Part shown: piece after piece, positions 1-64,000 of the stretch | How the letters are laid out: every line of letters begins with the position of its first letter | How positions within the stretch are numbered: position 1 is the first letter of the stretch | Origin: a virus | Lineage: Duplodnaviria; Caudoviricetes | Direction: 5' to 3' (one strand) | Length of the DNA: 64,000 nt | IMG/VR virus record: IMGVR_UViG_3300044297_000138 | Span: 96,001-160,000 of that record | Notes under the pieces: generated by a model | What the model saw: the letters and a program-made list of their open reading frames with translations, nothing else | Told to the model about the DNA's origin: nothing | The model's database searches: none | Translations under genes and position numbers: made by a program

Positions 1-1
1 G

Positions 2-148
2 GAAGAAGTTAAGAATAAAACAATTGACTTTAGATTAGAACATGTAGTATACTCCTATACTCCAGCTGAAGATTTCAAACAGAATTATGATTCTATTTTT
101 GGTCTTGGCCTAGTTCTCCCTGGCCAAAAGAAGATTATTACAGGATAA
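2..148 (+). CDS. 3' end of hypothetical protein upstream of DNA polymerase (partial)
   Basis: Open frame EEVKNKTIDF...GQKKIITG* whose TAA overlaps the polymerase ATG (TAATG). Confidence 0.6.
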   Translation, partial: EEVKNKTIDFRLEHVVYSYTPAEDFKQNYDSIFGLGLVLPGQKKIITG

Positions 149-1449
149 TGACAAAAAACTTTTATACAAATGTCCAATCTGTCGGCGGTAAAATTCTATA
201 CCGTGGTGTACGTGGCGGTAAAAAAGTCAAAATAAAAATTGACTATGAACCGAAGTTGTACTTGCCGGCCACAAAAGTTGCGACACACAAATCACTTGAA
301 GGCAAACCTTTAGTTGAAAAGAAGTTTGATTCTATTTTTGAAGCAAGAGATTACATCAAAAAATTTCAAGATGTTTCTGGTGCACCAAAAATCTATGGTC
401 AAACTAGATACGAGTATGCATTTATTGCCGAACAACATACAGATATGGTTGAGTGGGACCAAGATAAGATTGATGTTGGCATCATTGATATTGAGGTTGG
501 ATCAGAAAATGGATTCCCTGATCCATATCTAGCCAATGAACCAATCACAGCTATCGCCTGGAAAACACTTGGTGGTCACATGCATGTTTGGGGTTGTGGT
601 GAATTTAATAATGAAACTCCTGATGCAGTTACCTATCACAAATGTAGAGATGAATGGTCTCTTTGTAAATCATTTATCACCGCATGGTCAACCAGAACAC
701 CAGATGTATTGACCGGTTGGAACACCAAGTTCTTTGATGTGCCTTATCTTGTCAATCGTTTTCGCAAAATCCTTGGTGAAGATGAAGCCAAGAAAATGTC
801 GCCTTGGAACTTTATCTCTGAACGCAAGACTGTTATTAATGGTCGTGCAATGACAGCATATGGTTTCCTTGGTGTTGAACAACTTGATTATATTGAACTA
901 TACAAATGGTATGCACCGGGTGGTAAGTCACAAGAATCATATCGTTTGGATAATATTGCAAACGTAGAAATCGGTGAAAGTAAAATCTCATACGATGAAT
1001 ATGATAACCTGCATCAACTCTACCGATTAAACTTTCAAAAATTCATTGAGTATAACATCAAAGACGTTTTGCTGATTGAAAAGATGGAAGATAAACTAAA
1101 GTTGATTGAACTTGGCCTAACTCTGGCCTATGATACGAAATGCAACTATGAAGATATCTTTGCACAGACTCGTATGTGGGATTCAATGACATATTCCTAC
1201 CTGTACAATCAAGGCATCATTGTTCCACCAAGAGAAGTGCAAGACAAAGATTCTGCATTTGAAGGTGCTTATGTTAAAGAAGTTCAGGTTGGTAAACACG
1301 ATTGGGTTGCCTCGTTTGACTTGAATAGTCTCTACCCACATTTGATGATGCAATATTCCATTTCGCCTGAAAATCTGGTGGAAAGAAGTTATATTGATGA
1401 AAGAAAACGCAAAGTATTAGAGGAATTGAAGCTTAGAAATACTAAATAA
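148..1449 (+). CDS. 43: Family B DNA polymerase gp43, N-terminal half (3'-5' exonuclease plus start of palm; gp43A-like)
   Basis: ExoI DIEV, ExoII GWNTKFFDVPY, ExoIII YNIKDV, motif A SFDLNSLYPH; stops shortly after motif A. Confidence 0.95.
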   Translation: MTKNFYTNVQSVGGKILYRGVRGGKKVKIKIDYEPKLYLPATKVATHKSLEGKPLVEKKFDSIFEARDYIKKFQDVSGAPKIYGQTRYEYAFIAEQHTDMVEWDQDKIDVGIIDIEVGSENGFPDPYLANEPITAIAWKTLGGHMHVWGCGEFNNETPDAVTYHKCRDEWSLCKSFITAWSTRTPDVLTGWNTKFFDVPYLVNRFRKILGEDEAKKMSPWNFISERKTVINGRAMTAYGFLGVEQLDYIELYKWYAPGGKSQESYRLDNIANVEIGESKISYDEYDNLHQLYRLNFQKFIEYNIKDVLLIEKMEDKLKLIELGLTLAYDTKCNYEDIFAQTRMWDSMTYSYLYNQGIIVPPREVQDKDSAFEGAYVKEVQVGKHDWVASFDLNSLYPHLMMQYSISPENLVERSYIDERKRKVLEELKLRNTK

Positions 1450-1473
1450 GTAGATGAGGTTACTTATTTGGAG
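1441..1473 (+). promoter_or_regulatory. Late-promoter-like box (ACTAAATA) inside an 11-bp hairpin that pairs with the RBS of the HNH gene
   Basis: CTAAATAAGTA (1442-1452) pairs with TACTTATTTGG (1461-1471, one G-U); GGAG at 1470-1473 precedes ATG 1479. Confidence 0.65.
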
Positions 1474-1478
1474 AATCT

Positions 1479-2012
1479 ATGAAATACAATATCACTAAGG
1501 ACAAACTCTACGAATTGTTTATTACCAAAAATATGAGGCGCAATGAGGTTGCCGATTATTTTGGATGTTCTGAGGCAAACATCAAAAAATACCTACAAAA
1601 ATTTGACATAAAGAAGCCTTTTGTGTTAGAATGTAAAAACAAAGAACGCAAGGCCAAGGTCAAGTGTTTACATTGTGGTGAAGAATATGAAACACAACAG
1701 TTTAGAACTGAAAGTGAAAAATATGATTCAAAGTATTGTAGTTATTCGTGTGCTCAAAAGAGTAGGTATTTGGGTGAAGAACATAAGCGTAGAATCAGGA
1801 ATGAAATTGCTGCAAGACGCAGAGCCAGAATCCGTAATCAAACACCAGATTTGACTAAGGAAGAAAAGCAGAAATTGCAGGAATATTATTTGATTTGTCC
1901 AAAAGGACATGAAGTAGACCACATACAAGCAATTGCAAAAGGTGGTTTACATCATCCGGATAATTTACAAATATTGACTATGACAGAAAACAGAAAGAAG
2001 TGGTGCAAATGA
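1479..2012 (+). CDS. HNH (homing-type) endonuclease with N-terminal HTH-like and Cys-rich segments
   Basis: C-terminal EVDHIQAIAKGGLHHPDNLQIL HNH motif; CxxC...CxxxC; sits at the polymerase split. Confidence 0.85.
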   Translation: MKYNITKDKLYELFITKNMRRNEVADYFGCSEANIKKYLQKFDIKKPFVLECKNKERKAKVKCLHCGEEYETQQFRTESEKYDSKYCSYSCAQKSRYLGEEHKRRIRNEIAARRRARIRNQTPDLTKEEKQKLQEYYLICPKGHEVDHIQAIAKGGLHHPDNLQILTMTENRKKWCK

Positions 2013-2278
2013 ATGAACGAATCAAACAGATGGCAACAGAAGTTGGCATTAGTGTTGAATACCTAAACAACACAAAGCAGTGGGAGTTAATTGAAGCATT
2101 AGCCGAACGAATTGTAGACGATTGTATTGAAGTTTGTAAAAGCCGTGTGGGTAATAGTGATTACAATACAGGTAGATTACATTGTGTCAGTGATATACGA
2201 GAACGCTTTGAATTCGGTATGAGCACAGAAGATAAAAAGACCCTAATCAAAGAACTATTGGGAGTGAAGAATGACTAA
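2009..2278 (+). CDS. Small phage protein, MNERI.../(F)AELIV.EC paralog family
   Basis: MNERIKQMA...LAERIVDDCI; similar to ORFs at 2271, 49559 and 51182. Confidence 0.7.
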   Translation: MNERIKQMATEVGISVEYLNNTKQWELIEALAERIVDDCIEVCKSRVGNSDYNTGRLHCVSDIRERFEFGMSTEDKKTLIKELLGVKND

Positions 2279-2477
2279 ACTATTAGAAAGCCTTGCTGTA
2301 CAAAGTCTTGTAGAACACGATGGCGAGTTGATTTTCAGCAAAGAACTCTATGCGGCACTGGTCGTCAAAGAATGTATTGATATCATTGATTCTACACACG
2401 GTAGCAAGAAACTACTTCGTCCAGAACCGTATCAACAGATTGTAGATAATATTCAAGAACATTTTGGTGTTGAATGA
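2271..2477 (+). CDS. Small phage protein, AELIV.EC...HFGVE paralog family
   Basis: LYAALVVKECI...IQEHFGVE; GGAG RBS. Confidence 0.7.
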   Translation: MTKLLESLAVQSLVEHDGELIFSKELYAALVVKECIDIIDSTHGSKKLLRPEPYQQIVDNIQEHFGVE

Positions 2478-2746
2478 TGCGTGATTCAGATGTAAAAAGA
2501 GAGATTGAACGAATGATACAACATCGTTCAAACACTAACAATCCTATTGATTTTCCTATCTCGCCAGCAAATATGCGAGCCAGATGTGAAGCATTGATTA
2601 CAGCGATGGTCGGAGCAGATTTGGCATCTAAATGGTGGAACGGACCCAACCAAGCATTTGAAGGGCACACACCCGAGGAGATTTATAGTGTGGCACCTTC
2701 GGCGGTGTATGCTTATCTAATGAAGTCAGCAGAAGGAGAATGGTAA
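2474..2746 (+). CDS. Xre/MbcA/ParS antitoxin C-terminal-like (DUF2384-like) protein
   Basis: ASKWWNGPNQAFEGHTPEEI...VYAYL fits the W-x3-PN-x-A-F/L-x-G-x-TP signature. Confidence 0.55.
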   Translation: MMRDSDVKREIERMIQHRSNTNNPIDFPISPANMRARCEALITAMVGADLASKWWNGPNQAFEGHTPEEIYSVAPSAVYAYLMKSAEGEW

Positions 2747-3057
2747 TGATTGACTACTATGAAGCACTGAAAGAAATGCACCAAGGTAATGTGGTCAAAT
2801 ATGTTGGTACTGTGAATGGCAATGTAATGAGCAACAATGGTGCCAGTTTCTGTATGTGTCGTGGTTGTATCTTTCTATTTGATAATGGAGTAATCAAATG
2901 GGACAAGTTAGGCTACATGGTTTACGATCCAGATTTTCGTTATGAACTAACCGGCGAAACTGTAAATCCGAGGGCGTGGAAACCAGAAAAGAAAACGGAC
3001 CGTAAAGAGATTAAATCCAAGTTAGGTTATAGTAGAATAGGATTGGATAATGTTTAG
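2740..3057 (+). CDS. Hypothetical protein
   Basis: AGGAG RBS; translationally coupled on both sides. Confidence 0.7.
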   Translation: MVMIDYYEALKEMHQGNVVKYVGTVNGNVMSNNGASFCMCRGCIFLFDNGVIKWDKLGYMVYDPDFRYELTGETVNPRAWKPEKKTDRKEIKSKLGYSRIGLDNV

Positions 3058-4429
3058 AGATGTAAAAGAAATGACAATTGAAGAACTTGAGAGAGAACTT
3101 CATGCACTTGAGTTGTTTCAGAATGAAATTGGTAAAGTTGGTGTAAACTCAATGTTATCTAAGAGTGTTGACACATCATTTTTGCAACCAATGCAATGCA
3201 CAATAACACCCAATGGTCAACTATTCAGGATTGACCGACAAGGTTTCTTACCTAAGATGATGGAAGAAATGTATGAGGATCGTAAGAAGTTTAAGAAGAT
3301 GATGTTGAAAGCACAACAGGAGTATGAGAATGAAAAAGATGAATCCAAAAAATATGATATTGAAAAACGAATCGCCAGATACAACAACCTACAGCTCGCC
3401 AAGAAAGTTTCTCTCAATTCTGCTTATGGTGCTCTTGGTTCTCAGTATTTCAGATTTTATGATTTGCGTATGGCTCTTGGTGTTACTACTGCTGGCCAAC
3501 TATCTATTCGGTGGATAGAAGCCAAGATAAATGATTACTTGAACAAACTATTGAAAACGAATGAAGATTATGTTATCGCCTCAGACACAGATTCAATTTA
3601 TCTCAAGCTTGGTCCACTTGTTGACAAAGTGTATGGTGCAGGACAAGATAAATCTGTCTCTACAAGAATTGACAAACAAAAGGTTATTGATTTCATGGAT
3701 CGTGTATGCGAAGATAAAATACAACCGTATATTGATAAAAGTTATCAAGAGCTTGCTAATTATGTTAATGCGTATGCACAGAAAATGCAAATGAAGCGAG
3801 AAGGCCTATCAGACAAAGGTGTATGGACTGCCAAGAAAAGATACATTCTAAATGTATATAATAACGAAGGTGTTCAGTATGCCGAACCTCATATGAAAGT
3901 GATGGGTCTAGAAATGGTGAAGTCATCTACACCATCGGCAATCCGTGAAAAGATGAAAGAAACAATTCAGTTGATGATGACTGGCACAGAAGAAGAGGTG
4001 CAACAGTTTATTGCCAAGTTTAGAGAAGAATTTAAATCATTGCCACCCGAAGAAATTTCTTTTCCAAGAGGTCTGAATGGGCTAAATACTTATTCCGATT
4101 CGGTGACTTTATATAAAAAAGGAACTCCAATTCATGTTCGTGGTGCAATCGTCTACAATCACCACCTCAAACAACTTGGTTTAGAAAAGAAATACCAAAA
4201 GATTCAAGAAGGTGAAAAGTTAAAGTTTACCTATTTGAAAATGCCAAATCATTTCAAAGAAGATGTAATTTCGTTTCCTGCCAGAATTCCCAAAGAATTT
4301 GGGCTTGACGAATATATTGATTATGACTTACAATTTGATAAGGCGTTTCTAGAACCCATCAGGATTATTTTGGATTGTATGAATTGGAAAGCCGAAAAAT
4401 CAAATTCATTAGAAGATTTTTTTAGTTGA
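3050..4429 (+). CDS. 43: Family B DNA polymerase gp43, C-terminal half (fingers, palm, thumb; gp43B-like)
   Basis: Motif B KVSLNSAYG, motif C ASDTDSIY, KKRY, C-terminal clamp-binding SLEDFFS. Confidence 0.95.
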   Translation: MFRDVKEMTIEELERELHALELFQNEIGKVGVNSMLSKSVDTSFLQPMQCTITPNGQLFRIDRQGFLPKMMEEMYEDRKKFKKMMLKAQQEYENEKDESKKYDIEKRIARYNNLQLAKKVSLNSAYGALGSQYFRFYDLRMALGVTTAGQLSIRWIEAKINDYLNKLLKTNEDYVIASDTDSIYLKLGPLVDKVYGAGQDKSVSTRIDKQKVIDFMDRVCEDKIQPYIDKSYQELANYVNAYAQKMQMKREGLSDKGVWTAKKRYILNVYNNEGVQYAEPHMKVMGLEMVKSSTPSAIREKMKETIQLMMTGTEEEVQQFIAKFREEFKSLPPEEISFPRGLNGLNTYSDSVTLYKKGTPIHVRGAIVYNHHLKQLGLEKKYQKIQEGEKLKFTYLKMPNHFKEDVISFPARIPKEFGLDEYIDYDLQFDKAFLEPIRIILDCMNWKAEKSNSLEDFFS

Positions 4430-4439
4430 AGGATAAAAC

Positions 4440-5495
4440 ATGAGTATACTTGATAAGATTAAAAAGAATAGTTCAATCAAAGATTCGGCTATTCTATCCA
4501 AATCAAAATTTTTCACGCAAAAGGATATGATTCCCACATCCGTACCAGCAGTTAATGTTGCTTTGTCTGGTAAGTTGGATGGAGGTCTAACTCCCGGTCT
4601 TACAATGTGGGCAGGTCCATCCAAACATTTTAAGACTGCATTTTCTTTACTGATGGCCAAATCTTATATGGACAAATATGAAGATGCTGCATTACTTTTC
4701 TATGATTCCGAATTTGGTACGCCTCAGTCTTATTTTGATTCCTTTGGTATTGACACAGACAGGGTGCTCCATACTCCTATTACAGACATTGAACAGTTGA
4801 AGTTTGATATTATGAATCAACTCACCAATCTTGAACGTGGTGAACATCTAATTATTGTTGTTGATTCAATTGGTAACCTTGCATCCAAAAAAGAAGTTGA
4901 AGATGCATTGGATCAAAAGTCTGTTGCTGACATGAGCCGTGCCAAACAAGTTAAGTCTTTGTTCCGTATGGTTACACCTCACCTATCATTGAAAGACATT
5001 CCAATGGTTGTTGTGAATCACACCTATAAAGAAATCGGTATGTTCCCCAAAGATATCGTTGGTGGTGGTACAGGTTCTTATTATTCTGCCGATAATATTT
5101 TCATTCTTGGCCGTCAACAAGAAAAAGATGGAACCGAAATCACAGGATACAACTTCATCATTAACGTGGAAAAGTCCCGTTATGTAAAAGAGAAATCTAA
5201 GATTCCAGTTAATGTATCTTTTGACGGTGGTATTAACAAGTGGTCTGGCTTATTGGACATTGCACTTGAATCTGGCCATGTTATCAAACCAAGTAATGGT
5301 TGGTACAGCAAAGTGAATATTGAATCTGGTGAAGTGGAAGAAAAGAAATATCGTGAAAAGGATACTAATAGTTCTGAATTCTGGATTCCTGTTTTGAAAC
5401 AACAATCTTTCCGTGATTATGTGGAAAGCAAATATCGTGTAGCTGCATCAGAAATCTTACAAGATTCGGATATTGAAGAAACATTTGAGAGTTAA
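4440..5495 (+). CDS. uvsX: UvsX RecA-like recombinase
   Basis: AGPSKHFKT P-loop, FYDSEFG, DSIGNLASKKE, GGGTG. Confidence 0.95.
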   Translation: MSILDKIKKNSSIKDSAILSKSKFFTQKDMIPTSVPAVNVALSGKLDGGLTPGLTMWAGPSKHFKTAFSLLMAKSYMDKYEDAALLFYDSEFGTPQSYFDSFGIDTDRVLHTPITDIEQLKFDIMNQLTNLERGEHLIIVVDSIGNLASKKEVEDALDQKSVADMSRAKQVKSLFRMVTPHLSLKDIPMVVVNHTYKEIGMFPKDIVGGGTGSYYSADNIFILGRQQEKDGTEITGYNFIINVEKSRYVKEKSKIPVNVSFDGGINKWSGLLDIALESGHVIKPSNGWYSKVNIESGEVEEKKYREKDTNSSEFWIPVLKQQSFRDYVESKYRVAASEILQDSDIEETFES

Positions 5496-5497
5496 TA

Positions 5498-5821
5498 ATG
5501 ATAGAAGGTATTGATTACTGTTTCATCTATCCTAAAAATGATGGTACAGCAGTTCATATAAAATTTTTAGACGGACCTTATAAAGATACCGTTTTCAAAT
5601 ATGGCAAGGTAAAATTCAAGGAAGAAAACGACCAGGTCTATTTACTTTTTGCTTATGATGTGTTAGAATCACCAGTTAAGAAACCACGAAAATTGGAAAA
5701 AGATGGTGATTTTAAAAACTACATTGGTGACCTGTTGGTTGAACTAATGTCAGAAAACATGGAACAGGATATTATTGATGAAACTGGAACAAGCGATTCT
5801 GAAGAATCTAATTTACAATGA
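5498..5821 (+). CDS. Hypothetical protein in the T4 gene 40 position
   Basis: ORF between uvsX and gene 41; synteny only. Confidence 0.6.
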   Translation: MIEGIDYCFIYPKNDGTAVHIKFLDGPYKDTVFKYGKVKFKEENDQVYLLFAYDVLESPVKKPRKLEKDGDFKNYIGDLLVELMSENMEQDIIDETGTSDSEESNLQ

Positions 5822-7169
5822 TGAATACTTACGCAAGGTACTCCCTTTTATTAAAGCCGATTACTTCACGGATAGGACCGATAGAACAATCTTCAATGAG
5901 ATTTCAAAATTCGTTGAGGCTTACAATTCTACACCGACGATTGAAGCAATTGAATTGGCCATCAAAGAAAGGCGAAATCTCTCAAATGATGAAGTGGAGA
6001 AGTGCGAAACTTGTTTACAAGAGATTGTCAAAATTAAAGAAGAACAATCCAAGATTGACTGGTTGGTTGATAAGACAGAAAAGTTCTGCCAAGAGAAGGC
6101 CATATACAATGCAGTATTGGGGTCTATTTCAATCCTCGATGGGAAGGACAAAACCCAAGATAAAGGGTCCATACCTAAGTTACTTTCCGATGCCCTCGCA
6201 GTAAGTTTTGACAACTCGGTTGGACATGATTACCTGGAGAATAGTGATGAACGCTTTGAATTTTATCATAGAAAAGAAGAAAGAATTCCTTTTGACTTGG
6301 ACTACTTCAATAAGATTACTAAAGGTGGTCTTCCTATTAAAACTCTTAATATCGCTCTTGCTGGTACCGGTGTTGGTAAGTCTCTCTTTATGTGTCACGT
6401 TGCCGCTGGTTGTATGGTACAAGGCAAAAATGTATTGTATATCACTATGGAAATGGCTGAAGAAAAGATTGCAGAAAGAATAGATGCCAATCTTTTAAAT
6501 GTAAGTGTGGATGATTTGGTCAGCCTGCCAAAAGAAATGTATGACAAGAAGATAGAAAAACTCCGTGCAAAAACTGTAGGCAAACTTATCATCAAAGAGT
6601 ATCCAACAGCGGCTGCTTCCGTAACACACTTTAGGACCCTGTTGAATGAACTCAATCTCAAGAAAAGTTTTGTTCCTGATATTATCTTTGTGGATTACCT
6701 CAATATTTGTTGTAGTTCTCGTATTAAAGCCGGAGCTAATGTCAACTCTTATACCTATGTCAAGGCTATTGCCGAAGAATTGCGAGGTCTTGCCGTTGAA
6801 TTCGGAGTTCCAATTGTTTCTGCTACACAAACAACAAGGTCAGGTTATACAAGTTCCGACCCAGGACTGGAGGACACAAGTGAGTCTTTTGGTTTGCCAG
6901 CAACCGCCGACCTGATGTTTGCATTGATTTCTTCCGAGGAATTGGAAGAACTTGGACAAATCATGGTCAAGCAATTGAAGAATCGTTACTCTGATCCAAC
7001 AATGTATAAACGATTTACTATTGGTGTTGACCGTTCTAAAATGAAACTGTATGATGTGGAACAATCAGCACAAGATGGATTGGCTGATGCAGGTATTACA
7101 GATAAACCACTTAATACTTTTGGCAATCGTGAAATGAAGAAAGATAAATTTGATGGATTTAAAGTTTGA
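5775..7169 (+). CDS. 41: gp41 replicative DnaB-like helicase
   Basis: Walker A AGTGVGKS, ITMEM, VDYLNI, SATQTTR, SESFGLPATAD, KQLKNRY. Confidence 0.95.
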   Translation: MMKLEQAILKNLIYNDEYLRKVLPFIKADYFTDRTDRTIFNEISKFVEAYNSTPTIEAIELAIKERRNLSNDEVEKCETCLQEIVKIKEEQSKIDWLVDKTEKFCQEKAIYNAVLGSISILDGKDKTQDKGSIPKLLSDALAVSFDNSVGHDYLENSDERFEFYHRKEERIPFDLDYFNKITKGGLPIKTLNIALAGTGVGKSLFMCHVAAGCMVQGKNVLYITMEMAEEKIAERIDANLLNVSVDDLVSLPKEMYDKKIEKLRAKTVGKLIIKEYPTAAASVTHFRTLLNELNLKKSFVPDIIFVDYLNICCSSRIKAGANVNSYTYVKAIAEELRGLAVEFGVPIVSATQTTRSGYTSSDPGLEDTSESFGLPATADLMFALISSEELEELGQIMVKQLKNRYSDPTMYKRFTIGVDRSKMKLYDVEQSAQDGLADAGITDKPLNTFGNREMKKDKFDGFKV

Positions 7170-8259
7170 GGATGCTCTATACTGCGCCAAAGTATTTGAA
7201 GATTATTTTGGCCGGTTTGATAGAGTTGATGACTACATGCGTGACCAAAAATTGGCCTCTTTGGCTGATTTGCCGTCCAATCCATTGTTTCCAATAGAAG
7301 ATGATTTGTTTTCTGATTTCACCATGCATCCAAAAGATATGGATTTTGAGGTGTGTGAAGTACCACAGGACACATGGGAAACATTACTAAACATCACTTC
7401 ATCACATATTAATATATCACCCGTTGGCCGGCAAATACGTTTGGCCGTCATTGAAAAGAATACCAACAAGTATGTTGGATTCTTGCGTTTGGGTTCTCCA
7501 GTTATCAATATGAAACCGAGAAATGAAATGCTCGGCCAAGTATTCACACAGAAGCCAGAATGGGCAACCAGATTTAATGATTCTGCAATGATGGGTTTTG
7601 TAATTGTTCCATCGCAACCTTTCGGTTACAATTATCTTGGTGGAAAGTTACTTGCAGGTATCTGTACCTCACATGAAGTCAGAGAGATTGTCAATAAGAA
7701 GTATGGAATGAACCTGTGTTTGTTTGAAACAACCAGTCTCTATGGTAGTTCCAAAACTGTCTCACAATATGATGGTATGAAACCTTACATTCGTTTTAAA
7801 GGTCTGACTGAATCCGATTTCATTCCCATGATGCACGGTAAACCTTATGAGGACCTAAGAAACTTTGTGGAAAGTAAAGTTGGTGAAATTGTTGAAGCTG
7901 ATGCTTCCAGCAAGAAGTTAAAGACTACAATGAGGATTATAGCTTTAACCAAAGCAGCTCTTAAAGGTACTACTGAAGGGGAGGCATTCATGGAAACGAT
8001 TGAACAAGCGAAAGGGTTGACAGAAAAGAAAAGATATTATGTAAGTGACTATGGTTTTAGTAACATAGTTGACTATATCAACTGTAAAACTGATAAATTA
8101 TCACCTGGTGAAAATTATGAGAAACATTATTTGAAGAATTTGATTGAATGGTGGCGAAATAAAGCTTGCAATCGGTATGAAACTTTGTATAATGAAGGCC
8201 GTTTGAGAAGCGAACTGGAAGTCTGGACTTCAGGAAAGAATATTCAAATCATTAGATAA
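7150..8259 (+). CDS. DUF4338/DruA-like protein (possible GNAT-fold modification enzyme)
   Basis: QPFGYNYLGGKLLA...SHEVR and ETTSLYG...SQY motifs as remembered for DUF4338. Confidence 0.55.
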   Translation: MMDLKFEDALYCAKVFEDYFGRFDRVDDYMRDQKLASLADLPSNPLFPIEDDLFSDFTMHPKDMDFEVCEVPQDTWETLLNITSSHINISPVGRQIRLAVIEKNTNKYVGFLRLGSPVINMKPRNEMLGQVFTQKPEWATRFNDSAMMGFVIVPSQPFGYNYLGGKLLAGICTSHEVREIVNKKYGMNLCLFETTSLYGSSKTVSQYDGMKPYIRFKGLTESDFIPMMHGKPYEDLRNFVESKVGEIVEADASSKKLKTTMRIIALTKAALKGTTEGEAFMETIEQAKGLTEKKRYYVSDYGFSNIVDYINCKTDKLSPGENYEKHYLKNLIEWWRNKACNRYETLYNEGRLRSELEVWTSGKNIQIIR

Positions 8260-8280
8260 ATATTCTTATTTGGGGTCAAA

Positions 8281-9027
8281 ATGGCACAACAAGGTTTTGA
8301 ATATGAAAAGAACGCAGCTAAAATTTTAAAGCCTTTGGGTCTTGTTCCAAAGTCTTTTGTGCCTGCTGGTGCCGGTCACGATCAACCAGATTTGATGTTG
8401 GAACACAAAGGTAAAAAATCAGGATGCGAATTGAAAATTACTGCTGCTTCAGCAGGATCTTTGGTATTAAAGTTTGATGCAAAAAATAAAAGAAATCCTT
8501 GGTTTTTTAATAAAATTTCCGAAGATGATGCAGAAAAAATGTTTATTAAAAACTTAGCTGAAGAAGTTGGTGTTTTTGATTTGATTAAAAAGAAATGGAA
8601 AGATATCCCTTTCAAAAGAGAAAAAGATGACTTATTACCATTACAGACCAAAGGCATGAGTAAAAAACAAATCTACGAAAGAGATAGAGATACCTTTCCT
8701 GATATCAAAGGTGAAATACCTGCTTCTAAAATTGAAGAATATTATAACAAAAAGGATACTTATTATGTGAATGTTGGTACTCATGGTTTTTATTTGATGG
8801 GTACATCCAATCCGTTGAAACTAAACGATGTTCCAAGATTTGGCACATCAGCAAAAGCCATTTACAGAATAAGAGTTCAATATAAAGGCAGTGATAATTA
8901 TCAATTTACTTTTGAAATGCAATTTTCAATTCCCGCTAATAAAAAATCACCCTATAATATTGCACCAGTAAATGGTAAAACAGTTAACATTATTAAAAAT
9001 GAAATGAATTTAGGATGCTTCGCATGA
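8281..9027 (+). CDS. PD-(D/E)XK restriction-like endonuclease
   Basis: GFEYE...QPDL...GCELK catalytic pattern; GATAAATA late-like box at 8255-8262. Confidence 0.65.
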   Translation: MAQQGFEYEKNAAKILKPLGLVPKSFVPAGAGHDQPDLMLEHKGKKSGCELKITAASAGSLVLKFDAKNKRNPWFFNKISEDDAEKMFIKNLAEEVGVFDLIKKKWKDIPFKREKDDLLPLQTKGMSKKQIYERDRDTFPDIKGEIPASKIEEYYNKKDTYYVNVGTHGFYLMGTSNPLKLNDVPRFGTSAKAIYRIRVQYKGSDNYQFTFEMQFSIPANKKSPYNIAPVNGKTVNIIKNEMNLGCFA

Positions 9028-9293
9028 AAAATCAACTAGATACATTTGATGATGATTTTGGTTTCTCAGCCATCTCGGCTAAAGAATATGAAGCTAAAAT
9101 TACACAAGCAGCCGAACAAGCTTCTGCACCAGTAGAAGATTATAAACAAAGACTCCAAAAATTAGAATCTATGATTGTTCCTTTCTTAGAAAAATTAAAA
9201 GAGACTGGTGATAAAGAATACATATATTGGCCAAACCGTAAACCTAAAATAGAAAAACAAATAGAGGCAATTCTAAAACTGACTAGAGGATGA
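9024..9293 (+). CDS. Conserved hypothetical phage protein
   Basis: DDFGFSA...EYIYWPNR pattern typical of T4-like phages. Confidence 0.7.
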   Translation: MKNQLDTFDDDFGFSAISAKEYEAKITQAAEQASAPVEDYKQRLQKLESMIVPFLEKLKETGDKEYIYWPNRKPKIEKQIEAILKLTRG

Positions 9294-9294
9294 T

Positions 9295-10005
9295 ATGAGT
9301 GCAACTGTGATTATGCCAACTACGGGTTCTCCGGAGTTGGAAGATGCTGTGGATAGTGTATTGAAACAAAGTTATGAAACTAAATGTTATGTTGTGGCTG
9401 ATGGGGTTCAATCACATTCAAAAACAAGAATCATTACAGATAATTTCTTGAGCAGAAAAAATCTGGAAAAATGTTTTTTACCAATTAATGTAGGCGCTAA
9501 TGGTTTTTATGGCCACCGTGTGTATGCTGCATTTACACACCTAATTGATACCGATTACGTTCTTTACCTGGATCAAGACTGTTGGTTTGAACCAGACCAT
9601 GTAGAAAAGTGTATCAAAACCATAGAAGAAAATGACCTGGACTGGTCTTATTCACTCCGCAAGATATGTGATAAAGATGGAAATTATATCTGTAATGATG
9701 ATTGTGAATCACTTGGTAAGTGGCAAACATATCATGGGGTGAATCACATAGATACTAATTGTTATTGCATAAAAACATCGGTTGCGATAAAATTAGCACA
9801 AGTATGGCATGGTGGCTGGGGACAAGACAGAGTTTTCTTATCTGTTCTTGCACAACACTTTCCTAAATTTGATTGTACCGGTTATTATACAGTCAACTAT
9901 CGTGTTGATGGAAATCCAGGTTCTGTAAATGCAGAATTCTTCCATCATGGTAATGAAGTGATGAAACAAAAATATAATGGAGTTTTCCCATGGCAAAAAA
10001 TTTAA
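9295..10005 (+). CDS. Glycosyltransferase family 2
   Basis: TVIMPT, VVADG, YLDQDCW DxD motif, QDR. Confidence 0.85.
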   Translation: MSATVIMPTTGSPELEDAVDSVLKQSYETKCYVVADGVQSHSKTRIITDNFLSRKNLEKCFLPINVGANGFYGHRVYAAFTHLIDTDYVLYLDQDCWFEPDHVEKCIKTIEENDLDWSYSLRKICDKDGNYICNDDCESLGKWQTYHGVNHIDTNCYCIKTSVAIKLAQVWHGGWGQDRVFLSVLAQHFPKFDCTGYYTVNYRVDGNPGSVNAEFFHHGNEVMKQKYNGVFPWQKI

Positions 10006-10832
10006 TCATTGGTGGTTTTACCAATTACGAAATCAATCAACTAAAACCTTGGGTTTTATCAGCCAAAGAAGTTGCAGGTGATAACGATGTTGTTTTATTG
10101 GTTGGCAAAACAAGTGAAGAAACAGTAAAGTGGTTGAAAAATCAAGGTGTGATTGTTGCACCAATGGCACAATCACAGAATGTTCCAATTCATGTTCTCC
10201 GGTTTCTTTCCATCTACGAATATCTAAGAAACAATTGGGCTAGATATCAGTTCGTTGTTACAACTGATGTTAAAGATGTATACTTCCAAGACGATCCATT
10301 TAAAATGATAGAAGAATGTAAATGGTGTAAACTTCTTATTGCATCTGAAGAACTAAAATACAAAGATGAACCATGGGGTGATGACAACCTCAAACAAGCA
10401 TATGGACCATATGTTTACGAACAATTCAAAAACAATACCATCTATAATGTAGGAACTTTTGGTGGTGTTTCTGAATATGTCAAAGACATGGTATTCAATA
10501 TCTTCACTAATGCAATCAACAGACCAATAGGCATTTGTGACCAAGCAGTATTCAATGTATTGATTGGAACACAACCATACAAAGACATTTGTTATCCAAC
10601 AAACGATTGGGCTTGTGAAGCAGGTACTGTTGCTGATCCAGCCAAAATTTATAATTTTAGAACTAATCTATTAGGTTATGAACCCATCTTTAAAGATGGT
10701 GTCGTAATGACACACGATAACTATGTTTATCCTATCGTGCATCAATATGACCGTGTTCCAGAATGGAAAAAATTCGTGGCCGAAAAATATGGCCAAGAAG
10801 ATGAATCTAAATTTTTTACATATAAGATTTAA
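9990..10832 (+). CDS. GT-A fold glycosyltransferase-like protein
   Basis: TDVKDVYFQ DxxD, YNVGTFGG, DQAVFN, VHQYDR. Confidence 0.7.
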   Translation: MAKNLIIGGFTNYEINQLKPWVLSAKEVAGDNDVVLLVGKTSEETVKWLKNQGVIVAPMAQSQNVPIHVLRFLSIYEYLRNNWARYQFVVTTDVKDVYFQDDPFKMIEECKWCKLLIASEELKYKDEPWGDDNLKQAYGPYVYEQFKNNTIYNVGTFGGVSEYVKDMVFNIFTNAINRPIGICDQAVFNVLIGTQPYKDICYPTNDWACEAGTVADPAKIYNFRTNLLGYEPIFKDGVVMTHDNYVYPIVHQYDRVPEWKKFVAEKYGQEDESKFFTYKI

Positions 10833-10834
10833 TT

Positions 10835-11407
10835 ATGAGTGACGTTATTACTATTAATACAGAAAACAATTCTTGGCAAACTTTTCCACAACAAGACTTT
10901 ATTTGTTCAGGTAAAGGTTTAGGTGAATTATCCAGAAAATTTATGGATCCAAAAATGTTGGAAATTGGTTGTGATGTTGGTGATACTGCCGAATTTATGT
11001 TGCGTTCACATCCAATGTTGCATTTAACATCAATTGATCCGTATGAAAATTATGTGGATTGGAACGGTAGACCTCTAAATGAAAGAGAAGAAGTATACAA
11101 CAATGTTATGGAAAGATTGAAACATTGGCCTGATAGATTTGAACTGATTAGAATGACTTCCGACTCTGCTGCACAAATTTTTAAAGAAGAAGAATTTGAT
11201 ATCATCTTTATTGATGGTTTACACACATATGAGCAACTATCTAAAGATTGTGAAAACTATTATTCTAAAGTTAAACCTGGTGGAATATTTTCTGGCCATG
11301 ATTACAATTCAATTGAAGGTGTACGCCGAGCTGTGGATGAATTCTCTTCCAAACTTGGTAAAAAAATTGAAATCACAGAAAATGATGTGTGGTACTGGTA
11401 TAAATGA
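10835..11407 (+). CDS. Class I SAM-dependent methyltransferase (Methyltransf_24-like)
   Basis: LEIGCDVG, IDPY, FIDGLHTY, KPGGIFSGHDY. Confidence 0.85.
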   Translation: MSDVITINTENNSWQTFPQQDFICSGKGLGELSRKFMDPKMLEIGCDVGDTAEFMLRSHPMLHLTSIDPYENYVDWNGRPLNEREEVYNNVMERLKHWPDRFELIRMTSDSAAQIFKEEEFDIIFIDGLHTYEQLSKDCENYYSKVKPGGIFSGHDYNSIEGVRRAVDEFSSKLGKKIEITENDVWYWYK

Positions 11408-12093
11408 AAACTTGTATAGTAATGTCTGGACAATACAGAACTTTTGACCAGACAAGTGATAATATCAAAAAATTTATCAATATGAATTCGGCAGATGTTT
11501 ATTGTCATCTGTGGTCAACTGACGAAAGAGAAATTACTTATTTGGTTGACAAATTGAAGCCGAAGAAATATCTATCTGAAAATAATTTGAAATATGTTGA
11601 TACATTTGAATCAATTGAACAAAGAATATTACATAATAACCCAAAAGTACCAAATCAAGATCGGCTAGCGGGTAACGCTTCAATGAATTATGGTCGTAAA
11701 ATTGCATTTGATATGGTTCCAAAGGAAGAATACGATACTGTTATTTATTGTAGATATGATATAGGATTTGAACAGTTATTTAACTTCTCTAATGTAAATA
11801 AGATTATTGTTCCTTTTGCTGAATCATATAATTTAATATCAGATATATTTGCGATTATGCCAATGAAAATGGCCAATAGTTATTTTTTATATGACGATTA
11901 TGAAAGATTACATTCAACACCATGGGAACCAGAATTTCTGTATTGGTTGAGAAATGTTAAAAAATATCCAGAACAAGATGTTCAAACACATATACATACT
12001 AGATATTGTCCTCATTTAATGTTAATGCGTAACATTATTATGAACGGACACGATTTTGAAATAGTTAATATTCCAGTATTTTTACAAAGATGA
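11404..12093 (+). CDS. Glycosyltransferase-like protein, SGQxR family (paralog 1)
   Basis: MSGQYRTF, DVYCHLW, YDTVIYCRYD, SDIFA. Confidence 0.6.
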   Translation: MKTCIVMSGQYRTFDQTSDNIKKFINMNSADVYCHLWSTDEREITYLVDKLKPKKYLSENNLKYVDTFESIEQRILHNNPKVPNQDRLAGNASMNYGRKIAFDMVPKEEYDTVIYCRYDIGFEQLFNFSNVNKIIVPFAESYNLISDIFAIMPMKMANSYFLYDDYERLHSTPWEPEFLYWLRNVKKYPEQDVQTHIHTRYCPHLMLMRNIIMNGHDFEIVNIPVFLQR

Positions 12094-12779
12094 AGATAGC
12101 ATTATGTTTTTCTGGTCAAGCCAGGTCATTTGAAAAAGGTTATGATTATTACAAAAAGAATCTACTAACACAATATGATGTGGATGTTTATATTCATTCA
12201 TGGAAATTTGAAGATAGTAATAAACTAGTTGATCTCTACAAACCAAAAGATTATCTGTTTGAAGATAAACTAATGGGTAATTATGATGTTTTATATACAA
12301 GAACACCCAATGCACAAAAATGGCCGCCAAGGTTTACATATAGTGCATTGTATTCAATGAAAGAATCATCAAAGTTAATTGATGGAAAATATGATTGGGT
12401 AATTAAAACAAGAACCGATTATGCATTGAATGTTGTTATTCCTTTTAGTGAATTAAATAATAACAAACTGTATATACCAAATTGCAGAATGGTACCAGAA
12501 AGAGATTTTGGTAATGACCAATTTGCTTTTAGTTCACAAGAAAACATGTTAAAATATATGTCAACGTTTGATTATGTTGATGAATACTATGAATCTGGTG
12601 TTGTGTTCATTGGAGAAGATTTAATGCAAGCCAATTTAAGAAAATATGGTTTGATTGGTGAGAATCTAGTATATGTAAATATGAATAATCCTTTTCCTCC
12701 TGGACCACATAACGGAACTTGGCACTCTTTAATTCGTGATGATTATGCAAGTTGGACCGAAACTAATACAAAAACTTAA
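12090..12779 (+). CDS. Glycosyltransferase-like protein, SGQxR family (paralog 2)
   Basis: FSGQARSF, DVYIHSW, YDWVIKTRTD, NDQFA. Confidence 0.6.
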   Translation: MKIALCFSGQARSFEKGYDYYKKNLLTQYDVDVYIHSWKFEDSNKLVDLYKPKDYLFEDKLMGNYDVLYTRTPNAQKWPPRFTYSALYSMKESSKLIDGKYDWVIKTRTDYALNVVIPFSELNNNKLYIPNCRMVPERDFGNDQFAFSSQENMLKYMSTFDYVDEYYESGVVFIGEDLMQANLRKYGLIGENLVYVNMNNPFPPGPHNGTWHSLIRDDYASWTETNTKT

Positions 12780-13500
12780 AGGACATTCAGGTTCAGAGGT
12801 GAGTTTGAAAGAATGGCCAGGTGGCAGTCTATATGTTGAAAAAGTTGGAAACACAGAACGCAACTTGGAAAGAATGACTGCATTACATCAAATGGGTTAT
12901 CGTGTTCCGAAGATATACTATTCGGAAACAGATTATTTGTTGATGGAATATATTCATGGATTAGATATGAAGAACTATTTACTTCATAATAATGTCCAAC
13001 AACTATACAACTTTATAGTTGAAACAATAGATGATTTCTCTAACGATTCTGTAATGGTAGACTATACGCAAGTATACCACAAAAAACTTTCTTGGATGGA
13101 TGGTTGCAAAGAATTACCATTTACCAAAAAAGAATTGATTTCAAAATTACCAAAATCGTTGCCTAGATCCACCTATCATGGTGATTTCACACTAGAAAAC
13201 ATACTATACACTAATCCAGGATTCTGTATGATTGATCCTGTGACGATAGAATATGATTCTTATGTGTTTGATATTGCAAAACTTAGGCAAGACCTGGAAT
13301 GTAAATGGTTTCTACGTAATACCGATATGAAACTGGATACGAAATTGGAGATTCTTAATTCAAAATTAAGAAAGATGTATGAAGAATATATTAATGATTA
13401 TCTTTTGATTTTGATGTTACTTAGAGTGTATCTACATACTAAACCAGGTGATTCGGATCACCTATTCATTATGAAAGAGATTTACAGATTATGGAAATAA
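12736..13500 (+). CDS. APH/choline-kinase-like phosphotransferase
   Basis: GHSGS loop, MEYI, HGDFTLENIL, IDP, DIAKLRQD. Confidence 0.8.
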   Translation: MMIMQVGPKLIQKLKGHSGSEVSLKEWPGGSLYVEKVGNTERNLERMTALHQMGYRVPKIYYSETDYLLMEYIHGLDMKNYLLHNNVQQLYNFIVETIDDFSNDSVMVDYTQVYHKKLSWMDGCKELPFTKKELISKLPKSLPRSTYHGDFTLENILYTNPGFCMIDPVTIEYDSYVFDIAKLRQDLECKWFLRNTDMKLDTKLEILNSKLRKMYEEYINDYLLILMLLRVYLHTKPGDSDHLFIMKEIYRLWK

Positions 13501-14519
13501 TTGTACCTGCAGCTGGTCTTTCCACCAGATTCCCAAATATGAAACCGAAATATCTTTTGTATGATTACAAAGGTGATATGATGTTGATGAATGCTTTGAG
13601 AACCTTTCGTGAAAGAGGTTATAAAATGCACATTGGTATTTTGAAAGAACACGAAGAAACATACAATGTTATTCAACAAATTCAACATGAATGGCCGGAT
13701 AATATTAATTTTGTTGTTATTGATAAACCGACCAGAGGACCTGCCGATACAGTATATCAAATAATAAAATCAGCTGGATTACACATATCCGAAATTTTCA
13801 TCAAAGACTGTGACAGTTTTTTTGAACATGATATTACCGAAGGTGATAATTATGTTTGTATCTCCAAAATTTCACAACATGAAATCCTAAAGAAACTTGC
13901 ATCAAAAAGCTTTACAATTGCTAACGAAAATGGTATAATAACGGATATCGTTGAAAAAGAAGTGGTATCAGACACCTTCTGTGTTGGTGGTTATAAGTTC
14001 TCATCTGCAATGATGTATAAGAGTGCATTTGAACAGTTGAACACCGATAGAGAAGTTTTTGTTTCCGATGTGATTGGCCGTTGTATAAACAACTTGCAAG
14101 TTTTTACCAACAAACTAGTAACAGATTATGTTGATGTTGGTACCGCAAATGATTGGTTTGAATTCAATGATAAACCTGTAATCTTCTGTGATATTGATGG
14201 TACAATCATTGTTGCACAATCTAGATTGGATTTGGAAAATAAAAACAATCCGATTGCGTTACAAAAAAATATAGACAGACTATTGAAAATGCAAGAAAAC
14301 GGAGCACAATTCATATTCACTTCAGCAAGAGATAACAAATACAACTCTTTGACCAGAGAAATGTTATATAAATTGGGTTTTAAGAGTTTCAATTTAATTT
14401 GTGGATTACAAAACAGCAAGAGAATATTGATTAATGATTTTAATGAAGCCAATCCACACCCAAGAGCCGTTGCAATCAACCTTTACAGAAATGACGATAG
14501 ATTGAGTGATTTCCTATGA
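13491..14519 (+). CDS. Sugar nucleotidyltransferase fused to HAD-like phosphatase
   Basis: IVPAAGLSTRF...KPK N-terminal motif; C-terminal FCDIDGTI, TSAR, ILIND. Confidence 0.8.
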   Translation: MEIIVPAAGLSTRFPNMKPKYLLYDYKGDMMLMNALRTFRERGYKMHIGILKEHEETYNVIQQIQHEWPDNINFVVIDKPTRGPADTVYQIIKSAGLHISEIFIKDCDSFFEHDITEGDNYVCISKISQHEILKKLASKSFTIANENGIITDIVEKEVVSDTFCVGGYKFSSAMMYKSAFEQLNTDREVFVSDVIGRCINNLQVFTNKLVTDYVDVGTANDWFEFNDKPVIFCDIDGTIIVAQSRLDLENKNNPIALQKNIDRLLKMQENGAQFIFTSARDNKYNSLTREMLYKLGFKSFNLICGLQNSKRILINDFNEANPHPRAVAINLYRNDDRLSDFL

Positions 14520-15211
14520 TTATACCAGATAAAAACCTATTCATTGTTACCTCAGCACTAAAACCTTTAGGTGGTGCATTTAGTGATGGCGAAAGATTCC
14601 AACAAACTGTTGATGGAATTAGGTCTATAAGAAAGGTTCTTCCGGATGCAATTATTGTGACTTCTGATGTGTCGGTCCGACCTCTATCGGAAATGGAAAG
14701 AAATGGGATTGCAAAACTATCAAATATATTTGTTGATATGTCACAAGATCAAGTTGTTATGGATTTATCTAACAAAGGAATGAAAAGTCTTGCTGAGAAT
14801 GTATTGTTATTCAATACTATTCAAACGTTAAGAAATTCACCAGAAACAGCACAAATGATGAGTTCTGTAAAAAGAATTTTTAAATTTTCGGCCAGAACTA
14901 TATTAGAAGATAGTTTTGACGCATCCGAATATGATGCCTTATTTGGTAAATTTGTTTTTAAAAAACGGATTCCTACATGGATGAATCCTCCTGTAATCTC
15001 AGACATTCTAATTACTAGGATGTTTTCTCTGTGTCCGTCTTTAATTGATACATATTTGAGTGTGGTTGGTCAAAATATACAAGCCATACAACAAGGATTT
15101 GATACCGAACATGCACATTTTCACAACATTCCAAAACAACATTTAGTTGAGTTTGATAAACTACATTGTCACGGATGGCTGGCTGGAAATGGTAAAATTG
15201 AGTATTATTGA
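14516..15211 (+). CDS. Glycosyltransferase-like hypothetical protein
   Basis: IVTSAL...ERFQQT..I.SIR, RIFKFSAR, EH; glyco-cluster context. Confidence 0.5.
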   Translation: MIIPDKNLFIVTSALKPLGGAFSDGERFQQTVDGIRSIRKVLPDAIIVTSDVSVRPLSEMERNGIAKLSNIFVDMSQDQVVMDLSNKGMKSLAENVLLFNTIQTLRNSPETAQMMSSVKRIFKFSARTILEDSFDASEYDALFGKFVFKKRIPTWMNPPVISDILITRMFSLCPSLIDTYLSVVGQNIQAIQQGFDTEHAHFHNIPKQHLVEFDKLHCHGWLAGNGKIEYY

Positions 15212-15266
15212 CGCTATATATCGTTTCCAACATTTGTTTGGTTCTAGACCATACATTTAAATCTTA

Positions 15267-15274
15267 TATAAATA
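15267..15274 (+). promoter_or_regulatory. T4-type late promoter TATAAATA
   Basis: Exact consensus in the intergenic gap ~40 nt before ATG 15316. Confidence 0.75.
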
Positions 15275-15315
15275 TACCGCTGGCAACCAAAGTGTGTTGC
15301 ATCCTAGAGGTACTA

Positions 15316-16518
15316 ATGTTAACTTTCAAGAGTTTTTTAAAAGAACAAACTGATCCTGAAGAAGGCGCAAGCCGCCAAATAAAACATCTAACACATGTTG
15401 AGGATCGTCCTTTGCAAAAGGGAGAATCTGGATTTAAACATGCCATCGGTTCACTAACGTCTGCGGCTGATCACATTGCAAAAGGTAAAAAGACTTCCGA
15501 ACTCACAACAAAATATGATGGTTCACCAGCTATTGTTTATGGTCATCATCCAAAGAATGGTAAATTTTTTGTTGCTTCAAAGTCAGCTTTCAATAAAACA
15601 CCAAAAATAAATTACACACCACAAGATATAGAAAAGAATCATGGCCATGCACCAGGTCTGGTTAGCAAATTAAAAGACGCATTAGAAAACTTACCAAAAA
15701 TTGCACCAAAAGAAGGTGTCTATCAGGGTGATATGATGTTTGGAAGTAGTAAGGGTGATAAAATTAAAGAAAAAGATGGCGGTCAGTCTTTTCATCCAAA
15801 TCCATCAGGACTAACTTATACTGCCCACGGTGATGAAGCAAATAAAGTTAAAAAAGCCAAAATTGGTGTTGTTACACATCTTTCATATCATGGTGATGAT
15901 GCATCAAATTTAAATGCATCACATGAAGTTAATCACGAAAAATTTCAACAACACCCGGATGTTTATTCTGTAGATCCAAGAATGGACACAAGTAAAGTTC
16001 ATTTCAGTCCAAAAGAAAAAAAAGAATTTGATAAACATATCAGAGCTGCACAAGCTTTACATGACACACACGGTAGTGACATGTATGCAGGCACAAGAGA
16101 TCACCAAGGTGTTGGTGGTCATTTGGAAACATATATGAATCATACGGTTAGAACCGGTGAAGAACCAAACCATGAAAACTTTAAAAATTGGCTTGAAACT
16201 AAGACAAACAAAGACATTGACAAACTAAAAGTTGAAAAGAACAAACAAACAAAACAAAAAGCTTTGTCTGATGAATTAGGTAAAGTCGAAAGAAACAAAA
16301 AACATTATAACAATCTTTTCAAATTACACAAGCATTTACAGAGCGCCAAGAATGTTTTAATAGGTGTATTAAATCAGCACCAAGAATTTCAACACAAACA
16401 CGCAGGTGAAGATGCTAATCCAGAAGGTTATGTTTTTCATCACAACAACGATTCAGATAAACTTGTAAATCGTGCTGAATTTTCTCGTAGAAATTTTGCT
16501 GGTATAAGGAACATTTAA
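15316..16518 (+). CDS. Ligase/nucleotidyltransferase-like protein (DUF6267-like) with capsid-targeting-like N-terminus
   Basis: Start reassigned to MLTFKSFLKE (GAGG RBS); TKYDGSPA (KxDG), YQGD, PEGYV, KLV motifs. Confidence 0.65.
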   Translation: MLTFKSFLKEQTDPEEGASRQIKHLTHVEDRPLQKGESGFKHAIGSLTSAADHIAKGKKTSELTTKYDGSPAIVYGHHPKNGKFFVASKSAFNKTPKINYTPQDIEKNHGHAPGLVSKLKDALENLPKIAPKEGVYQGDMMFGSSKGDKIKEKDGGQSFHPNPSGLTYTAHGDEANKVKKAKIGVVTHLSYHGDDASNLNASHEVNHEKFQQHPDVYSVDPRMDTSKVHFSPKEKKEFDKHIRAAQALHDTHGSDMYAGTRDHQGVGGHLETYMNHTVRTGEEPNHENFKNWLETKTNKDIDKLKVEKNKQTKQKALSDELGKVERNKKHYNNLFKLHKHLQSAKNVLIGVLNQHQEFQHKHAGEDANPEGYVFHHNNDSDKLVNRAEFSRRNFAGIRNI

Positions 16519-16519
16519 A

Positions 16520-17494
16520 ATGCCAATGTCTTTTAAAGGATTTTTAATTGTTGAAGGTCGTGGCAAAATGACAGCTTCTGGTTCAGCTGGCGCCGAACAT
16601 GTAAAAAAATATGTCAATCCATTTATTGGTTCTAAAGATTATACACATACATTAGCTGCTGAACATGATGATTTGCCAGCAGGTTCACATGTTAAATTGA
16701 AATCGGTGTCAAATATAAACGGAAAATATCATGTTAATGCCGAAGATCAAACCGGTAATGAACATACAATTCCAATTTCAAAATTATTTAAACCAGGTGA
16801 AGCTCCTGCCAATAAAGGTCACGATTACGAAAGTAAATTTGTGGAAAGAATGAAAAAACACGATATTATGCCATCACATTTGTCTGGCGCAGGTTCTACA
16901 GCAGGAACAGATTTTGCTATTGAAAATAAAAAGAAGGGTGTTTTTCATCCGGCCACAGTTAATGGAAATTTGTTAAACGGCGAAACTAAAGATGGTGTTA
17001 CAGCCGCAATGGGACAACTAACAATACATTACACAAAAGAAAAAGGTTGGCACATTGGAGATAAAGCAAGAAACAACCGACCTTTATATGCAAAACAAAT
17101 TGAAAAATCTGGAATTTTGAAACATATGAATCAACATTTTTCCGATCCAGAAAAATCCGAAACTACAGCATCAGGTCGTGCAAAAACAGTAGAAATCAAA
17201 CACCCTAATTTGGATCCAGCCGAATCTTATTTACAAGATCATCATGTTCATGTATTACAGGTTGGTGGTCATGGAACATATAGTGTCGGAAAATCCGATG
17301 CAACTGGACACGGATTGCCAAGAATAAGCGGCAAAGGTGTTTGGAGAATTCGTGAAAAACAAAAAGGTAATAAATTTGCTAGAACTGTTGCTTTTCATCC
17401 TGACGGTAAAAAAGGATTAAATAAGAGTAATGTTGATTTAGATAATGACGAACACCTTTTTGCATTTAAGAAAACTATAGGACACAAAGATTAA
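16520..17494 (+). CDS. PD-(D/E)XK nuclease-like protein, paralog of 8281-9027, with capsid-targeting-like N-terminus
   Basis: MSFKGFLIVE; GHDYE...GTDF...NGETK; LQVGGHGTY, LPRISG, WRIR. Confidence 0.6.
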   Translation: MPMSFKGFLIVEGRGKMTASGSAGAEHVKKYVNPFIGSKDYTHTLAAEHDDLPAGSHVKLKSVSNINGKYHVNAEDQTGNEHTIPISKLFKPGEAPANKGHDYESKFVERMKKHDIMPSHLSGAGSTAGTDFAIENKKKGVFHPATVNGNLLNGETKDGVTAAMGQLTIHYTKEKGWHIGDKARNNRPLYAKQIEKSGILKHMNQHFSDPEKSETTASGRAKTVEIKHPNLDPAESYLQDHHVHVLQVGGHGTYSVGKSDATGHGLPRISGKGVWRIREKQKGNKFARTVAFHPDGKKGLNKSNVDLDNDEHLFAFKKTIGHKD

Positions 17495-19351
17495 ATGAAA
17501 TCGTTTTTAGAAAGACTGCAAGACGAATCTAAAACACAAAAGCCAGTTGTTATGGCTTTTGGTAGAATGAATCCACCAACTACAGGACATGAAAAGTTGG
17601 TGAATAAAGTTCATCAGTTGGCCAAAGATTACAATGCAGATCACAAAGTTGTCATATCACATTCTATTGATGCAAAGAAAAATCCATTGGATCCAAAGAC
17701 CAAATTAAAACATGCAAAACGTTTTTTCCCTGGTACAAACATTGAAACATCCGATAAAGAGCATCCAACTTTCTTGCAACATGCCGCCAAACTATTTCAA
17801 CAAGGACACGATCATTTAATTATGGTGGCTGGTTCGGATAGAGTTAAAGAATATGAACAAAAACTAAAACAATATAATGGAACTGCACAAGGTTCACTAT
17901 ATAACTTCAAAAAGATAGAAGTCAAATCTGCCGGACAACGTGATCCTGATGCAGAAGGAACCGAAGGTATGTCAGCATCTAAAATGCGTGAACATGCTCA
18001 AAATAATGATTTTAATAGTTTCAAACAAGGAATTCCTTCTCATGTTCCAGAAAAACATGCCAGGGAATTATTCCGTGATGTTAGAAGTGGCATGGGTTTA
18101 AATGAAAATACCAACCGTGGTATGTTTAAGGCTGTTTTTGTTACTGGTGGTCCAGGTTCAGGTAAAGATATCATTCTGAGAGAAGCCATTGCTGAACAAA
18201 AATCTATTGAAATAAATCTATTACAAGCCTTTCAATATCTAGCCGATAAACAAAAATTGTCCGAAAAGACTGATGATTACCGTAGAAATGCGATTCGTAA
18301 TCGTAAACCATTGATTATTAATGGTCCAGCAGATAAACAAAATGAGATGTTTTGGGTTAAGGAAGAGTTGGAAGAACTAGGATACGACACGATGATGATT
18401 TTTGTTGAATCTTCCGATGAAGTTAGCAAAATAAGAAATGAAAAATTAACAAAGATGATTGCAGAATCCACCAGAAAAGTAAAGTGGAAACAAGCACAAG
18501 AAAGTAAAGAACAATACCAAAACTCCTTTGAACAATTTATCAGTTTGAACAATAGTGGTTCTTTGGAAGAAATAGAAGAAGATATCACAGATATATACCT
18601 AAAAATCAATAATTTTATTGAAGTTAAAATACTGAACGAAGAAGCTTACGTATGGTTAGAAAACCACGGTAAGCTAAATAATATCATTAACCATTCTTTT
18701 GTTGAGGAAGAAAATCATGTTAAAAAAGATTCTAGATTTATTCAAAGGCTCAAAGAAAGCAGAGGAAAGCCATCCTCTGGACTTCACGGAAAGAACAGCA
18801 GCGGTCCAAGACTCTACTCAGCCGGAGGTCCAGCAGCCAGTGGTCCAGGAGATATCCCAGCCGACAACCGAGCAAGTGACTCAGGAACAGACGATATCAA
18901 GTGGAACAGAAACGCCAAGCGAGGAAGTTACATCTTTAGAACCTACACAGAAGCCAAAGAAGGGACGCTCAAAAAATTCCCAGAGCCAAAAGAAAGCAAC
19001 TTCAGCAAAGACAAAGAAAAAGTAAAGAATAAGAAAAACAGATTTGTTGACTCACCAACAGTTAATCAAAGAGTGAGAAACCAATCTGGAATAGGATCTG
19101 AATTTGACACTCGCCAACAGGGAACAGTATACCCTATGTCTGGATTAGGCGATGTTACTTACAGAGAAGAAAAGAATTTTAATAAATTTAGAAAAGTTAT
19201 TAATGAATATAATGGCTTCCAAAATGACCAGGAATCTGGTTTTGGTGGTACATTAGGTGGATCTGATAATAAAGAACCCATTGAGAATCCAAAAGACAAA
19301 GTAGGATATACCTACGACATAATAAAAAGAAAAAAGGCAGGCAAAAAATGA
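17495..19351 (+). CDS. Phage cytidyltransferase-like protein fused to a P-loop kinase-like domain and low-complexity tail
   Basis: FGRMNPPTTGHEKL, KKNPL, MVAGSDR, MSASKMR; then VFVTGGPGSGKD. Confidence 0.8.
   Translation: MKSFLERLQDESKTQKPVVMAFGRMNPPTTGHEKLVNKVHQLAKDYNADHKVVISHSIDAKKNPLDPKTKLKHAKRFFPGTNIETSDKEHPTFLQHAAKLFQQGHDHLIMVAGSDRVKEYEQKLKQYNGTAQGSLYNFKKIEVKSAGQRDPDAEGTEGMSASKMREHAQNNDFNSFKQGIPSHVPEKHARELFRDVRSGMGLNENTNRGMFKAVFVTGGPGSGKDIILREAIAEQKSIEINLLQAFQYLADKQKLSEKTDDYRRNAIRNRKPLIINGPADKQNEMFWVKEELEELGYDTMMIFVESSDEVSKIRNEKLTKMIAESTRKVKWKQAQESKEQYQNSFEQFISLNNSGSLEEIEEDITDIYLKINNFIEVKILNEEAYVWLENHGKLNNIINHSFVEEENHVKKDSRFIQRLKESRGKPSSGLHGKNSSGPRLYSAGGPAASGPGDIPADNRASDSGTDDIKWNRNAKRGSYIFRTYTEAKEGTLKKFPEPKESNFSKDKEKVKNKKNRFVDSPTVNQRVRNQSGIGSEFDTRQQGTVYPMSGLGDVTYREEKNFNKFRKVINEYNGFQNDQESGFGGTLGGSDNKEPIENPKDKVGYTYDIIKRKKAGKK
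18717..19025 (+). CDS. Probable overprinted gene in an alternative frame inside the cytidyltransferase gene
   Basis: GAGGA RBS before ATG 18717; GCTAAATA late-like box at 18673-18680; 102-aa ORF MLKKILDLF... with acidic middle and Lys-rich tail. Confidence 0.55.
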   Translation: MLKKILDLFKGSKKAEESHPLDFTERTAAVQDSTQPEVQQPVVQEISQPTTEQVTQEQTISSGTETPSEEVTSLEPTQKPKKGRSKNSQSQKKATSAKTKKK

Positions 19352-20649
19352 TTAATCTTAACAAAAAAGATTCTGTTGCAGATTCAATAAAATCTATTTT
19401 AGAGAAAAAAGAGCTTTCTCCTAAACAGAAACAAATTGCTAAAATGTCTCCACCAGCAGATAAGATTGATGCAGGCGATTTAGCTAAGCTTCGTTCTGGT
19501 CAGAAACCAGTCAAAGAAGCAGCCAAAATGAAAGAAGAAGTGACAGACACACTAAAAGGTCGTGAAAAGAAATCTGCCGATCCTTATTTGTCTAAAAAAG
19601 TTAAGATTGCTGGTGATGTAAAAGAAGAAGTTGAACAAATTGAAGAAAAAGAAAAGTGGATTCAAAAGGCTATCAAAAAACCAGGTGCTTTACATAAACA
19701 ACTACATGTTCCTGCTGACAAAAAGATTCCTGCCGAAAAACTAAAGTCAGCTGCCGAAAAGGGTGGTAAACTAGGTAAGCGTGCCAACTTGGCCATGACT
19801 TTGAAAAAATTCAAAGAAGAAAACGAAGAACATTCAATCTATGACCAGATGATTCAGGAAGTTCTTTCTAAAGACGCAAAAGCTGGTGATTGGATTCACG
19901 ATTTCGTTCACTCTGATAATCCAAAGTTTGCTGGTAAGTCCAAAGAGAAGCGTAAGCAAATGGCTCTTGCTGCTTACTACGCAAAGCAACGTAATGAAGA
20001 AGTTGAACATGATATTTGTCCAGAATGTATGCAGGATCCATGCGTATGTGGTGGAAACCATGTTGAAGAATCGGTTGAACAGATTGATGAATTGTCAAAA
20101 TCAACTTTAGGTTCTTATGTGAAAAGTGCGGCAAGAGATGTTGGTGCTTCTCGTAAACTTTCCGCCGACTTCCAGAATCAGGCAGATAAGGCTAGAAAAC
20201 CTAGTTCAAAAGCAGCATCATCTAGTCTTTCCAAAAAATTCATGGCCACAGCCCAAAAGCGACATGCAGGTATTGGCAAAGCAGTCGAGCGTTTGACCAA
20301 AGAAGAATCTGAACAAGTAGAAGAAAACGCATTTGATTGGAAGAAACCAAAACCACCAGAATCAAAAGGTGGTTCAGGTGTTAAAGCTGGTCGTGCATAT
20401 GGTGGTGCTGCACAAAAGAGCAAACCAGAGCATGACGAACCAGAAGATAAAAAAAAAGTAACTGAATCTAAAAGACCAGAAACCGATAATGTTCCATTTG
20501 AAGGACCATACAATTCAACATCCAATCCGGTTATAACAGATAAATCTGGTGCAAAACATACACCAATGTCTAGAGTCAAACACTTGGCCAAACAAGCGAT
20601 GAAAAAAGTTAAAACTGAAATGCTTGGCAAAACAGGTACTTCTGAATAA
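19348..20649 (+). CDS. Modular Lys-rich protein with EExEQ(I/V)(D/E)E linkers; putative head-internal polyprotein
   Basis: Basic modules separated by KEEVEQIEE, EESVEQIDE, EESEQVEE. Confidence 0.65.
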   Translation: MINLNKKDSVADSIKSILEKKELSPKQKQIAKMSPPADKIDAGDLAKLRSGQKPVKEAAKMKEEVTDTLKGREKKSADPYLSKKVKIAGDVKEEVEQIEEKEKWIQKAIKKPGALHKQLHVPADKKIPAEKLKSAAEKGGKLGKRANLAMTLKKFKEENEEHSIYDQMIQEVLSKDAKAGDWIHDFVHSDNPKFAGKSKEKRKQMALAAYYAKQRNEEVEHDICPECMQDPCVCGGNHVEESVEQIDELSKSTLGSYVKSAARDVGASRKLSADFQNQADKARKPSSKAASSSLSKKFMATAQKRHAGIGKAVERLTKEESEQVEENAFDWKKPKPPESKGGSGVKAGRAYGGAAQKSKPEHDEPEDKKKVTESKRPETDNVPFEGPYNSTSNPVITDKSGAKHTPMSRVKHLAKQAMKKVKTEMLGKTGTSE

Positions 20650-20658
20650 GGTATAGAA

Positions 20659-21777
20659 ATGACTAAAAAAGCAAAAATAGTCAAAGATGCAGTAAAAGGA
20701 TGTGGGTGCGAAAAACCCACATTCGGTACTGATCCTAGAGATCCTTGGTCTGCAAAGGCAAACATTACCGAAAGTGCTTTACTGAATAGATATTTAAAAT
20801 CTAGAGGTATCAATCCAGAATTTGCTTCTAAGGATACAAAAGTTGCACACTCAAAAACAAATGCATTTAAAGTTTGGGCAACTGCACATTTGAACGATCC
20901 AGTTAAAGAATCTATGTCGGATGAACATACACCGACAGAAAAAAGATTACATACTCTAAAAAGAGCTATGCACTATAATAAAGAAATTCGTGTTGCGGAT
21001 GGTCATAAACAACTACACTCTGAATCCGTAGATAAAGAAGATGTGATTGCTTTTGATATTCCTCTGTTAATTCGTATGTTTGAATATGCTCGTGAAGATG
21101 CAAAGACAGATATGGATTTACATAAGGTTGTGGAAAAATTAATTAAAATCCGCAAAAAAGGCACCTTGACGATGAAAGACTATAAGTTCGTTACTTCAAT
21201 TCGTGAAGAGGTGCAAAGTGCTGGTGTTCAGTTGAATGAATTGTCACCAGAACTTCTAAATCGTTACAGAGACAAAGCTGGAGAATCAGCCAAAGAATTG
21301 GCCAATAAAGGCGAATATAAAAAGTCTAATAAACGTTGGATGGGTCACATGAAGTCTACCGGAAAACAGATTGAAAAGATGTTCAATAAAGAAGATGTTT
21401 TCCATGGATCAACCGCAGCCACACAAATGCCTTTTGACGGCGCAAACAATCCGGACGATGTTATTCCTGCAAAACGCAAAAATGTGAAAGAAATGTCAAA
21501 ATCAGCAAGGATCATCAAATCCATTTACAAACGTAAGAATGTAAAAGAAGAATTGTATGACCATGAAAAAGAAGATAAATCTGTTGCAACCTACGGTAAA
21601 AAACCCAAGTTCCAAAAACCTGGTGTTGATAGTGAAACAAAAGAATCACCACAAGCCGCAGCAGTTTTAAGTGGTGGAAAGACTATGACAGGTGCTTCAA
21701 GAGACACCATTGAAATTGATCCTATGATGAAAACCAAAAAACAAGCAATTTTCGGCTCACAGAAACCAATTAAATAA
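20659..21777 (+). CDS. Modular protein with (I/V/L)xE linkers; putative head-internal protein
   Basis: ITES, VKES, IREEV...QLNELSPELLNRY, VKEM, VKEE. Confidence 0.6.
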   Translation: MTKKAKIVKDAVKGCGCEKPTFGTDPRDPWSAKANITESALLNRYLKSRGINPEFASKDTKVAHSKTNAFKVWATAHLNDPVKESMSDEHTPTEKRLHTLKRAMHYNKEIRVADGHKQLHSESVDKEDVIAFDIPLLIRMFEYAREDAKTDMDLHKVVEKLIKIRKKGTLTMKDYKFVTSIREEVQSAGVQLNELSPELLNRYRDKAGESAKELANKGEYKKSNKRWMGHMKSTGKQIEKMFNKEDVFHGSTAATQMPFDGANNPDDVIPAKRKNVKEMSKSARIIKSIYKRKNVKEELYDHEKEDKSVATYGKKPKFQKPGVDSETKESPQAAAVLSGGKTMTGASRDTIEIDPMMKTKKQAIFGSQKPIK

Positions 21778-21812
21778 ATACAACATAACCCTCGGTTAAA
21801 AGGAGAATAAGA

Positions 21813-22178
21813 ATGTCATCTTGGGGAAACAACGATAATTCAGCTAACGCTCCATATTGGGCAGTTAGTTCCGCAATAGCACACAGTACAGCTGCAGTTA
21901 AAGTATCTGCACCAACAGCATCTAATGTTGCTATTTTGTATGCAAATACCACTTCCGGCGCATATATTGCCGGAGAAACTATTGGTCTTTTTGCTATTGA
22001 TGCGGCCGAACAAGCCAATAATCAACAACAACATGCCATTCCACATACCGGTTGGGTTTATAAAACCACTGGTTCTGGTGGACGTGCAGGTAGAACACAA
22101 TATGAAGTTCTTGTTGCCTTAGCACAAGTTAAAGGTGATGGCGATAACGGACTGATTGCAAATACTGCCAATCCATAA
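21813..22178 (+). CDS. Putative virion structural protein
   Basis: Ala-rich; HTGWV...GRAGR..YEVLVA; AATAAATA late-like box and AGGAG RBS upstream. Confidence 0.55.
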   Translation: MSSWGNNDNSANAPYWAVSSAIAHSTAAVKVSAPTASNVAILYANTTSGAYIAGETIGLFAIDAAEQANNQQQHAIPHTGWVYKTTGSGGRAGRTQYEVLVALAQVKGDGDNGLIANTANP

Positions 22179-22208
22179 TTAAAACAGGAGTTATAACTCC
22201 GATATACA

Positions 22209-22595
22209 ATGTTTGATGATTTGAATGATGAAAATTTCGTGATGTATGCGGTGAAACATTATAATTCACCACAATGCATTATGTCAGAATTTGAGGGAGA
22301 TATCAAGCGTACCAAGTATCTGAAAAGATTGTTTAGAAGATACAAAGTGACGAAATCACTAAAGGAACGCTTGATATTGAACCACATTATTCTATTGAAC
22401 AATGTTTTTGGTCCAGAGGTCACAGCAAGAATATTGTTCTATAAAATAGATGAACGTGACTACGATATACTAAAGACATTTTTAGAATATCTCAATATTA
22501 TGCCAGAAGCAGTATATGGTATCAGAGGTAAAAATTTTTATTCTTCCGAGATACCATTAAATTCAGATATCGCAGAGGTATTATTAAAGATATGA
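22209..22595 (+). CDS. Conserved T4-like hypothetical protein
   Basis: YNSPQC...EF..D..R.KY.KRL...LILNHII.L.NVFG. Confidence 0.7.
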   Translation: MFDDLNDENFVMYAVKHYNSPQCIMSEFEGDIKRTKYLKRLFRRYKVTKSLKERLILNHIILLNNVFGPEVTARILFYKIDERDYDILKTFLEYLNIMPEAVYGIRGKNFYSSEIPLNSDIAEVLLKI

Positions 22596-23458
22596 AAACA
22601 TTTAAAGAATATATCAACGAAGTCAAGAAGCCAACAGGACAATTAAAAGATGCTTGCTGGTCAGGTTATACTGCTGTCGGCATGAAAGAAAAGAATGGTC
22701 GCAAAGTTCCTAATTGCGTACCTGAAGAAGTTGAAATTCAAGAAGAATTCAAAAAAGGTGACAGAGTAAGACACAATGATGGCACATTAGGTACCGTAAC
22801 TAGAGAACCAGATGAGCAAGGCCTAGTTCAATGGAAACATGCGGGAAATAAACACCGTGTAAGTAGTAAAAATGTTTTGAAATCTGCTGCCGATGAAAAA
22901 TTTCGTTGGCGCCAGCAAAAAGAAGAAGTTGAACAGATTGATGAAATCAGTCAAAAAACTTTATCATCATATACAGCCAAAGCTTACAAAGATTATTCAG
23001 ACAGATTAAAAGGCTGGACTAAAAAAGGTCCAGAAAACATGGCAAAAGCCGATAAAAGATTTAAAGGCTTAACTGCTGCTGCAAAAAGAGGACCAAAGAC
23101 ACATCAAGTTCCTCCTGGAAAAGAACCAGTAGATAAATCTGGACGTCCATACTGGGGTGAAGAAACAGAACAGTTGGATGAAAAGTCAGCAGCATGGCAA
23201 CGTAAAGAAGGTAAGAATCCTTCAGGCGGTCTAAATGCAAAAGGTGTGGCATCTTATCGCAGAGAAAATCCAGGTTCAAAATTAAAGACAGCTGTTACAA
23301 CAAAACCATCCAAATTAAAACCAGGTTCTAAAGCAGCAAACCGCCGTAAGTCTTTCTGTGCAAGAATGGGTGGAATGAAGAAACGCCTAACATCAGCCAA
23401 AACTGCTCGTGATCCAAATTCACGCATCAATAAGTCACTAAGAAAGTGGAACTGCTGA
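22592..23458 (+). CDS. Modular protein with capsid-targeting-like MKTFKEYINE and EEVEQIDE linkers; C-terminal DUF6321-like module
   Basis: Modules CWSGY...VPNCVP, FKKGDRVRH, EISQKTLSSY, AWQRKEGKNPSGGLN...RRKSFCARM. Confidence 0.7.
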   Translation: MKTFKEYINEVKKPTGQLKDACWSGYTAVGMKEKNGRKVPNCVPEEVEIQEEFKKGDRVRHNDGTLGTVTREPDEQGLVQWKHAGNKHRVSSKNVLKSAADEKFRWRQQKEEVEQIDEISQKTLSSYTAKAYKDYSDRLKGWTKKGPENMAKADKRFKGLTAAAKRGPKTHQVPPGKEPVDKSGRPYWGEETEQLDEKSAAWQRKEGKNPSGGLNAKGVASYRRENPGSKLKTAVTTKPSKLKPGSKAANRRKSFCARMGGMKKRLTSAKTARDPNSRINKSLRKWNC

Positions 23459-23637
23459 TGAAAACCTTTAGACAGTTTAATGAAGATGGCATGGCCGCAG
23501 CACCAACAAATAGTGTTTCTGGTGTAGCTGGTTCTGGTGATTCCAGATTACCTGCATCACAAAGAGAACCTGGTGTTTCCAAAAAAAGAACTCCAATAAT
23601 CGTGAGGTTGGCTAGAAGAAAACTGCCAAATATGTAA
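23458..23637 (+). CDS. Small protein with capsid-targeting-like N-terminus
   Basis: MKTFRQFNE; start coupled to the upstream stop (TGATG). Confidence 0.6.
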   Translation: MKTFRQFNEDGMAAAPTNSVSGVAGSGDSRLPASQREPGVSKKRTPIIVRLARRKLPNM

Positions 23638-24072
23638 ATGTGGATATTAAAATGGTTACCTGATTGGATTTTTTATGGTATCTTGTTCATAGGTATCATA
23701 GGTTATATTGCCACATATCTTCTACGATTCATTCCACTCCCCGCAGTCTACATGTATAAGACACCAATACAGTTGGTGTCTATTGCTCTTATTGTCATCG
23801 GTGTTTTTATGTCCGGCGCAATTCATAACGAAGCTGCATGGATAGAACGTGTCAGAGAATTGGAAGCAAAAATTGTTGAAGCTGAATCCAGGTCTGCGGA
23901 AGAAAATGTTAAGATTGTAGAAAAAGTTGTAACAAAGATTCAAGTTATCCGAGATAGAACTGATGTTGGCATCAAATACATTGACAGAGAAGTTGTTAAG
24001 TATGATAATACATGTGTGATACCAAAAGAATTTGTTAAAGCACATAATGATGCGGCGGAGCCACCAAAATGA
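23638..24072 (+). CDS. i-spanin (Rz-like)
   Basis: N-terminal TM helices, coiled coil, C-terminal Cys (CVIP); precedes a lipoprotein and the endolysin. Confidence 0.75.
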   Translation: MWILKWLPDWIFYGILFIGIIGYIATYLLRFIPLPAVYMYKTPIQLVSIALIVIGVFMSGAIHNEAAWIERVRELEAKIVEAESRSAEENVKIVEKVVTKIQVIRDRTDVGIKYIDREVVKYDNTCVIPKEFVKAHNDAAEPPK

Positions 24073-24332
24073 AATATTATTTGTTGATTCTTACACTCTG
24101 CTTAGTTGGTTGTTCAACTACTGTTCCTGTAACTGCTAAATTCCCAGATGTACCAAACAAACTTTTAGAACAATGTCCTAATTTGCAAAAAGTTAATGAA
24201 GAAGCAAAATTGAGTGATGTTGCAAAAACCGTAACTGTAAATTATTCCACTTACTATGATTGTGCTGTGAAACATGATGCGATGATTGAATGGTATCAGA
24301 TTCAAAAGAAAATCTATGAAAGTGTAAAATAA
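24069..24332 (+). CDS. o-spanin lipoprotein (Rz1-like)
   Basis: Signal with lipobox LVGC; Pro-rich FPDVP..L...CP; second conserved Cys. Confidence 0.8.
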   Translation: MKYYLLILTLCLVGCSTTVPVTAKFPDVPNKLLEQCPNLQKVNEEAKLSDVAKTVTVNYSTYYDCAVKHDAMIEWYQIQKKIYESVK

Positions 24333-24955
24333 TGGAATTGACAAAAGAACAACTAAAACAATTACTGCCAAAAAATCCATATATTGATTACTGGTATAAT
24401 GCATTATCACAACTATTGCCTGATTATGAAATCAATAATGCAAAACGTATTGCGGCTTTTATTGCTCAATGTTCACATGAGTCTGGTGGTTTTACAGCAT
24501 TAGAAGAAAATTTAAATTACAAAGCTGCAACACTACGTAAAATATTTCCAAAGTATTTTCCAACAGATGAGATTGCAAATCAATATGCTAGTATGCCAAA
24601 CAAACAACAAGCTATTGCCAACAAGGTATATGCCAACCGCATGGGTAATGGTGATGAATCATCTGGTGACGGATTCAAATATAAAGGTCGTGGTCTAATC
24701 CAATTGACGGGTAAAGATAACTATACATTCTTTGCTGGTTCACTCGGTATTTCCGTAGAAGAAGCAGCAGAATACATGCACACATTTGAGGGTGCCGCAC
24801 AATCTGCTTGCTGGTTTTGGGAAACAAACAATCTAAACCAATGGGCTGATAAGGGTGATATTCTTACACTAACAAAACGAATTAATGGTGGAACAATTGG
24901 TCTGGAAGATCGTATTAAACACTATGAACATGCATTACATGTTTTGGGAGCATAA
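24332..24955 (+). CDS. Glycoside hydrolase family 19 endolysin
   Basis: AAFIAQCSHES, EENLNY, YKGRGLIQLTGKDNY, RINGG. Confidence 0.9.
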   Translation: MELTKEQLKQLLPKNPYIDYWYNALSQLLPDYEINNAKRIAAFIAQCSHESGGFTALEENLNYKAATLRKIFPKYFPTDEIANQYASMPNKQQAIANKVYANRMGNGDESSGDGFKYKGRGLIQLTGKDNYTFFAGSLGISVEEAAEYMHTFEGAAQSACWFWETNNLNQWADKGDILTLTKRINGGTIGLEDRIKHYEHALHVLGA

Positions 24956-24957
24956 AG

Positions 24958-25239
24958 ATGCACGATTTAAAAATGATGAAATGGTTAGTGATATTGATTA
25001 TGTTACCGGTTGGCCTTGCTTTTTTTGGTGGTGATAAGTTTCGTTATCCTTGCCAAGATCCAGCTAATTGGGATAAAGACATTTGTAAACCACCAATCTG
25101 TGATGTGACAAGAACTTGTCCGGAACATGTATTTAAAGGACAGCGTGATCCTAGATTAGGTCCACCAAAAGATGGTGTAAATGGACCATTGCCATCAGCA
25201 TCACCTGCACCAGCACAAGGAGTTAACTGTGGAAAATAA
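24958..25239 (+). CDS. Membrane-anchored Cys-rich small protein
   Basis: Hydrophobic N-terminus then FRYPCQDPANW...C...C....C. Confidence 0.65.
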   Translation: MHDLKMMKWLVILIMLPVGLAFFGGDKFRYPCQDPANWDKDICKPPICDVTRTCPEHVFKGQRDPRLGPPKDGVNGPLPSASPAPAQGVNCGK

Positions 25240-25705
25240 TATACCATTTTTATATACAGAAGAACAGTTGATGGCTCGACTGAAATTCTTTATTGGTGTT
25301 TGCCTTGCATTGACACTAACAGGAATCGTATTCGTTGTATTATATTCTATCATCTTTGTTACACAACCACTTAATGCAATTTCACCTATTGACCAAAAAT
25401 TCTTTGAGTTGATTATTCCTATCGCCACATTCTTGACTGGTACTTTATCTGGTATCATGTTGGCTGGCAATAAGAAAGAAGATCAAGAAGCAATGTTGGC
25501 TGCACAAAAAATGGCACAAGATAACTTTGCTGAAACCAAAAAAGCAATGACTGCACCTCCACCAGTTCAAAAAGTTGAACCTGTGTTTGCACCAGCAACA
25601 GGTACACAACCTCAAGTGCAACAACCACCATTGGTTACCACACAAGTAGTTACTGGATTCGGCGGCAAACCCGCACCAGCACCAGCACCACAACCGGAGA
25701 TTTAA
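25229..25705 (+). CDS. Two-TM membrane protein (holin-like candidate) with Pro-rich tail
   Basis: GTG start after GGAG; two hydrophobic helices. Confidence 0.6.
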   Translation: MENNIPFLYTEEQLMARLKFFIGVCLALTLTGIVFVVLYSIIFVTQPLNAISPIDQKFFELIIPIATFLTGTLSGIMLAGNKKEDQEAMLAAQKMAQDNFAETKKAMTAPPPVQKVEPVFAPATGTQPQVQQPPLVTTQVVTGFGGKPAPAPAPQPEI

Positions 25706-25942
25706 ATGTTACAAGGTCTATTCAGCGATAGTCACAATGGCACATTAAGTAGTAAAAGGGTTATTACATTTCTATCCTTTTTATTATGTGCATGGGGTTT
25801 TGTTGCAGATACTATGGGACATAAAGTAAATGCTGACCTATTCAATTCATTAATGTATATTGTTGTTGCAGGTTTAGGGTTTACTGCTTCCGAGAAATTT
25901 ACAACAATAAATAAAGAAACAAAATCTAAGGGGTTACTATGA
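25706..25942 (+). CDS. Small two-TM holin-like protein
   Basis: SSKRV + TM + TM + EKF, 78 aa. Confidence 0.55.
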   Translation: MLQGLFSDSHNGTLSSKRVITFLSFLLCAWGFVADTMGHKVNADLFNSLMYIVVAGLGFTASEKFTTINKETKSKGLL

Positions 25943-26148
25943 AAATGTATGCAATATTTTTAGCCGTTGCGATGGCATTTGGTTCAGTTTCTGTTTACGC
26001 TGAGGCAGAAAAAACAAAAGTTTGTGTTGATGTTAAAGATAAAGATGGTAAACCAGTTAAAGATGCCAAAGGTAATGTCAAACAAAACTGCAAGGAAATG
26101 AAAGTCCATAAAAAATTAGAGGGCACAGAAGTTCCTCCAAAGAAATAA
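25939..26148 (+). CDS. Small secreted Lys-rich protein with two Cys
   Basis: Signal peptide ending VYA; KVC...C.EMK.HKK. Confidence 0.6.
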   Translation: MKMYAIFLAVAMAFGSVSVYAEAEKTKVCVDVKDKDGKPVKDAKGNVKQNCKEMKVHKKLEGTEVPPKK

Positions 26149-26155
26149 TAAAAAA

Positions 26156-26461
26156 ATGGCAACTACCACCGAAAGATTAGGCATTGTTGAAACTAAGGTA
26201 GAAAACCTTAGTGAAAAATTGGATGATATTAAAGTTGATGTTAAAGAAATGCACGATTGTTTAGATAGAACCCGTGATGAATTAAAAGATCAACTATCAA
26301 GGATGTATGACACATCATGTTCTCAACATGCCGAAATGGCCAAAAAAATTGGCGAACTGGAAAAAATCCGAGAAAAAACTATGTGGATGGTTGCCGGTGC
26401 CGTTGCCATGGCTGGTATATTTTCGGGTCACCTGGACAAGTTGCTTGCATTTTTACATTAA
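26156..26461 (+). CDS. Coiled-coil protein with C-terminal TM (XhlA/holin-like)
   Basis: Heptad N-terminus; C-terminal WMVAGAVAMAGIF. Confidence 0.55.
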   Translation: MATTTERLGIVETKVENLSEKLDDIKVDVKEMHDCLDRTRDELKDQLSRMYDTSCSQHAEMAKKIGELEKIREKTMWMVAGAVAMAGIFSGHLDKLLAFLH

Positions 26462-26473
26462 TTAGTATATAAT
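26445..26473 (+). promoter_or_regulatory. sigma70-type promoter for the primase operon
   Basis: TTGCAT-17-TATAAT. Confidence 0.55.
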
Positions 26474-26503
26474 TGAGTTTCTTGTAAACATTTTGTCTTT
26501 GTT

Positions 26504-27529
26504 ATGTCCGTTTTTATTGATAGAACCTTTCTGCTAAGGGTGTCCCCTAAGCTTCAAAAATTCACACAGAAAAAATCTGATCTTTATAATTTCAGATGCC
26601 CTATCTGTGGCGATTCTTCCAAAAATAAGACTAAAGCTCGTGGTTATATCTACGAGAAAAAAAATAACTATTTCTTTATGTGTCACAATTGTGGTGCATC
26701 CATGTCTTTTTACAATTTCCTGGATAAAGTTGATCCACACCTACTTAAAGAATATGCACTTGAAAGATACAAAAATGGTGAAGATGGAAAAGCAAACTAT
26801 ACAAAGCCTACATTTGAGATTGCTAAAGGCACTCCCACATTTAAATCCAAATTATCTTTACCGTCCATACAATCGTTGCCAACTGGCCATTTTGCAAAAG
26901 AATATGTGGAAAACAGGAAAATTCCCGAAACTCATTTTTCATCGTTATATTTTGCCGAAGATTTTAAAAAGTTTGTTGAAAGCCTCGGCATTGAAAAAGA
27001 CGGATTAAAAGAGGATGATCCACGATTGGTTATTCCTTTTTATGATGAAGAAAAAAATCTTGTGGCATTTCAAGGACGTGCTCTCGGTGAATCTAAACTG
27101 AGATATATTACCGTAAAAATTGATAAAGACAATCACAAAGTTTTTGGTATGGACCGTGTGAGTGTTGACATGGATGATGAAGATAAAATGGTCTATGTCA
27201 CAGAAGGACCTATTGACTCACTTTTTTTGGATAATGCCATAGCAACAGCAGATGCAAATCTGAGGACAGCAGCTAAACACATTGATAAATCAAAGTTAGT
27301 ATTGATTTATGACAATGAACCACGCAATAAAGATATTTGCCGACAAATGGAACAGGCAATAGAGGAACATTTCAATATTGTTATATGGCCTGAAATGATT
27401 GAAGAAAAAGATATCAACGAAATGGTCTTGGCTGGTTTCTCACCTGACGAAATCCAAGATATCATAAGTAAAAATACATATCAAAATTTAAGAGCAAAAA
27501 TTGAATTTGTAAATTGGAGAAAAACATGA
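26504..27529 (+). CDS. 61: gp61 DNA primase
   Basis: NFRCPICGDS...CHNC zinc finger, FQGR, TOPRIM EGPIDS and YDNEPRN. Confidence 0.95.
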   Translation: MSVFIDRTFLLRVSPKLQKFTQKKSDLYNFRCPICGDSSKNKTKARGYIYEKKNNYFFMCHNCGASMSFYNFLDKVDPHLLKEYALERYKNGEDGKANYTKPTFEIAKGTPTFKSKLSLPSIQSLPTGHFAKEYVENRKIPETHFSSLYFAEDFKKFVESLGIEKDGLKEDDPRLVIPFYDEEKNLVAFQGRALGESKLRYITVKIDKDNHKVFGMDRVSVDMDDEDKMVYVTEGPIDSLFLDNAIATADANLRTAAKHIDKSKLVLIYDNEPRNKDICRQMEQAIEEHFNIVIWPEMIEEKDINEMVLAGFSPDEIQDIISKNTYQNLRAKIEFVNWRKT

Positions 27530-28221
27530 AAGTAACATTAATTAATTATTCACAAGGCCCCTTTGAAAACATTCTCGGTGTGGATGTACCATCTAAAACG
27601 AATCTTTTAGATCAAATCGCATACTGTGCCAGAGTATCAAATCCTGCTAACCAAAACAACACGGAAACATCAGAAAAACTGGTCCGTTATCTGATTAAGA
27701 ACCAACACTGGTCTCCGTTGGAGATGGTTTCCGTCTGTGTGGAAATTGAAACTACCCGTGATATTGCTCGACAGATTTTGCGTCACCGTTCCTTCTCTTT
27801 CCAAGAATTCAGTCAGCGTTATGCTGATGCATCACAATTAGGTTTTGAATTGCGTGAACCTCGTTTGCAAGATACAAAGAATCGTCAAAATAGTGTTGAA
27901 TTGAATACTGATGATGAGGATGACAGATTTATATTTTCTGAATGGAATCTTAGACAACAAGAAGTGATTGATTTAGTAGAAGAACACTATAATTGGGCTT
28001 TAGAAGCTGGTATAGCCAAAGAACAAGCAAGATCCATTTTACCTGAAGGTAATACTGGTTCTCGCATGTATATGAATGGAACTTTGCGTTCTTGGGTTCA
28101 CTATATACAACTCCGTTCAGCAAATGGAACACAAAAAGAACACCGTGAAGTTGCATTGGCCTGTGCTGATGCGATTGAACCTATTTTCCCAATGATTAAA
28201 GAATTTATAACACAAGAATAA
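27526..28221 (+). CDS. thyX: FAD-dependent thymidylate synthase
   Basis: RHRSFSFQEFSQRY signature; HWSPLE; ARVS. Confidence 0.95.
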   Translation: MKVTLINYSQGPFENILGVDVPSKTNLLDQIAYCARVSNPANQNNTETSEKLVRYLIKNQHWSPLEMVSVCVEIETTRDIARQILRHRSFSFQEFSQRYADASQLGFELREPRLQDTKNRQNSVELNTDDEDDRFIFSEWNLRQQEVIDLVEEHYNWALEAGIAKEQARSILPEGNTGSRMYMNGTLRSWVHYIQLRSANGTQKEHREVALACADAIEPIFPMIKEFITQE

Positions 28222-28230
28222 GGATAAAAT

Positions 28231-30042
28231 ATGCAACATCTAGGAATCAAAATAGATTTAGAAAAAGATAAACTATTTGATGAATTGGGAATTAAAAGAT
28301 TAAAAGAATCTTATATGAGAGATGATGAGGAAAGTCCTCAACAAAGATTTGCATATGTTTCAAAACAATTTGGTACAGATAAAGATCATGCACAAAGACT
28401 TTATGAATATTCTAGCAAACATTGGTTATCGTATTCTACACCGATTCTATCTTTTGGTCGTAGCAAGCGTGGTTTACCAATTTCTTGTTTCTTAAATTAT
28501 ATTGAAGATACTGCGGAGGGTTTAGTTGATAATCTTTCAGAAACTAATTGGCTTTCTATGCTTGGTGGCGGTGTTGGGATTGGTTTTGGTATTCGTTCGG
28601 CGGATGATAAATCTACTGGCGTTATGCCGCACCTCAAAATTTACGATGCATCTAGTTTGGCGTATCGCCAAGGTAGCACTCGCCGTGGGTCTTATGCTGC
28701 CTATCTTGATATTTCCCATCCTGATATTATTCCCTTCCTTGAGATGAGAAAACCGACAGGCGACCAAAATGTTCGTTGCCTGAATCTACATCACGGCATT
28801 AATATCACCGATGACTTCATGCAGATTATTGAAAACTGCATGATTGATAAGGATGCGAGCGATGATTGGAAACTTATTGATCCGGCTTCAAATGAAATTC
28901 GTGAAGTTGTATCAGCAAGAATGTTGTGGGAAAAAATTCTAGATTTACGTATGCATACGGGTGAACCATATCTACATTTTATTGATACGAGCAATCGTTT
29001 TCTTCCTGAGTGGTTAAAAGAAAAAAATTTAAAGATACATCAATCAAACTTGTGTTCTGAAATTATTCTTCCTACAAATGAAGAAAGAACCGCTGTATGT
29101 TGTTTATCATCCTTAAATCTGGAGTATTATGATGAATGGAAAGAAAATTCTGTCTTTCTCCGTGACGTTGCTGAAATGCTTGATAATGTACTTAATTATT
29201 TTATTGATAATGCTCCAGCAGCCATCGAAAGAGCTAAATATTCTGCTATGCGTGAACGCAGCATTGGTATTGGTGCTTTGGGATTTCATGCTTATCTGCA
29301 AAGAAAAGGCGTGGCGTTTGAAGGAGTGATGGCCAAAGTTTTAAACAATTCAATGTTCAAAAATATTAGAGAAGGACTTGACGATGCTAACTTGGTTCTT
29401 GGAAAAATTAGGGGTGAAGCTCCAGATGCTGTTGGCTACGGTAAACGTTTTAGTCATCTTATGGCTATTGCTCCAAATGCTTCTTCGTCTATCATTATGG
29501 GAAACACTAGCCCTAGTATTGAACCTTATCGTGCTAATGCTTATCGCCAGGATACGTTATCTGGCTCATTTTTGAATAAGAACAAATATCTAGATAAAGT
29601 GATTATGAATCATCTTTCTCCGGACGGTTCACCATTGACACCAAAAGGTGAAGAATTTTATGCTGAAATTTGGTCATCAATTATTGCAAATGATGGATCG
29701 GTTCAACATTTGGATTGGATGGATGAAAACACAAAAGCAGTATACAAAACATCCATGGAAATTGACCAGCGTTGGGTAATTGAACATGCATCCGACCGTC
29801 AACAATATATTGACCAAGCGCAATCACTAAATCTATTTTTCCGTCCAGATGTAAATATTAAATATCTACATGCAATTCATTTTATGGCATGGAAAAAAGG
29901 ACTTAAAACTCTTTATTACTGCCGTAGTGAAAAATTAGCCAAGGCAGATAAAGTGGCCAAAAAAATTGAAAGACAAGTTATCAAAGAACTTGATATGACA
30001 CAGATTGCACAAGGTAACGACTGCATTGCCTGTGAAGGTTAA
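28231..30042 (+). CDS. nrdA: Class I ribonucleotide reductase alpha subunit (no ATP cone)
   Basis: ISCF, SNLCSEI, AIAPNASSS, KTLYY, C-terminal CIACEG. Confidence 0.95.
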   Translation: MQHLGIKIDLEKDKLFDELGIKRLKESYMRDDEESPQQRFAYVSKQFGTDKDHAQRLYEYSSKHWLSYSTPILSFGRSKRGLPISCFLNYIEDTAEGLVDNLSETNWLSMLGGGVGIGFGIRSADDKSTGVMPHLKIYDASSLAYRQGSTRRGSYAAYLDISHPDIIPFLEMRKPTGDQNVRCLNLHHGINITDDFMQIIENCMIDKDASDDWKLIDPASNEIREVVSARMLWEKILDLRMHTGEPYLHFIDTSNRFLPEWLKEKNLKIHQSNLCSEIILPTNEERTAVCCLSSLNLEYYDEWKENSVFLRDVAEMLDNVLNYFIDNAPAAIERAKYSAMRERSIGIGALGFHAYLQRKGVAFEGVMAKVLNNSMFKNIREGLDDANLVLGKIRGEAPDAVGYGKRFSHLMAIAPNASSSIIMGNTSPSIEPYRANAYRQDTLSGSFLNKNKYLDKVIMNHLSPDGSPLTPKGEEFYAEIWSSIIANDGSVQHLDWMDENTKAVYKTSMEIDQRWVIEHASDRQQYIDQAQSLNLFFRPDVNIKYLHAIHFMAWKKGLKTLYYCRSEKLAKADKVAKKIERQVIKELDMTQIAQGNDCIACEG

Positions 30043-30044
30043 TA

Positions 30045-30749
30045 ATGACAGCACTACTTTATACTCTTATAGTTACACACATTACGATTGTTTGTGTAAC
30101 CATATTTTTACATAGAGGTCAAGCACATAAAGGATTGATTTTTAATCCTATATTAGAACACTTTATGAGGTTCTGGTTGTGGTTGACTACCGGCATGGTT
30201 ACGAAACAATGGGTTGCAATTCACCGTAAACATCATCGTTATAGTGATTTAAATGGTGATCCTCATAGCCCACATGTATATGGTTTTTGGAAAGTATTAT
30301 TCAAAGGAGCATTACTGTACCATGAAGCATCAAAAGATAAAGACATGGTTAATACATATGGCGTTGGTACTCCTTCTGATTGGATTGAGCACAACATATA
30401 CAGTAATCACTCCAGACTTGGCATTGGCCTTCTCTTTTTGTTCAACACGTTAATATTTGGATGGTTGGGTATATTGATTTGGTTGATACAAATGATTTGG
30501 ATTCCATTTTGGGCCGCAGGTGTTATAAATGGTGTTGGACATTTTTTTGGATATAGAAATGGAGAAACAAAAGATTCTTCCAAAAACATTTTTCCTTGGG
30601 GTATAATCATTGGTGGAGAATGTCTACATAACAATCATCATCTAGATCCAGCAAATCCAAAATTGAGTCGCCGCTGGTTTGAATTTGATATTGGCTGGTT
30701 TTATATAAAAGTTTTAGAAAAAGTTGGATTATTAAAAATTAGGAGTTAA
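30045..30749 (+). CDS. Membrane fatty acid (acyl-CoA/acyl-lipid) desaturase
   Basis: His boxes HRGQAH, HRKHH, HNNHH; TM segments. Confidence 0.9.
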   Translation: MTALLYTLIVTHITIVCVTIFLHRGQAHKGLIFNPILEHFMRFWLWLTTGMVTKQWVAIHRKHHRYSDLNGDPHSPHVYGFWKVLFKGALLYHEASKDKDMVNTYGVGTPSDWIEHNIYSNHSRLGIGLLFLFNTLIFGWLGILIWLIQMIWIPFWAAGVINGVGHFFGYRNGETKDSSKNIFPWGIIIGGECLHNNHHLDPANPKLSRRWFEFDIGWFYIKVLEKVGLLKIRS

Positions 30750-30750
30750 A

Positions 30751-31188
30751 ATGAAAAAATTAATTTCAATATTATTATTTTTACCATTAATAGTATTAGC
30801 ACAACAACAAAAGGATGGTGTCACATACGATGCAACTATAACAAGAGTCATCGATGGTGATACCGTAGCATTTCAAGCCAACTGGTTGCCTGAACCTCTT
30901 AAAAAGGAGTTGTCAATCAGAGTCTTTGGCGTCGATACTCCAGAAAAAGGATTTAGAGCAAAATGTCCTCAAGAAGATGCTAGAGGACAAGCCGCAACTA
31001 ATTTTACCAAAAGTGCAGTTGCAAAAGCTAAGAAACGACAAATCATTATCATGGACTGGGACAAATATGGTGGTCGTGTCTTGGGTGATGTATTACTAGA
31101 TGGTTATAGTCTAAGACATATGTTAATGGCGAATGGTTTTGCTAGGGAATATTATGGTGAAGCAAAAACATCTTGGTGTATTCAATAA
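30751..31188 (+). CDS. Thermonuclease (SNase-like) with signal peptide
   Basis: RVIDGDT, IRVFGVDTPE, DKYGGRVL, GFA. Confidence 0.9.
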   Translation: MKKLISILLFLPLIVLAQQQKDGVTYDATITRVIDGDTVAFQANWLPEPLKKELSIRVFGVDTPEKGFRAKCPQEDARGQAATNFTKSAVAKAKKRQIIIMDWDKYGGRVLGDVLLDGYSLRHMLMANGFAREYYGEAKTSWCIQ

Positions 31189-31199
31189 AAGGATAATAA

Positions 31200-31451
31200 A
31201 TGAAAAGAGTAATAAGATTTACAGCTTCATGGTGTCAACCATGTAAAACATTAGCAAAGAATTTGGAAACAGTAAACAACGTGAAAAGCATTCCAATTGA
31301 AGTTATTGATATTGATGTTAATCCAGAACTTGCCATGGAATATGGCATTAGAAGTGTGCCAACTTTAATAATGAAAGAAGAAAACGTAGAAGTTAAAAGA
31401 TTTAGTGGTGTTCGTTCTCTTAAAGAATTAGAAGGATGGATCAATGATTAA
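31200..31451 (+). CDS. Thioredoxin
   Basis: WCQPC; IRSVPT. Confidence 0.9.
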   Translation: MKRVIRFTASWCQPCKTLAKNLETVNNVKSIPIEVIDIDVNPELAMEYGIRSVPTLIMKEENVEVKRFSGVRSLKELEGWIND

Positions 31452-32430
31452 AAAAGCAGAATCAAAATTAACTGACGAAAGAAATTCGTTTAAACCATTC
31501 AATTATCCTTGGGCATATGATGCTTGGTTGAAACACGAACAAATTCATTGGTTACATACCGAAGTTCCAATGCTTGAGGATATGAAAGATTGGAAGAAGA
31601 AACTGACGGCTGAAGAAAAACAATTCTTAACTCATATTTTTCGTTTCTTTACACAAGGTGATATTGATGTTGCCGGTGGTTATGTTAAAAATTATCTTCC
31701 GTATTTTCCACAACCAGAAATTCGTATGATGTTGATGGGTTTTGCTGCTCGTGAAGCACTACACATTGCTGCTTATTCACACTTGATTGAAACCCTTGGT
31801 TTACCCGAGACTACATACAATCAATTTCTTGAATATCAAGAAATGAAAGACAAACACGACTATGTGTTAGACATTGCAAGTAAAAACGGAACAAAAGAGA
31901 ATACTGCACGCCATATCGCCGTGTTCAGTGCTTTTACTGAAGGTATGCAGTTATTCTCCTCTTTTATTATGTTGTTGAATTTCCCACGCCACGGTAAAAT
32001 GAAAGGAATGGGTCAAATCGTTACTTGGTCTATTGTTGATGAAACGATGCACGCCGAGAACATGATGAAACTATTCAAAACATATGTTGGTGAAAATCCT
32101 GAAATCTGGACGGACGAATTAAAGTCCAGCATTTATACTATTGCCGAAAAAATGGTAGATTTAGAAGATAAGTTTATTGATTTGGCTTTTGGTGTGACTG
32201 AGATGGAAGGACTAAGTAGTGATGATGTAAAAAAATATATTCGTTACATTGCTGATCGCAGATTGATTGGTCTTGGAATGAAAGGTATTTTTAAGGTGAA
32301 ACGTAATCCTCTTCCTTGGGTTGAGGAAATGATTAATGCACCAACACACACCAACTTCTTTGAGAATCGTGCAACAGATTATGCAAAAGGTGCCACGCAA
32401 GGTGATTGGAGTGAGGTTTGGGCTCATTAA
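31444..32430 (+). CDS. nrdB: Class I ribonucleotide reductase beta subunit
   Basis: D, EALH..AY, EGMQLF, DETMH iron ligands and radical Tyr; NFFE. Confidence 0.95.
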   Translation: MIKKAESKLTDERNSFKPFNYPWAYDAWLKHEQIHWLHTEVPMLEDMKDWKKKLTAEEKQFLTHIFRFFTQGDIDVAGGYVKNYLPYFPQPEIRMMLMGFAAREALHIAAYSHLIETLGLPETTYNQFLEYQEMKDKHDYVLDIASKNGTKENTARHIAVFSAFTEGMQLFSSFIMLLNFPRHGKMKGMGQIVTWSIVDETMHAENMMKLFKTYVGENPEIWTDELKSSIYTIAEKMVDLEDKFIDLAFGVTEMEGLSSDDVKKYIRYIADRRLIGLGMKGIFKVKRNPLPWVEEMINAPTHTNFFENRATDYAKGATQGDWSEVWAH

Positions 32431-32439
32431 GGAGAATAA

Positions 32440-32625
32440 ATGAAAACAATAACAGCAGAGTGTTCAAACTGCGAATCATCTTATGATATAATTTACCAAG
32501 AACAATTAGTGTCTGAAGAATATCCAGAAATTTGTCCGTTTTGCGGCGAACAGATTGATGAGCTTACGGAGTCCGACTATATAGAGGATGACGATGCTAT
32601 GGATAATCAAGAATGGGACGATTGA
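32440..32625 (+). CDS. Small zinc-ribbon protein with acidic tail
   Basis: CSNC...CPFCG. Confidence 0.7.
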   Translation: MKTITAECSNCESSYDIIYQEQLVSEEYPEICPFCGEQIDELTESDYIEDDDAMDNQEWDD

Positions 32626-33029
32626 ATTGGATTTATAAACAAAACGACTTTGTTGAAGAAATGATTGGTGAGAATTACGGTTTTGTATACTGTATCACCA
32701 ATACAACAACCGGTAAAAAATACATTGGTAAGAAATTTTTCTACAGCTCAAAGACCAAACAGGTAAAAGGTAAGAAGAAACGTTTAAAAGTTTCCTCGGA
32801 CTGGCAAACTTATTATGGAAGTAATGAGGAGTTGAAAAAAGATGTTATAATACATGGTCAAGAGGCTTTTGTCCGTGAGATACTACACCTTTGCAAAAGT
32901 AAAGGAGAATGTGGTTATCTTGAGGCCAAAGAACAGTTTGTGAATGGTGTATTAGAAAGTGACAATTATTATAATACCTGGATTATGGTAAGAGTAAGAA
33001 AGTCACATATCAAGGGATTACAATGTTAA
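32613..33029 (+). CDS. GIY-YIG endonuclease
   Basis: GFVYCITN...KYIGKK, YYGS, conserved E and YYN. Confidence 0.8.
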   Translation: MGRLNWIYKQNDFVEEMIGENYGFVYCITNTTTGKKYIGKKFFYSSKTKQVKGKKKRLKVSSDWQTYYGSNEELKKDVIIHGQEAFVREILHLCKSKGECGYLEAKEQFVNGVLESDNYYNTWIMVRVRKSHIKGLQC

Positions 33030-33370
33030 GTGTTTTTCAAAAAATAAAAGATTTTGATACAATCTTTTTTGTTCCGAATCCTGAATCGGATAATGATAAT
33101 GAGGTTCAAATAGAAGTTGCAAATTATAAAGAAGTTGGTGAAAAAGTTGGTGGTTCCGAAATGGGTGACTTATATGATATTATTGTGTTTCGTTTAGATG
33201 AAGAAAGTAATGTTACCGATTTAGATAAATTTGAAGGTATTTTAGTTGAACCTAGAGAATATGTTTCCAGAATGATTAAAGAAGATTGGTATGGAATGGT
33301 TTCCAGGAAAACCACAACTTCCGACAAACTTACCACAGACGTATTTGCCAAATGGTCGGCTTTGTGTTAA
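33023..33370 (+). CDS. Hypothetical acidic protein
   Basis: Coupled ORF in the operon. Confidence 0.6.
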   Translation: MLSVFQKIKDFDTIFFVPNPESDNDNEVQIEVANYKEVGEKVGGSEMGDLYDIIVFRLDEESNVTDLDKFEGILVEPREYVSRMIKEDWYGMVSRKTTTSDKLTTDVFAKWSALC

Positions 33371-33396
33371 AATACTAAAAACTTTGAAAGTATATT

Positions 33397-34260
33397 ATGA
33401 TTCTCGTTGATTTGAACCAAGTCTTGCTTGCAGGCCTGATGGCACAGATTGCCAACCAGAAACCAAAGGTTAATTTGGAAGAAGGCCTAGTTAGGCATAT
33501 GGTACTGAATATCATTAGGACTCACCTAAGAAACTTCCGTGAACAATACGGTGAAGTTGTGTTGTGTTGTGACAACCGCAAATACTGGCGTAAGGATTTC
33601 TTTCCTTTCTATAAGGCACACCGAAAGAAAGCCAGAGAAAAGTCTGATTTGGATTGGCATCTGATTTTTGATATGTTGGCCAAGTTTAAATTGGAACTTA
33701 AAGAGAATTTTCCATACAAGGTAATTGATGTTGAAGGTGCCGAAGCCGATGATATCATTGGTACACTTGCACCAAGACATGTCATGCATGAAGATGTATT
33801 GATTATTTCCAGTGATGGTGATTTTTTGCAATTACAAATGTATAATGGCCGCAGTCAATATACAATCAAACAATATAATCCCGCACAGAAGAAATTTGTG
33901 ATATCCCACGATCCTGTAAAAGAGTTGAAAATGAAAATTATCAACGGAGATTCTGGTGATGGCATTCCAAATATACTATCGTCAAGTGACACTTTCGTTA
34001 CCGGTCAAAGACAAAAACGCATGACCGAACAAAAGATGGAAAAATATCTAAATGAAGAATATGTAAACTACGATACGATTGCAAATACTGGTTTTGCTCG
34101 CAATCAGGTATTGATTGACTTGAGAAACATTCCGAATGATATCAAAGACAAAATTATAAATATGTATGACGAAACAAAGCCAGCATCAAAAAACAAAATG
34201 TTGGATTACTTTATTGCTAACAAACTTAAAAATTTGATGGAAGTTATTGAGGAATTTTAA
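33397..34260 (+). CDS. rnh: T4-type RNase H / 5'-3' exonuclease
   Basis: MILVD, YWRK..FP.YK, EADDIIG, SSDGDF.QL, GDSGDGIPN. Confidence 0.93.
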   Translation: MILVDLNQVLLAGLMAQIANQKPKVNLEEGLVRHMVLNIIRTHLRNFREQYGEVVLCCDNRKYWRKDFFPFYKAHRKKAREKSDLDWHLIFDMLAKFKLELKENFPYKVIDVEGAEADDIIGTLAPRHVMHEDVLIISSDGDFLQLQMYNGRSQYTIKQYNPAQKKFVISHDPVKELKMKIINGDSGDGIPNILSSSDTFVTGQRQKRMTEQKMEKYLNEEYVNYDTIANTGFARNQVLIDLRNIPNDIKDKIINMYDETKPASKNKMLDYFIANKLKNLMEVIEEF

Positions 34261-34685
34261 TGAAACCACTTTATGAAGTTTTTGATGAATTTGAAAAAGC
34301 CACGACTAAACAAGAAAGAATGGATATCGTTGGCCGAAATTTATCGCAAACATTGGTAGATGTACTAAAATTAACTTTTCATCCTGACTACAAATGGAAA
34401 GTTAAAGGCCTTCCCGAAAATTATAGGATACCAGATGATGTTTTGCCTGGTCTAACCTATGATACATTGAATTCACAAATTCGTAGATTGTATCTTTTTC
34501 AAGAAGGTAACAATACAGCAGAACAATTAACCGAAAGAAGAAGAACAGAATTATTGTTTCAAATTTTAAATTCACTAGAGCCCCGTGAAGCTGAAATTAT
34601 TATGGGCATCTTTTCAAAAGATCAAGGTGTAAAAGGTTTAAATTATAAATTTGTAAAAGAGGCTTTTCCACAAATGCTTCCATGA
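34260..34685 (+). CDS. Conserved T4-like hypothetical protein downstream of rnh
   Basis: RRTELL.Q.L.SL.P.EA...VKEAFP pattern. Confidence 0.7.
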   Translation: MKPLYEVFDEFEKATTKQERMDIVGRNLSQTLVDVLKLTFHPDYKWKVKGLPENYRIPDDVLPGLTYDTLNSQIRRLYLFQEGNNTAEQLTERRRTELLFQILNSLEPREAEIIMGIFSKDQGVKGLNYKFVKEAFPQMLP

Positions 34686-35050
34686 ACAAAGATAGAATCA
34701 TCGTCACATCAGGAATATTTGATCCACTCACATTAAAAGAACTACGATTTCTCCAGAAATGCAAAAATAAAGGAGATTGGTTAATCGTAGGAATATATTC
34801 TGATATCAATCTACACATGAGAACAGGCTATCTAAATCAAAACTACGAAACACGCCGAGAAATTATTGAAGAACTAAGGTGTGTTGATGAAGTTTTTAGA
34901 TTCCATGATGGTGATGGTACGGTTTGCAATTTATTAAAATTAGTTAAGTTCTGTTATCCCTTGTCAGACATAACTTATATCACAGATTCCGATATGCATA
35001 ATATGCCGGAAACTAAAATCAAGGGAATAAATTTTGAAGTATTAAAGTAA
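34682..35050 (+). CDS. Degenerate cytidylyltransferase-fold (TagD/RfaE-like) protein
   Basis: IVTSGIFDPL..., GDWLIVG..SD, R..I...L.CVDEV; the HxGH motif is replaced by TLKE. Confidence 0.65.
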   Translation: MNKDRIIVTSGIFDPLTLKELRFLQKCKNKGDWLIVGIYSDINLHMRTGYLNQNYETRREIIEELRCVDEVFRFHDGDGTVCNLLKLVKFCYPLSDITYITDSDMHNMPETKIKGINFEVLK

Positions 35051-35059
35051 GGAGTTTTT

Positions 35060-35257
35060 GTGTCAAAATTTGTTGCAAAGTTTCGTAAAGACAGAGACTA
35101 TAGCGATGATTCATACTACGGTAATTTTTCCAAGAAAAATGAGAATCGTAGTAATAGAACCAAAAAATTAATTAAATATGATAATGATGCATATCTATCG
35201 GAATACGAAAGTGAATTCGTAAAACCCGCTAGAAAAAAAGCAAAACGATTTGATTAA
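35060..35257 (+). CDS. Small hypothetical protein
   Basis: AGGAG RBS plus GTG start. Confidence 0.55.
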   Translation: MSKFVAKFRKDRDYSDDSYYGNFSKKNENRSNRTKKLIKYDNDAYLSEYESEFVKPARKKAKRFD

Positions 35258-35265
35258 TCCTTACT

Positions 35266-35318
35266 TGTTGTAAAAATACAACACCATTGTTGACAAGTAT
35301 CATCAATTCAGATATAAT
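35266..35318 (+). promoter_or_regulatory. sigma70-type early promoter with upstream TGTTG-N8-CAACA palindrome
   Basis: TGTTGTAAAAATACAACA, then TTGACA-17-TATAAT (35290-35318). Confidence 0.75.
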
Positions 35319-35345
35319 AGAGTTATCTGTTTTGGAGATATTTCA

Positions 35346-35678
35346 ATGATGATTCACACCTATACTCGCAAATCCAAAAAGCGCAAGCCTAATGCAGCTC
35401 AGCGCCAGCTGGCGGCCGAGTGGGATTCTATTGTGAAAAAATATGAACCCCAAAAACCCATCAAAACAAATATTGAACCTTGGACTCAAACCAAGTCTTA
35501 TGTTCGGCAAACACCGTATTACCCTTCATTAAATACAGGTATGGGTGTTGCAACTAAATCCAATACAAAAGTATATACTGGTGATAAAATGATTGGTATC
35601 GCCACCCTACACAAATCCAATGCTGTTCCTGTTTTTAATAGTGAAGATGCCGTGGATATTTCTAAAATGAGGCGTTAA
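35346..35678 (+). CDS. Conserved hypothetical phage protein
   Basis: VYTG..MIGIATLHKSNAVPVF...ISKMRR. Confidence 0.7.
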   Translation: MMIHTYTRKSKKRKPNAAQRQLAAEWDSIVKKYEPQKPIKTNIEPWTQTKSYVRQTPYYPSLNTGMGVATKSNTKVYTGDKMIGIATLHKSNAVPVFNSEDAVDISKMRR

Positions 35679-35791
35679 AATGAAAGAGAAAATGTCGTTT
35701 GTTGTAAAATTACAACGTCCTGTTTGTCGGACACCAATTAAACCTGTACAAAAACACAAAGTTGATGTAAAATACTCCCGTAAGGTGAAAC

Positions 35792-35971
35792 ATGCAGCAA
35801 AAAACTTGGATCGGTGATATCATTGAAGTTAATGACGGCACAGGAGATGCAATATTGCAATTTCCTGATGACTTTATTGCTGAGGTCGGTTGGAAAGAAG
35901 GCACCGAATTAAATCTTGAATTGCGAGAAACACCTACAGGCAATGTTATTGTTATTACGGAGAAAAAATAA
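35792..35971 (+). CDS. AbrB/MazE-like swapped-hairpin DNA-binding protein (59 aa, below the ORF-track cutoff)
   Basis: GDAILQFPDDFIAEVGWKEGTELNLE; AAGG RBS; stop overlaps the next ATG. Confidence 0.6.
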   Translation: MQQKTWIGDIIEVNDGTGDAILQFPDDFIAEVGWKEGTELNLELRETPTGNVIVITEKK

Positions 35972-38217
35972 TGTCTAAGTTTGATTCAAAATCACTTTTG
36001 GCTAAATTGATGGCCACCGAAAACCTATACGTGGAACAGGCGAATGTACCTACGGCCAGTTTTGATGTATTGAATCGTATTCTGACCGTTCCTATTCTTG
36101 ATTCCAATCTATCCGGTGAACTTTATGATCTATTCATCGGTCACGAAGTTGGTCACGCTCTTTATACTCCTGTTGAAGAAATGGCAGAAGCCAAAAATTC
36201 TGGTGTTCACATGTCAATTTTAAATGTATGTGAAGATTACCGTATTGAACGCAAAATCAAATACAAATATCCTGGTCTAAAAAACTGCTTTGTTAAAGCT
36301 TACAAAGAGTTGATGGAAAAAGATTTCTTTGAAACCAAAGATAAAGATTTGCAGGAAATGAATTTTATTGACCGGATGAATTTGCATCACAAAGTTGGTC
36401 CAATTCTAGGCATTAAATTTACGGATTTTGAGCGTGAACTTGTTTCCGAAGTTGAATCCGCAGAAAAATATAGCGAAATTATTGAAGTTGCGAAAAAAAT
36501 TGCTTCTTATATGAAAGAAGAATTGGAAAATATGCAACAAGAACAAGAAAAAATGAAAATTCTTGTTTTAACTGATGATCCAAATGTTGCCGGCGAGCAA
36601 AATGAGCAAAATGAAGAAGAAAAAATTGAAGAATATGATGTAATTATTGATGCTCGCTCAGGAAATTCAGAAAATAATGATGAAAACGGCGAAGAAAAGC
36701 AAAATTCTAGTTCTTCCGGTGAAATTGAAGAATCAAAAGCCGGTGAAAATGAAACCGGTGAAGAATCCAATGCAATGAGTGATTCTTCCGGCAATCCTGG
36801 TCAAGGCGGTTCAACAGAATCGTCAGCTGGATCTGGTGCAGGCATTAATTCTAAGGCAAAAGAGCTTACAGAAGATGATTTGAAATCACATACTGACGAA
36901 GCATACAATCGGAATCAAAATAAATTGTATTCCCAAGAAAATGCCACAATGTCATATGCATCGGTTCCTAAATTCAATACTAATCGGATCTATGATTACA
37001 AAAAATTGTATACTGATTATGTTGAAGAAGGATATACTGTAGCCACAAAACATTTCAACAAATACAAAACAGAAGCCAATAAAGTGGTTTCATATCTTGT
37101 CAAAGAATTTGAACTGCGTAAAAATGCGGATCAAATGAAACGTGCATCTGTTGCTAAAACGGGTGAACTGAATCTCAACAAGATTTATGCATACAATTTT
37201 AGCGAAGATATCTTCAAACGAATGTCAATCATTCCTGAAGGCAAATCACACGGCCTTATCATGTATCTTGATTGGTCTGGTTCTATGGTTCGCCATCTCG
37301 GTAACACCGTAAAACAATTAATGAACTTGGCCATGTTCTGCCGTAAAGTAAATATTCCTTTTGAAGTATATGCTTTCATAGATAACACCAAAGATGAATA
37401 CATGAGTGAAATGAAATATCAAAACGGTGACCTTGAATGTCATAAATTTGGTTTGTTGAATTTGCTTTCAAGCAGAATGTCAAATCGTGATTTCACTATT
37501 GCTTGTGGTGCTTTAATGAATATTGCTGGTCTTGGTCATAGTTATCGTGTAGGCCTTGGTCCTCTTTGGATGAATCTATCAGGAACTCCTTTGAATGAGG
37601 CAGTTATTTCTGCTATGGAAATTGTTCCTGAATTCCAAAAGAAAAATGGCCTTCAAATTGTGAATACGGTATTCTTAACTGATGGTGAAGGTTCTTATTT
37701 GAGTGGTGTTCACCAAGATAGACTAGGAATGAAAACAAATAGTTTGCACCGTGGTAGAGGTTATGTTGTGCTTCGTGATCCAAAAACCCGTCACGAAGAA
37801 AAATATAACTTGGCTGATTCAATTTCAATGGGACAAACTAATGCACTTGTTCGTTTGTTAAAACACCGCACCGGTGCTCATGTGATTGGTTTCTATGTTG
37901 CTGATACCGGTGAATTTAAAAACAAAATCAGATATTTGTATGATATTCCAAAAGATGATTTGGGTTACTATAATCTACATGAAATTGACAGAATCAAATC
38001 CGAGTTTGTGAAAAACAAATACGCCATTTCCACAAATACTGGATTTGATGATTATTACATTTTGCGTGGCGCCAGTCTAGATACAGATGATGATGCCGAA
38101 TTGGAGTTCAAAGAAAATGCCACAACCCGTGGTATGGTATCTGCCTTTAGCAAATATGCAGGCAATCGTTTGAACAATCGTATCATTCTAAACAAATTCA
38201 TTTCTTGGATTGCATAA
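35971..38217 (+). CDS. Metallopeptidase-like (HExxH) / vWA domain protein, CobT-like partner of MoxR ATPases
   Basis: HEVGH...NVCED; acidic linker; MIDAS DWSGSM, GTPL, FLTDGE. Confidence 0.85.
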   Translation: MSKFDSKSLLAKLMATENLYVEQANVPTASFDVLNRILTVPILDSNLSGELYDLFIGHEVGHALYTPVEEMAEAKNSGVHMSILNVCEDYRIERKIKYKYPGLKNCFVKAYKELMEKDFFETKDKDLQEMNFIDRMNLHHKVGPILGIKFTDFERELVSEVESAEKYSEIIEVAKKIASYMKEELENMQQEQEKMKILVLTDDPNVAGEQNEQNEEEKIEEYDVIIDARSGNSENNDENGEEKQNSSSSGEIEESKAGENETGEESNAMSDSSGNPGQGGSTESSAGSGAGINSKAKELTEDDLKSHTDEAYNRNQNKLYSQENATMSYASVPKFNTNRIYDYKKLYTDYVEEGYTVATKHFNKYKTEANKVVSYLVKEFELRKNADQMKRASVAKTGELNLNKIYAYNFSEDIFKRMSIIPEGKSHGLIMYLDWSGSMVRHLGNTVKQLMNLAMFCRKVNIPFEVYAFIDNTKDEYMSEMKYQNGDLECHKFGLLNLLSSRMSNRDFTIACGALMNIAGLGHSYRVGLGPLWMNLSGTPLNEAVISAMEIVPEFQKKNGLQIVNTVFLTDGEGSYLSGVHQDRLGMKTNSLHRGRGYVVLRDPKTRHEEKYNLADSISMGQTNALVRLLKHRTGAHVIGFYVADTGEFKNKIRYLYDIPKDDLGYYNLHEIDRIKSEFVKNKYAISTNTGFDDYYILRGASLDTDDDAELEFKENATTRGMVSAFSKYAGNRLNNRIILNKFISWIA

Positions 38218-38226
38218 GGAGATTTT

Positions 38227-38451
38227 ATGATTAACTATTCTGAATTTTACAATGGTGACCGTAAGGCCACAGTCACAATGATTGACACACATTGGGACAA
38301 ATCATTTATTAAGTGGGAAGTCACCATGTATGTCAATGATAGAATCATTGAAAAAAGAACGATCAGTTCAGAATCTTTGGCTGAAAATTTGGCCGAAGAT
38401 TTTGTAAATGGTGGTTATGATAGCCGTTCATTATTGAATGAAAGTAACTGA
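38227..38451 (+). CDS. Hypothetical protein
   Basis: AGGAG RBS; C-terminal AE..AEDFV. Confidence 0.6.
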   Translation: MINYSEFYNGDRKATVTMIDTHWDKSFIKWEVTMYVNDRIIEKRTISSESLAENLAEDFVNGGYDSRSLLNESN

Positions 38452-38726
38452 TGAATAATCAAATGAAAGAAATTTTCTGTATTGCACAGGAAGAATGTGC
38501 TGAGGTCACTCAGGCCATTTCCAAAGTGTTTCGTTTTGGTATTGATAATCACAAACCTGGACAAGACAAAACAAACAAGCAACACCTAGAAGAAGAAGTG
38601 GGTGATTTGTTGGCCATGGTTGACATTATGGTGGAAAAGTGTATAATCTCTGATAATGCTGTTAATGCAGCAAGAAAAGCTAAACGTGAAAAGTTGAAAC
38701 GATGGTCAACGATTGAAGGTCTATGA
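38451..38726 (+). CDS. MazG-like NTP pyrophosphohydrolase
   Basis: QEECAEV...LEEEVGDL (EExxE/ExxD). Confidence 0.75.
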   Translation: MNNQMKEIFCIAQEECAEVTQAISKVFRFGIDNHKPGQDKTNKQHLEEEVGDLLAMVDIMVEKCIISDNAVNAARKAKREKLKRWSTIEGL

Positions 38727-39026
38727 CAGACGAAGAATTGATCTATCACTACAATCGTATGGTAGAAATTTGGGGTGACAGGCTTCCTAATCTAGAACAG
38801 GAACCGATTCGCTTTGCTTATTATGTGAAACTCTATAGGATGTATTATGTTGAAACTAATTGATTTTCTTATCTTTGGTTGTTGGCACCGTTGGCAAATC
38901 AAAGAACAATTCAATGTTAAAGAAGGTACTCATTATGTTGGTACAGCCTATGTCTGCCAATGTCAGAAATGCGGTAAGCCTCAACGGTTCAACTGCTATT
39001 AATTTTCCAGCGCTTCCGGAGTTATT

Positions 39027-39281
39027 ATGAAAAAATACGAAAAATTTGAGGATTGGTTTGACGAAATGGAAATCACCGCTGACCGTTCTGACCGGTTCTA
39101 CGATGAAATGAAATACATGACGTATCAAAGAGCAGTCGAATGGTTAAGAGCCGCATGGGATTGTGCCAGAGAAGAATTCTGTCCGTACTGTGCCAGTGTA
39201 GAGCTAGGCGAAGTAATTTTTGACCAGAACTGTCCTAGTTGCGTAGAACGTATGTCAAAGTTTGCAGATAGAGTTAAATGA
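39027..39281 (+). CDS. Hypothetical protein with C-terminal CxxC pairs
   Basis: GGAG RBS; CPYC...CPSC. Confidence 0.6.
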   Translation: MKKYEKFEDWFDEMEITADRSDRFYDEMKYMTYQRAVEWLRAAWDCAREEFCPYCASVELGEVIFDQNCPSCVERMSKFADRVK

Positions 39282-39517
39282 CGGAGACAAAGGCCAAGAA
39301 ACCTGCACCATACTATAAGGTTCATGTGGTGATGAAAACAGGTTTCAAATACAAGTTTGTGTGTATCGGTAGAAATTTACAAAGTATGCTGAACCACACC
39401 AATAGTTTCTACTGGACAGAATCTACGAAGCATGAAGAAATTCCAGAGCAGGAATACCGAGATTTTTATTCTGTGGGTTTAGAGGAAGAGAAACCGAAAA
39501 GGAAAAAGAAAAAGTGA
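39278..39517 (+). CDS. Hypothetical protein
   Basis: Coupled ORF. Confidence 0.55.
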   Translation: MTETKAKKPAPYYKVHVVMKTGFKYKFVCIGRNLQSMLNHTNSFYWTESTKHEEIPEQEYRDFYSVGLEEEKPKRKKKK

Positions 39518-39624
39518 AGTATGTTTTTATGGCTTTGAATGCCATCATACTTTTTCTATGGATGTTAGTAATGTTTGGATTTTTAACCGTAGTTGTGAGT
39601 ATGGTCTACGGTATGATTGTTCAA

Positions 39625-39828
39625 TCAATTAAATGATTGATTCTTTCTGGAGTATTCATTGATCCAGTATTCAACATCGGCGGTGCTCTGTGGTGCCTTG
39701 GAAGCAACGAAAGTTTCCATATCTTGCTTCAGAGAAACATTGGCCAGTTTATCAATATCCAAAGAAAGCTTACCAGTCACTATTAACGCAACGATATACA
39801 TGGAAAGAACTATAATTGGAAATAACAT
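39625..39828 (-). CDS. Small membrane-anchored protein, lone minus-strand gene
   Basis: N-terminal TM; own upstream TATAAACA box and AGGG RBS. Confidence 0.6.
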   Translation of the reverse strand: MLFPIIVLSMYIVALIVTGKLSLDIDKLANVSLKQDMETFVASKAPQSTADVEYWINEYSRKNQSFN

Positions 39829-39909
39829 TTGATTTACCCTATATTAGTGTTTATACTAATATGTATCCATAAATGATGCACCGCAACAACAATTTAGAGA
39901 GCAATATCT

Positions 39910-40188
39910 ATGAGAAATGACCAACTTTATATTTACAGCCTAATACTAGAGAAATACCTCCAAGATATGGAAATAGAAGTATTGACTTACCATGTGATGG
40001 AAAGATTCAAACTGGTAGAAAAGGACGAAATCTGGCCAGATAAGATTACACTACCATTACCATTCACACCGTTGCCACAAAGCAACACATGCCCCCTATG
40101 TTGGATTGACTTGAATACCACCATGTGTTATACTTGTATTAATCCCAAATGCCCAACCGGAATGGGACCACTCATGTGCAAGGCTTAA
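39910..40188 (+). CDS. Hypothetical protein with Cys-rich C-terminus
   Basis: CPLC...C..C...CP. Confidence 0.5.
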   Translation: MRNDQLYIYSLILEKYLQDMEIEVLTYHVMERFKLVEKDEIWPDKITLPLPFTPLPQSNTCPLCWIDLNTTMCYTCINPKCPTGMGPLMCKA

Positions 40189-40189
40189 C

Positions 40190-40384
40190 ATGGACTTCCT
40201 AGAATCTTTTTTCACAATTTCGGTATACAACCTCAATCTATTCAGTTTCATACTGGGTATGCTGTGGTGCATGATGAACATGACATCCTTTGGTAACCAG
40301 AAATCAATATGGTCTCAGATTCTACTTTATACCATCGGTGTTGCAGTCTACTATTATTGTAAATCAAAAGGTTTGATCCAATGA
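40190..40384 (+). CDS. Small two-TM membrane protein
   Basis: Two hydrophobic segments. Confidence 0.5.
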   Translation: MDFLESFFTISVYNLNLFSFILGMLWCMMNMTSFGNQKSIWSQILLYTIGVAVYYYCKSKGLIQ

Positions 40385-40674
40385 GTGGAAAATACTATGT
40401 CGTTTGTGGTAATCAGAATGAATTTAATGAGTTTATCAAAAGGAAAGCTTTTGAGTTATTCGGCCAAGGAAATACCTCTATAAGCCTTTCACAATTCGTA
40501 CATGTGGATAGTGTGGAAAAAATTAGAGGAATACACGAACCGACCGGATGGTTCTATGGTACCTGGAAGAATAATCCAAATATTGAAGTTATTATGATTG
40601 CACTTGCAGGTTCTCTTAACGGTATCAGACTACGAAACATTCAGAATCTTTGGAAGGAATACAGAAAAGGATGA
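40381..40674 (+). CDS. Hypothetical protein
   Basis: Coupled ORF. Confidence 0.6.
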   Translation: MSGKYYVVCGNQNEFNEFIKRKAFELFGQGNTSISLSQFVHVDSVEKIRGIHEPTGWFYGTWKNNPNIEVIMIALAGSLNGIRLRNIQNLWKEYRKG

Positions 40675-41270
40675 AAGTATATTTTATTTTAGATTCCGCA
40701 TCCAATGCTGTAAAGGTTGGTAAAGCCAATAACATACAAGAAAGAATGTCAGACCTACAAACTGGCAATCCAAATACATTGAAATTGATCCATCAAATTG
40801 AGTGTGAATCCGAAAAACAAAGTTTTCTATTGGAACAAACATTACATAAAAAATTGCAAGGTATTAGATTAATTGGTGAATGGTTCAGATATGATGAATC
40901 CATCTTTGCAGATTTTTTTGATGATAAATTGAATTTTGAAAGAACAATTAAACGGGAATCACTTGAATGGGAAACTTTGTTTGGTACAGAATCTTTTGGT
41001 TTAAAAGATTTTCCATGTTGTTTCTTTTATCCAAACTTAACTGCACAAATAATGTTAAGTTATGAGGACTCTGTGGGAAAGAGAGTTCCGTTTAGAACAA
41101 TGAAATACCCCACAGATGGCAAACAGATGCTTCTTCCTTATTCCATGGAAAAAGATAAAGTATTCATATCCGATAGAAAACACAAAGAGAACCTAAAATT
41201 GAAAAAATTCCTAAAATCACAGGAAATTCAAAATTCTCAGGTTTCTCCCCTAGAAAAATTTTTAGATTAA
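40671..41270 (+). CDS. GIY-YIG-family (T5orf172/MUG113-like) protein
   Basis: VYFI...VKVG.A....RM..LQTGNP...LE..LH...GEWF. Confidence 0.75.
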   Translation: MKVYFILDSASNAVKVGKANNIQERMSDLQTGNPNTLKLIHQIECESEKQSFLLEQTLHKKLQGIRLIGEWFRYDESIFADFFDDKLNFERTIKRESLEWETLFGTESFGLKDFPCCFFYPNLTAQIMLSYEDSVGKRVPFRTMKYPTDGKQMLLPYSMEKDKVFISDRKHKENLKLKKFLKSQEIQNSQVSPLEKFLD

Positions 41271-41413
41271 CAAAAATCGAAAACCTTGGGCCGGCCCCAG
41301 AAAATAAAAAATAGGAAAAAAGAGTTTGACCTGGTGGAGCTTTTTTAGCTAAGCGGTCACTCCCCATGGCCGGCCCCCTCCAGCCCTAGTCAAAAAGTAT
41401 TACACCAGTAGCC

Positions 41414-41440
41414 AAAAAAAAGGAGGCGCATAGGCCTCCT
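41414..41440 (-). terminator. Rho-independent terminator for the minus-strand block
   Basis: Minus strand reads AGGAGGC-CTATGC-GCCTCCT followed by a run of T. Confidence 0.8.
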
Positions 41441-41485
41441 GAGCAACCGATGAGCCGCCAGCATCCGCTGGTCTTACTGCTTATA

Positions 41486-42130
41486 TCAGGCCGCAACCGC
41501 TATCCGTATAACCTTGGCCATTTTCTTGCCGTGAGCGGGATAACCAATAACCGCTACATCCTTGGAGTAGCAGGCACGGCATGTAAGGCACTTGCCGCCT
41601 TGGTTATATGCCTGGCACACCGTGACACCAGCAGGTGCTGAGGTAGCATCAGGTAAAATGGTGGAGCCATGGACGCCAGGTGTGAAGGTGCCATCCACCG
41701 CATCGCTACTATAACGGACCATGACATTAGGTAAAGCTTGCATGGCTTTAAGCACTGCCTGGAATTTAGGGAATTTATACATCCGGGTGGGAAGCCAGTG
41801 CTTGGTGCCAGGAGTAGCTGTCATAATGGCCAGCATTTTCTCAGCCAATTCCAAGCTATACATATCGCCGGAATCAAACCAGCGGAAATGGCTGTCCTTG
41901 GACAGAGCTTTCACCATATCAGCGGTCCAGCCGTCACGCTGCCAGTCCGCCTTATTATCGGCACGGACAGCTTTCACGGGGCCAAAGTGGTACATGCCGG
42001 TGGTGGCGTAGCAACCAGAGCAAGCGGGAACCAGTGAACCGTCAGCGGCTTTGGAACCAGGGCAGGTTTCGAGAGCTTGCAGGGACCAGCTTTTGGTACC
42101 GAGCTTGGAGGTTTTTGAGAACTTGACCAT
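41486..42130 (-). CDS. Gp88-like phage protein (Cys-containing, radical-SAM-like)
   Basis: TCPGS...CSGCYA, FRWFDSGD, WLPTR, C-terminal C....C..CRAC; AAAGGA RBS. Confidence 0.7.
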   Translation of the reverse strand: MVKFSKTSKLGTKSWSLQALETCPGSKAADGSLVPACSGCYATTGMYHFGPVKAVRADNKADWQRDGWTADMVKALSKDSHFRWFDSGDMYSLELAEKMLAIMTATPGTKHWLPTRMYKFPKFQAVLKAMQALPNVMVRYSSDAVDGTFTPGVHGSTILPDATSAPAGVTVCQAYNQGGKCLTCRACYSKDVAVIGYPAHGKKMAKVIRIAVAA

Positions 42131-42143
42131 GTATTTCCTTTCA

Positions 42144-42182
42144 ACTATGGATGGAGTATACCATAACCAGTGAAAATGGCAA
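42144..42182 (-). repeat. 39-bp repeated early promoter, copy 1 (TTGCCA-16-TATACT, extended -10)
   Basis: Two mismatches versus 42667-42705. Confidence 0.85.
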
Positions 42183-42194
42183 CCTAATACTTTT

Positions 42195-42380
42195 TTATTC
42201 CACCTGGCTCAAGTGACAATCCGAATCCAGATAATCCGGATCATTCTCCACGTATTCCTGTTGGATGAGCTCCACCCAATCCATTGGTACCTCATGCTTG
42301 GCGGTTATCTCAGCAAAGGAAAGCCGGCCGGCTACTAGGTCTTCCTGGATATCCAGGACTAGGTTTGATATTTTGGACAT
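42195..42380 (-). CDS. Small acidic HTH-like protein
   Basis: AGGAG RBS; MSKISNL..DIQE.L....SF.EI......P..WV, similar to the ORF at ~50296-50467. Confidence 0.6.
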   Translation of the reverse strand: MSKISNLVLDIQEDLVAGRLSFAEITAKHEVPMDWVELIQQEYVENDPDYLDSDCHLSQVE

Positions 42381-42391
42381 AATTTTCTCCT

Positions 42392-42649
42392 TTAATTGGT
42401 TTGCTTGGCATCCATCATTTCCGAGAGGATATACTTGGCACGGTTCAAATACTGGCGGATGGTGTTATCAGCCTGTCCGTCAGGGAATGAACCAGCCATT
42501 TCCTGCAGCTCTTGGCAGTCCGAAAGGATACCCATGACCACCATTTCCAGACCGGAGACCCGAGCGGTCAGGCCTTCCATGTATTCCCTGCGGATGCCCT
42601 CGGTGGACATGCCGTAGCATTGCTTTTCAAATTCGGTGATATTAGCCAT
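42392..42649 (-). CDS. Hypothetical early protein
   Basis: GGAG RBS directly downstream of the repeated promoter. Confidence 0.7.
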   Translation of the reverse strand: MANITEFEKQCYGMSTEGIRREYMEGLTARVSGLEMVVMGILSDCQELQEMAGSFPDGQADNTIRQYLNRAKYILSEMMDAKQTN

Positions 42650-42666
42650 AATTGCTCCGTTTGTTG

Positions 42667-42705
42667 ACTATGGAAGGAGTATACCACAACCAGTGAAAAT
42701 GGCAA
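42667..42705 (-). repeat. 39-bp repeated early promoter, copy 2
   Basis: See 42144-42182. Confidence 0.85.
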
Positions 42706-42749
42706 TGGTATACTTTAGTATTCCATCCAGGGGATGGACAATGGCTTGC

Positions 42750-42989
42750 TTAATCCAGGAGGACCATGTAGGCTTTAGGGTTGAACCGGCGGAACCACTC
42801 CACACCGGTGCGGACGGTTTTGTAGTCTCCGAACCGCTCAGCACCCATGGTGATATCATACACCGTAACCTCCAGAGGGGTCAGCCATATGCTCTCACCA
42901 GAAAATGGATTGGTCACCTGTACCGGTTCCGTATCCACAACCACGCCACCCTCGAAGGGAAGCTTGTCAGCACTCATTTTAGCCATTAT
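42750..42989 (-). CDS. Hypothetical early protein
   Basis: GGAG RBS; ends FRRFNPKAYMVLLD. Confidence 0.65.
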   Translation of the reverse strand: MMAKMSADKLPFEGGVVVDTEPVQVTNPFSGESIWLTPLEVTVYDITMGAERFGDYKTVRTGVEWFRRFNPKAYMVLLD

Positions 42990-43061
42990 GGTCTCCAATA
43001 GAAAATGTCCAACACCAACACCAAAGCTGCAGCCGCATATACGGCTGCCAGCACTTTTACC

Positions 43062-43367
43062 TTAAGCTGCAACAGCATGAGCAGCCTCCGCACCTTTATA
43101 CACTACAGCCTTGCTGGGACGCTTGGCGGCTTTGATAGCCTTAGTGCCTACAGGCTTGGCCTGCTTTTCAAGCAACCGCTGCAAGCGAGCCTGAGCACGG
43201 ACGATAGCCTGCTCACGCTTTTCCTGACGGGCGGTGGCACGAGCTGCACGCTCTGCCGATTTAAGGATTTTAGCTTCCACACGGGCTTCCTTATGGAGCT
43301 GGCGGAGCGCCTTGATAATAACAGCCTGATCCTTCAGGCTCATGGCTTTGAATTCATCGGTCAACAT
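43062..43367 (-). CDS. Ala/Lys/Arg-rich basic helical protein
   Basis: AAAGGA RBS; promoter at 43397-43424. Confidence 0.65.
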   Translation of the reverse strand: MLTDEFKAMSLKDQAVIIKALRQLHKEARVEAKILKSAERAARATARQEKREQAIVRAQARLQRLLEKQAKPVGTKAIKAAKRPSKAVVYKGAEAAHAVAA

Positions 43368-43396
43368 AAAATGTCCTTTCGTTTGTTGATGGTTGA

Positions 43397-43500
43397 ATTA
43401 TGCACGAACCAAGGGGAATGGCAATATTAAACTTTTTTCTTACAGGGGGAAAACTGAGAACCTTTGTCTGAATTGCCATGGATACTGGTTCGCTTATAAT
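43397..43500. promoter_or_regulatory. Back-to-back divergent promoters
   Basis: Minus: TTGCCA-16-CATAAT (43424-43397). Plus: TTGCCA-16-TATAAT (43473-43500). Confidence 0.75.
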
Positions 43501-43743
43501 TGGTACCAGATTCGAAGCCAAGCGGGATGCACACGGAGCCTGGCCGTTATATTCGGTCACCATCGGATGAATACTTTTGTTTGCGGGGCACCAGAGGAAA
43601 AGAAACCAAAGAATGGCTCTGTGACCTTCCGTATTCAATCCTGAGTGATCCTGAAAACAAATGGCATCGTTGCCAGAAACTAAGTCGGACTAATACCAAA
43701 GGTCTAACGCTCGGTTGCGCTTCACCATGCGAAATTTGCGAAG

Positions 43744-43804
43744 TTATCCACAGCTTATCCACAGCCATCACTTTTTGACTGTTTTATCCACAAAGTTATG
43801 CACA
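43744..43804 (+). promoter_or_regulatory. Cluster of four DnaA boxes
   Basis: TTATCCACA at 43744, 43755 and 43784; TTATGCACA at 43796; all the same orientation, in non-coding DNA. Confidence 0.85.
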
Positions 43805-43846
43805 GCCTTTGGATCGGTTAAAACTTTTTTACTGGTTTATTCCAAT

Positions 43847-43893
43847 GGAATACTATGGTATACGCTTGCCAATTCTACCAATTATGACATAAT
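43847..43893 (+). promoter_or_regulatory. Early promoter with upstream element
   Basis: GGAATACTATGGTATA-CGC-TTGCCA-16-CATAAT. Confidence 0.75.
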
Positions 43894-43924
43894 CTAACCA
43901 TCAAAACCAACAAGGAATGACGAT

Positions 43925-44098
43925 ATGAAACGAAATGATTACATTGCTCTGATTATAGAGCATATTGTGAACCAAGGTTATAAATCTTCGGATGCTTTTG
44001 TGAACTATATTACTAATGAGTTGGTCAATATGAGTACCGAAGCATTAGCCGATGAATTGGAAGCTTTGGAAATTAATGCTATTGGTCTCAGTATGTAA
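43925..44098 (+). CDS. Small acidic early protein (57 aa)
   Basis: AAGGA RBS after the promoter. Confidence 0.55.
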   Translation: MKRNDYIALIIEHIVNQGYKSSDAFVNYITNELVNMSTEALADELEALEINAIGLSM

Positions 44099-44141
44099 TC
44101 TTTGGTTCTCTATCGTAAAAATGGAGAACTAATTGATTATA

Positions 44142-44169
44142 TTGACATTTTTGTGTTTTTGTGTATAAT
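44142..44169 (+). promoter_or_regulatory. sigma70-type early promoter
   Basis: TTGACA-16-TATAAT with TG extension. Confidence 0.8.
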
Positions 44170-44192
44170 GATTGTATTGAAAGGTTGACAGA

Positions 44193-44444
44193 ATGAATAC
44201 TATTCACTACGGTAAGAAGGAAGAGTTACAAGGTAGATTTTTAATACCTTTTTCTTGCTCTGATATTGTCGGAATACGGACTGAGCTTCGGCCACACGAG
44301 CGGACAGATGCTGAGAATAAAGTATTAGGTACGGTTTCGGATCGTATTACTTTGGCATTACAAGAGCGTGGGTATGAGGTGGTTAGTATTAGTTTTTGGT
44401 CTATGTTGATTTCAGCAGTAAAAAGTGAGGTAAAAAGTGTTTGA
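44193..44444 (+). CDS. Hypothetical early protein
   Basis: AAGG RBS after the promoter. Confidence 0.55.
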   Translation: MNTIHYGKKEELQGRFLIPFSCSDIVGIRTELRPHERTDAENKVLGTVSDRITLALQERGYEVVSISFWSMLISAVKSEVKSV

Positions 44445-44665
44445 GCTTGTAAATATTGACGGATTGTGGAATGTTGTATACAATGGTACGATAGTAGATA
44501 CTTTTGTTTTCAGGCAAGAGGCTGAGGATCACATTGTAGTGCTTAGGTATGAAATGGATCATGCATGGGATAACTTTGGTATGGAATTTGATGAAATGAT
44601 TGAAGTTTGAGTTAATTAGTATTCACTACGATAAGGTGAATACTTTAGTAATCCATGAGGTAAAT

Positions 44666-44714
44666 GGAATACTAAAGCATTCGTCTTGACAAAGCGGATG
44701 GTTTCAGGTAGAAT
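44666..44714 (+). promoter_or_regulatory. Early promoter with upstream element
   Basis: GGAATACTAAAGCATT-CGTC-TTGACA-17-TAGAAT. Confidence 0.75.
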
Positions 44715-44740
44715 TATTGCATTGATTGAAAGGTGAATTT

Positions 44741-45004
44741 ATGCGGAACTCTGACATTGTGGACATGGTTGACGATATGCTGAATGATGAAGGTCCGGTG
44801 CAAATCGGTAACCTGACATTTGACCGCTCGGAAATCGTGCGCCGGTGTGACCCTACGGCTTATCGTATCATGGTCAATGAATACATTGATTCAATGATTG
44901 ATGACCTTAGGTACGACCAAGAGCGTCTGGACCCTGAAACCGATATGGCTGAACATCAGGAAATTCAGGAACGCATTGATGAATTGGAAGGTGCATATCT
45001 ATGA
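44741..45004 (+). CDS. Acidic hypothetical protein
   Basis: DML.D.G.V.IG.L.F..S.I....DP.AYR pattern. Confidence 0.65.
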   Translation: MRNSDIVDMVDDMLNDEGPVQIGNLTFDRSEIVRRCDPTAYRIMVNEYIDSMIDDLRYDQERLDPETDMAEHQEIQERIDELEGAYL

Positions 45005-45109
45005 GGTACGTTTGTGGTGGTAAATCGTTTCGGACTTATGAGAAAGCGTTAAGGTACGCTACCCATCAGTTTATGGAAAACGGCATTATTCTTGGAATTG
45101 AGGTAAAAC

Positions 45110-46317
45110 ATGGTTGATATGATGGATTTAATTGATAAAGTCATTTACCAGATCCAGCGGGATGTGGAAAATGGTGATTTTGATGCGGTGATTGAATTGC
45201 TGAGTTTCTTACCTGCTGATAAACTGCAAGGTTATCTGCCTGAAGGTACGGAAGTGTATGATGGCCAACCTGACGAAGCGCAGGAATGGCATGATTTTGA
45301 TCCTGAATGCTGATGAGGTAAAGTATGATTGAATTGAATTGTTTGTCCGTTGCAGGTGGTTGGCAATCCCACGACCAGGTAACAGGTTTGACCTTTGGAC
45401 CCGTGTTCAATGAGGTAAACGACCTATGGAATTGGCAGAAAGCCAATCCTGTAGAAGGTAAGGTTGTCGTTAAAAGCCTGATGACAGGCGCAGGTGTGCT
45501 GATTGATGAGGACACGCCTTGGTGCTGCAACCCTGCATCGGAGACCTTTTGGAGTATGTAAAATGAAGTTGGTAAGACATTTCAAAGTAATATGTAGCCA
45601 GTGCTCGGATGAGCATTCGGTAGAGGATATCCGTGTGCTCAATGTAGAGGAAGATTACATGGGGCGGGATATTTGTTTCTTTGAATGTCCTATCACCGGT
45701 CAGGTAACAAAAAGCAATGTTTATGGAGAACAGTAAAATGGACTTTTTAATCCGTGCTGAGAGGTACGCCGAAGCCCGTGGTGATGAATATTGGTTCAAG
45801 GATGTGTATACATTTTACCGCCAAGATAATAATATCACCGAATCGGTGTGGAAAACCCTGTCGTACCTGTATGATGATTATACGGCCGACCTGTTGGAGT
45901 TCCAATGATGGATTTTAAATTTTCACACTATGTATCTGGTTCAGGTAGAACCTCCATATTTCATGGAATTCCTGTTCAATACAGGGAAGAGGTACTGCGC
46001 CGGCTTAAAAATGCAGGTATCAAGGTCAAATTGCGTTATCGTGGGCCTAGAGCACACAATTACAACCGTGGACGATTTACCAATAGTTGTTCCTGCCTGA
46101 TGCGGGATGCTGTGACCTTTGCGGTGTATCCAAAATGAAGGTCAATCCTGCAACTCTGGACGCTCTTAGGCGAGCGGCAGATATCATGCGCTATCAGAAT
46201 AAACAGATGGAGGTCAAACGATTGGACGAAGCCCTAAGACAGGAGAAGCTGCGCCTGCAAAGGTTAAGGCCGTCCAATGACCCGACCAAAGGTCAAAATG
46301 TTGACCAAAATGCTTGA
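45110..46317 (+). other. Run of six small early hypothetical ORFs (45110, 45325, ~45563, ~45738, 45905, ~46135)
   Basis: Tightly packed plus-strand ORFs, several with GAGG/GGAG RBS; no function assignable. Confidence 0.6.
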
Positions 46318-46363
46318 GAACTTTAGTATTAAGGTTGCCAATTCTACCAATTCATATTAGAAT
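46316..46363 (+). promoter_or_regulatory. Early promoter with upstream element
   Basis: GAGAACTTTAGTATT-AAGG-TTGCCA-17-TAGAAT; 18 bp identical to 43866-43883. Confidence 0.75.
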
Positions 46364-46392
46364 ACAACCATTGATTGAAACAGGAGATTGTT

Positions 46393-47466
46393 ATGGGTTG
46401 GAATAAAGATGGTTCTACCGTCAAGGCCTTGTACCTTGGTGAGTATGAATGTGTTGGTGTTGTGGAGGAATCCCGTGTATCATACGGTGGTTCGGTTCTA
46501 TACACTATCCAATTGGATCAACCTTTGGTGTTGCCATTCAATGGTGAACAGCGTAAGGTTGTGATTGTGAATCAAACGCAAGTCATTGCAGATTTTGGAG
46601 TGATTGAAAATGCCTAAACGCAAGTATTCCCACCATGACATTGATTTGTCAATTACCCATTTTTTGGTGAAGTTGCCGGTGAATAATCACCAGCAAGCGG
46701 CTGAGCTCATCTTTGCTCAATATATTGACCTTTTGACCAAGGCCAGTAGGAAGGTGCAAGATGAGCACATGACCGGTTTGAATTCTTTTTTGAAAGAGGT
46801 TGAAAATGCATCCTAAAATGAAACCGATTGATATCAAAGCGGAAACATCAGGTAATGGTTATTGGTCAAATGTCAAGGCCACCGTCCAATGCACCATGTA
46901 TGATATTCCATATATCAATGAAGATTTGAATTTTGGTGAATTGCGGGTTTTCTTTGACACCAGAACCTGGCGTGTTGAAGATGATGGCCTGATTTACACC
47001 GATCCTGCTTTCTTGGAATACATCCGTGAAGCGTTTGCAACAAACGACATTGTTTACTCCGAGCAAGGAATGCAAGGAAGAAATTATGTGTCATTTGATG
47101 TTGGATCACAATTCATTCAAATGTATGGAGAGAACATTTATGCAGAATGAACAATATAAAATTTCCTCTGCTGGATGGTTGTGTGTGAAATATGGTCCAT
47201 ACAAATGGACCGCTGTGTGTAAATTGACAAACGAGCAATTAGAGCAATTGCGTGAATTTTTAAAGATGGAGTAAATGATGCAAAGCGCAAACGATTTCCA
47301 ATGGGACCTGATGCTGGCACAGCTGCGTGGTCTTGAATTCAACAACTATGGACTCAACCAAATCGCTCAGGTCTCATGCGGACAAGTGCTCAGCTCTGTA
47401 ACGCATGACCTACTGACACAGCGCCTCCACGAAGAGGATTGGCGTGAACGATTCATTGCAAAATGA
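46393..47466 (+). other. Run of small early hypothetical ORFs (~46393, ~46610, ~46806, ~47140, 47275)
   Basis: Coupled plus-strand ORFs with RBSs. Confidence 0.6.
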
Positions 47467-47492
47467 ATACTTTACTCTTACTTTTTATAAAT

Positions 47493-47538
47493 GGAATACT
47501 TTTGTCTGAATTGACAAAACCGACCAATCGTGTATAAT
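47493..47538 (+). promoter_or_regulatory. Early promoter with upstream element
   Basis: GGAATACTTTTGTCTG-AA-TTGACA-16-TATAAT. Confidence 0.8.
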
Positions 47539-47561
47539 GAATGTTTTGAAAGGATATTGTG

Positions 47562-48080
47562 ATGCAATTTATCTCTGACCGTAACCCTACTGCTTCTGCT
47601 CTCTACCTAGTTGACCGTGGTATGCAGGGTAAGCATTATCGCTGGTATGATGCTGATACTGACCAATGGTCCCAATGTGGTTGGCACATGGAGGACGCAT
47701 TGGCCAATCGTGACAAACCATCGGCTGTTGAATTCTTTCCGTGGTGTGGTCCATTGACAGGTAAGAAGTTTGATCCTGAACAACCAATCAAGGTTGTGAC
47801 CGATGAAACCGAAACCAAACCGACCAAACCTGCCAAAGCAGCCAAGGTCAAGGTTCCTGCCAAGAAAATGGCCAAACAACGCACCGCTGTGGTTGTTGCA
47901 CCAAAAGCACCCAAAGCGCCGAAGTCCACCCATCCTGATGGTACGGTTTGGTTCCGTGCTGATCGTCAAAAGTGGATTGCACAATATGGCGGCAAGCAAG
48001 AAGCTGCCCGTCCTACTAAAGAAGCCTGTTTGGCTTTCTTGAAGAAAAAATACAATGTTGATGGTGTCGTGGTTGAATAA
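47562..48080 (+). CDS. Two-domain protein with Lys/Pro/Ala linker and AP2-like C-terminal DNA-binding candidate
   Basis: C-terminal GTVWFRADRQKWIAQY...TKEAC. Confidence 0.55.
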   Translation: MQFISDRNPTASALYLVDRGMQGKHYRWYDADTDQWSQCGWHMEDALANRDKPSAVEFFPWCGPLTGKKFDPEQPIKVVTDETETKPTKPAKAAKVKVPAKKMAKQRTAVVVAPKAPKAPKSTHPDGTVWFRADRQKWIAQYGGKQEAARPTKEACLAFLKKKYNVDGVVVE

Positions 48081-48090
48081 GGAGTAAATC

Positions 48091-48549
48091 ATGGGTTTAG
48101 ATATGTATTTGAAGGCTAGGAAATTCGTCAGTAATTGGGATTTTCGGCCTGAAGATAAACCAATCAACCAAAGCATCCGTGAGGCCATGGGTCTTGGTCA
48201 CCGTAATGATGAAGATTCGGATGTTTATGTCACCATTGGTGTTGGATATTGGCGCAAAGCAAACCAGATTCATAAATGGTTTGTTGATAACTGCCAAAAT
48301 GGCCGAGATGAGTGCCAAGAAACATATGTGTCCCGTGAAAAGTTGGAAACATTATTGTCTTTGTGTAAAGAAACCTTGGAGACAAAAGATGCAAGCAAAT
48401 TGCCACCATCATCTGGTTTCTTTTTTGGTTCAACCAATGTTGATGAATGGTATTGGTCAGACATTGAACACACCATTAAAACACTTGAATCGGCTCTGAA
48501 TGATAGAGCACTTGATAATTGGGATTTTGAATATCAATCATCGTGGTAA
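48091..48549 (+). CDS. Conserved hypothetical phage protein
   Basis: MGLDMYL...YWRKANQIH.WF...GFFFGS...YQSSW. Confidence 0.75.
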   Translation: MGLDMYLKARKFVSNWDFRPEDKPINQSIREAMGLGHRNDEDSDVYVTIGVGYWRKANQIHKWFVDNCQNGRDECQETYVSREKLETLLSLCKETLETKDASKLPPSSGFFFGSTNVDEWYWSDIEHTIKTLESALNDRALDNWDFEYQSSW

Positions 48550-48559
48550 GGAGTAAATT

Positions 48560-48784
48560 ATGAATTTGAAATTAAAAGCTGGTTTGTATACCGTTGGCAT
48601 GGTTGCTGGTGGTTATATTGGTTTGTCTCTCATTCAAGCAATCTTTCAGGCAATGCCTGAGAGTTGGAGAGAAAATTCTTTTTATGTCATTTGTATTGGT
48701 CTGATATTATATGTTGTGTATAGTATAGTATTGTCCAGTTTGGAAATGAATGAGAAAATGAAAAACATTGCTGACAGGATGTAA
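48560..48784 (+). CDS. Small two-TM membrane protein
   Basis: Two hydrophobic helices; AGGAG RBS. Confidence 0.6.
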   Translation: MNLKLKAGLYTVGMVAGGYIGLSLIQAIFQAMPESWRENSFYVICIGLILYVVYSIVLSSLEMNEKMKNIADRM

Positions 48785-48786
48785 TT

Positions 48787-49095
48787 GTGAAAGTTGTAAT
48801 CAATAGATGTTTTGGTGGATTTGGTTTGTCTGATGAAGCCATAGAATTGTATGCTGAGAAAAAAGGTATAAAACTCGGTGAAAAACTGAAATATGGTGGT
48901 TATGAAGAACTGTGGGAAGGTGACATACCACGTAATGACCTTGTTTTGGTTTGGGTTGTAGAACATCTTGGCGTAAAAGCCAATGGTTGGGCAGCCGAAT
49001 TAAATATTGTGGAAATTCCCGAAGATGTGGATTGGTATGTTGAAGAATATGATGGTGTTGAGCATGTTGCTGAACGCCATAGAACTTGGAGTTAA
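48787..49095 (+). CDS. Conserved hypothetical phage protein
   Basis: KVVIN.CFGGFGLS...R....LV.VVE.LG...EYDG.E. Confidence 0.75.
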   Translation: MKVVINRCFGGFGLSDEAIELYAEKKGIKLGEKLKYGGYEELWEGDIPRNDLVLVWVVEHLGVKANGWAAELNIVEIPEDVDWYVEEYDGVEHVAERHRTWS

Positions 49096-49562
49096 TGATG
49101 ATTAAATTTATTGCCAACTATCTAAAAAACAAAGGTCGTTTCCGTAACATTCGTGATCGTTATGGATTGAATGATTATTTGCATCGTTATTATCTATTGC
49201 ATAGAAGTGAAGATGAAGTTGGCAATGAAGTCCGTGAATATTCATTCAATGCATTTATTCATAATTTCAAAGCATCGGACGAACCTGTGTTCCATGACCA
49301 TCCATGGACATGGTGTTCAATCGTATTGAAAGGTGGATATTGGGAACATAGAGTTGGCAAACCCCGTAAATGGCGTGGTGTTGGCAGTATCTGTTTTCGC
49401 AAAGCAACCGATTTGCATTGGGTTGAAACCGATCCGAACATTGATACATGGACACTATTCATGCACGGCAAACGCCAGCGAGATTGGGGTTTCATTGTGA
49501 ATGAAAAATGGATTTATTGGAAAGATTATTTGGCTGAAAGAATTGCAAGGCAACAAGTATGA
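49095..49562 (+). CDS. Cupin-domain protein
   Basis: FHDHPW...GGYWE...HWVE metal-binding motif. Confidence 0.75.
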   Translation: MMIKFIANYLKNKGRFRNIRDRYGLNDYLHRYYLLHRSEDEVGNEVREYSFNAFIHNFKASDEPVFHDHPWTWCSIVLKGGYWEHRVGKPRKWRGVGSICFRKATDLHWVETDPNIDTWTLFMHGKRQRDWGFIVNEKWIYWKDYLAERIARQQV

Positions 49563-49774
49563 ATGAAATTTTAACAACATTGTATCGTGCCAGTAAACCA
49601 AAAGAGGCATTGGCATCACAAGATGAATTTGGTGGTTCTAATTGTTTGTTAGGATCAGATGTGGAAAAATTTGCCGAACTGATTATACGGGAATGTGCAG
49701 ATGTTGCCTCAATCAATCAACACCAGTATAATGATGTTGGTAGTTATGTTAAAAAACATTTTGGAGTTGAATGA
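49559..49774 (+). CDS. AELIV.EC...HFGVE paralog family protein
   Basis: EKFAELIIRECA...KKHFGVE. Confidence 0.7.
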   Translation: MNEILTTLYRASKPKEALASQDEFGGSNCLLGSDVEKFAELIIRECADVASINQHQYNDVGSYVKKHFGVE

Positions 49775-50313
49775 TGCGTAAAGAACTTGATGAAAAACTA
49801 TGCGAAAAATATCCATTGATATTTAAGAATCGCCATGCTGATATGACTACCACGGCAATGTGTTGGGGTTTTGAATGTGGTGATGGTTGGTTCAATATTA
49901 TTGATGTGTTGTGTAGTATGTTGTATAATGATTATGTAACAGCCAAAGAAAGATATGAAGCCGTCAAACAATACTATGAAACGGACGGAAAATATCCATG
50001 GAAAGGCGGCAAAGAAATCACACCTGAAATTTTGGAAGAATTGCGCCTGAAAATGATTGGACAAGAAGAATTGGTTCCCGTTGCAGCGCAAGTGAAAGAA
50101 AAGTTTGGCGGCCTGCGATTCTATGTTAATGGTGCAAACGAAGAACATTACAATTATATTTCTTTTGCTGAGAATATGAGTTATCGCACCTGTGAGAAGT
50201 GTGGTAATCCAGGCAAATTGTATACCAATGGTTGGCATACTACTCTATGTGAGAAGCACGCCGAAGAACTTGGTTATCTTAATGAAGGAGAAAATGATGA
50301 GCAGAATGTCTGA
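49771..50313 (+). CDS. Conserved hypothetical phage protein with Zn ribbon
   Basis: GFECGDGW, QVKEKFGGLRFY, CEKCG...TLC..H. Confidence 0.75.
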   Translation: MMRKELDEKLCEKYPLIFKNRHADMTTTAMCWGFECGDGWFNIIDVLCSMLYNDYVTAKERYEAVKQYYETDGKYPWKGGKEITPEILEELRLKMIGQEELVPVAAQVKEKFGGLRFYVNGANEEHYNYISFAENMSYRTCEKCGNPGKLYTNGWHTTLCEKHAEELGYLNEGENDEQNV

Positions 50314-50476
50314 ATTACATATTGAAATCAGCGAAATGTTGGAAAATGGTTATGATGCCGAAGATACCGCATCATGCCTTGGTGTACCACTTGAATGGGT
50401 TTTGGCTGCACAAAAGGGGCTTGCCAATATGTCGGAAATGCAATACAATGGCGGTGAGCCGCTTTGAGGATATAAA

Positions 50477-50899
50477 ATGGAACTTAAATTTGAACTTGCT
50501 GGTTTTCATCTGGACTACCAAAACATCCTAAAGAACAAAGAAACATTGGCCGTGACCAAGTTGCTTGCCACAGAGTTGATGACGAATGGTTATATCGTGG
50601 TTGGTGAATTCATTAAGAATCTTACCGATGCCGATCTACAGGCATTGACCGATAATATGGAAGATGATGCACAGAACCAATACCAAGATTTGATTTTGGT
50701 TTCTGAAATGTTGGCAACAGGCGAGGGTTGTGGACCATCAGGCAACGATAATGAATTTGAATCTAGGGCTCACCATTTCATTACTCTATTGATTTTGGAA
50801 TCATTGCACCGTAAGGGCATGGTCAAACTATACCATGAGAACATTTCATTCCATGAGGATATGGGTGATAAACTGTTGGTTGAAAAGATTAACCTATGA
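50477..50899 (+). CDS. Hypothetical protein
   Basis: GAGGA RBS. Confidence 0.65.
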   Translation: MELKFELAGFHLDYQNILKNKETLAVTKLLATELMTNGYIVVGEFIKNLTDADLQALTDNMEDDAQNQYQDLILVSEMLATGEGCGPSGNDNEFESRAHHFITLLILESLHRKGMVKLYHENISFHEDMGDKLLVEKINL

Positions 50900-51181
50900 T
50901 TATTCTATTGCAAGCCGTTTTGGCATATGGATTGTGGAAAGTGGCCGATATGTATTTTGAAATGCAAAGAACAACATTGGGATGGATCTGTATTATTATG
51001 AGTGCATTAAACTTTGCATCATTCATGGCAGAGATTCTTTGAAAGGAAATAAAATGGACAAAGAAACAGTTGTATATGAATTTTCCTATTTTCTGGATGC
51101 ATGGTTGTATTGCACACAGAATGGATTAGATTGGAAAACATCCATTCATAAAAAGGACTTCCGTACCTGGATGGTCATGGT

Positions 51182-51418
51182 ATGAATGAACGAATCATAG
51201 AACTCGCTGAACAGGCTGGCGGCCATTATAGCCGTGAAGAATTGGAATTTGCCGTTGTGTTTGGTGAATTGGAAGATTTTGAAAAATTCGCTGAATTGAT
51301 TGTCCGTGAATGTATTGCAATATGTGAATCCGGCACACCAACGCAAACCACAAGCGGCGGGGCTGCGGAACTTATCAAACAACATTTTGGTGTTGTAACA
51401 AAACAACACAATACTTGA
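51182..51418 (+). CDS. MNERI.../AELIVREC paralog family protein
   Basis: MNERIIELAEQAG...EKFAELIVRECI...KQHFGV. Confidence 0.7.
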   Translation: MNERIIELAEQAGGHYSREELEFAVVFGELEDFEKFAELIVRECIAICESGTPTQTTSGGAAELIKQHFGVVTKQHNT

Positions 51419-51475
51419 CCAAAAAAACTGAGAACCTTTTACTTACATTGCCATTTCTGTTGGTTGTGATAGAAT
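51391..51475 (+). promoter_or_regulatory. Early promoter with TGTTG-N8-CAACA palindrome and upstream element
   Basis: TGTTGTAACAAAACAACA; AAAACTGAGAACCTTT (also at 43450); TTGCCA-16-TAGAAT. Confidence 0.75.
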
Positions 51476-51503
51476 ACTTGTATTGATTGATTGAAAGGCA
51501 ACA

Positions 51504-52388
51504 ATGTCGCAAGTCACTTTTGTTAATGGTAAGTATCAAGCCGTCATCAATGGCAAGATCGTCAAACGCACCAGCAAGGCGCACATGGATTATGTGTTGC
51601 GTAAAGCTGGTCTGTCCGCTTCCGCCGTGGAAGCATCCGCACCCCAAGAATCCCGTTTCACTATCAACGAGCGGTTTGGTTTCGTTACCGATATGGTCAC
51701 CATGTTGGCCAATGGCGCACAAGCGTCTGTGGTTGTGACTGGTCCTGGCGGTCTGGGTAAGTCCTACACCGTCTCCAAAGCGTTGGAAACCAACGGATTC
51801 AAAGATATTTCCACGCTTGAAGCACTAGAGGTCGGCGCTCGTATCAACACCCGCCGCTCGTTCCGTGTTATCAAGGGTTACTCTACACCCAAAGGTCTGT
51901 ATCGTTTGTTGTATGAGAACAAGGACGGCGTGCTCGTGTTTGATGATTGTGATTCCGTATTGAAAGATCCGGTGTCCCTGAACCTGCTCAAAGGTGCGCT
52001 TGATTCATATTCCCGCCGTATCATCAGCTGGCGTGCTGATATCCGTGATGAAGATTTGCCCACATCCTTTGAATTCAAAGGTCGTGTTGTGTTCATTTCC
52101 AATCTAGGTTCATCACAAATTGACCAAGCAATTATCACCCGTTCCATGGCCGTGGATTTGTCCATGACCACGCAACAAAAGATTGACCGTATGCGTCACA
52201 TTTTGGAATCTGGTGAGTTTATGCCTGAAGCTCTCAAAGAGCACAAGGTAGATGCCATTGCTTTGATTGAACGCCTCAAAGATTCGGTCAAAGAGTTGTC
52301 GCTTCGCACACTCATTCAGGTAACAAAAATTCGTGCCAATGCAGGTAGCAATTGGGCTAACTTGGCTGAATACACTATTTGTGGTTGA
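51504..52388 (+). CDS. AAA+ family ATPase
   Basis: Walker A GPGGLGKS, Walker B VLVFDDCD, FISN, AIITR. Confidence 0.8.
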   Translation: MSQVTFVNGKYQAVINGKIVKRTSKAHMDYVLRKAGLSASAVEASAPQESRFTINERFGFVTDMVTMLANGAQASVVVTGPGGLGKSYTVSKALETNGFKDISTLEALEVGARINTRRSFRVIKGYSTPKGLYRLLYENKDGVLVFDDCDSVLKDPVSLNLLKGALDSYSRRIISWRADIRDEDLPTSFEFKGRVVFISNLGSSQIDQAIITRSMAVDLSMTTQQKIDRMRHILESGEFMPEALKEHKVDAIALIERLKDSVKELSLRTLIQVTKIRANAGSNWANLAEYTICG

Positions 52389-52390
52389 TT

Positions 52391-53026
52391 ATGAGTTTAT
52401 CAGATAAAACACTTCAATTGTTCAAAGATTATGCCACAGGTAAGATTAACAGTCTTGAGGGTTTTAACGTTTGTGCTCAAGAATTTTATGACTACACCAT
52501 GAGTGATGTTAATTCTTCCAAATTGCGTGAAGAATTAACAATTAGAATTGGTGATTATGAACAAATTCCTGGAAAATTAGGTTATGATGGTTTAGATATA
52601 GAAACGGGAAAATATAAAGAAGCAAAACCAAAGTTATACACAAGAGATAAAGCACATTCAGGTAATGGAAACTTTTCTGATCTGACCATGCGTAAATTGG
52701 ATAAACTTATTTTGGATAATGTTGATGTTGTTGTAAGTTATTTTGCTCATAATAAGTTAGTTTACATTATGGAATTTCCTGTTGCAACAATTTACTCTCG
52801 TTTATATTTGCAAGTCTATGATAAATGTGTAGTGAACAAACAAAAAATGTGTCGTAGTGCAAACTTCAATTATGCTGATTATATTGATTCAAACGATTTG
52901 GTCATCAAATATATTGATTGGGATTTCATCGATAAATATCCTAAAATAATCAATCGGCCATTTCTAAAAAAATTGAAAGAAAAAAGACAATATGAAAACA
53001 CAATTGAAAAATTACTTGAATGTTAG
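52391..53026 (+). CDS. Putative restriction endonuclease (PD-(D/E)XK)
   Basis: LREE...GYDGLD...KEAKP; directly upstream of a DNA methyltransferase. Confidence 0.55.
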   Translation: MSLSDKTLQLFKDYATGKINSLEGFNVCAQEFYDYTMSDVNSSKLREELTIRIGDYEQIPGKLGYDGLDIETGKYKEAKPKLYTRDKAHSGNGNFSDLTMRKLDKLILDNVDVVVSYFAHNKLVYIMEFPVATIYSRLYLQVYDKCVVNKQKMCRSANFNYADYIDSNDLVIKYIDWDFIDKYPKIINRPFLKKLKEKRQYENTIEKLLEC

Positions 53027-53990
53027 ATATTCAACACAAAATTTAACAGATGAAGAATTTAATTCTATCGTTGATGACTTAGCAGAACAATTAGAACAAG
53101 TTTCATTTGTTCCACAATATACTGATGCACAATTGTATAAAGATTGGATGCAATTGAAAAAATGGACAACTAAAGATGATTATATCAATTCAACAAATAG
53201 AATTGGCATGAAACTGTGTGAACATTTTTTTCCAAATTTTTATGATATTGCAGATAATAAAGGCAATTCATTTCATTCCATGTGGAAGAAAGAAAATTTG
53301 ATTAAAATTCTCCGTTGGAATAGAAAGAGCCATTCTACACCTTATTTGTCTGAACTGAAACGTGGAATTTATTTCTGTTGTGGTATGACCAAAAGTACCA
53401 TGTATCGTCCACAAATGATGAAAATGATTTGTGACCATTATTCACCAAAGATTGTGTTGGATCCTTGTATGGGTTGGGGTGGCCGTATGCTTGGTGCTGT
53501 TGCAAGTGGTGCTCATTACATTGGTTTTGATCCAAATACCTTGACATACGACAATTTGAAAAAACTGGCTAAATTTCTTAATATTGAAGATAAGGTAACT
53601 TTGATTTGTGATGATGCAATGAATATGGACAAACACAATTTGCCGTATGTGGATTTAATATTGACAAGTCCTCCATATTTTGATTTGGAAGTTTATACCA
53701 ATGAATCAACACAATCAATCAGTAATCATTCCAACTATCGTGCATGGTCGGATTTTTTCCTAAAAGGTATCATAAAAAAATCTGCTTGCCTATTGAATGA
53801 AGGTGGTGTATCATGTTGGAATGTTGGTAAAGTTGGCAAGAATAATATGTTTGATGATGTGAGAACCTATCAAGAAGAAATTGGTTATAAACAAATAAAA
53901 GAATTTTTGGTGGTAAGTAGCAAACGACAAGCACTACAAAAAACAGGTAACAACAAAAGCAACGATAATACCGTTGTGTATAAAATTTGA
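52992..53990 (+). CDS. N4-cytosine/N6-adenine DNA methyltransferase
   Basis: VLDPCMGWGGR SAM-binding motif followed by catalytic TSPPY. Confidence 0.85.
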   Translation: MKTQLKNYLNVRYSTQNLTDEEFNSIVDDLAEQLEQVSFVPQYTDAQLYKDWMQLKKWTTKDDYINSTNRIGMKLCEHFFPNFYDIADNKGNSFHSMWKKENLIKILRWNRKSHSTPYLSELKRGIYFCCGMTKSTMYRPQMMKMICDHYSPKIVLDPCMGWGGRMLGAVASGAHYIGFDPNTLTYDNLKKLAKFLNIEDKVTLICDDAMNMDKHNLPYVDLILTSPPYFDLEVYTNESTQSISNHSNYRAWSDFFLKGIIKKSACLLNEGGVSCWNVGKVGKNNMFDDVRTYQEEIGYKQIKEFLVVSSKRQALQKTGNNKSNDNTVVYKI

Positions 53991-54015
53991 AACACATTTT
54001 TAAAGGAATTATGTT

Positions 54016-54432
54016 ATGATGCCTCTTGGTAAATATTATATTGGTGATTTGTGTTATGTGATGACCGATGAAGAATGGGACCAATTGTGCAGTATCACCA
54101 TCAAGGATCATAAATGTCTTGAAGGTGAATTCAATCTGCCTGATGGTCGCCGTTTCGCCATGTATAGCACAATGTGGGGTGATGGATGTTATAATGACCA
54201 ATTTGGAAAAGAATATTGTGTGGATTCTGGATCCATTGGTTGTATTCTTGTGTCGGATATTCGTGCTGAAAAGTATGATGACATTGAACAACTCGGTGCC
54301 TTTGTGACATTCAATAATGATTTTGAAACCAGTGGATGCATCAAAGGCCGTGATTCTAATGGAACTATCACCATAGGACATATCAGAATTGAAACTGATC
54401 CTGTATATGAAGATAAGGAAGAAGATTACTGA
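54016..54432 (+). CDS. Conserved hypothetical protein
   Basis: YYIGDLCYV, T.WGDG.Y, VDSGSIG. Confidence 0.7.
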   Translation: MMPLGKYYIGDLCYVMTDEEWDQLCSITIKDHKCLEGEFNLPDGRRFAMYSTMWGDGCYNDQFGKEYCVDSGSIGCILVSDIRAEKYDDIEQLGAFVTFNNDFETSGCIKGRDSNGTITIGHIRIETDPVYEDKEEDY

Positions 54433-55013
54433 TGTTCATGTTTGATGTTGAAACACTTGGCAAAAGATCCAATTCTGTGATCTTGTCCATGGCCTGTATT
54501 CATTTTGATCCATTGCAGAAACCATCACCACAACAAATGCGTGAAGGTGCCTTTTTTGCAAAGTTTAAGGTAAAGGAACAGGCACAAAAATTCGGACGTG
54601 AAATCAATCAACCTACCGTGGATTGGTGGGTTAAACAATGTGAAAATGCAAAGGTAGCATCATACAAACCATCACACCATGATGTTGACTTTGAAGTTGG
54701 TTATGAAGCCATGCGTGAATGGGTGGCCGAAAAGAATGACAATAAGTCTTGGGTTTGGGCAAGAGGCAATCTGGATCAACTTGTGATGGATGATATTGAA
54801 GAACAGATTGGCCTTACGCCCATTTTTCCTTATGCGAGGTGGCGTGATGTAAGAACTGCCATTGATTTTTTGTATGAAACCGACAATGGATATACGGATG
54901 TGGACTATCCAGGATTCGATTCCAGAAATCACATAACTAAGCATAATCCAATAGATGATTGTTTATTGGATGCAATGATGTTAATGTATGGTGTTAAAAA
55001 GGAGATAATATGA
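54432..55013 (+). CDS. DEDDh 3'-5' exonuclease (DexA-like)
   Basis: FDVETL, WARG..D, RDVRT, HNPIDD. Confidence 0.8.
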   Translation: MFMFDVETLGKRSNSVILSMACIHFDPLQKPSPQQMREGAFFAKFKVKEQAQKFGREINQPTVDWWVKQCENAKVASYKPSHHDVDFEVGYEAMREWVAEKNDNKSWVWARGNLDQLVMDDIEEQIGLTPIFPYARWRDVRTAIDFLYETDNGYTDVDYPGFDSRNHITKHNPIDDCLLDAMMLMYGVKKEII

Positions 55014-55270
55014 GCGATCAAGATCAAAAAGAAAAGCACAGCAAACGCCTCCAACGAGAAATGAATGCCATTAAAAGGCAACAAAGAATTGCCAAGGCAT
55101 ATGGCGCACCAGATCACCCGTATGAAGCACACCGATTAGCCAAACACCACGCCATGGATTGTGGAAATCCTGAATGTGGGTTGTGTGGTAATCCCAGACA
55201 CATTTACAAACATGGTAAAACCCTACAGGAATATTCCTTTGAACAAACCGACAAGTGGACCGAGGAATAA
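55010..55270 (+). CDS. Small Cys-containing hypothetical protein
   Basis: DCGNPECGLCGNPR. Confidence 0.65.
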   Translation: MSDQDQKEKHSKRLQREMNAIKRQQRIAKAYGAPDHPYEAHRLAKHHAMDCGNPECGLCGNPRHIYKHGKTLQEYSFEQTDKWTEE

Positions 55271-55284
55271 TACCGAAATAATGC

Positions 55285-55313
55285 TTGCCAACCACACCCG
55301 GTTGGTATATAAT
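55285..55313 (+). promoter_or_regulatory. sigma70-type promoter
   Basis: TTGCCA-17-TATAAT. Confidence 0.75.
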
Positions 55314-55342
55314 ATGAATTCCTTTTGTTATGGAGAACTTGA

Positions 55343-56482
55343 ATGTCTTTGAATCGTAATCAAACCGCCTTTGTGAAGGCCGCCGAACAACTGTTTGGTG
55401 TTGGTTCTGTTTTAACCCGTGATGGTATTGACCATGTATGTGAAGAAAGTAATCTTTCATATCCATATTGGTTGGTAACTAAATCTGAATACCGATATGG
55501 CCGTGGTCAATACAAACTGCCAAGCATTGGCACCAAGGCTGAAGTGAAAGAGCCTGAACTTGAAGTTGCTATGGCTGCACAAGTGTTGACATTCAAACAA
55601 CCTAAGTTGGAAGATACATCTGATGTATCCATTCCAACCAAATATCCTGATTATGTTCCGTTTGGCTTTTTCAAAGACATGAAGAACATCATCACATCTA
55701 AACAATTCTATCCCGTATTCGTTACTGGCCTTTCAGGCAACGGCAAGACCTTGATGGTTGAACAAGTGTGTGCCGAACTTGGTCGTGAATGTATCCGTGT
55801 GAATATTTCCGTTGAAACTGATGAGACTGACCTGTTGGGTGGTCCTACATTGGTCAATGGTAATGTGGTCAATCGTGATGGTCCTGTGATTACTGCCATG
55901 AAGCGTGGCGCCATTCTGTTGATTGATGAAGTTGACCGTGGTTCAAACAAACTGATGTGTTTGCAAGGTATCTTAGAAGGCAAACCACATTACAATAAAA
56001 AATCTGGTGAGTTGGTTCATCCTGCTGCCGGTTTCAATGTGATTGCTACTGCAAACACCAAAGGTCGTGGTTCAGAAGAAGGCCGTTACCTGTCACAAAT
56101 TCTTGATGATGCATTTTTGGAACGATTTCCAATTACTGTTGAACAGGATTATCCTGATGCAAAGACCGAGAAAAAGATTCTTGCGCCTTTGATTCCCGAT
56201 GAAGATTTTGTAAACAACCTCTGCCAATGGGCTGATGTGGTTCGCCAATCATTTGAACAAGGCGCAACCGATGAGATTATTTCTACTCGCCGTTTGGTGC
56301 ATATTGCCAAGGCGTATACCATTTTCAAAGACCGTATGAAAGCCATTGAATTGTGTGTTGCTCGTTTTGATGAAGAAACCAAGACCGCATTTCTTGACCT
56401 TTATACTAAGGTTGATGAAAAAGCTAAAGCACCTGCTGAAGCAAAACCCGTGGAAGATCCTACCAAGGAAATTCCGTTTTAA
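55343..56482 (+). CDS. CobS/MoxR-like AAA+ ATPase
   Basis: GLSGNGKT, LLIDEVD, ATANTKG, AFLERF, ISTRRL. Confidence 0.9.
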   Translation: MSLNRNQTAFVKAAEQLFGVGSVLTRDGIDHVCEESNLSYPYWLVTKSEYRYGRGQYKLPSIGTKAEVKEPELEVAMAAQVLTFKQPKLEDTSDVSIPTKYPDYVPFGFFKDMKNIITSKQFYPVFVTGLSGNGKTLMVEQVCAELGRECIRVNISVETDETDLLGGPTLVNGNVVNRDGPVITAMKRGAILLIDEVDRGSNKLMCLQGILEGKPHYNKKSGELVHPAAGFNVIATANTKGRGSEEGRYLSQILDDAFLERFPITVEQDYPDAKTEKKILAPLIPDEDFVNNLCQWADVVRQSFEQGATDEIISTRRLVHIAKAYTIFKDRMKAIELCVARFDEETKTAFLDLYTKVDEKAKAPAEAKPVEDPTKEIPF

Positions 56483-56504
56483 TTATATAATGAAAGGAAC
56501 TAAT

Positions 56505-56819
56505 ATGAACACCGTTCGTAAAGGTAAAGTGAATCGCCATGAAAAAATCACACAGGTTCTCCTGTCTGGTAAAGTGGTGACTGTTGATGAAATCAATGCT
56601 GTGTTTAAAGGCACAGACCAAGAAGCCGTATTGTATCGGCTACCCACCAACATTTACAATATTCGCAAAGATGGCGGTATTGTGAAGGTCTTTAAAGATG
56701 GCCGCCGTGTCACTGGTTATCAATTGGTGAATTACACCGAGTTTGATAAGAATGGCCGTTATGTTGGTTCTACCAAACAGGCACAACCTGTTGAAACCAA
56801 AGAAGTTGAATCTGTCTAA
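56505..56819 (+). CDS. Winged-helix-like hypothetical protein
   Basis: AAAGGA RBS; YRL...IYNIRK.G..V...K.GR.V..YQL. Confidence 0.55.
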   Translation: MNTVRKGKVNRHEKITQVLLSGKVVTVDEINAVFKGTDQEAVLYRLPTNIYNIRKDGGIVKVFKDGRRVTGYQLVNYTEFDKNGRYVGSTKQAQPVETKEVESV

Positions 56820-58788
56820 ATGAATGACTATGACTTCCACAATCTGGAGTTTTTGATGAACATTACGGATGCCGATTTTGACGATTGGTTGAATCAGGCA
56901 TCCGATGATGACATTGATTATGCTCTTGAGTTAATTAAGTTGGCCAAATTGGAACTCATTGATGATGTTGACAATTTTGATGAGGCTATGGCTGTAATTC
57001 AAAAAATTAAGGACATGTAATATGGTTACAATTGTAAAACATGAATGGCATTCTGTTGATAGTCAATTTGCTTTTGAACTTGAAAGAGAATTGTTGGAAG
57101 AAATTTATCCGGATATGGATGAAGATGAACTTGATGAATTGTGGGCAAAGGTTGAATCAGGTGAAGCCGACCTTGATGAAATTTTAGATGAGGCCGACAA
57201 TAATAGTATTGATATTGATTGGGATCGTCAATATGATGATTGGTATTCTGACCGTAAAGGTGGTTACGATATTACATATGAATATGGTGACGAAGATAGT
57301 TGGGTAGAACAACCCAAAGAACCTGAACCTTCACATAAATGTACCAATTGTAAATGGGAAGGACGTAGTTATCATGCTGAGAAGCAATATCTAAGAGCTG
57401 ATGGCACAATCATTGAAGATTATTGGACTTCCGATGAAGAATGTTCATCTGTTAAAGATGTTTGTCCTATGTGTGATAGTGAACTTGAACTGACCGAAGT
57501 TGGACTTCAGGAAGAAAAAGAACACGCAGAGTGGGAAAAGAAATGGGAGGAAGAAAATGCTGATGAAGATTCTAAGTAAAATTCAAGATTGGTCAAATTA
57601 TTACAACACACAGATTACCTGGTTTTTCCTTGGTTTCTTTTTGTGTGATATGTTGGTTAAAATTGGCCAGCGTGAATGGTGGAATGTCCTTTGGGATATT
57701 GTTATAATTCTTTTAATGTATTCTACTAGAAAGATGAGGGTTTAAAATGGCAACTTGGCGTGTATCTCCACTATGGAAAAAATCCATCATTGAATACAAT
57801 CACATGACCAAAGACGATAACGAAATTGTTATTGAAACTGGTTGGCGTGGTGGTTCTTTCTATGTTTACACCGATGATGACAATCCTCCCGTATTGGAAC
57901 CTGGTGTTGACATTTTGAATTGTGATTATGAATCAGAATTGATTGAAACCTTTGATGGTTGTTGGGAAGAACATCACATGGATGATTGTGATGATGATAC
58001 CCGTGAATGGTTGGAAGAATTTTTGGAAGATAATTCTTACTTTGATTTGGAAGAACATGGTTGGATTTTCTCTGATAGTGAAATGATTATTGACTGTGAC
58101 ATGGAAATTGTCCGTATTGATGATGAAGGTAATGAAGTTGGTGAAAAAATCACAACTGAGAGTGAGGAAGAACCTGAATCAAATACGGATGTGAAACTTA
58201 CACCTAACGCTGCATGGCCATTTGGAAATTAAGATGAATGAAGAAAAACTAATTCAAATCTCACAAGAGATTGATGAAGCATTATTGGATATTGCTGAAA
58301 AGCATGATGCCAATTTTTTGAGTTTTGCTGCATTGGTACTGGCTAGATTGGCAAGGTTGAGCATTGATTTGGAAGAACAAGAAATTTTTGTTCGGTTGAT
58401 GAAAGAATCTTGTGTTTTGATTGGAAATATTCCAAAAACGGAAACACCAAACATTCATTGATATATGGCTTCATCAAACACATTCAATTGGGAACCAAAA
58501 TGGGCCGATAAACTAGAAAATTTTGACGTAACTCATACTCCTTTGCAAGGACAAATGGTTATCGCCACTTTTCAGGTTGATGCATTAAAGATGCAAGCAC
58601 ATGTTTTTAGTGAAGATGAAATTAAAAAAGAATTGATAGATAAATTACTATACGAATTGTGGAATAGAAATTGTATTGAATTTACCAAACAAGAGGATCA
58701 TTTAACAGGCAGACACTTTTTCCGTGCGAGAATATATGCCTTGCCTGATGACCAGGTGAGAATTGTCCGGCAAAATAATGTAGTATGA
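56820..58788 (+). other. Run of mostly acidic hypothetical ORFs (56820, 57022, ~57557/57563 membrane, 57747, ~58234, 58465)
   Basis: Coupled plus-strand ORFs, several strongly D/E-rich. Confidence 0.65.
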
Positions 58789-58797
58789 AAGACTTAC

Positions 58798-58826
58798 TTG
58801 ACAGCCTTTTGGTAATCGTGTATAAT
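58798..58826 (+). promoter_or_regulatory. sigma70-type promoter
   Basis: TTGACA-17-TATAAT with TG extension. Confidence 0.75.
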
Positions 58827-58933
58827 CTAACCATATTAGGTGGTACAGTTTACCTGGTTGCCGAAAAAGATTGGAGTCCTTGGTGGTTCGTTCTATCGGT
58901 ATTGTTAATGTTAAGTAAAACGAAAGATAAAAA

Positions 58934-59836
58934 ATGAAAATCGCCGTTTGTTCGGACCTACACCTTGAATTTGGTCCCATCAGCCTTGAAAACAAAGACA
59001 ATGCTGATGTGTTGATCCTGTCCGGTGATATTTGTGTGGCCAGAGATTTGCGTGAAAAAGATGATTTCAATTTTAAAGGTGAACGCAACAAATCTAATCA
59101 ATATCACACTTTCTTTCAAGAATGTTGTGAAAGATTTACCAATGTGATTTATGTTATGGGTAACCATGAACATTATAATGGTGATTTTGCAAAAACATAT
59201 AACACATTGAAGGAACGCCTTGGTTATTTGTCCAACCTGCACGTTATGGAAAAAGAATTTTTCGTGATTGGTAGTGTTTGCTTTGCCGCTGGTACTCTTT
59301 GGACTGATATGAACAAGGAAGATCCAAACACATTGTATGCAATTAGGCGTTACATGAATGATTTCCGTATCATTGAAGATTCATCCTCACCCGTGCAATA
59401 CAAAGAACATGAATATGGCAAAACAGAAGATGGCAAAACAGATTGGAATAATGTGATTGGCACAACATTTCACACTCGTCCTGGAATGTTTACACCAGAA
59501 CAGTCTGTGCGTGAACACAAAGATGTGTTGCAATTCATCCGTGATTCTATTGCTTCACGGCCTGAAATGCCTTGGGTTGTGGTTGGTCACCATGCGCCTA
59601 GCAAACAATCTACAAAGCCAAGGTATAAGAATGATACCATGGTGAATGGTGCATACAGTTCCGATTTGTCTGAATTCATTTTGGATCATCCACAAATCAA
59701 ACTGTGGACACATGGACACACACATGATACCTTTGACTATATGATTGGTAGCACTCGTATTGTTTGTAATCCCCGTGGTTACATTAATTATGAAGGCCGT
59801 GCTGATGAATTTGAATTGAAAACTGTGGAGATTTAA
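58934..59836 (+). CDS. Calcineurin-like metallophosphoesterase
   Basis: SDLH, GD, GNHE, HHAP, HGHTH, NPRGY. Confidence 0.9.
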   Translation: MKIAVCSDLHLEFGPISLENKDNADVLILSGDICVARDLREKDDFNFKGERNKSNQYHTFFQECCERFTNVIYVMGNHEHYNGDFAKTYNTLKERLGYLSNLHVMEKEFFVIGSVCFAAGTLWTDMNKEDPNTLYAIRRYMNDFRIIEDSSSPVQYKEHEYGKTEDGKTDWNNVIGTTFHTRPGMFTPEQSVREHKDVLQFIRDSIASRPEMPWVVVGHHAPSKQSTKPRYKNDTMVNGAYSSDLSEFILDHPQIKLWTHGHTHDTFDYMIGSTRIVCNPRGYINYEGRADEFELKTVEI

Positions 59837-59994
59837 TCATGTATGATTTGTATGATTTTGGAATGTATGTATTGTTTGAAATTGAATATCAACTAGATAT
59901 TAGAGAGCAATGTATTACAGCATATGATCGTGAATGGAAGCAAGGTCATATTGACCTTCTGAAAAATATTCTTAAACCTTTGATGTGAGTTAAA

Positions 59995-60273
59995 ATGGAA
60001 AAGAAACTATATCTTGTTGAAACTGTCAGTATCTTCCGTCATCGTTATGTGGTTGAGGCTAAAGAAGCCGAACATGCGAATGATGAAGTTGTTTGCAATA
60101 ATGGTAACTTGGAAGAATTTTCACAGAAACATATTGCTGAAAATATTACCACAACCCGTGAAATTACCGCAGACGAATACATGAAATTGTTTGATGAAGA
60201 TAATGATTATCTAAAACAATGGACTGATGTTGAGAAAATGCAATTTGTTAATGTGATTGATTATAAAGAATGA
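59995..60273 (+). CDS. Conserved hypothetical phage protein
   Basis: LVETVS.FR.RYVVE...EFSQ.H..E. Confidence 0.65.
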   Translation: MEKKLYLVETVSIFRHRYVVEAKEAEHANDEVVCNNGNLEEFSQKHIAENITTTREITADEYMKLFDEDNDYLKQWTDVEKMQFVNVIDYKE

Positions 60274-61292
60274 AAAAAGTATTGATTACCGGCGGCGCCG
60301 GCTTTATTGCACACCATGTGATTGACCATATTCTGTCAACAACCGACTGGAACATTGTTACACTTGATCGCCTTGATTTTAGTGGCAATTTGAATCGTTT
60401 GCATGAGGTGATGGAACTGCACGACAAACGCCGTGTTAAGATTGTGTACCATGACTTGAAAGCAGAAGTTAGTCCAATGATTGCGGAAATGCTTGGTGAT
60501 ATCAATATCGTCTTGCATTTGGCCGCTGGTTCTCATGTTGATCGTTCTATTGAATTTCCTATGGAATTTGTTATGGACAATGTGGTTGGAACGGTCAACA
60601 TCCTTAACTATGCACGAACACTTAAAAACCTAGAGAAGTTTGTTTATTTCTCTACTGATGAAGTGTTTGGTCCTGCGCCAGTTGGTGTTAATTATGGAGA
60701 ATATGATCGGTACAATTCAACAAATCCATATTCTGCTTCAAAGGCAGGTGGTGAAGAAATGTGTGTTGCATTTGAAAACACATACAAGATGCCGATTGTA
60801 ATTACACATACAATGAATGTATTTGGTGAACGCCAGCACCCTGAAAAATTTATTCCGTTGTGCATTAAGAAGGCTCGTGATGGTGAAATGGTTCGTATTC
60901 ATGCTGATCCAACCAAAACTATTCCAGGTAGCCGTCATTACATTCATGCAAAAGATGTGGCAGAAGGTTTAATGTTTATCGTAACACAATTGAAAGATTA
61001 CACCTATTTTGAACCTAATGGTTTGAAGGTGATTCCTAAATTCAATCTTGTGGGACCGGAAGAAACAGATAACTTGGCATTGGCCAAGATGATTGCTGCT
61101 GCACAAGGTAAAGAAATGAATTATGAATTGACTGATTTTCATTCTGCACGACCTGGACATGACCTGCGTTATGCATTGGATGGAAATTTGTTGAAGAAGT
61201 TGGGTTGGGAACCCAAGATTAAATTCAGCGAACGAATTAATCAGGTGGTTCAATGGAGTCTTGCAAACGAACGTTGGTTGATGAGCAAATGA
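60270..61292 (+). CDS. rmlB: dTDP-glucose 4,6-dehydratase-like NDP-sugar dehydratase
   Basis: TGGAGFI, HLAAGSHVDRS, STDEV, PYSASK, RPGHDLRY. Confidence 0.85.
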   Translation: MKKVLITGGAGFIAHHVIDHILSTTDWNIVTLDRLDFSGNLNRLHEVMELHDKRRVKIVYHDLKAEVSPMIAEMLGDINIVLHLAAGSHVDRSIEFPMEFVMDNVVGTVNILNYARTLKNLEKFVYFSTDEVFGPAPVGVNYGEYDRYNSTNPYSASKAGGEEMCVAFENTYKMPIVITHTMNVFGERQHPEKFIPLCIKKARDGEMVRIHADPTKTIPGSRHYIHAKDVAEGLMFIVTQLKDYTYFEPNGLKVIPKFNLVGPEETDNLALAKMIAAAQGKEMNYELTDFHSARPGHDLRYALDGNLLKKLGWEPKIKFSERINQVVQWSLANERWLMSK

Positions 61293-62134
61293 AAAAAGTA
61301 TTAGTAACAGGTTCTTCTGGTTATATTGGTCAACATCTTTGCCTATATCTGGCAAAGATGGGTTATCATGTAACCGGTTTGGATCGTCTAGAGTGTGGCA
61401 CTGGTTGCCATGAATTCATACATCAAAGCATTTTAGATGCCGTAGATATCAAAGGTGAATATGATGCTGTGGTTCACTTGGCCGCATTGGTTCAGGTTAA
61501 CATGAGCAGTAAATGTATGATGGAATACTATCGCAACAATGTGATGGGTACCATGAATATATTGGAGCGCATTAATTACAATACATTTATCTTTGCATCA
61601 ACCTGCCAAGCCAATGAATCACACACATATGGTAAAACCAAATTGATTGGTGAACATTTGGTGAAAGATTATTGTGAAGCTAAATATGTACCACACACTA
61701 TTTTTAGATTCGGTAATGTTGCAGGAACCGCAGGTTATAAACCTACAAATATGGACGGATTGATGTATAATCTGATTCAGGCGAAAGAAACAGGCACATT
61801 CAATCTGTATGGTAATGATTATGATACAAAAGATGGAACTGCTTTGCGAGACTATATCCATGTGATGGAAGTTGCTTATGCAATTGAAAAGGCCATTCAA
61901 CGACCAAGCCGATTCATGGGTTCGGAATCATATCCGTTCTTTGAATATCTTGGTCATGGAAGATTGTATTCTGTAATGGAATGTATTGAAGCATTTAAGA
62001 AAGCAAACAATTGTAATTTTGAAGTGAATGTAAAACCTCGCCGACAAGGTGATCCAGCAACTGTAAATTCATATGCTGTTTCGCCATATATGTTGGAGTT
62101 ACGCAAAACACTTGAAGAAATGATGAAAGTATGA
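61289..62134 (+). CDS. galE: UDP-glucose 4-epimerase-like NAD-dependent epimerase
   Basis: TGSSGYIG, HLAA, YGKTK, RFGNVAG, YDTKDGT..RDYIHV, RRQGDP. Confidence 0.75.
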   Translation: MKKVLVTGSSGYIGQHLCLYLAKMGYHVTGLDRLECGTGCHEFIHQSILDAVDIKGEYDAVVHLAALVQVNMSSKCMMEYYRNNVMGTMNILERINYNTFIFASTCQANESHTYGKTKLIGEHLVKDYCEAKYVPHTIFRFGNVAGTAGYKPTNMDGLMYNLIQAKETGTFNLYGNDYDTKDGTALRDYIHVMEVAYAIEKAIQRPSRFMGSESYPFFEYLGHGRLYSVMECIEAFKKANNCNFEVNVKPRRQGDPATVNSYAVSPYMLELRKTLEEMMKV

Positions 62135-62856
62135 AAGTCTATATCAACAAATACAAAGATCATTGGATTAGTCCATACACAATGTTGGACTATATTTTCT
62201 TTTGGACTGATTGGTCTAAATGCAGCCGTAATCGCAGTTTGCAAAATGCCATTGGTGAAATGAATGGTGATTACAAATACATTGAACATCCAGAATGGGT
62301 TGAGAAATGGTCTGACCGTTTGGTGCCTATCAGCAAGGCCATTCAATGGGTGTGGGGTTTGTTTGACCGCAAAATTGATTATGTAAAGATTGACCGTTGG
62401 GACACCTGGTCCATGGATTACACTTTGTCTCACATTATTCTTCCTATGTTGAAACAGTTGAAGGCAACCACACACGGTTCACCTTATGTTGATGATGAAG
62501 ATGTACCAGAAGAATTGAAATCAACATCTGCACCACCAAAAGAAAACCAGTATGATACTGATGACAATCATCATAAGCGTTGGGAATATGTTTTGAGTGA
62601 AATGATTTTTGCATTTGAACACAAGGTTGATGATACATGGGAAGATGCATTTCGTTCAGGTGAATCTGATTGGAAAATGGTGCCTGTTGACAAAGATGGT
62701 AATGAAGTACCGAAAGGTGAACACAAATATTATCAGATGAGGGAAGGACCAGGCCATACATATCAATGTGATTATGATGGCATCAACGCAATTCGTGAAC
62801 GTATGAAGAATGGTTTCCGTTTGTTTGGAAAATATTATGAAGGACTGTGGGACTAA
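62131..62856 (+). CDS. Conserved hypothetical phage protein
   Basis: KID.WDTWSMD.TL..II.PMLKQLK...HG.P; GFRLFGKYY..LWD. Confidence 0.75.
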   Translation: MKVYINKYKDHWISPYTMLDYIFFWTDWSKCSRNRSLQNAIGEMNGDYKYIEHPEWVEKWSDRLVPISKAIQWVWGLFDRKIDYVKIDRWDTWSMDYTLSHIILPMLKQLKATTHGSPYVDDEDVPEELKSTSAPPKENQYDTDDNHHKRWEYVLSEMIFAFEHKVDDTWEDAFRSGESDWKMVPVDKDGNEVPKGEHKYYQMREGPGHTYQCDYDGINAIRERMKNGFRLFGKYYEGLWD

Positions 62857-63329
62857 TGAGTAAATTAAATGAACATGCAAGAATGGAATTCAAAGCCGCT
62901 GGTTGGTTAGATGATACTGGTGCATATCTTGATGAAATGCAAGGTGCGATATGTGAACATGTATTGGAACTATTAACAGTATTTTCTAATGAAGGACATT
63001 CAGGTACAACCGCACCATATACGGTTGACATATTCAAAAAATTGGCCATGTTTGAACCACTTGTACCATTGACTGGTGAAGATTGGGAATGGGTTGATGT
63101 TTCTGATATGGCAGGTTCTGGTAAATGGTATCAAAATAAACGTTGTGGCCATGTGTTCAAAGATGATACTGGTGTATATGATAGTGAAGGAATTATTTTT
63201 TATGATTGGTGTAAAAATGAAGAAACCGGCGAAAAATACAAAAGTTATTTCACCAGCCGTGAAAGCCGAGTTCCTGTCACTTTCCCGTATACACCTAAAA
63301 CTGAATACAAGGAATGGATTGAAGAATGA
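62856..63329 (+). CDS. Conserved hypothetical phage protein
   Basis: F..EGHSG..A, PLTGED.EW, QNKRC..VFK. Confidence 0.7.
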   Translation: MSKLNEHARMEFKAAGWLDDTGAYLDEMQGAICEHVLELLTVFSNEGHSGTTAPYTVDIFKKLAMFEPLVPLTGEDWEWVDVSDMAGSGKWYQNKRCGHVFKDDTGVYDSEGIIFYDWCKNEETGEKYKSYFTSRESRVPVTFPYTPKTEYKEWIEE

Positions 63330-63577
63330 TGAGTTTGATTCATTGGCTGTCAGCAGAACGCCGATTAGAGGCGTGTGAAAGAACAATCATTGCTTTGGGT
63401 GGTTCTAGATATAGTGACCATAACGTACCATCACAATTGGCCGCACAAAGAGATATGATTAAATTTGAAGTAGAATATTATAAAGAGCAATCTGTTATAT
63501 TTTTGGTGGTAATAGCTTCTATTGGCATCATATCATCTATTGTTTATGTTTTTCTTACAAAGATTAGAGTATTATGA
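63326..63577 (+). CDS. Small protein with C-terminal TM
   Basis: Hydrophobic C-terminus. Confidence 0.55.
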   Translation: MMSLIHWLSAERRLEACERTIIALGGSRYSDHNVPSQLAAQRDMIKFEVEYYKEQSVIFLVVIASIGIISSIVYVFLTKIRVL

Positions 63578-63738
63578 GACCCGACAAAAATTACAAAATG
63601 AGTAAACCACTCAAACGCCGTTTGGCTTTGGCTAAGTTTCCAAGCAAAGAGATTAAAGATGCATGGAAAAGAGCAATGATTGGTTCTGAATTGGCTGGTA
63701 AATCGGCCGAAAGATTTACATTTAAATAAGGAGTTATT

Positions 63739-64000
63739 ATGGCTACATTTGTTGAAGTGAATTCTGTTGATAAAAACTGTCCTGTGATTATCAACCTTGA
63801 CCAGATTATTGAAATTGCACCATTGATTGATGGTGGTTGTATTCTGTATATGGCTGATTCTGCTGGTGTTAATGCACGCCAAGGAATTCGTGTGAGAGAT
63901 GATTATAAACTGTTTACACAATTTGCTATGCAGACTGTTACCGCAGAAGATATTGAACGCCGTTTTCCAAAAAATACAAAGAAACAACCAGCACCAGTTG
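63739..64000 (+). CDS. Hypothetical protein (runs off the window end)
   Basis: GGAG RBS; MATFVEVNSVDKNCPVIINLDQI... stays open to the end of the window. Confidence 0.55.
   Translation, partial: MATFVEVNSVDKNCPVIINLDQIIEIAPLIDGGCILYMADSAGVNARQGIRVRDDYKLFTQFAMQTVTAEDIERRFPKNTKKQPAPV

Follow-up and report, generated by a model that had tools for sequence, protein, structure and literature searches.

The locus described here raises the question of whether a DNA polymerase gene that is found in two pieces still gives rise to a working enzyme, and what brought about the break. In an uncultured freshwater T4-like phage (IMG/VR record IMGVR_UViG_3300044297_000138; CheckV completeness 100 %), the single DNA polymerase gene is present as two separately translated genes at the start of a 64,000-nucleotide stretch (positions 96,001 to 160,000 of the record), referred to below as the window (Table 1). 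By Pfam and PHROGs, the N-half contains the exonuclease domain and the beginning of the polymerase domain, which continues in the C-half. The two halves jointly cover PF03104, PF00136 and PHROG 262 end to end (positions 6 to 438 of PHROG 262 by the N-half and 438 to 851 by the C-half), while alignment of the halves to the structures of RB69 and T4 gp43 gave E-values of 1e-60 and 1e-66. Exonuclease motifs I–III and polymerase motifs A, B, C and KKRY are all retained in gp43 order. Megablast against named phages gave no useful match, and the nearest named relatives are the cyanophage and Melnitz gp43 proteins (45–56 % amino acid identity). A UvsX gene (4440–5495; Pfam, PHROGs) follows, as in the replisome neighbourhood of the polymerase, and the translation alone of a further ORF (5775–7169) appears by eye to be gp41-type helicase-like.

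Table 1. Features of the split polymerase locus, with positions counted from the first nucleotide of the window.
Feature	Position	Strand	Description
Polymerase N-half	148–1449	+	433 aa; exonuclease motifs and motif A; aligns to RB69 gp43 residues 2–431
Upstream arm of putative mobile tract	1270–1449	+	Window leaves similarity to unsplit L009/L002 and joins split alleles
N-tail, native-position part	1378–1425	+	Residues 411–426; homologous in position to short acidic helix of unsplit enzymes
N-tail, added part	1426–1449	+	Residues 427–433, pI 11.2, plus stop codon
HNH-type homing endonuclease, free-standing	1479–2012	+	177 aa; N-terminal helix-turn-helix module; PHROG HNH/endonuclease VII, E 4e-13
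Cargo ORF 2	2009–2278	+	89 aa, from ATG overlapping HNH stop
Cargo ORF 3	2271–2477	+	68 aa
Cargo ORF 4	2474–2746	+	90 aa
Cargo ORF 5	2740–3057	+	105 aa; stop overlaps C-half start
Polymerase C-half, gp43B-like	3050–4429	+	459 aa; rest of palm, fingers and thumb; motifs B and C, KKRY
Downstream arm of putative mobile tract	3050–3240	+	End near conserved TPNGQ coding sequence
C-head	3050–3136	+	29 residues, pI 4.6, acidic, amphipathic; no counterpart in unsplit enzymes

The original prediction of a polymerase split soon after motif A, with 1.6 kb and five ORFs between halves that keep all catalytic motifs and a C-half with its own start, is borne out in each of these respects. The ORF positions leave 1600 nt between the halves, the exonuclease motifs and motif A lie in the N-half with motifs B, C and KKRY in the C-half, and the C-half begins at its own ATG, which overlaps the stop codon of the preceding ORF and has an AGGA 7 nt upstream. 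Motif A (SLYP) occupies N-half residues 394–397 and the break follows about 30 residues downstream, between RB69 residue 431 and about 451. This places it in the palm, ahead of the TPNGQ strand and the fingers, where it falls in the turn of a small helix-turn-helix that follows motif A. No other PolB and no PolA is encoded in the complete record, on which ground a pseudogene or second-polymerase reading was rejected. The prediction that the two halves form a functional enzyme can be upheld by comparison, on the grounds that this is the sole polymerase, that intact halves occur in dozens of lineages, that the junction endures where the endonuclease has been lost and that purifying selection acts on the new termini. 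The window polymerase is thus rated a probable working two-subunit T4-type family B enzyme, a judgement made jointly with the account of the insertion and of the new termini given below.

The sequence added at the break was delimited against unsplit relatives (72 loci classified; 51 distinct full-length genes checked as open across the junction). In these relatives, the equivalent of N-half residues 1–426 is joined to that of C-half residues 30–459 with one residue between, and the true additions therefore comprise only 7 aa on the N-half (residues 427–433) and 29 aa on the C-half (residues 1–29), neither of which was found in any of the 72 unsplit loci. Helical extensions had been proposed on both halves; these two segments are indeed extra, while the rest of the supposed N-half extension is native. 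Residues 411–426 represent the acidic native helix recoded to neutral or basic, with the mean charge of this 16-mer shifting from -2.6 in unsplit to about 0 in split enzymes. In the C-half addition (the head), 14 of the 29 columns are invariant among seven loci.

The same junction recurs widely, being present in 48 loci of IMG/VR and in over 70 protein clusters whose members have the size of the C-half. An HNH endonuclease, a GIY-YIG-like endonuclease (PHROG 314, homing endonuclease; E 1e-6), as at positions 2853–3368 of L084, small ORFs or nothing at all may lie between the halves, and in all cases the C-half start abuts or overlaps the upstream stop. Three of the empty alleles still carry the 3'-terminal bases of the HNH gene ahead of the C-half start, and the new termini are retained in alleles that have lost the endonuclease; allele comparison thus shows that the split junction outlives the endonuclease. 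The N-tails of L099 and L105 have unusual ends, which were considered as remnants of the GIY-YIG-like ORF, a reading that was rejected as their nucleotide sequence is that of the HNH 3' end.

Since T4-like phages are known to harbour introns, inteins and the gene 60 bypass, it must be considered whether a single chain is restored by splicing of the RNA or of the protein, or by ribosomal bypass. A group I intron was rejected, with no Rfam intron family matching at E-values of up to 10 across positions 1200–3400 and a gap that is full of coupled ORFs. Furthermore, the stop and start of the empty alleles overlap by 1–11 nt in different frames, so that nothing is left to splice. An intein or split intein was likewise rejected, as the 7 and 29 added residues are too short in comparison with an N-intein of about 100 aa and lack intein domains and conserved junction residues; a C-intein would end in His-Asn followed by the nucleophile, while the position preceding the conserved Cys differs from allele to allele. 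Bypass or frameshift fusion would have to cross a gap of up to 1.6 kb, is at odds with the overlap of the empty alleles in different frames, where no slippery or take-off/landing features were seen, and was rejected on these grounds. No longer protein in which the head is present emerged from a search for one, which is weak evidence, and no RNA-library contig spans the gap, with coverage being poor. The contigs of RNA libraries X22–X24 are short and derive mostly from relatives, and a 208-nt contig bridging the N-half stop into the HNH ORF may reflect DNA carry-over. A rejoined chain is accordingly considered extremely improbable, and the scans, which revealed neither an intron or intein nor a second polymerase, agree with the original proposal of an intron-free and intein-free split.

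The distribution of sequence similarity around the junction points instead to a mobile cassette. The five intervening ORFs of the window are coupled through overlapping stops and starts. The first has only a weak Pfam HNH match (E 0.003, below the cut-off), and shares 83–95 % identity with its counterparts at about 28 further split loci, while the polymerases of those loci are just 62–85 % identical. Weak relatives of cargo ORF 2 occur in the insert of L123 and at window positions 51182–51430, and L046 and L001 carry cargo ORF 5 in the same place. The N-half of the window shares 83–97 % nucleotide identity with unsplit L002 and L009 up to about nt 1130 of the gene, after which it resembles the split alleles; in the C-half this resemblance extends over about 180 nt, with similarity to L009 returning from about nt 850. 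Similarly, split L113 and unsplit L059/L070 are 87–100 % identical outside two tracts and 51–71 % identical within them, and this pair shows the same upstream boundary, which falls within or close to the conserved sequence encoding motif A. At least 13 changes between the split and unsplit states occur on a tree of N-half residues 1–372, and the nearest relative of the window on the backbone tree is unsplit (96 % amino acid identity). Near-identical split and unsplit pairs that differ just in a tract of about 180 nt on each side indicate that the cassette carries the tail and head with it by gene conversion. A nuclease gene inside a conserved gene, patchy occurrence among close relatives and co-conversion of the flanks, to which a dip in synonymous divergence at the junction also points, are all as expected of a homing element.

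Taken together, the split is probably best explained by a homing-endonuclease cassette that was inserted in the palm. Three elements would move together, namely an upstream arm of recoded polymerase sequence (about 180 nt), the endonuclease gene, in some cases with cargo, and a downstream arm (also about 180 nt). From the upstream arm the N-half would gain its lengthened basic C-terminal helix, and from the downstream arm the C-half its new acidic amphipathic helix of 29 residues, such that a single gene conversion could turn a one-chain gene into two translationally coupled genes with both new termini in place. The halves may then reassemble via the native palm interface, with tail and head helping by packing together or on the enzyme body, in parallel with the tails of the mobE-split NrdA of phage Aeh1.

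Several features of the termini are consistent with such a role. The opposite charges that had been predicted hold in every distinct allele, with net charges of +1 to +4 for the tails and -2 to -5 for the heads (29 tails and 26 heads), and isoelectric points of 9.8 and 4.6, respectively, in the window. The dN/dS value is 0.19 in both head and tail at 0.4–0.5 synonymous differences per site, showing that the peptide has been kept while many silent changes accumulated, and these comparisons indicate purifying selection on both termini. The hydrophobic seam of the head is invariant. Both segments are predicted to be helical. In the AlphaFold model of an unsplit enzyme, a short helix (residues 418–425), a turn and a second short helix (430–434) occupy this region (local pLDDT 83–91), while a model of the split homologue L119 contains a tail helix of 22 residues and a head helix of 20 residues. 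The latter was modelled as a read-through pseudo-fusion, made across an in-frame gap of 336 nt with stops read as Gly, and was used for secondary structure and confidence only; the mean pLDDT values of the two AlphaFold models are mediocre (61 and 65), and the tail helix (51–62) falls below the head helix.

These observations also bear on the reading that the split enzyme works through the palm interface alone, with tail and head as mere passengers inside the conversion tract, either as leftover or duplicated target sequence or as recoded sequence that keeps the endonuclease from cutting the allele in which it resides. Fingertip-split gp43 and an engineered split Pfu polymerase assemble without added peptides, the Aeh1 fragments heterodimerise without their tails, and the heptad pattern of the tail is a poor fit (three of five a/d positions hydrophobic, compared to five of six in the head). 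Synonymous divergence furthermore dips at the junction, which implies that the sequence is young and that part of its conservation reflects recent spread rather than selection. Low dN/dS at appreciable synonymous divergence, the invariant seam, the opposite charges of all tails and heads and the persistence of the termini in alleles that have lost the endonuclease run counter to this reading, and it is regarded as unlikely, although still the most serious of the rivals. Alternatively, the head may serve another partner or process, by docking on the polymerase body or another replisome protein, or through an RNA-level constraint such as coupled translation or endonuclease control. It is far more amphipathic than the tail, its helix is modelled with the higher confidence, and the C-half start is always adjacent to the upstream stop or overlaps it. 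An RNA-level constraint would, however, reduce synonymous rather than amino acid change, while pN/pS is low, and this alternative is considered improbable. By analogy, tail and head may aid assembly, packing on each other or on the body of the enzyme. The coiled coil of the two that was originally proposed may form, but would call for direct contact and for a hydrophobic a/d seam on each helix, to which the tail conforms poorly. A more specific proposal can be advanced only tentatively, namely a "split-and-clasp" module, in which one homing event makes an essential polymerase two-chain, the clasp is the enzyme's own short palm helix duplicated onto both termini, with the copies diverging to opposite charge, and two endonuclease families sharing one DNA-binding module alternate at the junction.

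The closest known system is nrdA-a/mobE/nrdA-b of phage Aeh1, where an essential gene is split by a free-standing HNH-family endonuclease and the products form a composite active site without splicing (Friedrich 2007; Crona et al. 2011, PMC3045599). The tails there, proposed to have arrived with the endonuclease, are needed for dimerisation of the heterodimers and not for binding of the fragments (Crona et al. 2011, PMC3045599). The charge arrangement is also alike, with a basic C-terminal tail on the N-fragment (pI 10.4, compared to 9.8 here) and an acidic N-terminal tail on the C-fragment (3.8, compared to 4.6 here). The systems differ in that the Aeh1 enzyme is a ribonucleotide reductase rather than a DNA polymerase, that it represents a single case while the present cassette repeatedly moves between alleles, and that part of the N-tail here is recoded native sequence. 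The suggestion that tails acquired through homing-endonuclease insertion offer a route free of inteins and introns thus holds as a parallel, but is not new given the Aeh1 NrdA precedent (PMC3045599). What is new is the tail and head device at a new site, in a DNA polymerase. Tail-like extensions with a similar charge pattern also accompany the splitting of T4 topoisomerase genes 39/60 by mobA (Crona et al. 2011, PMC3045599). Repeated insertion at one site is described for that element, and its cassette carries a 50-nt translational bypass, with nothing comparable found here.

The gp43A/gp43B splits of Aeromonas phages, which the original prediction had cited, lie at a different site, the fingertip. 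In the T4-like phages 44RR, 25, 31, 65 and 133 the polymerase is encoded by two cistrons, whose subunits are reported to co-purify and to be active (Petrov et al. 2006, 2010, as cited in PMC2988022 and PMC3061061). Shared features include a T4-type PolB made from two cistrons and, in phage 25, a free-standing endonuclease between them. However, the break there is at the fingertip, as throughout the published class, while that of the window is in the palm, before the TPNGQ strand and fingers; as 43A of 44RR (498 aa) includes the first finger helix, its break lies about 65 residues downstream of the present one. The cistrons are separated by a short untranslated spacer, along with an intron in phage 25, and added tails would not be needed in this class because natural finger helices flank the break. 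The "fractured genes" of environmental phages share the order of N-fragment, endonuclease and C-fragment and likewise affect replication genes, but their free-standing endonuclease is flanked by trans-splicing split inteins (Dassa et al. 2009, PMC2677866), in contrast to the 7 + 29 aa without intein motifs found here. Stable two-chain family B polymerases are also known from PhiKZ (DNAP N+C; bioRxiv 10.64898/2026.09.30.755723), Methanothermobacter and phage RM378 (PMC3061061), in which the chain is interrupted either in the palm beyond the fingers or where the N-terminal domain meets the palm, and for which no mobile cassette at the break is described.

A 2010 review of T4 mobile elements regarded it as an open question of structure and function how phage enzymes split by endonucleases assemble, and the Aeh1 reductase is the sole such enzyme tested since. 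The alleles described here include natural near-isogenic pairs of one-chain and two-chain polymerases, of which L113 with L059/L070 is the cleanest and the window with L009/L002 another. As the members of each pair are distinguished chiefly by the cassette with its short arms, the role of tail and head is directly testable. The locus also offers a population-level view, in which the remedy peptides ride inside the conversion tract and the split outlives the endonuclease, which Crona et al. could only propose. Polymerase ORFs of C-half size are frequent in freshwater viromes, and should not be annotated as fragments or pseudogenes.

The source phage is T4-like and occurs in freshwater metagenomes; its record comprises 174,535 bases and is rated 100 % complete by CheckV. 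The observation that its polymerase gene is split was right: the two ORFs (N-half and C-half) between them cover the 856 positions of PHROG 262 (DNA polymerase) end to end, with positions 6-438 matched by the N-half and 438-851 by the C-half. All three exonuclease motifs lie in the N-half together with motif A, and motifs B, C and KKRY in the C-half, so that the active site is composite and neither half could polymerise by itself. No second PolB, nor any PolA, was found in the source genome. The ATG of the C-half overlaps the stop codon of the preceding gap ORF (ORF 5) and has an AGGA 7 nt upstream.

Features of the split polymerase locus and related ORFs, in window coordinates
Feature	Position	Strand	Assignment or remarks
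N-half ORF	148-1449 (433 aa)		Exonuclease domain and first part of family B polymerase domain
ORF 1 of gap	1479-2012	Same as halves	HNH-type endonuclease (PHROGs E 4e-13; Pfam HNH weak)
ORF 2 of gap	2009-2278	Same as halves	One sub-threshold Pfam HTH match
C-half ORF	3050-4429 (459 aa)		Remaining family B polymerase domain
Helicase-like ORF	5775-7169		gp41-like by inspection; listed start TTG, 47 nt overlap with preceding ORF (5498-5821), true start uncertain
Paralogue of ORF 2	51182-51430		Weak (28 % identity, E 4e-4)

Five same-strand ORFs with overlapping stops and starts occupy the 1600 nt separating the halves, the largest gap (1.6 kb, five genes) among the split loci examined. Besides the HNH gene, the remaining four gave no meaningful family match. 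A weak paralogue of ORF 2 lies elsewhere in the window, and the sole insert ORF of another split locus (L123, 3521-3724) resembles it; these may represent a family of small genes moving between variable regions. As to routes by which a single chain could be restored, no Rfam intron was matched in the gap, even at E up to 10, no intein domain was found and the search returned no longer protein bearing the start of the C-half. In alleles with an empty gap there is nothing available to splice. A contig from an independent freshwater DNA run is identical to window 1333-1519, a stretch that covers the N-half stop and the beginning of the HNH gene; the yield of RNA libraries was too small for use.

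A C-half scan of IMG/VR gave 80 loci, the majority with an unsplit gene. One of these, L002, shares 92 % protein identity with the window across the N-part and 96.5 % in UvsX. In the unsplit genes, the counterparts of N residues 1-426 and C residues 30-459 are joined in frame with one residue between them, and the true additions are thus the 7 aa of N 427-433 and the 29 aa of C 1-29 (the head). The original prediction of extra residues held for these two stretches, but had also counted as extension N 411-426, which lies at native positions and together with N 427-433 forms the tail. This 16-mer is strongly recoded, with a native net charge of -1 to -4 among 44 distinct unsplit alleles and an average of approximately 0 in the split counterparts. 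Similarity to the native segment extends to head residues 7-17, and the choice of rows in the MAFFT alignment decides whether the native helix is aligned with the tail or with the head; both termini may therefore descend from a duplicated copy of this helix.

Alignment with RB69 gp43 places the break between residue 431 and approximately residue 451, within the first segment of the palm and ahead of the fingers. Unsplit L002 was modelled with AlphaFold, with poor confidence overall (mean pLDDT 65) but good confidence locally (83-91). In this model a short helix (418-425) is followed by a turn of four residues, another short helix (430-434), two strands and the first finger helix, and the break is predicted to sit in the turn between the two short helices. 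The split locus L119 was folded as one chain by reading its 336-nt in-frame gap through with stops as Gly, a model of mediocre confidence (mean pLDDT 61) used for secondary structure and confidence only. Here the tail forms a 22-residue helix (pLDDT 51-62) and the head a 20-residue helix (pLDDT 72-79) continuing into the native second helix. Tails carry a charge of +1 to +4 in 29/29 distinct alleles and heads -2 to -5 in 26/26, with pI values of 9.8 and 4.6, respectively. Heptad a/d positions are hydrophobic at 5/6 in the head, a good seam, and at 3/5 in the tail, which lacks one. The dN/dS is 0.19 for tail and head alike, and the head matches the enzyme core in its low non-synonymous divergence (0.11).

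The same head begins more than seventy protein clusters of 445-461 aa which span the whole C-half at 72-85 % identity, some on contigs larger than 150 kb. Scanning the head alignment against IMG/VR gave 48 loci, with both halves readable in 44. The gap contains the HNH gene, alone or with a small ORF, in approximately 28/44 (L046 including ORF 5, and L085-L089 an ORF of 65 aa), a 171-180 aa ORF with GIY-YIG-like motifs instead in 7/44 (PHROG 314, homing endonuclease, E 1e-6) and a small ORF alone in 2/44. It is empty in 7/44, where the N-half stop and C-half start overlap by 1-11 nt in different frames. Of the empty alleles, three (L098, L099 and L105) still carry the 3'-terminal bases of the HNH gene immediately 5' of the C-half ATG; the endonuclease has therefore been deleted and the split retained, showing that the split persists after endonuclease loss. 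The HNH protein is 83-95 % identical between loci, with only 62-85 % for the polymerase halves of the same loci. Its N-terminal helix-turn-helix (window 1479-1620) shares 41 % identity over 44 aa (E 7e-9) with the C-terminal helix-turn-helix of the GIY-YIG-like ORF (L084:3231-3362). Two different nuclease domains appear to be aimed at the same junction by a common DNA-binding module. In L004, approximately 3 kb upstream of the polymerase of that phage, lies a second HNH-like ORF (L004:1699-2043), which shares 34 % identity with the window HNH over residues 63-174 of the latter.

The window N-half shares 83-97 % nt identity with unsplit L002 and L009 up to approximately nt 1130 of the gene, beyond which identity is 44-66 % with these and 82-90 % with split alleles. 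In the C-half, split L001 is matched at 92-94 % over the first ~180 nt, and from approximately nt 850 the sequence is again L009-like (90-97 %). A cleaner pair is provided by L113, a split locus with the GIY-YIG-like ORF, which is 87-100 % identical to unsplit L059 and L070 along the gene outside N nt 1131-1308 and C nt 1-180, but only 51-71 % inside these tracts. In both tracts it mostly matches other split alleles more closely, with values as high as 88-97 % in the N arm. A FastTree phylogeny of N residues 1-372, omitting the tract (101 rows), implies at least thirteen changes between split and unsplit, at least eight forced by well-supported branches, and the nearest neighbour of the window is unsplit. 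Synonymous differences among split alleles fall from ~0.7 per site to 0.44-0.58 beside the junction. Each arm of the tract terminates in strongly conserved coding sequence (motif A on the upstream side, TPNGQ on the downstream side), which would provide the homology for double-strand-break repair. Together, the identity switches, tree changes, synonymous dip and conserved arm ends are, as read from sequence, the signature of homing with co-conversion. In the freshwater DNA run X4, which includes contigs identical to the window phage, other contigs leave off shortly past motif A and resume shortly past TPNGQ (window 1355-3238); with flanks of only 20-21 nt, they hint at unsplit relatives, probably in the same water.

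The polymerase-uvsX interval is a second insertion hot spot adjoining the split junction. The spacing is approximately 10 nt in the window (4430-4439), L002 and L047, and many relatives carry a variable 1-1.3 kb insert (e.g. L004:8357-9434, L005:8273-9607). In L074 (7854-8898) the uvsX match is broken into two pieces that overlap and differ in frame (residues 1-131 and 126-350); possible causes are a frameshift, a sequencing error and a further interruption.

Split gp43 genes have been published for the T4-like phages 44RR, 25, 31, 65 and 133, every one of them a fingertip split (PMC2988022, PMC3061061). In the 44RR record, 43A (498 aa) includes the first finger helix and 43B begins in the fingertip after a 49-nt spacer. 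By contrast, the window break lies approximately 65 residues upstream, in the palm, and is therefore of independent origin. The proposal of a two-subunit polymerase clasped by its oppositely charged termini is right in outline, although its central step is unproven and its mechanism is already published for NrdA of phage Aeh1. There, mobE insertion produced a basic C-tail on NrdA-a and an acidic N-tail on NrdA-b, which are essential for activity and were termed an antidote to fragmentation, with similar tails predicted elsewhere (Crona et al. 2011, PMC3045599). However, the Aeh1 tails are dispensable for binding of the two fragments to each other (Crona et al. 2011, PMC3045599), which calls for caution in reading the window tail and head as a zip. 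What this locus adds is a new gp43 break site, clear natural before-and-after pairs of unsplit and split genes, two endonuclease families with a common DNA-binding module at one junction, and a split that outlasts the loss of its endonuclease.

Follow-up and report, generated by a model that had tools for sequence, protein, structure and literature searches.

Three neighboring genes of an uncultured marine T4 relative encode chains of small protein modules connected by acidic linkers terminating in [ILV]-x-E, and one of the chains begins with an N-terminal tag of the T4 capsid-targeting type. The explanation that we favor, with modest confidence and on the strength of sequence comparison, is that the three products (ORFs C, D, and G) are cargo that enters the capsid and that the head protease of this T4-like phage then cleaves. 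The genes were found in a 64,000-nucleotide stretch (the window, to which coordinates refer unless stated otherwise; all features are on the plus strand) of a 174.5-kb T4-like virus genome. The architecture of small modules in series, separated by acidic linkers, is present as the first-pass annotation of this DNA had described it.

ORF C (19348-20649, 433 aa) is a module chain without a canonical leader. Linker 1 (residues 93-100; 19624-19647) ends in I-E-E and is conserved in relatives L005-L009, linker 2 (residues 240-248; 20065-20091) ends in I-D-E, and linker 3 (residues 319-326; 20302-20325) ends in V-E-E. An extra predicted site, I-Q-E (residues 169-171; 19852-19860), falls just ahead of a WIHDF-type module; in relatives where this type of module is N-terminal, a short leader ending in [IL]-x-E precedes it in the same register. 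ORF D (20659-21777, 372 aa) has 1425 relatives at E ≤ 1e-3 and matched no Pfam family. Its N- and C-terminal parts are conserved and its middle is variable, with a junction (residues 183-194; 21205-21240) that ends in L-N-E, is weaker than the linkers of C and G, and is an insertion point in relatives. ORF G (22592-23458, 288 aa) comprises a leader, a beta-hairpin module, a small beta-barrel, a helical hairpin, and a DUF6321 module (residues 198-288; 23183-23455). Its linker 1 (residues 45-52; 22724-22747) contains I-Q-E, linker 2 (residues 111-118; 22922-22945) reads EEVEQIDE, and linker 3 (residues 190-197; 23159-23182) ends in L-D-E immediately before DUF6321. No enzyme or peptidase domain was detected when C, D, and G were scanned against Pfam and PHROG.

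A regular expression for the linker matched 16 times across the proteome (51,768 residues) of the full 174.5-kb genome; C and G, which account for 1.4% of these residues, hold six of the matches. Counted overall, [LIVM]-x-E shows just a modest excess in density (2.1-2.3 versus 1.5 per 100 residues). The T4 prohead protease gp21 cleaves after L/I-X-E (PMC9026906), and the linkers fit this rule; the proposal that they resemble prohead-protease sites thus finds support in comparative evidence. The companion proposal that the modules are basic applies to most of them, including DUF6321 with a net charge of +23 and a pI of 11.7. It does not extend to the predicted fragments G 11-52 (net charge 0) and G 53-118 (+2), acidic tails included: the acidic linker would stay on the upstream fragment after a cut, so that several fragments are not basic, a point against the cargo reading.

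The G leader (MKTFKEYINE; 22592-22621) matches the T4 capsid targeting sequence (CTS, MKTYQEFIAE) at positions 4, 7, 8, and 10 (F4, Y7, I8, and E10). In T4, the 10-residue CTS loads internal proteins, with residues 4 and 7 serving targeting and residues 8 and 10 serving processing (PMC9026906). The leaders of 79 distinct relatives display an aromatic residue at positions 4 and 7, Ile or Leu at position 8, and Glu at position 10. Leader-like starts were observed in five of 225 ORFs, all inside 15.3-23.6 kb of the window; the pattern is matched loosely by ORF H and by neighbors at 15316, 16520, and 17495. The CTS pattern found on G was not recovered at the N-termini of C and D, which lack a canonical leader and would therefore need another route into the head. 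Their leaderless state and the gene location, ~45 kb from the head cluster, count against the cargo reading.

The module at the C-terminus of G clearly belongs to the Pfam family DUF6321 (PF19846; E 1.2e-19; 71.1 bits versus a gathering cutoff of 28.5; residues 207-286), a family for which no mention was found in the literature searched. Immediately before this module, P1 is Glu and P3 is Leu, Ile, Val, or Met in 91 of 92 database relatives, with P2 varying, versus a background of 7.9% for [LIVM]-x-E at random positions. Leader or junction forms occur, in 19 of 19 cases, in contigs with CheckV-implied genome sizes of 165-363 kb. Bare DUF6321, where the ORF starts at the module with neither leader nor junction, was retrieved from all five podophage isolates and from 19 viral contigs, the contigs having CheckV-implied genome sizes of 39-122 kb; two complete genomes with the bare form contain no S77 protease. 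Approximately ten contigs fuse a 10-residue leader directly onto DUF6321, which is the layout of a T4 internal protein. That large T4-like genomes carry leader or junction forms and small genomes bare ones is new for DUF6321 and gives this uncharacterized family a concrete, testable setting. That DUF6321 works without such processing in phages lacking the S77 protease counts against the cargo reading.

Relatives are abundant (at least 7,994 for G; C matches 4,198 cluster representatives), and their modules are found alone, in changed orders, and in other genes, with breaks that coincide with linkers. With 150 database relatives, C yields 380 homology blocks, of which 115 begin at residues 236-245, corresponding to linker 2, while 78 end at residues 216-225 and 75 at residues 321-330 (the linker 3 region). 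Alignments of ORF D break at residues 181-194, its variable middle is where relatives carry additional modules, and these insertions are flanked by acidic [ILV]-x-E linkers. The expectation in the first-pass annotation that modules would occur alone or reordered yet bounded by the linker is borne out by these borders. A module type thought to recur in C, D, and G could not be substantiated: the copies gave pairwise BLASTP E values of 0.02-0.05 or no alignment, and a profile built from the C copy scored those in D and G no better than shuffled sequence, leaving a short common motif for which homology is not demonstrable.

AlphaFold models of G and C consist of separate folded blocks (pTM 0.28 and 0.32, respectively) and do not depict either protein as one folded domain, an outcome that would have spoken against a modular chain. 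In C, folded blocks span residues ~100-220, 250-327, and 395-426, and pLDDT falls below 50 at residues 235-246 (linker 2). The same holds in G for residues 99-113 (the linker 2 region) and 184-204 (linker 3). Linkers 1 and 3 of C are modeled with fair confidence as helix ends and not as loose loops, which counts against the cargo reading.

The genome encodes an S77 (gp21-type) prohead protease (PF03420, Peptidase_S77; E 4.3e-34; genome positions 67041-67496) with which the His and Ser motifs of T4 gp21 align. Its cleavage specificity is presumed by analogy with T4. The scaffold protein of the phage (gp22 homologue) is rich in [IL]-x-E, and its capsid protein carries L-N-E in the region matching the L-T-E cut site of T4 gp23. 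The candidate cargo genes lie ~45 kb from the head gene cluster amid replication and lysis genes; Pfam and PHROG scans of their neighbors returned a cytidylyltransferase, DUF7207, a spanin-like protein, and a lysozyme-like protein. A T4-type late-promoter-like motif, TATAAATA (15267-15274), lies 42 bases ahead of the first gene with a leader (start 15316) and heads a gene run covering 15316-21777. A second late-promoter-like motif, ATAAATA (21774-21780), sits 39 bases upstream of ORF 21813 and heads the run 21813-23637. The core ATAAATA also precedes the gp18, gp19, gp67-like, gp22, and gp23 genes of the same genome, and the promoter-like motifs common to these head genes would fit late expression of C, D, and G.

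ORF B (17495-19351; phrog_3041, E 7.9e-69), a cytidylyltransferase/P-loop fusion with a leader-like N-terminus, has a stop codon overlapping the start of ORF C. The cytidylyltransferase family T4-GC190 was detected by mass spectrometry in the virion of cyanophage S-SM1 (PMC3037559), and NMNAT-like proteins were reported from virions of other cyanophages (PMC9602691). ORF H (23458-23637, 59 aa), which begins within the stop codon of ORF G, combines a leader-like N-terminus with a basic body. [quoted passage not shown] Gene 168 of Sf-FS3 is likewise annotated as a virion or structural protein.

The T4-style loading tag at the start of the G chain makes it likely that the modules enter the capsid and are separated by cutting. 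We envisage that G, and probably the products of the whole gene run, would enter the assembling prohead, in the case of G via the 10-residue leader that resembles the T4 CTS. The gp21-type serine protease would then cut after the Glu of every [ILV]-x-E linker, freeing separate small proteins that would stay alongside the packaged DNA and perhaps accompany it into the host. The predicted pieces include the very basic DUF6321 protein, the small beta-barrel, and helical hairpins. In evolutionary terms, the linker doubles as a swap point for modules. Packaging, cutting, and a DNA-binding or injected role for the C, D, and G modules are proposals drawn from the genes themselves.

An unlikely alternative is that these are ordinary multidomain nucleic-acid-binding proteins of the infected cell, neither packaged nor cut, with the acidic stretches acting as spacers or charge-balancing helices. 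The location among replication and lysis genes, the occurrence of DUF6321 in phages without an S77 protease, and the small excess of [LIVM]-x-E would suit such proteins. Spacers, however, are not expected to hold a three-position protease-site motif at nearly every DUF6321 junction, nor to co-occur with a T4-type leader solely in genomes of T4 size, and the annotation of relatives as virion proteins and the late-promoter-like motifs upstream also speak against this alternative.

It is quite improbable, in our estimate, that the leader carries the proteins into the head and is the only part removed, the internal linkers remaining uncut to leave an intact multi-module "polyvalent" cargo. Precedents exist in the T4 internal proteins, which are cut just once, beside the CTS, and in phage polyvalent cargo proteins that stay multidomain (PMC5512222), and C linkers 1 and 3, as modeled helix ends, may be poorly accessible. 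Against this, P3 and P1 are conserved at internal junctions where P2 and the flanks vary, the leader ends in the same motif as the internal linkers, in T4 the scaffold protein gp22 is cleaved at numerous sites of this kind (PMC9026906), and G linkers 2 and 3 and C linker 2 are exposed stretches of low model confidence.

The first-pass annotation had also suggested that linker DNA is conserved and could form recombination joints. An 18-base repeat is indeed exact between C linker 2 (20074-20091) and G linker 2 (22928-22945), and module breaks fall at linkers, as they would if the linker mattered chiefly as a DNA joint for cassettes and its peptide were functionless. The remaining linkers differ in DNA, though, and identity at all six codons of the same hexapeptide is expected from local codon bias alone in ~6% of such pairs (p ~0.06). 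Since the repeat matches the codon-bias expectation, it provides no evidence for DNA-level recombination joints or a special signal; distant relatives, moreover, keep the peptide rule though their sequence varies, which makes this reading very improbable. A cyanobactin-type RiPP precursor with a leader and multiple cores, which the conserved leader, repeated recognition-like sequences, and Cys-rich mini-modules might bring to mind, is scarcely credible given modules that AlphaFold predicts as folded domains of 40-90 residues, a T4-like phage setting with a matching head protease, and neighbors among which Pfam and PHROG scans found no linked maturation enzymes.

The closest known counterparts of the proposed cargo are the T4 internal proteins, which share the 10-residue leader with the same key positions and an I-x-E end, basic bodies of great diversity following a conserved tag, an S77 protease of the T4 type encoded in the genome, and likely late expression. 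They differ in being single modules with one cut, whereas the present chains join as many as five or six unrelated modules with a cut-site motif at each joint. The T4 proteins also have no sequence similarity to the present modules, and C and D are leaderless. The C/D/G system would represent a variant of the T4 internal-protein system not previously described. The T4 scaffold and core proteins gp22, gp67, and gp68 are similar as single polypeptides with many L/I-X-E cuts made by gp21 inside the prohead, but pieces of the scaffold are largely expelled and do not constitute folded modules, in contrast to the folded domains here, which also exist as free-standing genes.

In the giant phages phiKZ, 201phi2-1, and SPN3US, many head proteins are cut after Glu by a T4-related protease (PMC9026906), and cargo is reported to be ejected into the host (PMC10052503). 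Their motif is S/A-X-E and their proteins are large; a repeated cassette linker with shuffled mini-modules has not been reported for them. Polyvalent proteins (Iyer et al. 2017, PMC5512222), which occur in phages and conjugative elements, combine many domains, mosaic shuffling, and predicted co-travel with DNA, and were likened by those authors to viral polyproteins. They carry enzymatic effector domains and embedded peptidases, neither of which was detected by Pfam or PHROG in the small modules of C, D, and G, and to release these modules the head protease would have to act in trans at a repeated linker.

More tentatively, marine T4-like phages may share a general cassette system for capsid loading, whereby a leader-tagged chain takes any small protein attached behind an [ILVM]-x-E joint into the prohead, where the head protease releases it. 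Because any bead behind such a joint would be carried and released, the payload could be rebuilt quickly by bead swapping. If correct, the T4 rule for capsid targeting and processing, familiar from a small number of coliphage proteins, would extend to abundant genes of ocean phages and would explain how these phages vary the cargo carried into the host. It also suggests a natural "tag plus cut-site" design by which several proteins could be placed in one capsid, and can be tested in cultured cyanophages that carry relatives. Thousands of such chains are present in ocean metagenomes. Some of the beads, DUF6321 and a small Lys/Arg-rich protein among them, also occur in small podophages as free genes adjoining the capsid genes.

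The three ORFs designated C (19348-20649, 433 aa), D (20659-21777, 372 aa), and G (22592-23458, 288 aa) are real and encode chains of modules, and the acidic linkers described in the first-pass annotation were located at residues 93-100, 240-248, and 319-326 of C and at residues 45-52, 111-118, and 190-197 of G, with a weaker junction in D (residues 183-194). The linker pattern has 16 matches in the whole-genome proteome of 51,768 residues, six of them in C and G. The linker chains of that annotation thus stand, and its further proposal, that the chains are polyproteins packaged into the prohead, is on comparative evidence throughout the best supported reading; we lean modestly toward C, D, and G forming a capsid-cargo polyprotein system. 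Other elements of the proposal fared less well. The modules had been called basic, which holds in part, given that some fragments become neutral once the acidic linker stays on the upstream piece. An 18-base repeat, exact at 20074 and 22928, had been suggested as a possible recombination joint, but codon bias alone yields p ~0.056 for such an identity, and the repeat was rejected as evidence of a DNA signal. Similarly, the single module type thought to recur in all three genes reduces to a short common motif: pairwise BLASTP among the motif-sharing modules that follow linkers of C, D, and G returned E values of 0.02, none, and 0.049, and a profile made from 70 C-type copies gave those of D and G lower scores than shuffled controls, so homology was not accepted as demonstrated.

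A Peptidase_S77 protein (E 4.3e-34) is encoded in the genome and has kept both the His and the Ser motif of T4 gp21. T4 gp21 cuts after Glu in the context L/I-X-E: it has many sites in the scaffold proteins and strips the internal proteins of a 10-residue capsid targeting sequence (CTS), whose positions 4 and 7 act in targeting and 8 and 10 in processing (PMC9026906). The site in T4 gp23 is L-T-E, and the matching region of the phage's own capsid protein, upstream of its first conserved block, has L-N-E. Many [IL]-x-E motifs are also present in the scaffold homologue.

The first ten residues of G agree with the T4 tag at positions 4, 7, 8, and 10. Among the matches listed, this leader stands at the start of 92 of 120 relatives of G, and the 79 distinct leaders among them carry F at position 4 (68), F/Y at position 7 (69), I/L at position 8 (61), and E at position 10 (70). 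Leader-like starts were found in only 5 of the 225 ORFs of the genome, all between window positions 15316 and 23637. A late-promoter-like motif, TATAAATA, lies 42 bases upstream of the gene at 15316, and a second one, ATAAATA, is placed 39 bases ahead of that at 21813; this core motif also stands before the gp18, gp19, gp67-like, gp22, and gp23 genes of this genome. Three enzyme-like upstream genes (window 15316-19351) begin with leader-like peptides, namely those at 15316, 16520 (nuclease-like), and 17495 (a cytidylyltransferase/P-loop fusion). Because they have such starts and follow the TATAAATA motif, their products may be capsid-loaded enzymes. A 108-codon ORF at 18699-19025 lies in another frame within the cytidylyltransferase gene.

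The C-terminal module of G belongs to DUF6321 (PF19846, E 1.2e-19), and the residues that precede this domain follow a consistent pattern across its relatives. A Glu occurs within three residues before DUF6321 in all 92 of 92 relatives, and the junction rule, [LIVM]-x-E immediately before the module, holds in 91 of the 92, versus 7.9% at positions taken arbitrarily from these proteins. The 48 distinct junction octamers display L (27), I (11), V (7), M (2), or F (1) at P3, while P2 is variable. The WIHDF-type module of C behaves alike: where it is N-terminal in relatives, a short leader ending in [IL]-x-E precedes it in the same register, from which an additional site is predicted at residues 169-171 of C. 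In an 867-residue relative (L085, 1-2600), DUF6321 sits mid-chain, with I-T-E before it and further modules after it, so its place is not invariably at the C terminus.

Rearranged modules occur among relatives of C, and inserted ones among relatives of D. Searching without a word index gave 4,198 cluster representatives for C, whose matched stretches each cover one module, which may lie anywhere within proteins of 104-1379 residues, and the starts and ends of the homology blocks pile up at linkers. Among relatives of C from IMG/VR, L012 carries between two linkers the module that sits in G of the window, L009 has two extra modules, and L013 displays a different order. For D, 1,425 relatives were retrieved, with insertions at residues 181-194 and inserted modules bounded by acidic [ILV]-x-E linkers. 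Two more of the IMG/VR relatives of C (L014 and L015) have a 105-residue gene in which a leader is followed by a short linker and then by DUF6321. The same beads occur in cyanophage proteins, and the linkers of Sf-FS3 gene 167 closely resemble those seen here; cultured carriers also include S-RIM8 (gene 097) and P-RSM1 (CPPG_00199). Pfam gave no significant match for C or D, and tblastn against isolated phages returned only three (C) and two (D) weak partial matches. The helical module at residues 111-182 of D (window 20989-21204) has a single match among deposited phages, at 47% identity to LR756501, a 735-kb uncultured phage.

A natural contrast is provided by DUF6321 in its bare form, i.e., the module alone. 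Five podophage isolates encode DUF6321 as a free protein of 72-94 residues beginning at the module itself. In the T7-like podophage P-SCSP1k (L019, 559-977), it adjoins a second small Lys/Arg-rich protein, the pair being flanked by the capsid and tail tubular genes, and in T7-like HTVC304P (L021, 437-801) the pair lies between the scaffold and capsid genes. A cryo-EM paper on P-SCSP1u is silent on the small basic genes that lie between those for capsid and adaptor. In myophage chains the second small protein recurs as a bead, after I-Y-E in Sf-FS3 gene 167 and after L-L-E in L062. Across 80 IMG/VR loci, 19 have the bare form, ~10 have the leader fused directly to DUF6321, which is the layout of T4 internal proteins, and the rest are chains with a junction. 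An S77 gene was present in 1 of 36 DUF6321-carrying contigs examined; since most contigs are fragments, this direct test is uninformative, and genome size implied by contig span divided by CheckV completeness was used instead, together with a few complete records. The implied size was 39-122 kb for the 10 bare-form records searched, and every one of the 19 records with a leader or junction fell at 165-363 kb. S77 was absent from two complete genomes (68 kb and 117 kb) carrying the bare form.

Predicted structures are broadly modular. The AlphaFold model of G (mean pLDDT 69.9, pTM 0.28) contains folded blocks at residues 21-44, 51-97, 121-165, and ~210-288, with pLDDT <50 at 99-113 and 184-204. 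That of C (mean pLDDT 71.9, pTM 0.32) has blocks at ~100-220, 250-327, and 395-426; linkers 1 and 3 are modelled as helix ends rather than loops, a point against their free accessibility. Foldseek of the G model against the PDB gave no match at E<=1e-3, and a small barrel is weakly KOW/Tudor-like, a likeness from which no function should be drawn.

Virion data from other phages touch the same families. The cytidylyltransferase gene just upstream of C belongs to family T4-GC190, which was found in S-SM1 virions (PMC3037559), and NMNAT-like proteins have turned up repeatedly in virion proteomes of cyanophages (PMC9602691). Gene 29 of S-SCSM1 ends in DUF6321 and carries a virion-protein annotation in the latter study's record, but is not listed in its supplement under the names tried. 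For Sf-FS3 gene 168 the annotation is structural protein. The closest known system to the C/D/G chains is the CTS-bearing internal proteins of T4, with the T4 scaffold proteins as a parallel for multi-site cutting. Polyvalent proteins offer a conceptual precedent, although they use embedded peptidases and enzyme domains (PMC5512222). Literature searches found no description of DUF6321, nor, using CTS and cyanophage as terms, of a CTS in marine T4-like phages.

The whole virus record comprises 174,535 bases, is complete per CheckV, and includes the window as bases 96001-160000. Nearly all window genes are on the + strand, among them those for a split family-B DNA polymerase, UvsX, primase, and ribonucleotide reductase; outside the window the genome keeps the T4 order gp13-gp20, a gp67-like gene, gp21, gp22, and gp23. 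UvsX is nearest to those of T4-like phages of Stenotrophomonas, Xanthomonas, and Caulobacter (59-65% identity). Gene order and UvsX relatives therefore mark the source as an uncultured marine T4-like phage, one that is probably no cyanophage. A scan of the whole 64-kb window found no tRNA genes, including at 40000-48000, where G+C is 0.41-0.47 versus ~0.36 elsewhere and long ORFs are few. The polymerase halves, an N-terminal gene at 148-1449 and a C-terminal gene at 3050-4429, match positions 6-438 and 438-851 of PHROG 262, and the gap of ~1.6 kb between them holds several small ORFs.

Follow-up and report, generated by a model that had tools for sequence, protein, structure and literature searches.

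In E. coli, in-vivo binding of DnaA is almost restricted to boxes that are paired at a distance of 2 or 3 bp, and altered spacing abolishes it (PMC11317965); double boxes were present at 15 of 16 ChIP peaks, with purH as an example in which a 7/9 match is paired with a 9/9 match (Stringer, Fitzgerald and Wade, 2024, PMC11317965). The basal unwinding system of bacterial oriC requires DnaA-trios no more than 16 bp from a box (Pelliciari et al., 2021, PMC8287927), and the criteria for such a system are a box with at most two mismatches, often in tandem, three or more trios (NAN) at a distance of 0-16 bp, and an AT-rich region (PMC8287927). In phage T4, the origins oriF and oriG require an A+T-rich unwinding element downstream of a promoter that is of the MotA-dependent middle-mode type (Kreuzer and Brister, 2010, PMC3016281), and oriE consists of an early-mode promoter and evenly spaced direct repeats of undefined role, located near a transcriptional divergence (PMC3016281). 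The untranslated pre-early region of 25 T5-like phages has conserved DnaA-box pairs with 3 bp between the two boxes (bioRxiv 10.1101/866236); according to Davison (2020, bioRxiv 10.1101/866236), where Heusterspreute (1987) is cited for them, such box pairs belong to the T5-like injection-stop (iss) region, and their role in the injection stop has been proposed rather than shown (bioRxiv 10.1101/866236).

Here we describe an array of DnaA boxes in a distant T4-like myovirus from freshwater metagenomes. The window, i.e., the whole 64-kb stretch of DNA that was analysed and to which positions refer unless stated otherwise, spans positions 96001-160000 in a virus record of 174,535 bp in which no end repeats were found. 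The preliminary description, which was made from the sequence of the window, had stated that the phage encodes its own replisome, and this was borne out: the DNA polymerase is present in split form, with ~55% identity to cyanomyovirus gp43, and the genome carries further replication genes of the T4 type, namely a gp41-like helicase, a gp59 loader, UvsX and gp32. The two halves of this family-B polymerase (148-1449 and 3050-4429) are separated by ~1.6 kb, with ORFs at 1479-2012 and 2740-3057, and the split may have resulted from the insertion of a mobile element. No DnaA homologue was found in the phage genome, and therefore any protein that reads the boxes must be that of the host. Likewise, given that the gp41-like helicase and the gp59 loader are both encoded, the phage can load its helicase without a need for DnaA. 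Nearly the whole genome is transcribed rightward, and the cumulative GC skew, which had been put forward earlier as a test for an origin, climbs monotonically through the locus with no inflection. The large subunit of RNR was uninformative for placing the phage, blastn found nothing among GenBank phages for 43000-44500, and a literature search for DnaA boxes in T4-like phages, or in lytic ones, yielded Ori-Finder-style predictions at most.

Direct reading of the sequence confirmed that four DnaA boxes stand in the same orientation as two pairs with 11- and 12-bp periods, as described previously. The nonamer TTATCCACA is found on the plus strand at 43744-43752, 43755-43763 and 43784-43792, and the fourth box, TTATGCACA (43796-43804, plus strand), matches it at 8 of 9 positions and fits the TTATNCACA consensus; the start-to-start distances are 11, 29 and 12 bp. 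Double box 1 (43744-43763) thus consists of two 9/9 matches separated by the 2-bp gap GC (43753-43754), and double box 2 (43784-43804) of a 9/9 and an 8/9 match separated by the 3-bp gap AAG (43793-43795). Boxes were scored against the common TTATCCACA type, which the DnaA of the host is assumed to prefer, and were counted at up to one mismatch in 5000 block shuffles of the genome that preserved local composition. Four co-oriented boxes within 61 bp occurred in 0 of 5000 shuffles, the maximum of three being reached in six of them; the two double boxes observed compare with a shuffle mean of 0.021, and 0 of 5000 shuffles had two. The results showed that the box cluster is real and far beyond chance. 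All three perfect boxes of the 64-kb window belong to the array, out of six in the whole genome, and the scattered single ones are at about the level expected by chance (mean of 2.1 per shuffled genome). These other three are located at genome positions 4560 (plus strand), 23152 (minus strand) and 172527 (minus strand); one of them is at the switch of strand near 4.7 kb, and another lies between gp59 and gp32. A repeat search at the locus found no inverted repeat bracketing the boxes.

The array lies in a gap of 557 bp between annotated genes (43368-43924), which agrees with the gene-free gap of ~550 bp of the preliminary description, but the gap is not empty, as it holds a conserved non-coding element in addition to the boxes. 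Three sigma-70-type promoters were predicted within the gap. P_L (43397-43424, minus strand; TTGCCA-N16-CATAAT) drives a leftward five-gene GC-rich operon, the first gene of which encodes 101 aa and starts at 43367; P_R1 (43473-43500, plus strand; TTGCCA-N16-TATAAT, 11/12) is back-to-back with P_L; and P_R2 (43866-43893, plus strand; TTGCCA-N16-CATAAT with a TG) heads the first rightward early gene, r57 (43925-44098, plus strand), which encodes 57 aa and has homologues with 57-77% identity in relatives. These predictions are credible because TTGMCA-N16-17-TAnAAT sites number 27 genome-wide compared to 0.8 in shuffles (~30-fold), 26 of the 27 being on the plus strand. The boxes had previously been placed at the transcriptional divergence point. 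The true divergence point, between P_L and P_R1 at 43425-43472, is ~300 bp to their left, and the boxes are 237-297 nt downstream of P_R1, i.e., between the co-directional P_R1 and P_R2, at about -156 to -96 relative to the inferred start of P_R2. An AT-rich tract following the boxes, which had also been reported, is average for this genome: it has 63-70% AT (48th-83rd genome percentile), with 64% AT (52nd percentile) for 43805-43865, and seems AT-rich only by contrast with a GC-rich island on its left.

The end of the array is followed after 13-15 nt by the operator/promoter unit of P_R2. Motif matching identified two operator-like elements on the plus strand (43820-43862), AAAACTTTTTTACT at 43820 and AATACTATGGTATA at 43849, which are 29 bp apart; the distal element begins 15 nt past the last box and the proximal one is directly next to the P_R2 -35. 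P_R1 likewise has two such elements upstream (~43428 and ~43457), again with a 29-bp spacing. This class of element adjoins the -35 in 10 of 30 sigma-70 promoters, compared to ~1.5 expected, and eight of those ten are at 43.4-51.5 kb. The motif can be written as GAGAACYTT..G.T / GGAATACT...GTAT and is frequently paired at exactly 29 bp. Other elements beside a -35 are found at 44142, 44686, 46335, 47511 and 51448, and an extra copy is present within the conserved leader at ~43569-43583.

Alignment with relatives delimited the conserved non-coding element on the plus strand as a stretch of ~235 nt (43507-43741) downstream of P_R1 and up to the first DnaA box. It has 69% DNA identity to the relative L127, is 51% AT and shows no G/C skew. 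A coding reading of the element was rejected, since its substitutions are without codon periodicity, its indels are of 1, 2, 10, 11 and 13 nt and no frame is open in all copies. A search of 41000-45000, the element included, found no Rfam family. The single-sequence fold had an MFE z-score of -0.04, no better than shuffled sequence, and RNAalifold on four copies gave a weak consensus (-13 kcal/mol, covariation term -1.4); an RNA structure is thus not demonstrated. The leader is non-coding and has no intrinsic terminator, and as judged from its sequence the conserved element could be either the leader or RNA of P_R1 or a set of DNA sites. L127/L209, L132/L106 and L207 keep both hexamers of P_R1, the -35 and the -10. 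The 5' block of the element (ATTCGAAAGC...GGGGTGCACACGGAGCCTGG) is nearly invariant, and L208 (11687-11950) has two tandem copies of this block, each just past a promoter-like site, which suggests that the 5' block is a self-contained unit at the start of the transcript.

The array sits at the right edge of the GC-rich island (41300-43800; 0.47-0.55 GC compared to ~0.33 in the flanks), which has sharp edges and ~51% GC over 2.5 kb in a genome with a mean of 38% GC. The island contains genes of 101, 82, 85 and 61 aa, GP88, P_L, P_R1 and the conserved element, and because the same gene set is found in relatives it is not a one-off recent insertion. The operon in the island is the only local one on the minus strand. 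Further high-GC patches are present at genome positions 46.5-55.5 kb and 88-89 kb, and a T5orf172/GIY-YIG-like (homing-endonuclease-like) protein is encoded just left of the island boundary (40650-41270, plus strand). GP88, the last gene of the leftward operon (41486-42130, minus strand), matches PF17338/DUF7227. Nothing clear was obtained for GP88 from a PDB sequence search or from Foldseek, and Atlas gave GP88's own family only. When its confident AF2 model (pLDDT 82.7) was used in a wide search, the nine best structural matches were all radical-SAM enzymes, with Z scores of 6.1 for lipoyl synthase, 5.6 for PFL-AE, 5.4 for viperin and 5.2 for QueE, all below 8. GP88 has invariant cysteines in the pattern C23-x13-C37-x2-C40 and at C172/C181/C184/C187. 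On the basis of the model, it is a candidate radical-SAM-like early enzyme, and it travels with DnaA-box arrays in many phages.

At least 589 relatives of GP88 were found in IMG/VR, and ten GP88 loci that share the divergent gene arrangement of the window made up the syntenic set; searches with the 101-aa gene and with a 92-aa rightward gene found no related loci. Box clusters were present in the equivalent gap in eight of the ten syntenic relatives, seven of them with the orientation and 11-12 bp phasing of the window and one (L135) inverted. Two large-phage contigs found independently, L207 and L222, have the same order of elements with co-oriented phased boxes, and in L222 the boxes are followed by two operators and then the promoter, as in the window. 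Double box 1 is nearly invariant in L131, L132, L134, L147, L189, L204 and L207, with flanks that cannot be aligned, and the second pair was found in L147, L189, L204, L207 and L222. Downstream of the boxes the alignment shows a conserved operator block and then the TTGCCA -35 of P_R2, which is invariant in the eight aligned relatives; the -10 is conserved, and in most of the eight ~55-63 nt separate the last box from the -35. The conservation that the preliminary description had called for as a check therefore holds for most relatives but not for all. In L127 and in the contigs of runs X5 and X6, the array segment is swapped for three to four ATTGCAC/GTGCAAT repeats with an exact 10-bp period (at 4340-4374 in L127, and in place of window 43735-43817 in the X5/X6 contigs), L140 carries yet other repeats at this position, and the contig of run X4 is a natural variant with pair 1 only. 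Contig cover is low over 43746-43839, which carries no weight as evidence, the runs being made up of contigs. Depending on the sister lineage, there is a single pair, an array of as many as five boxes or a phased repeat of another kind. The array is not indispensable, and its position is a slot for swappable phased arrays, which are predicted to be binding sites.

Across 80 GP88 loci, double boxes were found in 15 (28 double boxes in 709 kb), compared to none for two control motifs, with 27 of these 28 upstream of GP88. The arrays of unrelated smaller phages are located within long non-coding leaders and read toward a promoter and an early operon, and the distance from box to promoter outside the T4-like family is variable (~30-185 nt). 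In L171 and L184, the leader with the array forms the divergence of the terminase/portal block from an operon extending from GP88 as far as a T7 gp4-like primase-helicase. Several unrelated small phages, namely L160 (~2880), L171 (~5500), L178 (~1585), L181 (~1775) and L184 (~5605), have a C-rich motif (CCCCCTCCCCC-like) 10-40 bp upstream of their DnaA-box arrays. In a reverse test, 120 loci were fetched solely by the exact double-box 20-mer; GP88 was encoded in nine of them, and in the eight non-T4-like ones among these nine the boxes lie ~0.5-0.7 kb upstream of GP88 and read toward it. As a means of finding relatives the same 20-mer was dropped, since it is present in more than 120 viral contigs and is too unspecific.

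Given that the boxes are real, conserved and fit the geometry of binding in vivo, it is very probable that host DnaA docks on the array. Three functions had been suggested for it: a host-DnaA-dependent origin for the first round of replication, a datA/DARS-like site acting on host DnaA, and DnaA-dependent control of the flanking early promoters. Control of the early promoters fits the anatomy best, the first-round origin is less likely and not positively supported, and the datA/DARS-like sink is the weakest, with its four boxes all co-oriented, no IHF site beyond chance and close relatives without the array. Our main reading, to which we give a probability of roughly 0.45, is that the array is a docking cassette for host DnaA that gates early transcription. 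Transcription control is favoured because the array lies between tandem early promoters, abuts an operator/promoter unit and comes after a non-coding leader without a terminator, because cassette turnover is typical of regulatory sites and origin-type elements are absent, and because the order of boxes, promoter and early operon is also found in unrelated phages. Soon after infection, host DnaA, mainly in its ATP form, would bind both pairs cooperatively and would set the flow of transcription into the first rightward early operon. It could do so by blocking or pausing RNA polymerase that comes from P_R1, comparable to the roadblock for the asnC transcript; work by Schaefer and Messer from 1988 reportedly described the DnaA/box complex as such a transcriptional roadblock at asnC/mioC. 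Alternatively, DnaA might repress or assist P_R2 together with a binder of the adjacent operators, comparable to the tandem dnaA promoters P1 and P2, between which DnaA boxes lie. Under both mechanisms, the expression of early phage genes would be tied to the replication-initiation state of the host. Against gating by DnaA stand the box-promoter distance, which is not fixed outside the T4-like family and argues against a single mechanism of direct contact with RNA polymerase, and the strong conservation of the leader, which a simple roadblock model does not explain; in addition, swappable phased repeats past an early promoter and near a divergence are also what T4 oriE looks like.

This last point leads to the main, though tentative, alternative, in which the slot would be an early origin of the T4 oriE type: a transcript from P_R1 and/or P_R2 would supply the primer, and the repeats would recruit a DNA-opening or DNA-marking protein, i.e., host DnaA here and another repeat-binder in the sister lineages, before gp59/gp41 takes over. 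The order of early promoter, conserved non-coding stretch and 11-12 bp repeats, ~300 bp from the only local strand switch, is consistent with this, the phased repeats that replace the boxes could act as initiator sites instead, gp59, UvsX, gp32 and gp41 are encoded for priming from an R-loop (RNA-DNA hybrid), and L171 and L184, both small phages, have the array at the head of their primase-helicase operon. However, T4 R-loop origins need no specific downstream sequence (PMC3016281), and the leader here is strongly conserved; the boxes are missing from close relatives and natural variants, and there is neither a G-rich skew that would favour an R-loop nor a change in the monotonic cumulative GC skew. 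DnaA-trios, sought with a strand rule inferred from the E. coli R1/DUE layout, were found at none of the four boxes, and in relatives at 5 of 30 boxes, below the random-position rate of 0.34. An adjacent AT-rich unwinding region of the oriC type was not found, the tract after the boxes being average, and in place of an element of the oriF/oriG type the first 60 nt from P_R1 (+1 to +60) have 42% AT, the 1.3rd genome percentile; the corresponding 60 nt from P_R2 have 68% AT (76th percentile) and run into the gene. A wider form of this origin reading, which we regard as possible but doubtful, is that the slot is an exchangeable initiator-docking module, the early origin of a freshwater T4-like group, with DnaA docking in most lineages and another repeat-binder in the rest. 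It is similarly doubtful that the docked protein opens or marks the DNA where transcripts from P_R1 and P_R2 prime, and that the module is shared horizontally with small podovirus-like phages, in which it stands at the head of the operon with GP88 and the primase-helicase.

That the array serves as a DnaA sink, by which the multiplying phage DNA would titrate or inactivate host DnaA in the manner of datA or recharge it in the manner of DARS, is unlikely. The double boxes are of the high-affinity type, and multiplied by the phage copy number they might bind several hundred DnaA molecules, but each genome has only four, and the three perfect boxes elsewhere are single, scattered and about as many as expected by chance. 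A datA-like locus is a DnaA-box cluster with an essential IHF-binding site, and the sole match to WATCAANNNNTTR with at most one mismatch in 43650-43930 overlaps a box, against a background of 0.8 per 280 bp. The core of DARS has three boxes, including oppositely oriented ones, whereas all four boxes here are co-oriented on the plus strand. A sink would also not require a fixed place beside a promoter unit, and sister lineages are without the array. By analogy with T5, membrane-associated DnaA might instead tether the entering genome, for a pause in injection or for localisation at the membrane; the retention of 3-bp-spaced pairs in all of the T5-like phages mentioned above speaks for this, as does the location of the array in a likewise early, non-coding and compositionally distinct region. 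The inverted repeats and the terminal repeat of T5 are absent here, though, we know of no two-step injection in T4-like phages, and we consider a tether highly improbable.

T4-like phages are the textbook case of independence from host replication initiation, but canonical DnaA boxes are retained at the head of the early programme in this lineage as well as in many aquatic phages unrelated to it. Gating of early transcription by DnaA would allow the phage to read the replication readiness of its host and would amount to a simple sensor of host state in freshwater bacteria that grow slowly. An origin in the slot would, for T4 relatives other than coliphages, be the first that is defined by sequence, and it would depend on the host initiator. 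If the slot proves to be an initiator-docking module, host DnaA would be a widely used initiation factor for lytic phages with complete replisomes. The anatomy gives precise constructs in any case: the two double boxes, the conserved leader, the paired operators, and the variants found in nature that carry a single pair or the other repeat.

When set beside the known systems, the array resembles bacterial oriC in its tandem co-oriented boxes with 2-3 bp gaps, but differs in that the phage loads its own helicase via gp59. P_R1 and P_R2, which might supply a primer transcript as the MotA-dependent middle-mode promoter of T4 oriF/oriG does, are early-type sigma-70 promoters. The resemblance to T4 oriE is one of architecture only, with P_R1, boxes at an 11-12 bp period and the strand switch described above; the oriE iterons are 12-mers unrelated to DnaA boxes. 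With datA and DARS the array shares a DnaA-box cluster outside an origin, and differs from them in having four boxes only. The likeness to the T5 iss region is that of a lytic phage with its own replication genes and with consensus and near-consensus box pairs in an untranslated early region. One pair here has the 3-bp gap of the T5 pairs and the other a 2-bp gap, and T5 has eight boxes in the inverted repeats IRC/IRD inside the terminal repeat, where this phage has four co-oriented boxes with neither kind of repeat; unlike the iss region, the array also abuts a promoter unit and can be replaced by other repeats. The E. coli sites differ in being chromosomal, whereas the present predicted docking sites belong to a lytic T4-like phage, form two pairs and have phage-specific operator-like neighbours. 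Both pairs nevertheless fit the E. coli double boxes, being near-consensus 9-mers in the same orientation with gaps of 2 and 3 bp, and, like the DnaA-regulated promoters of E. coli, the array is located in a promoter/5' region, between tandem promoters and inside a predicted transcribed leader.
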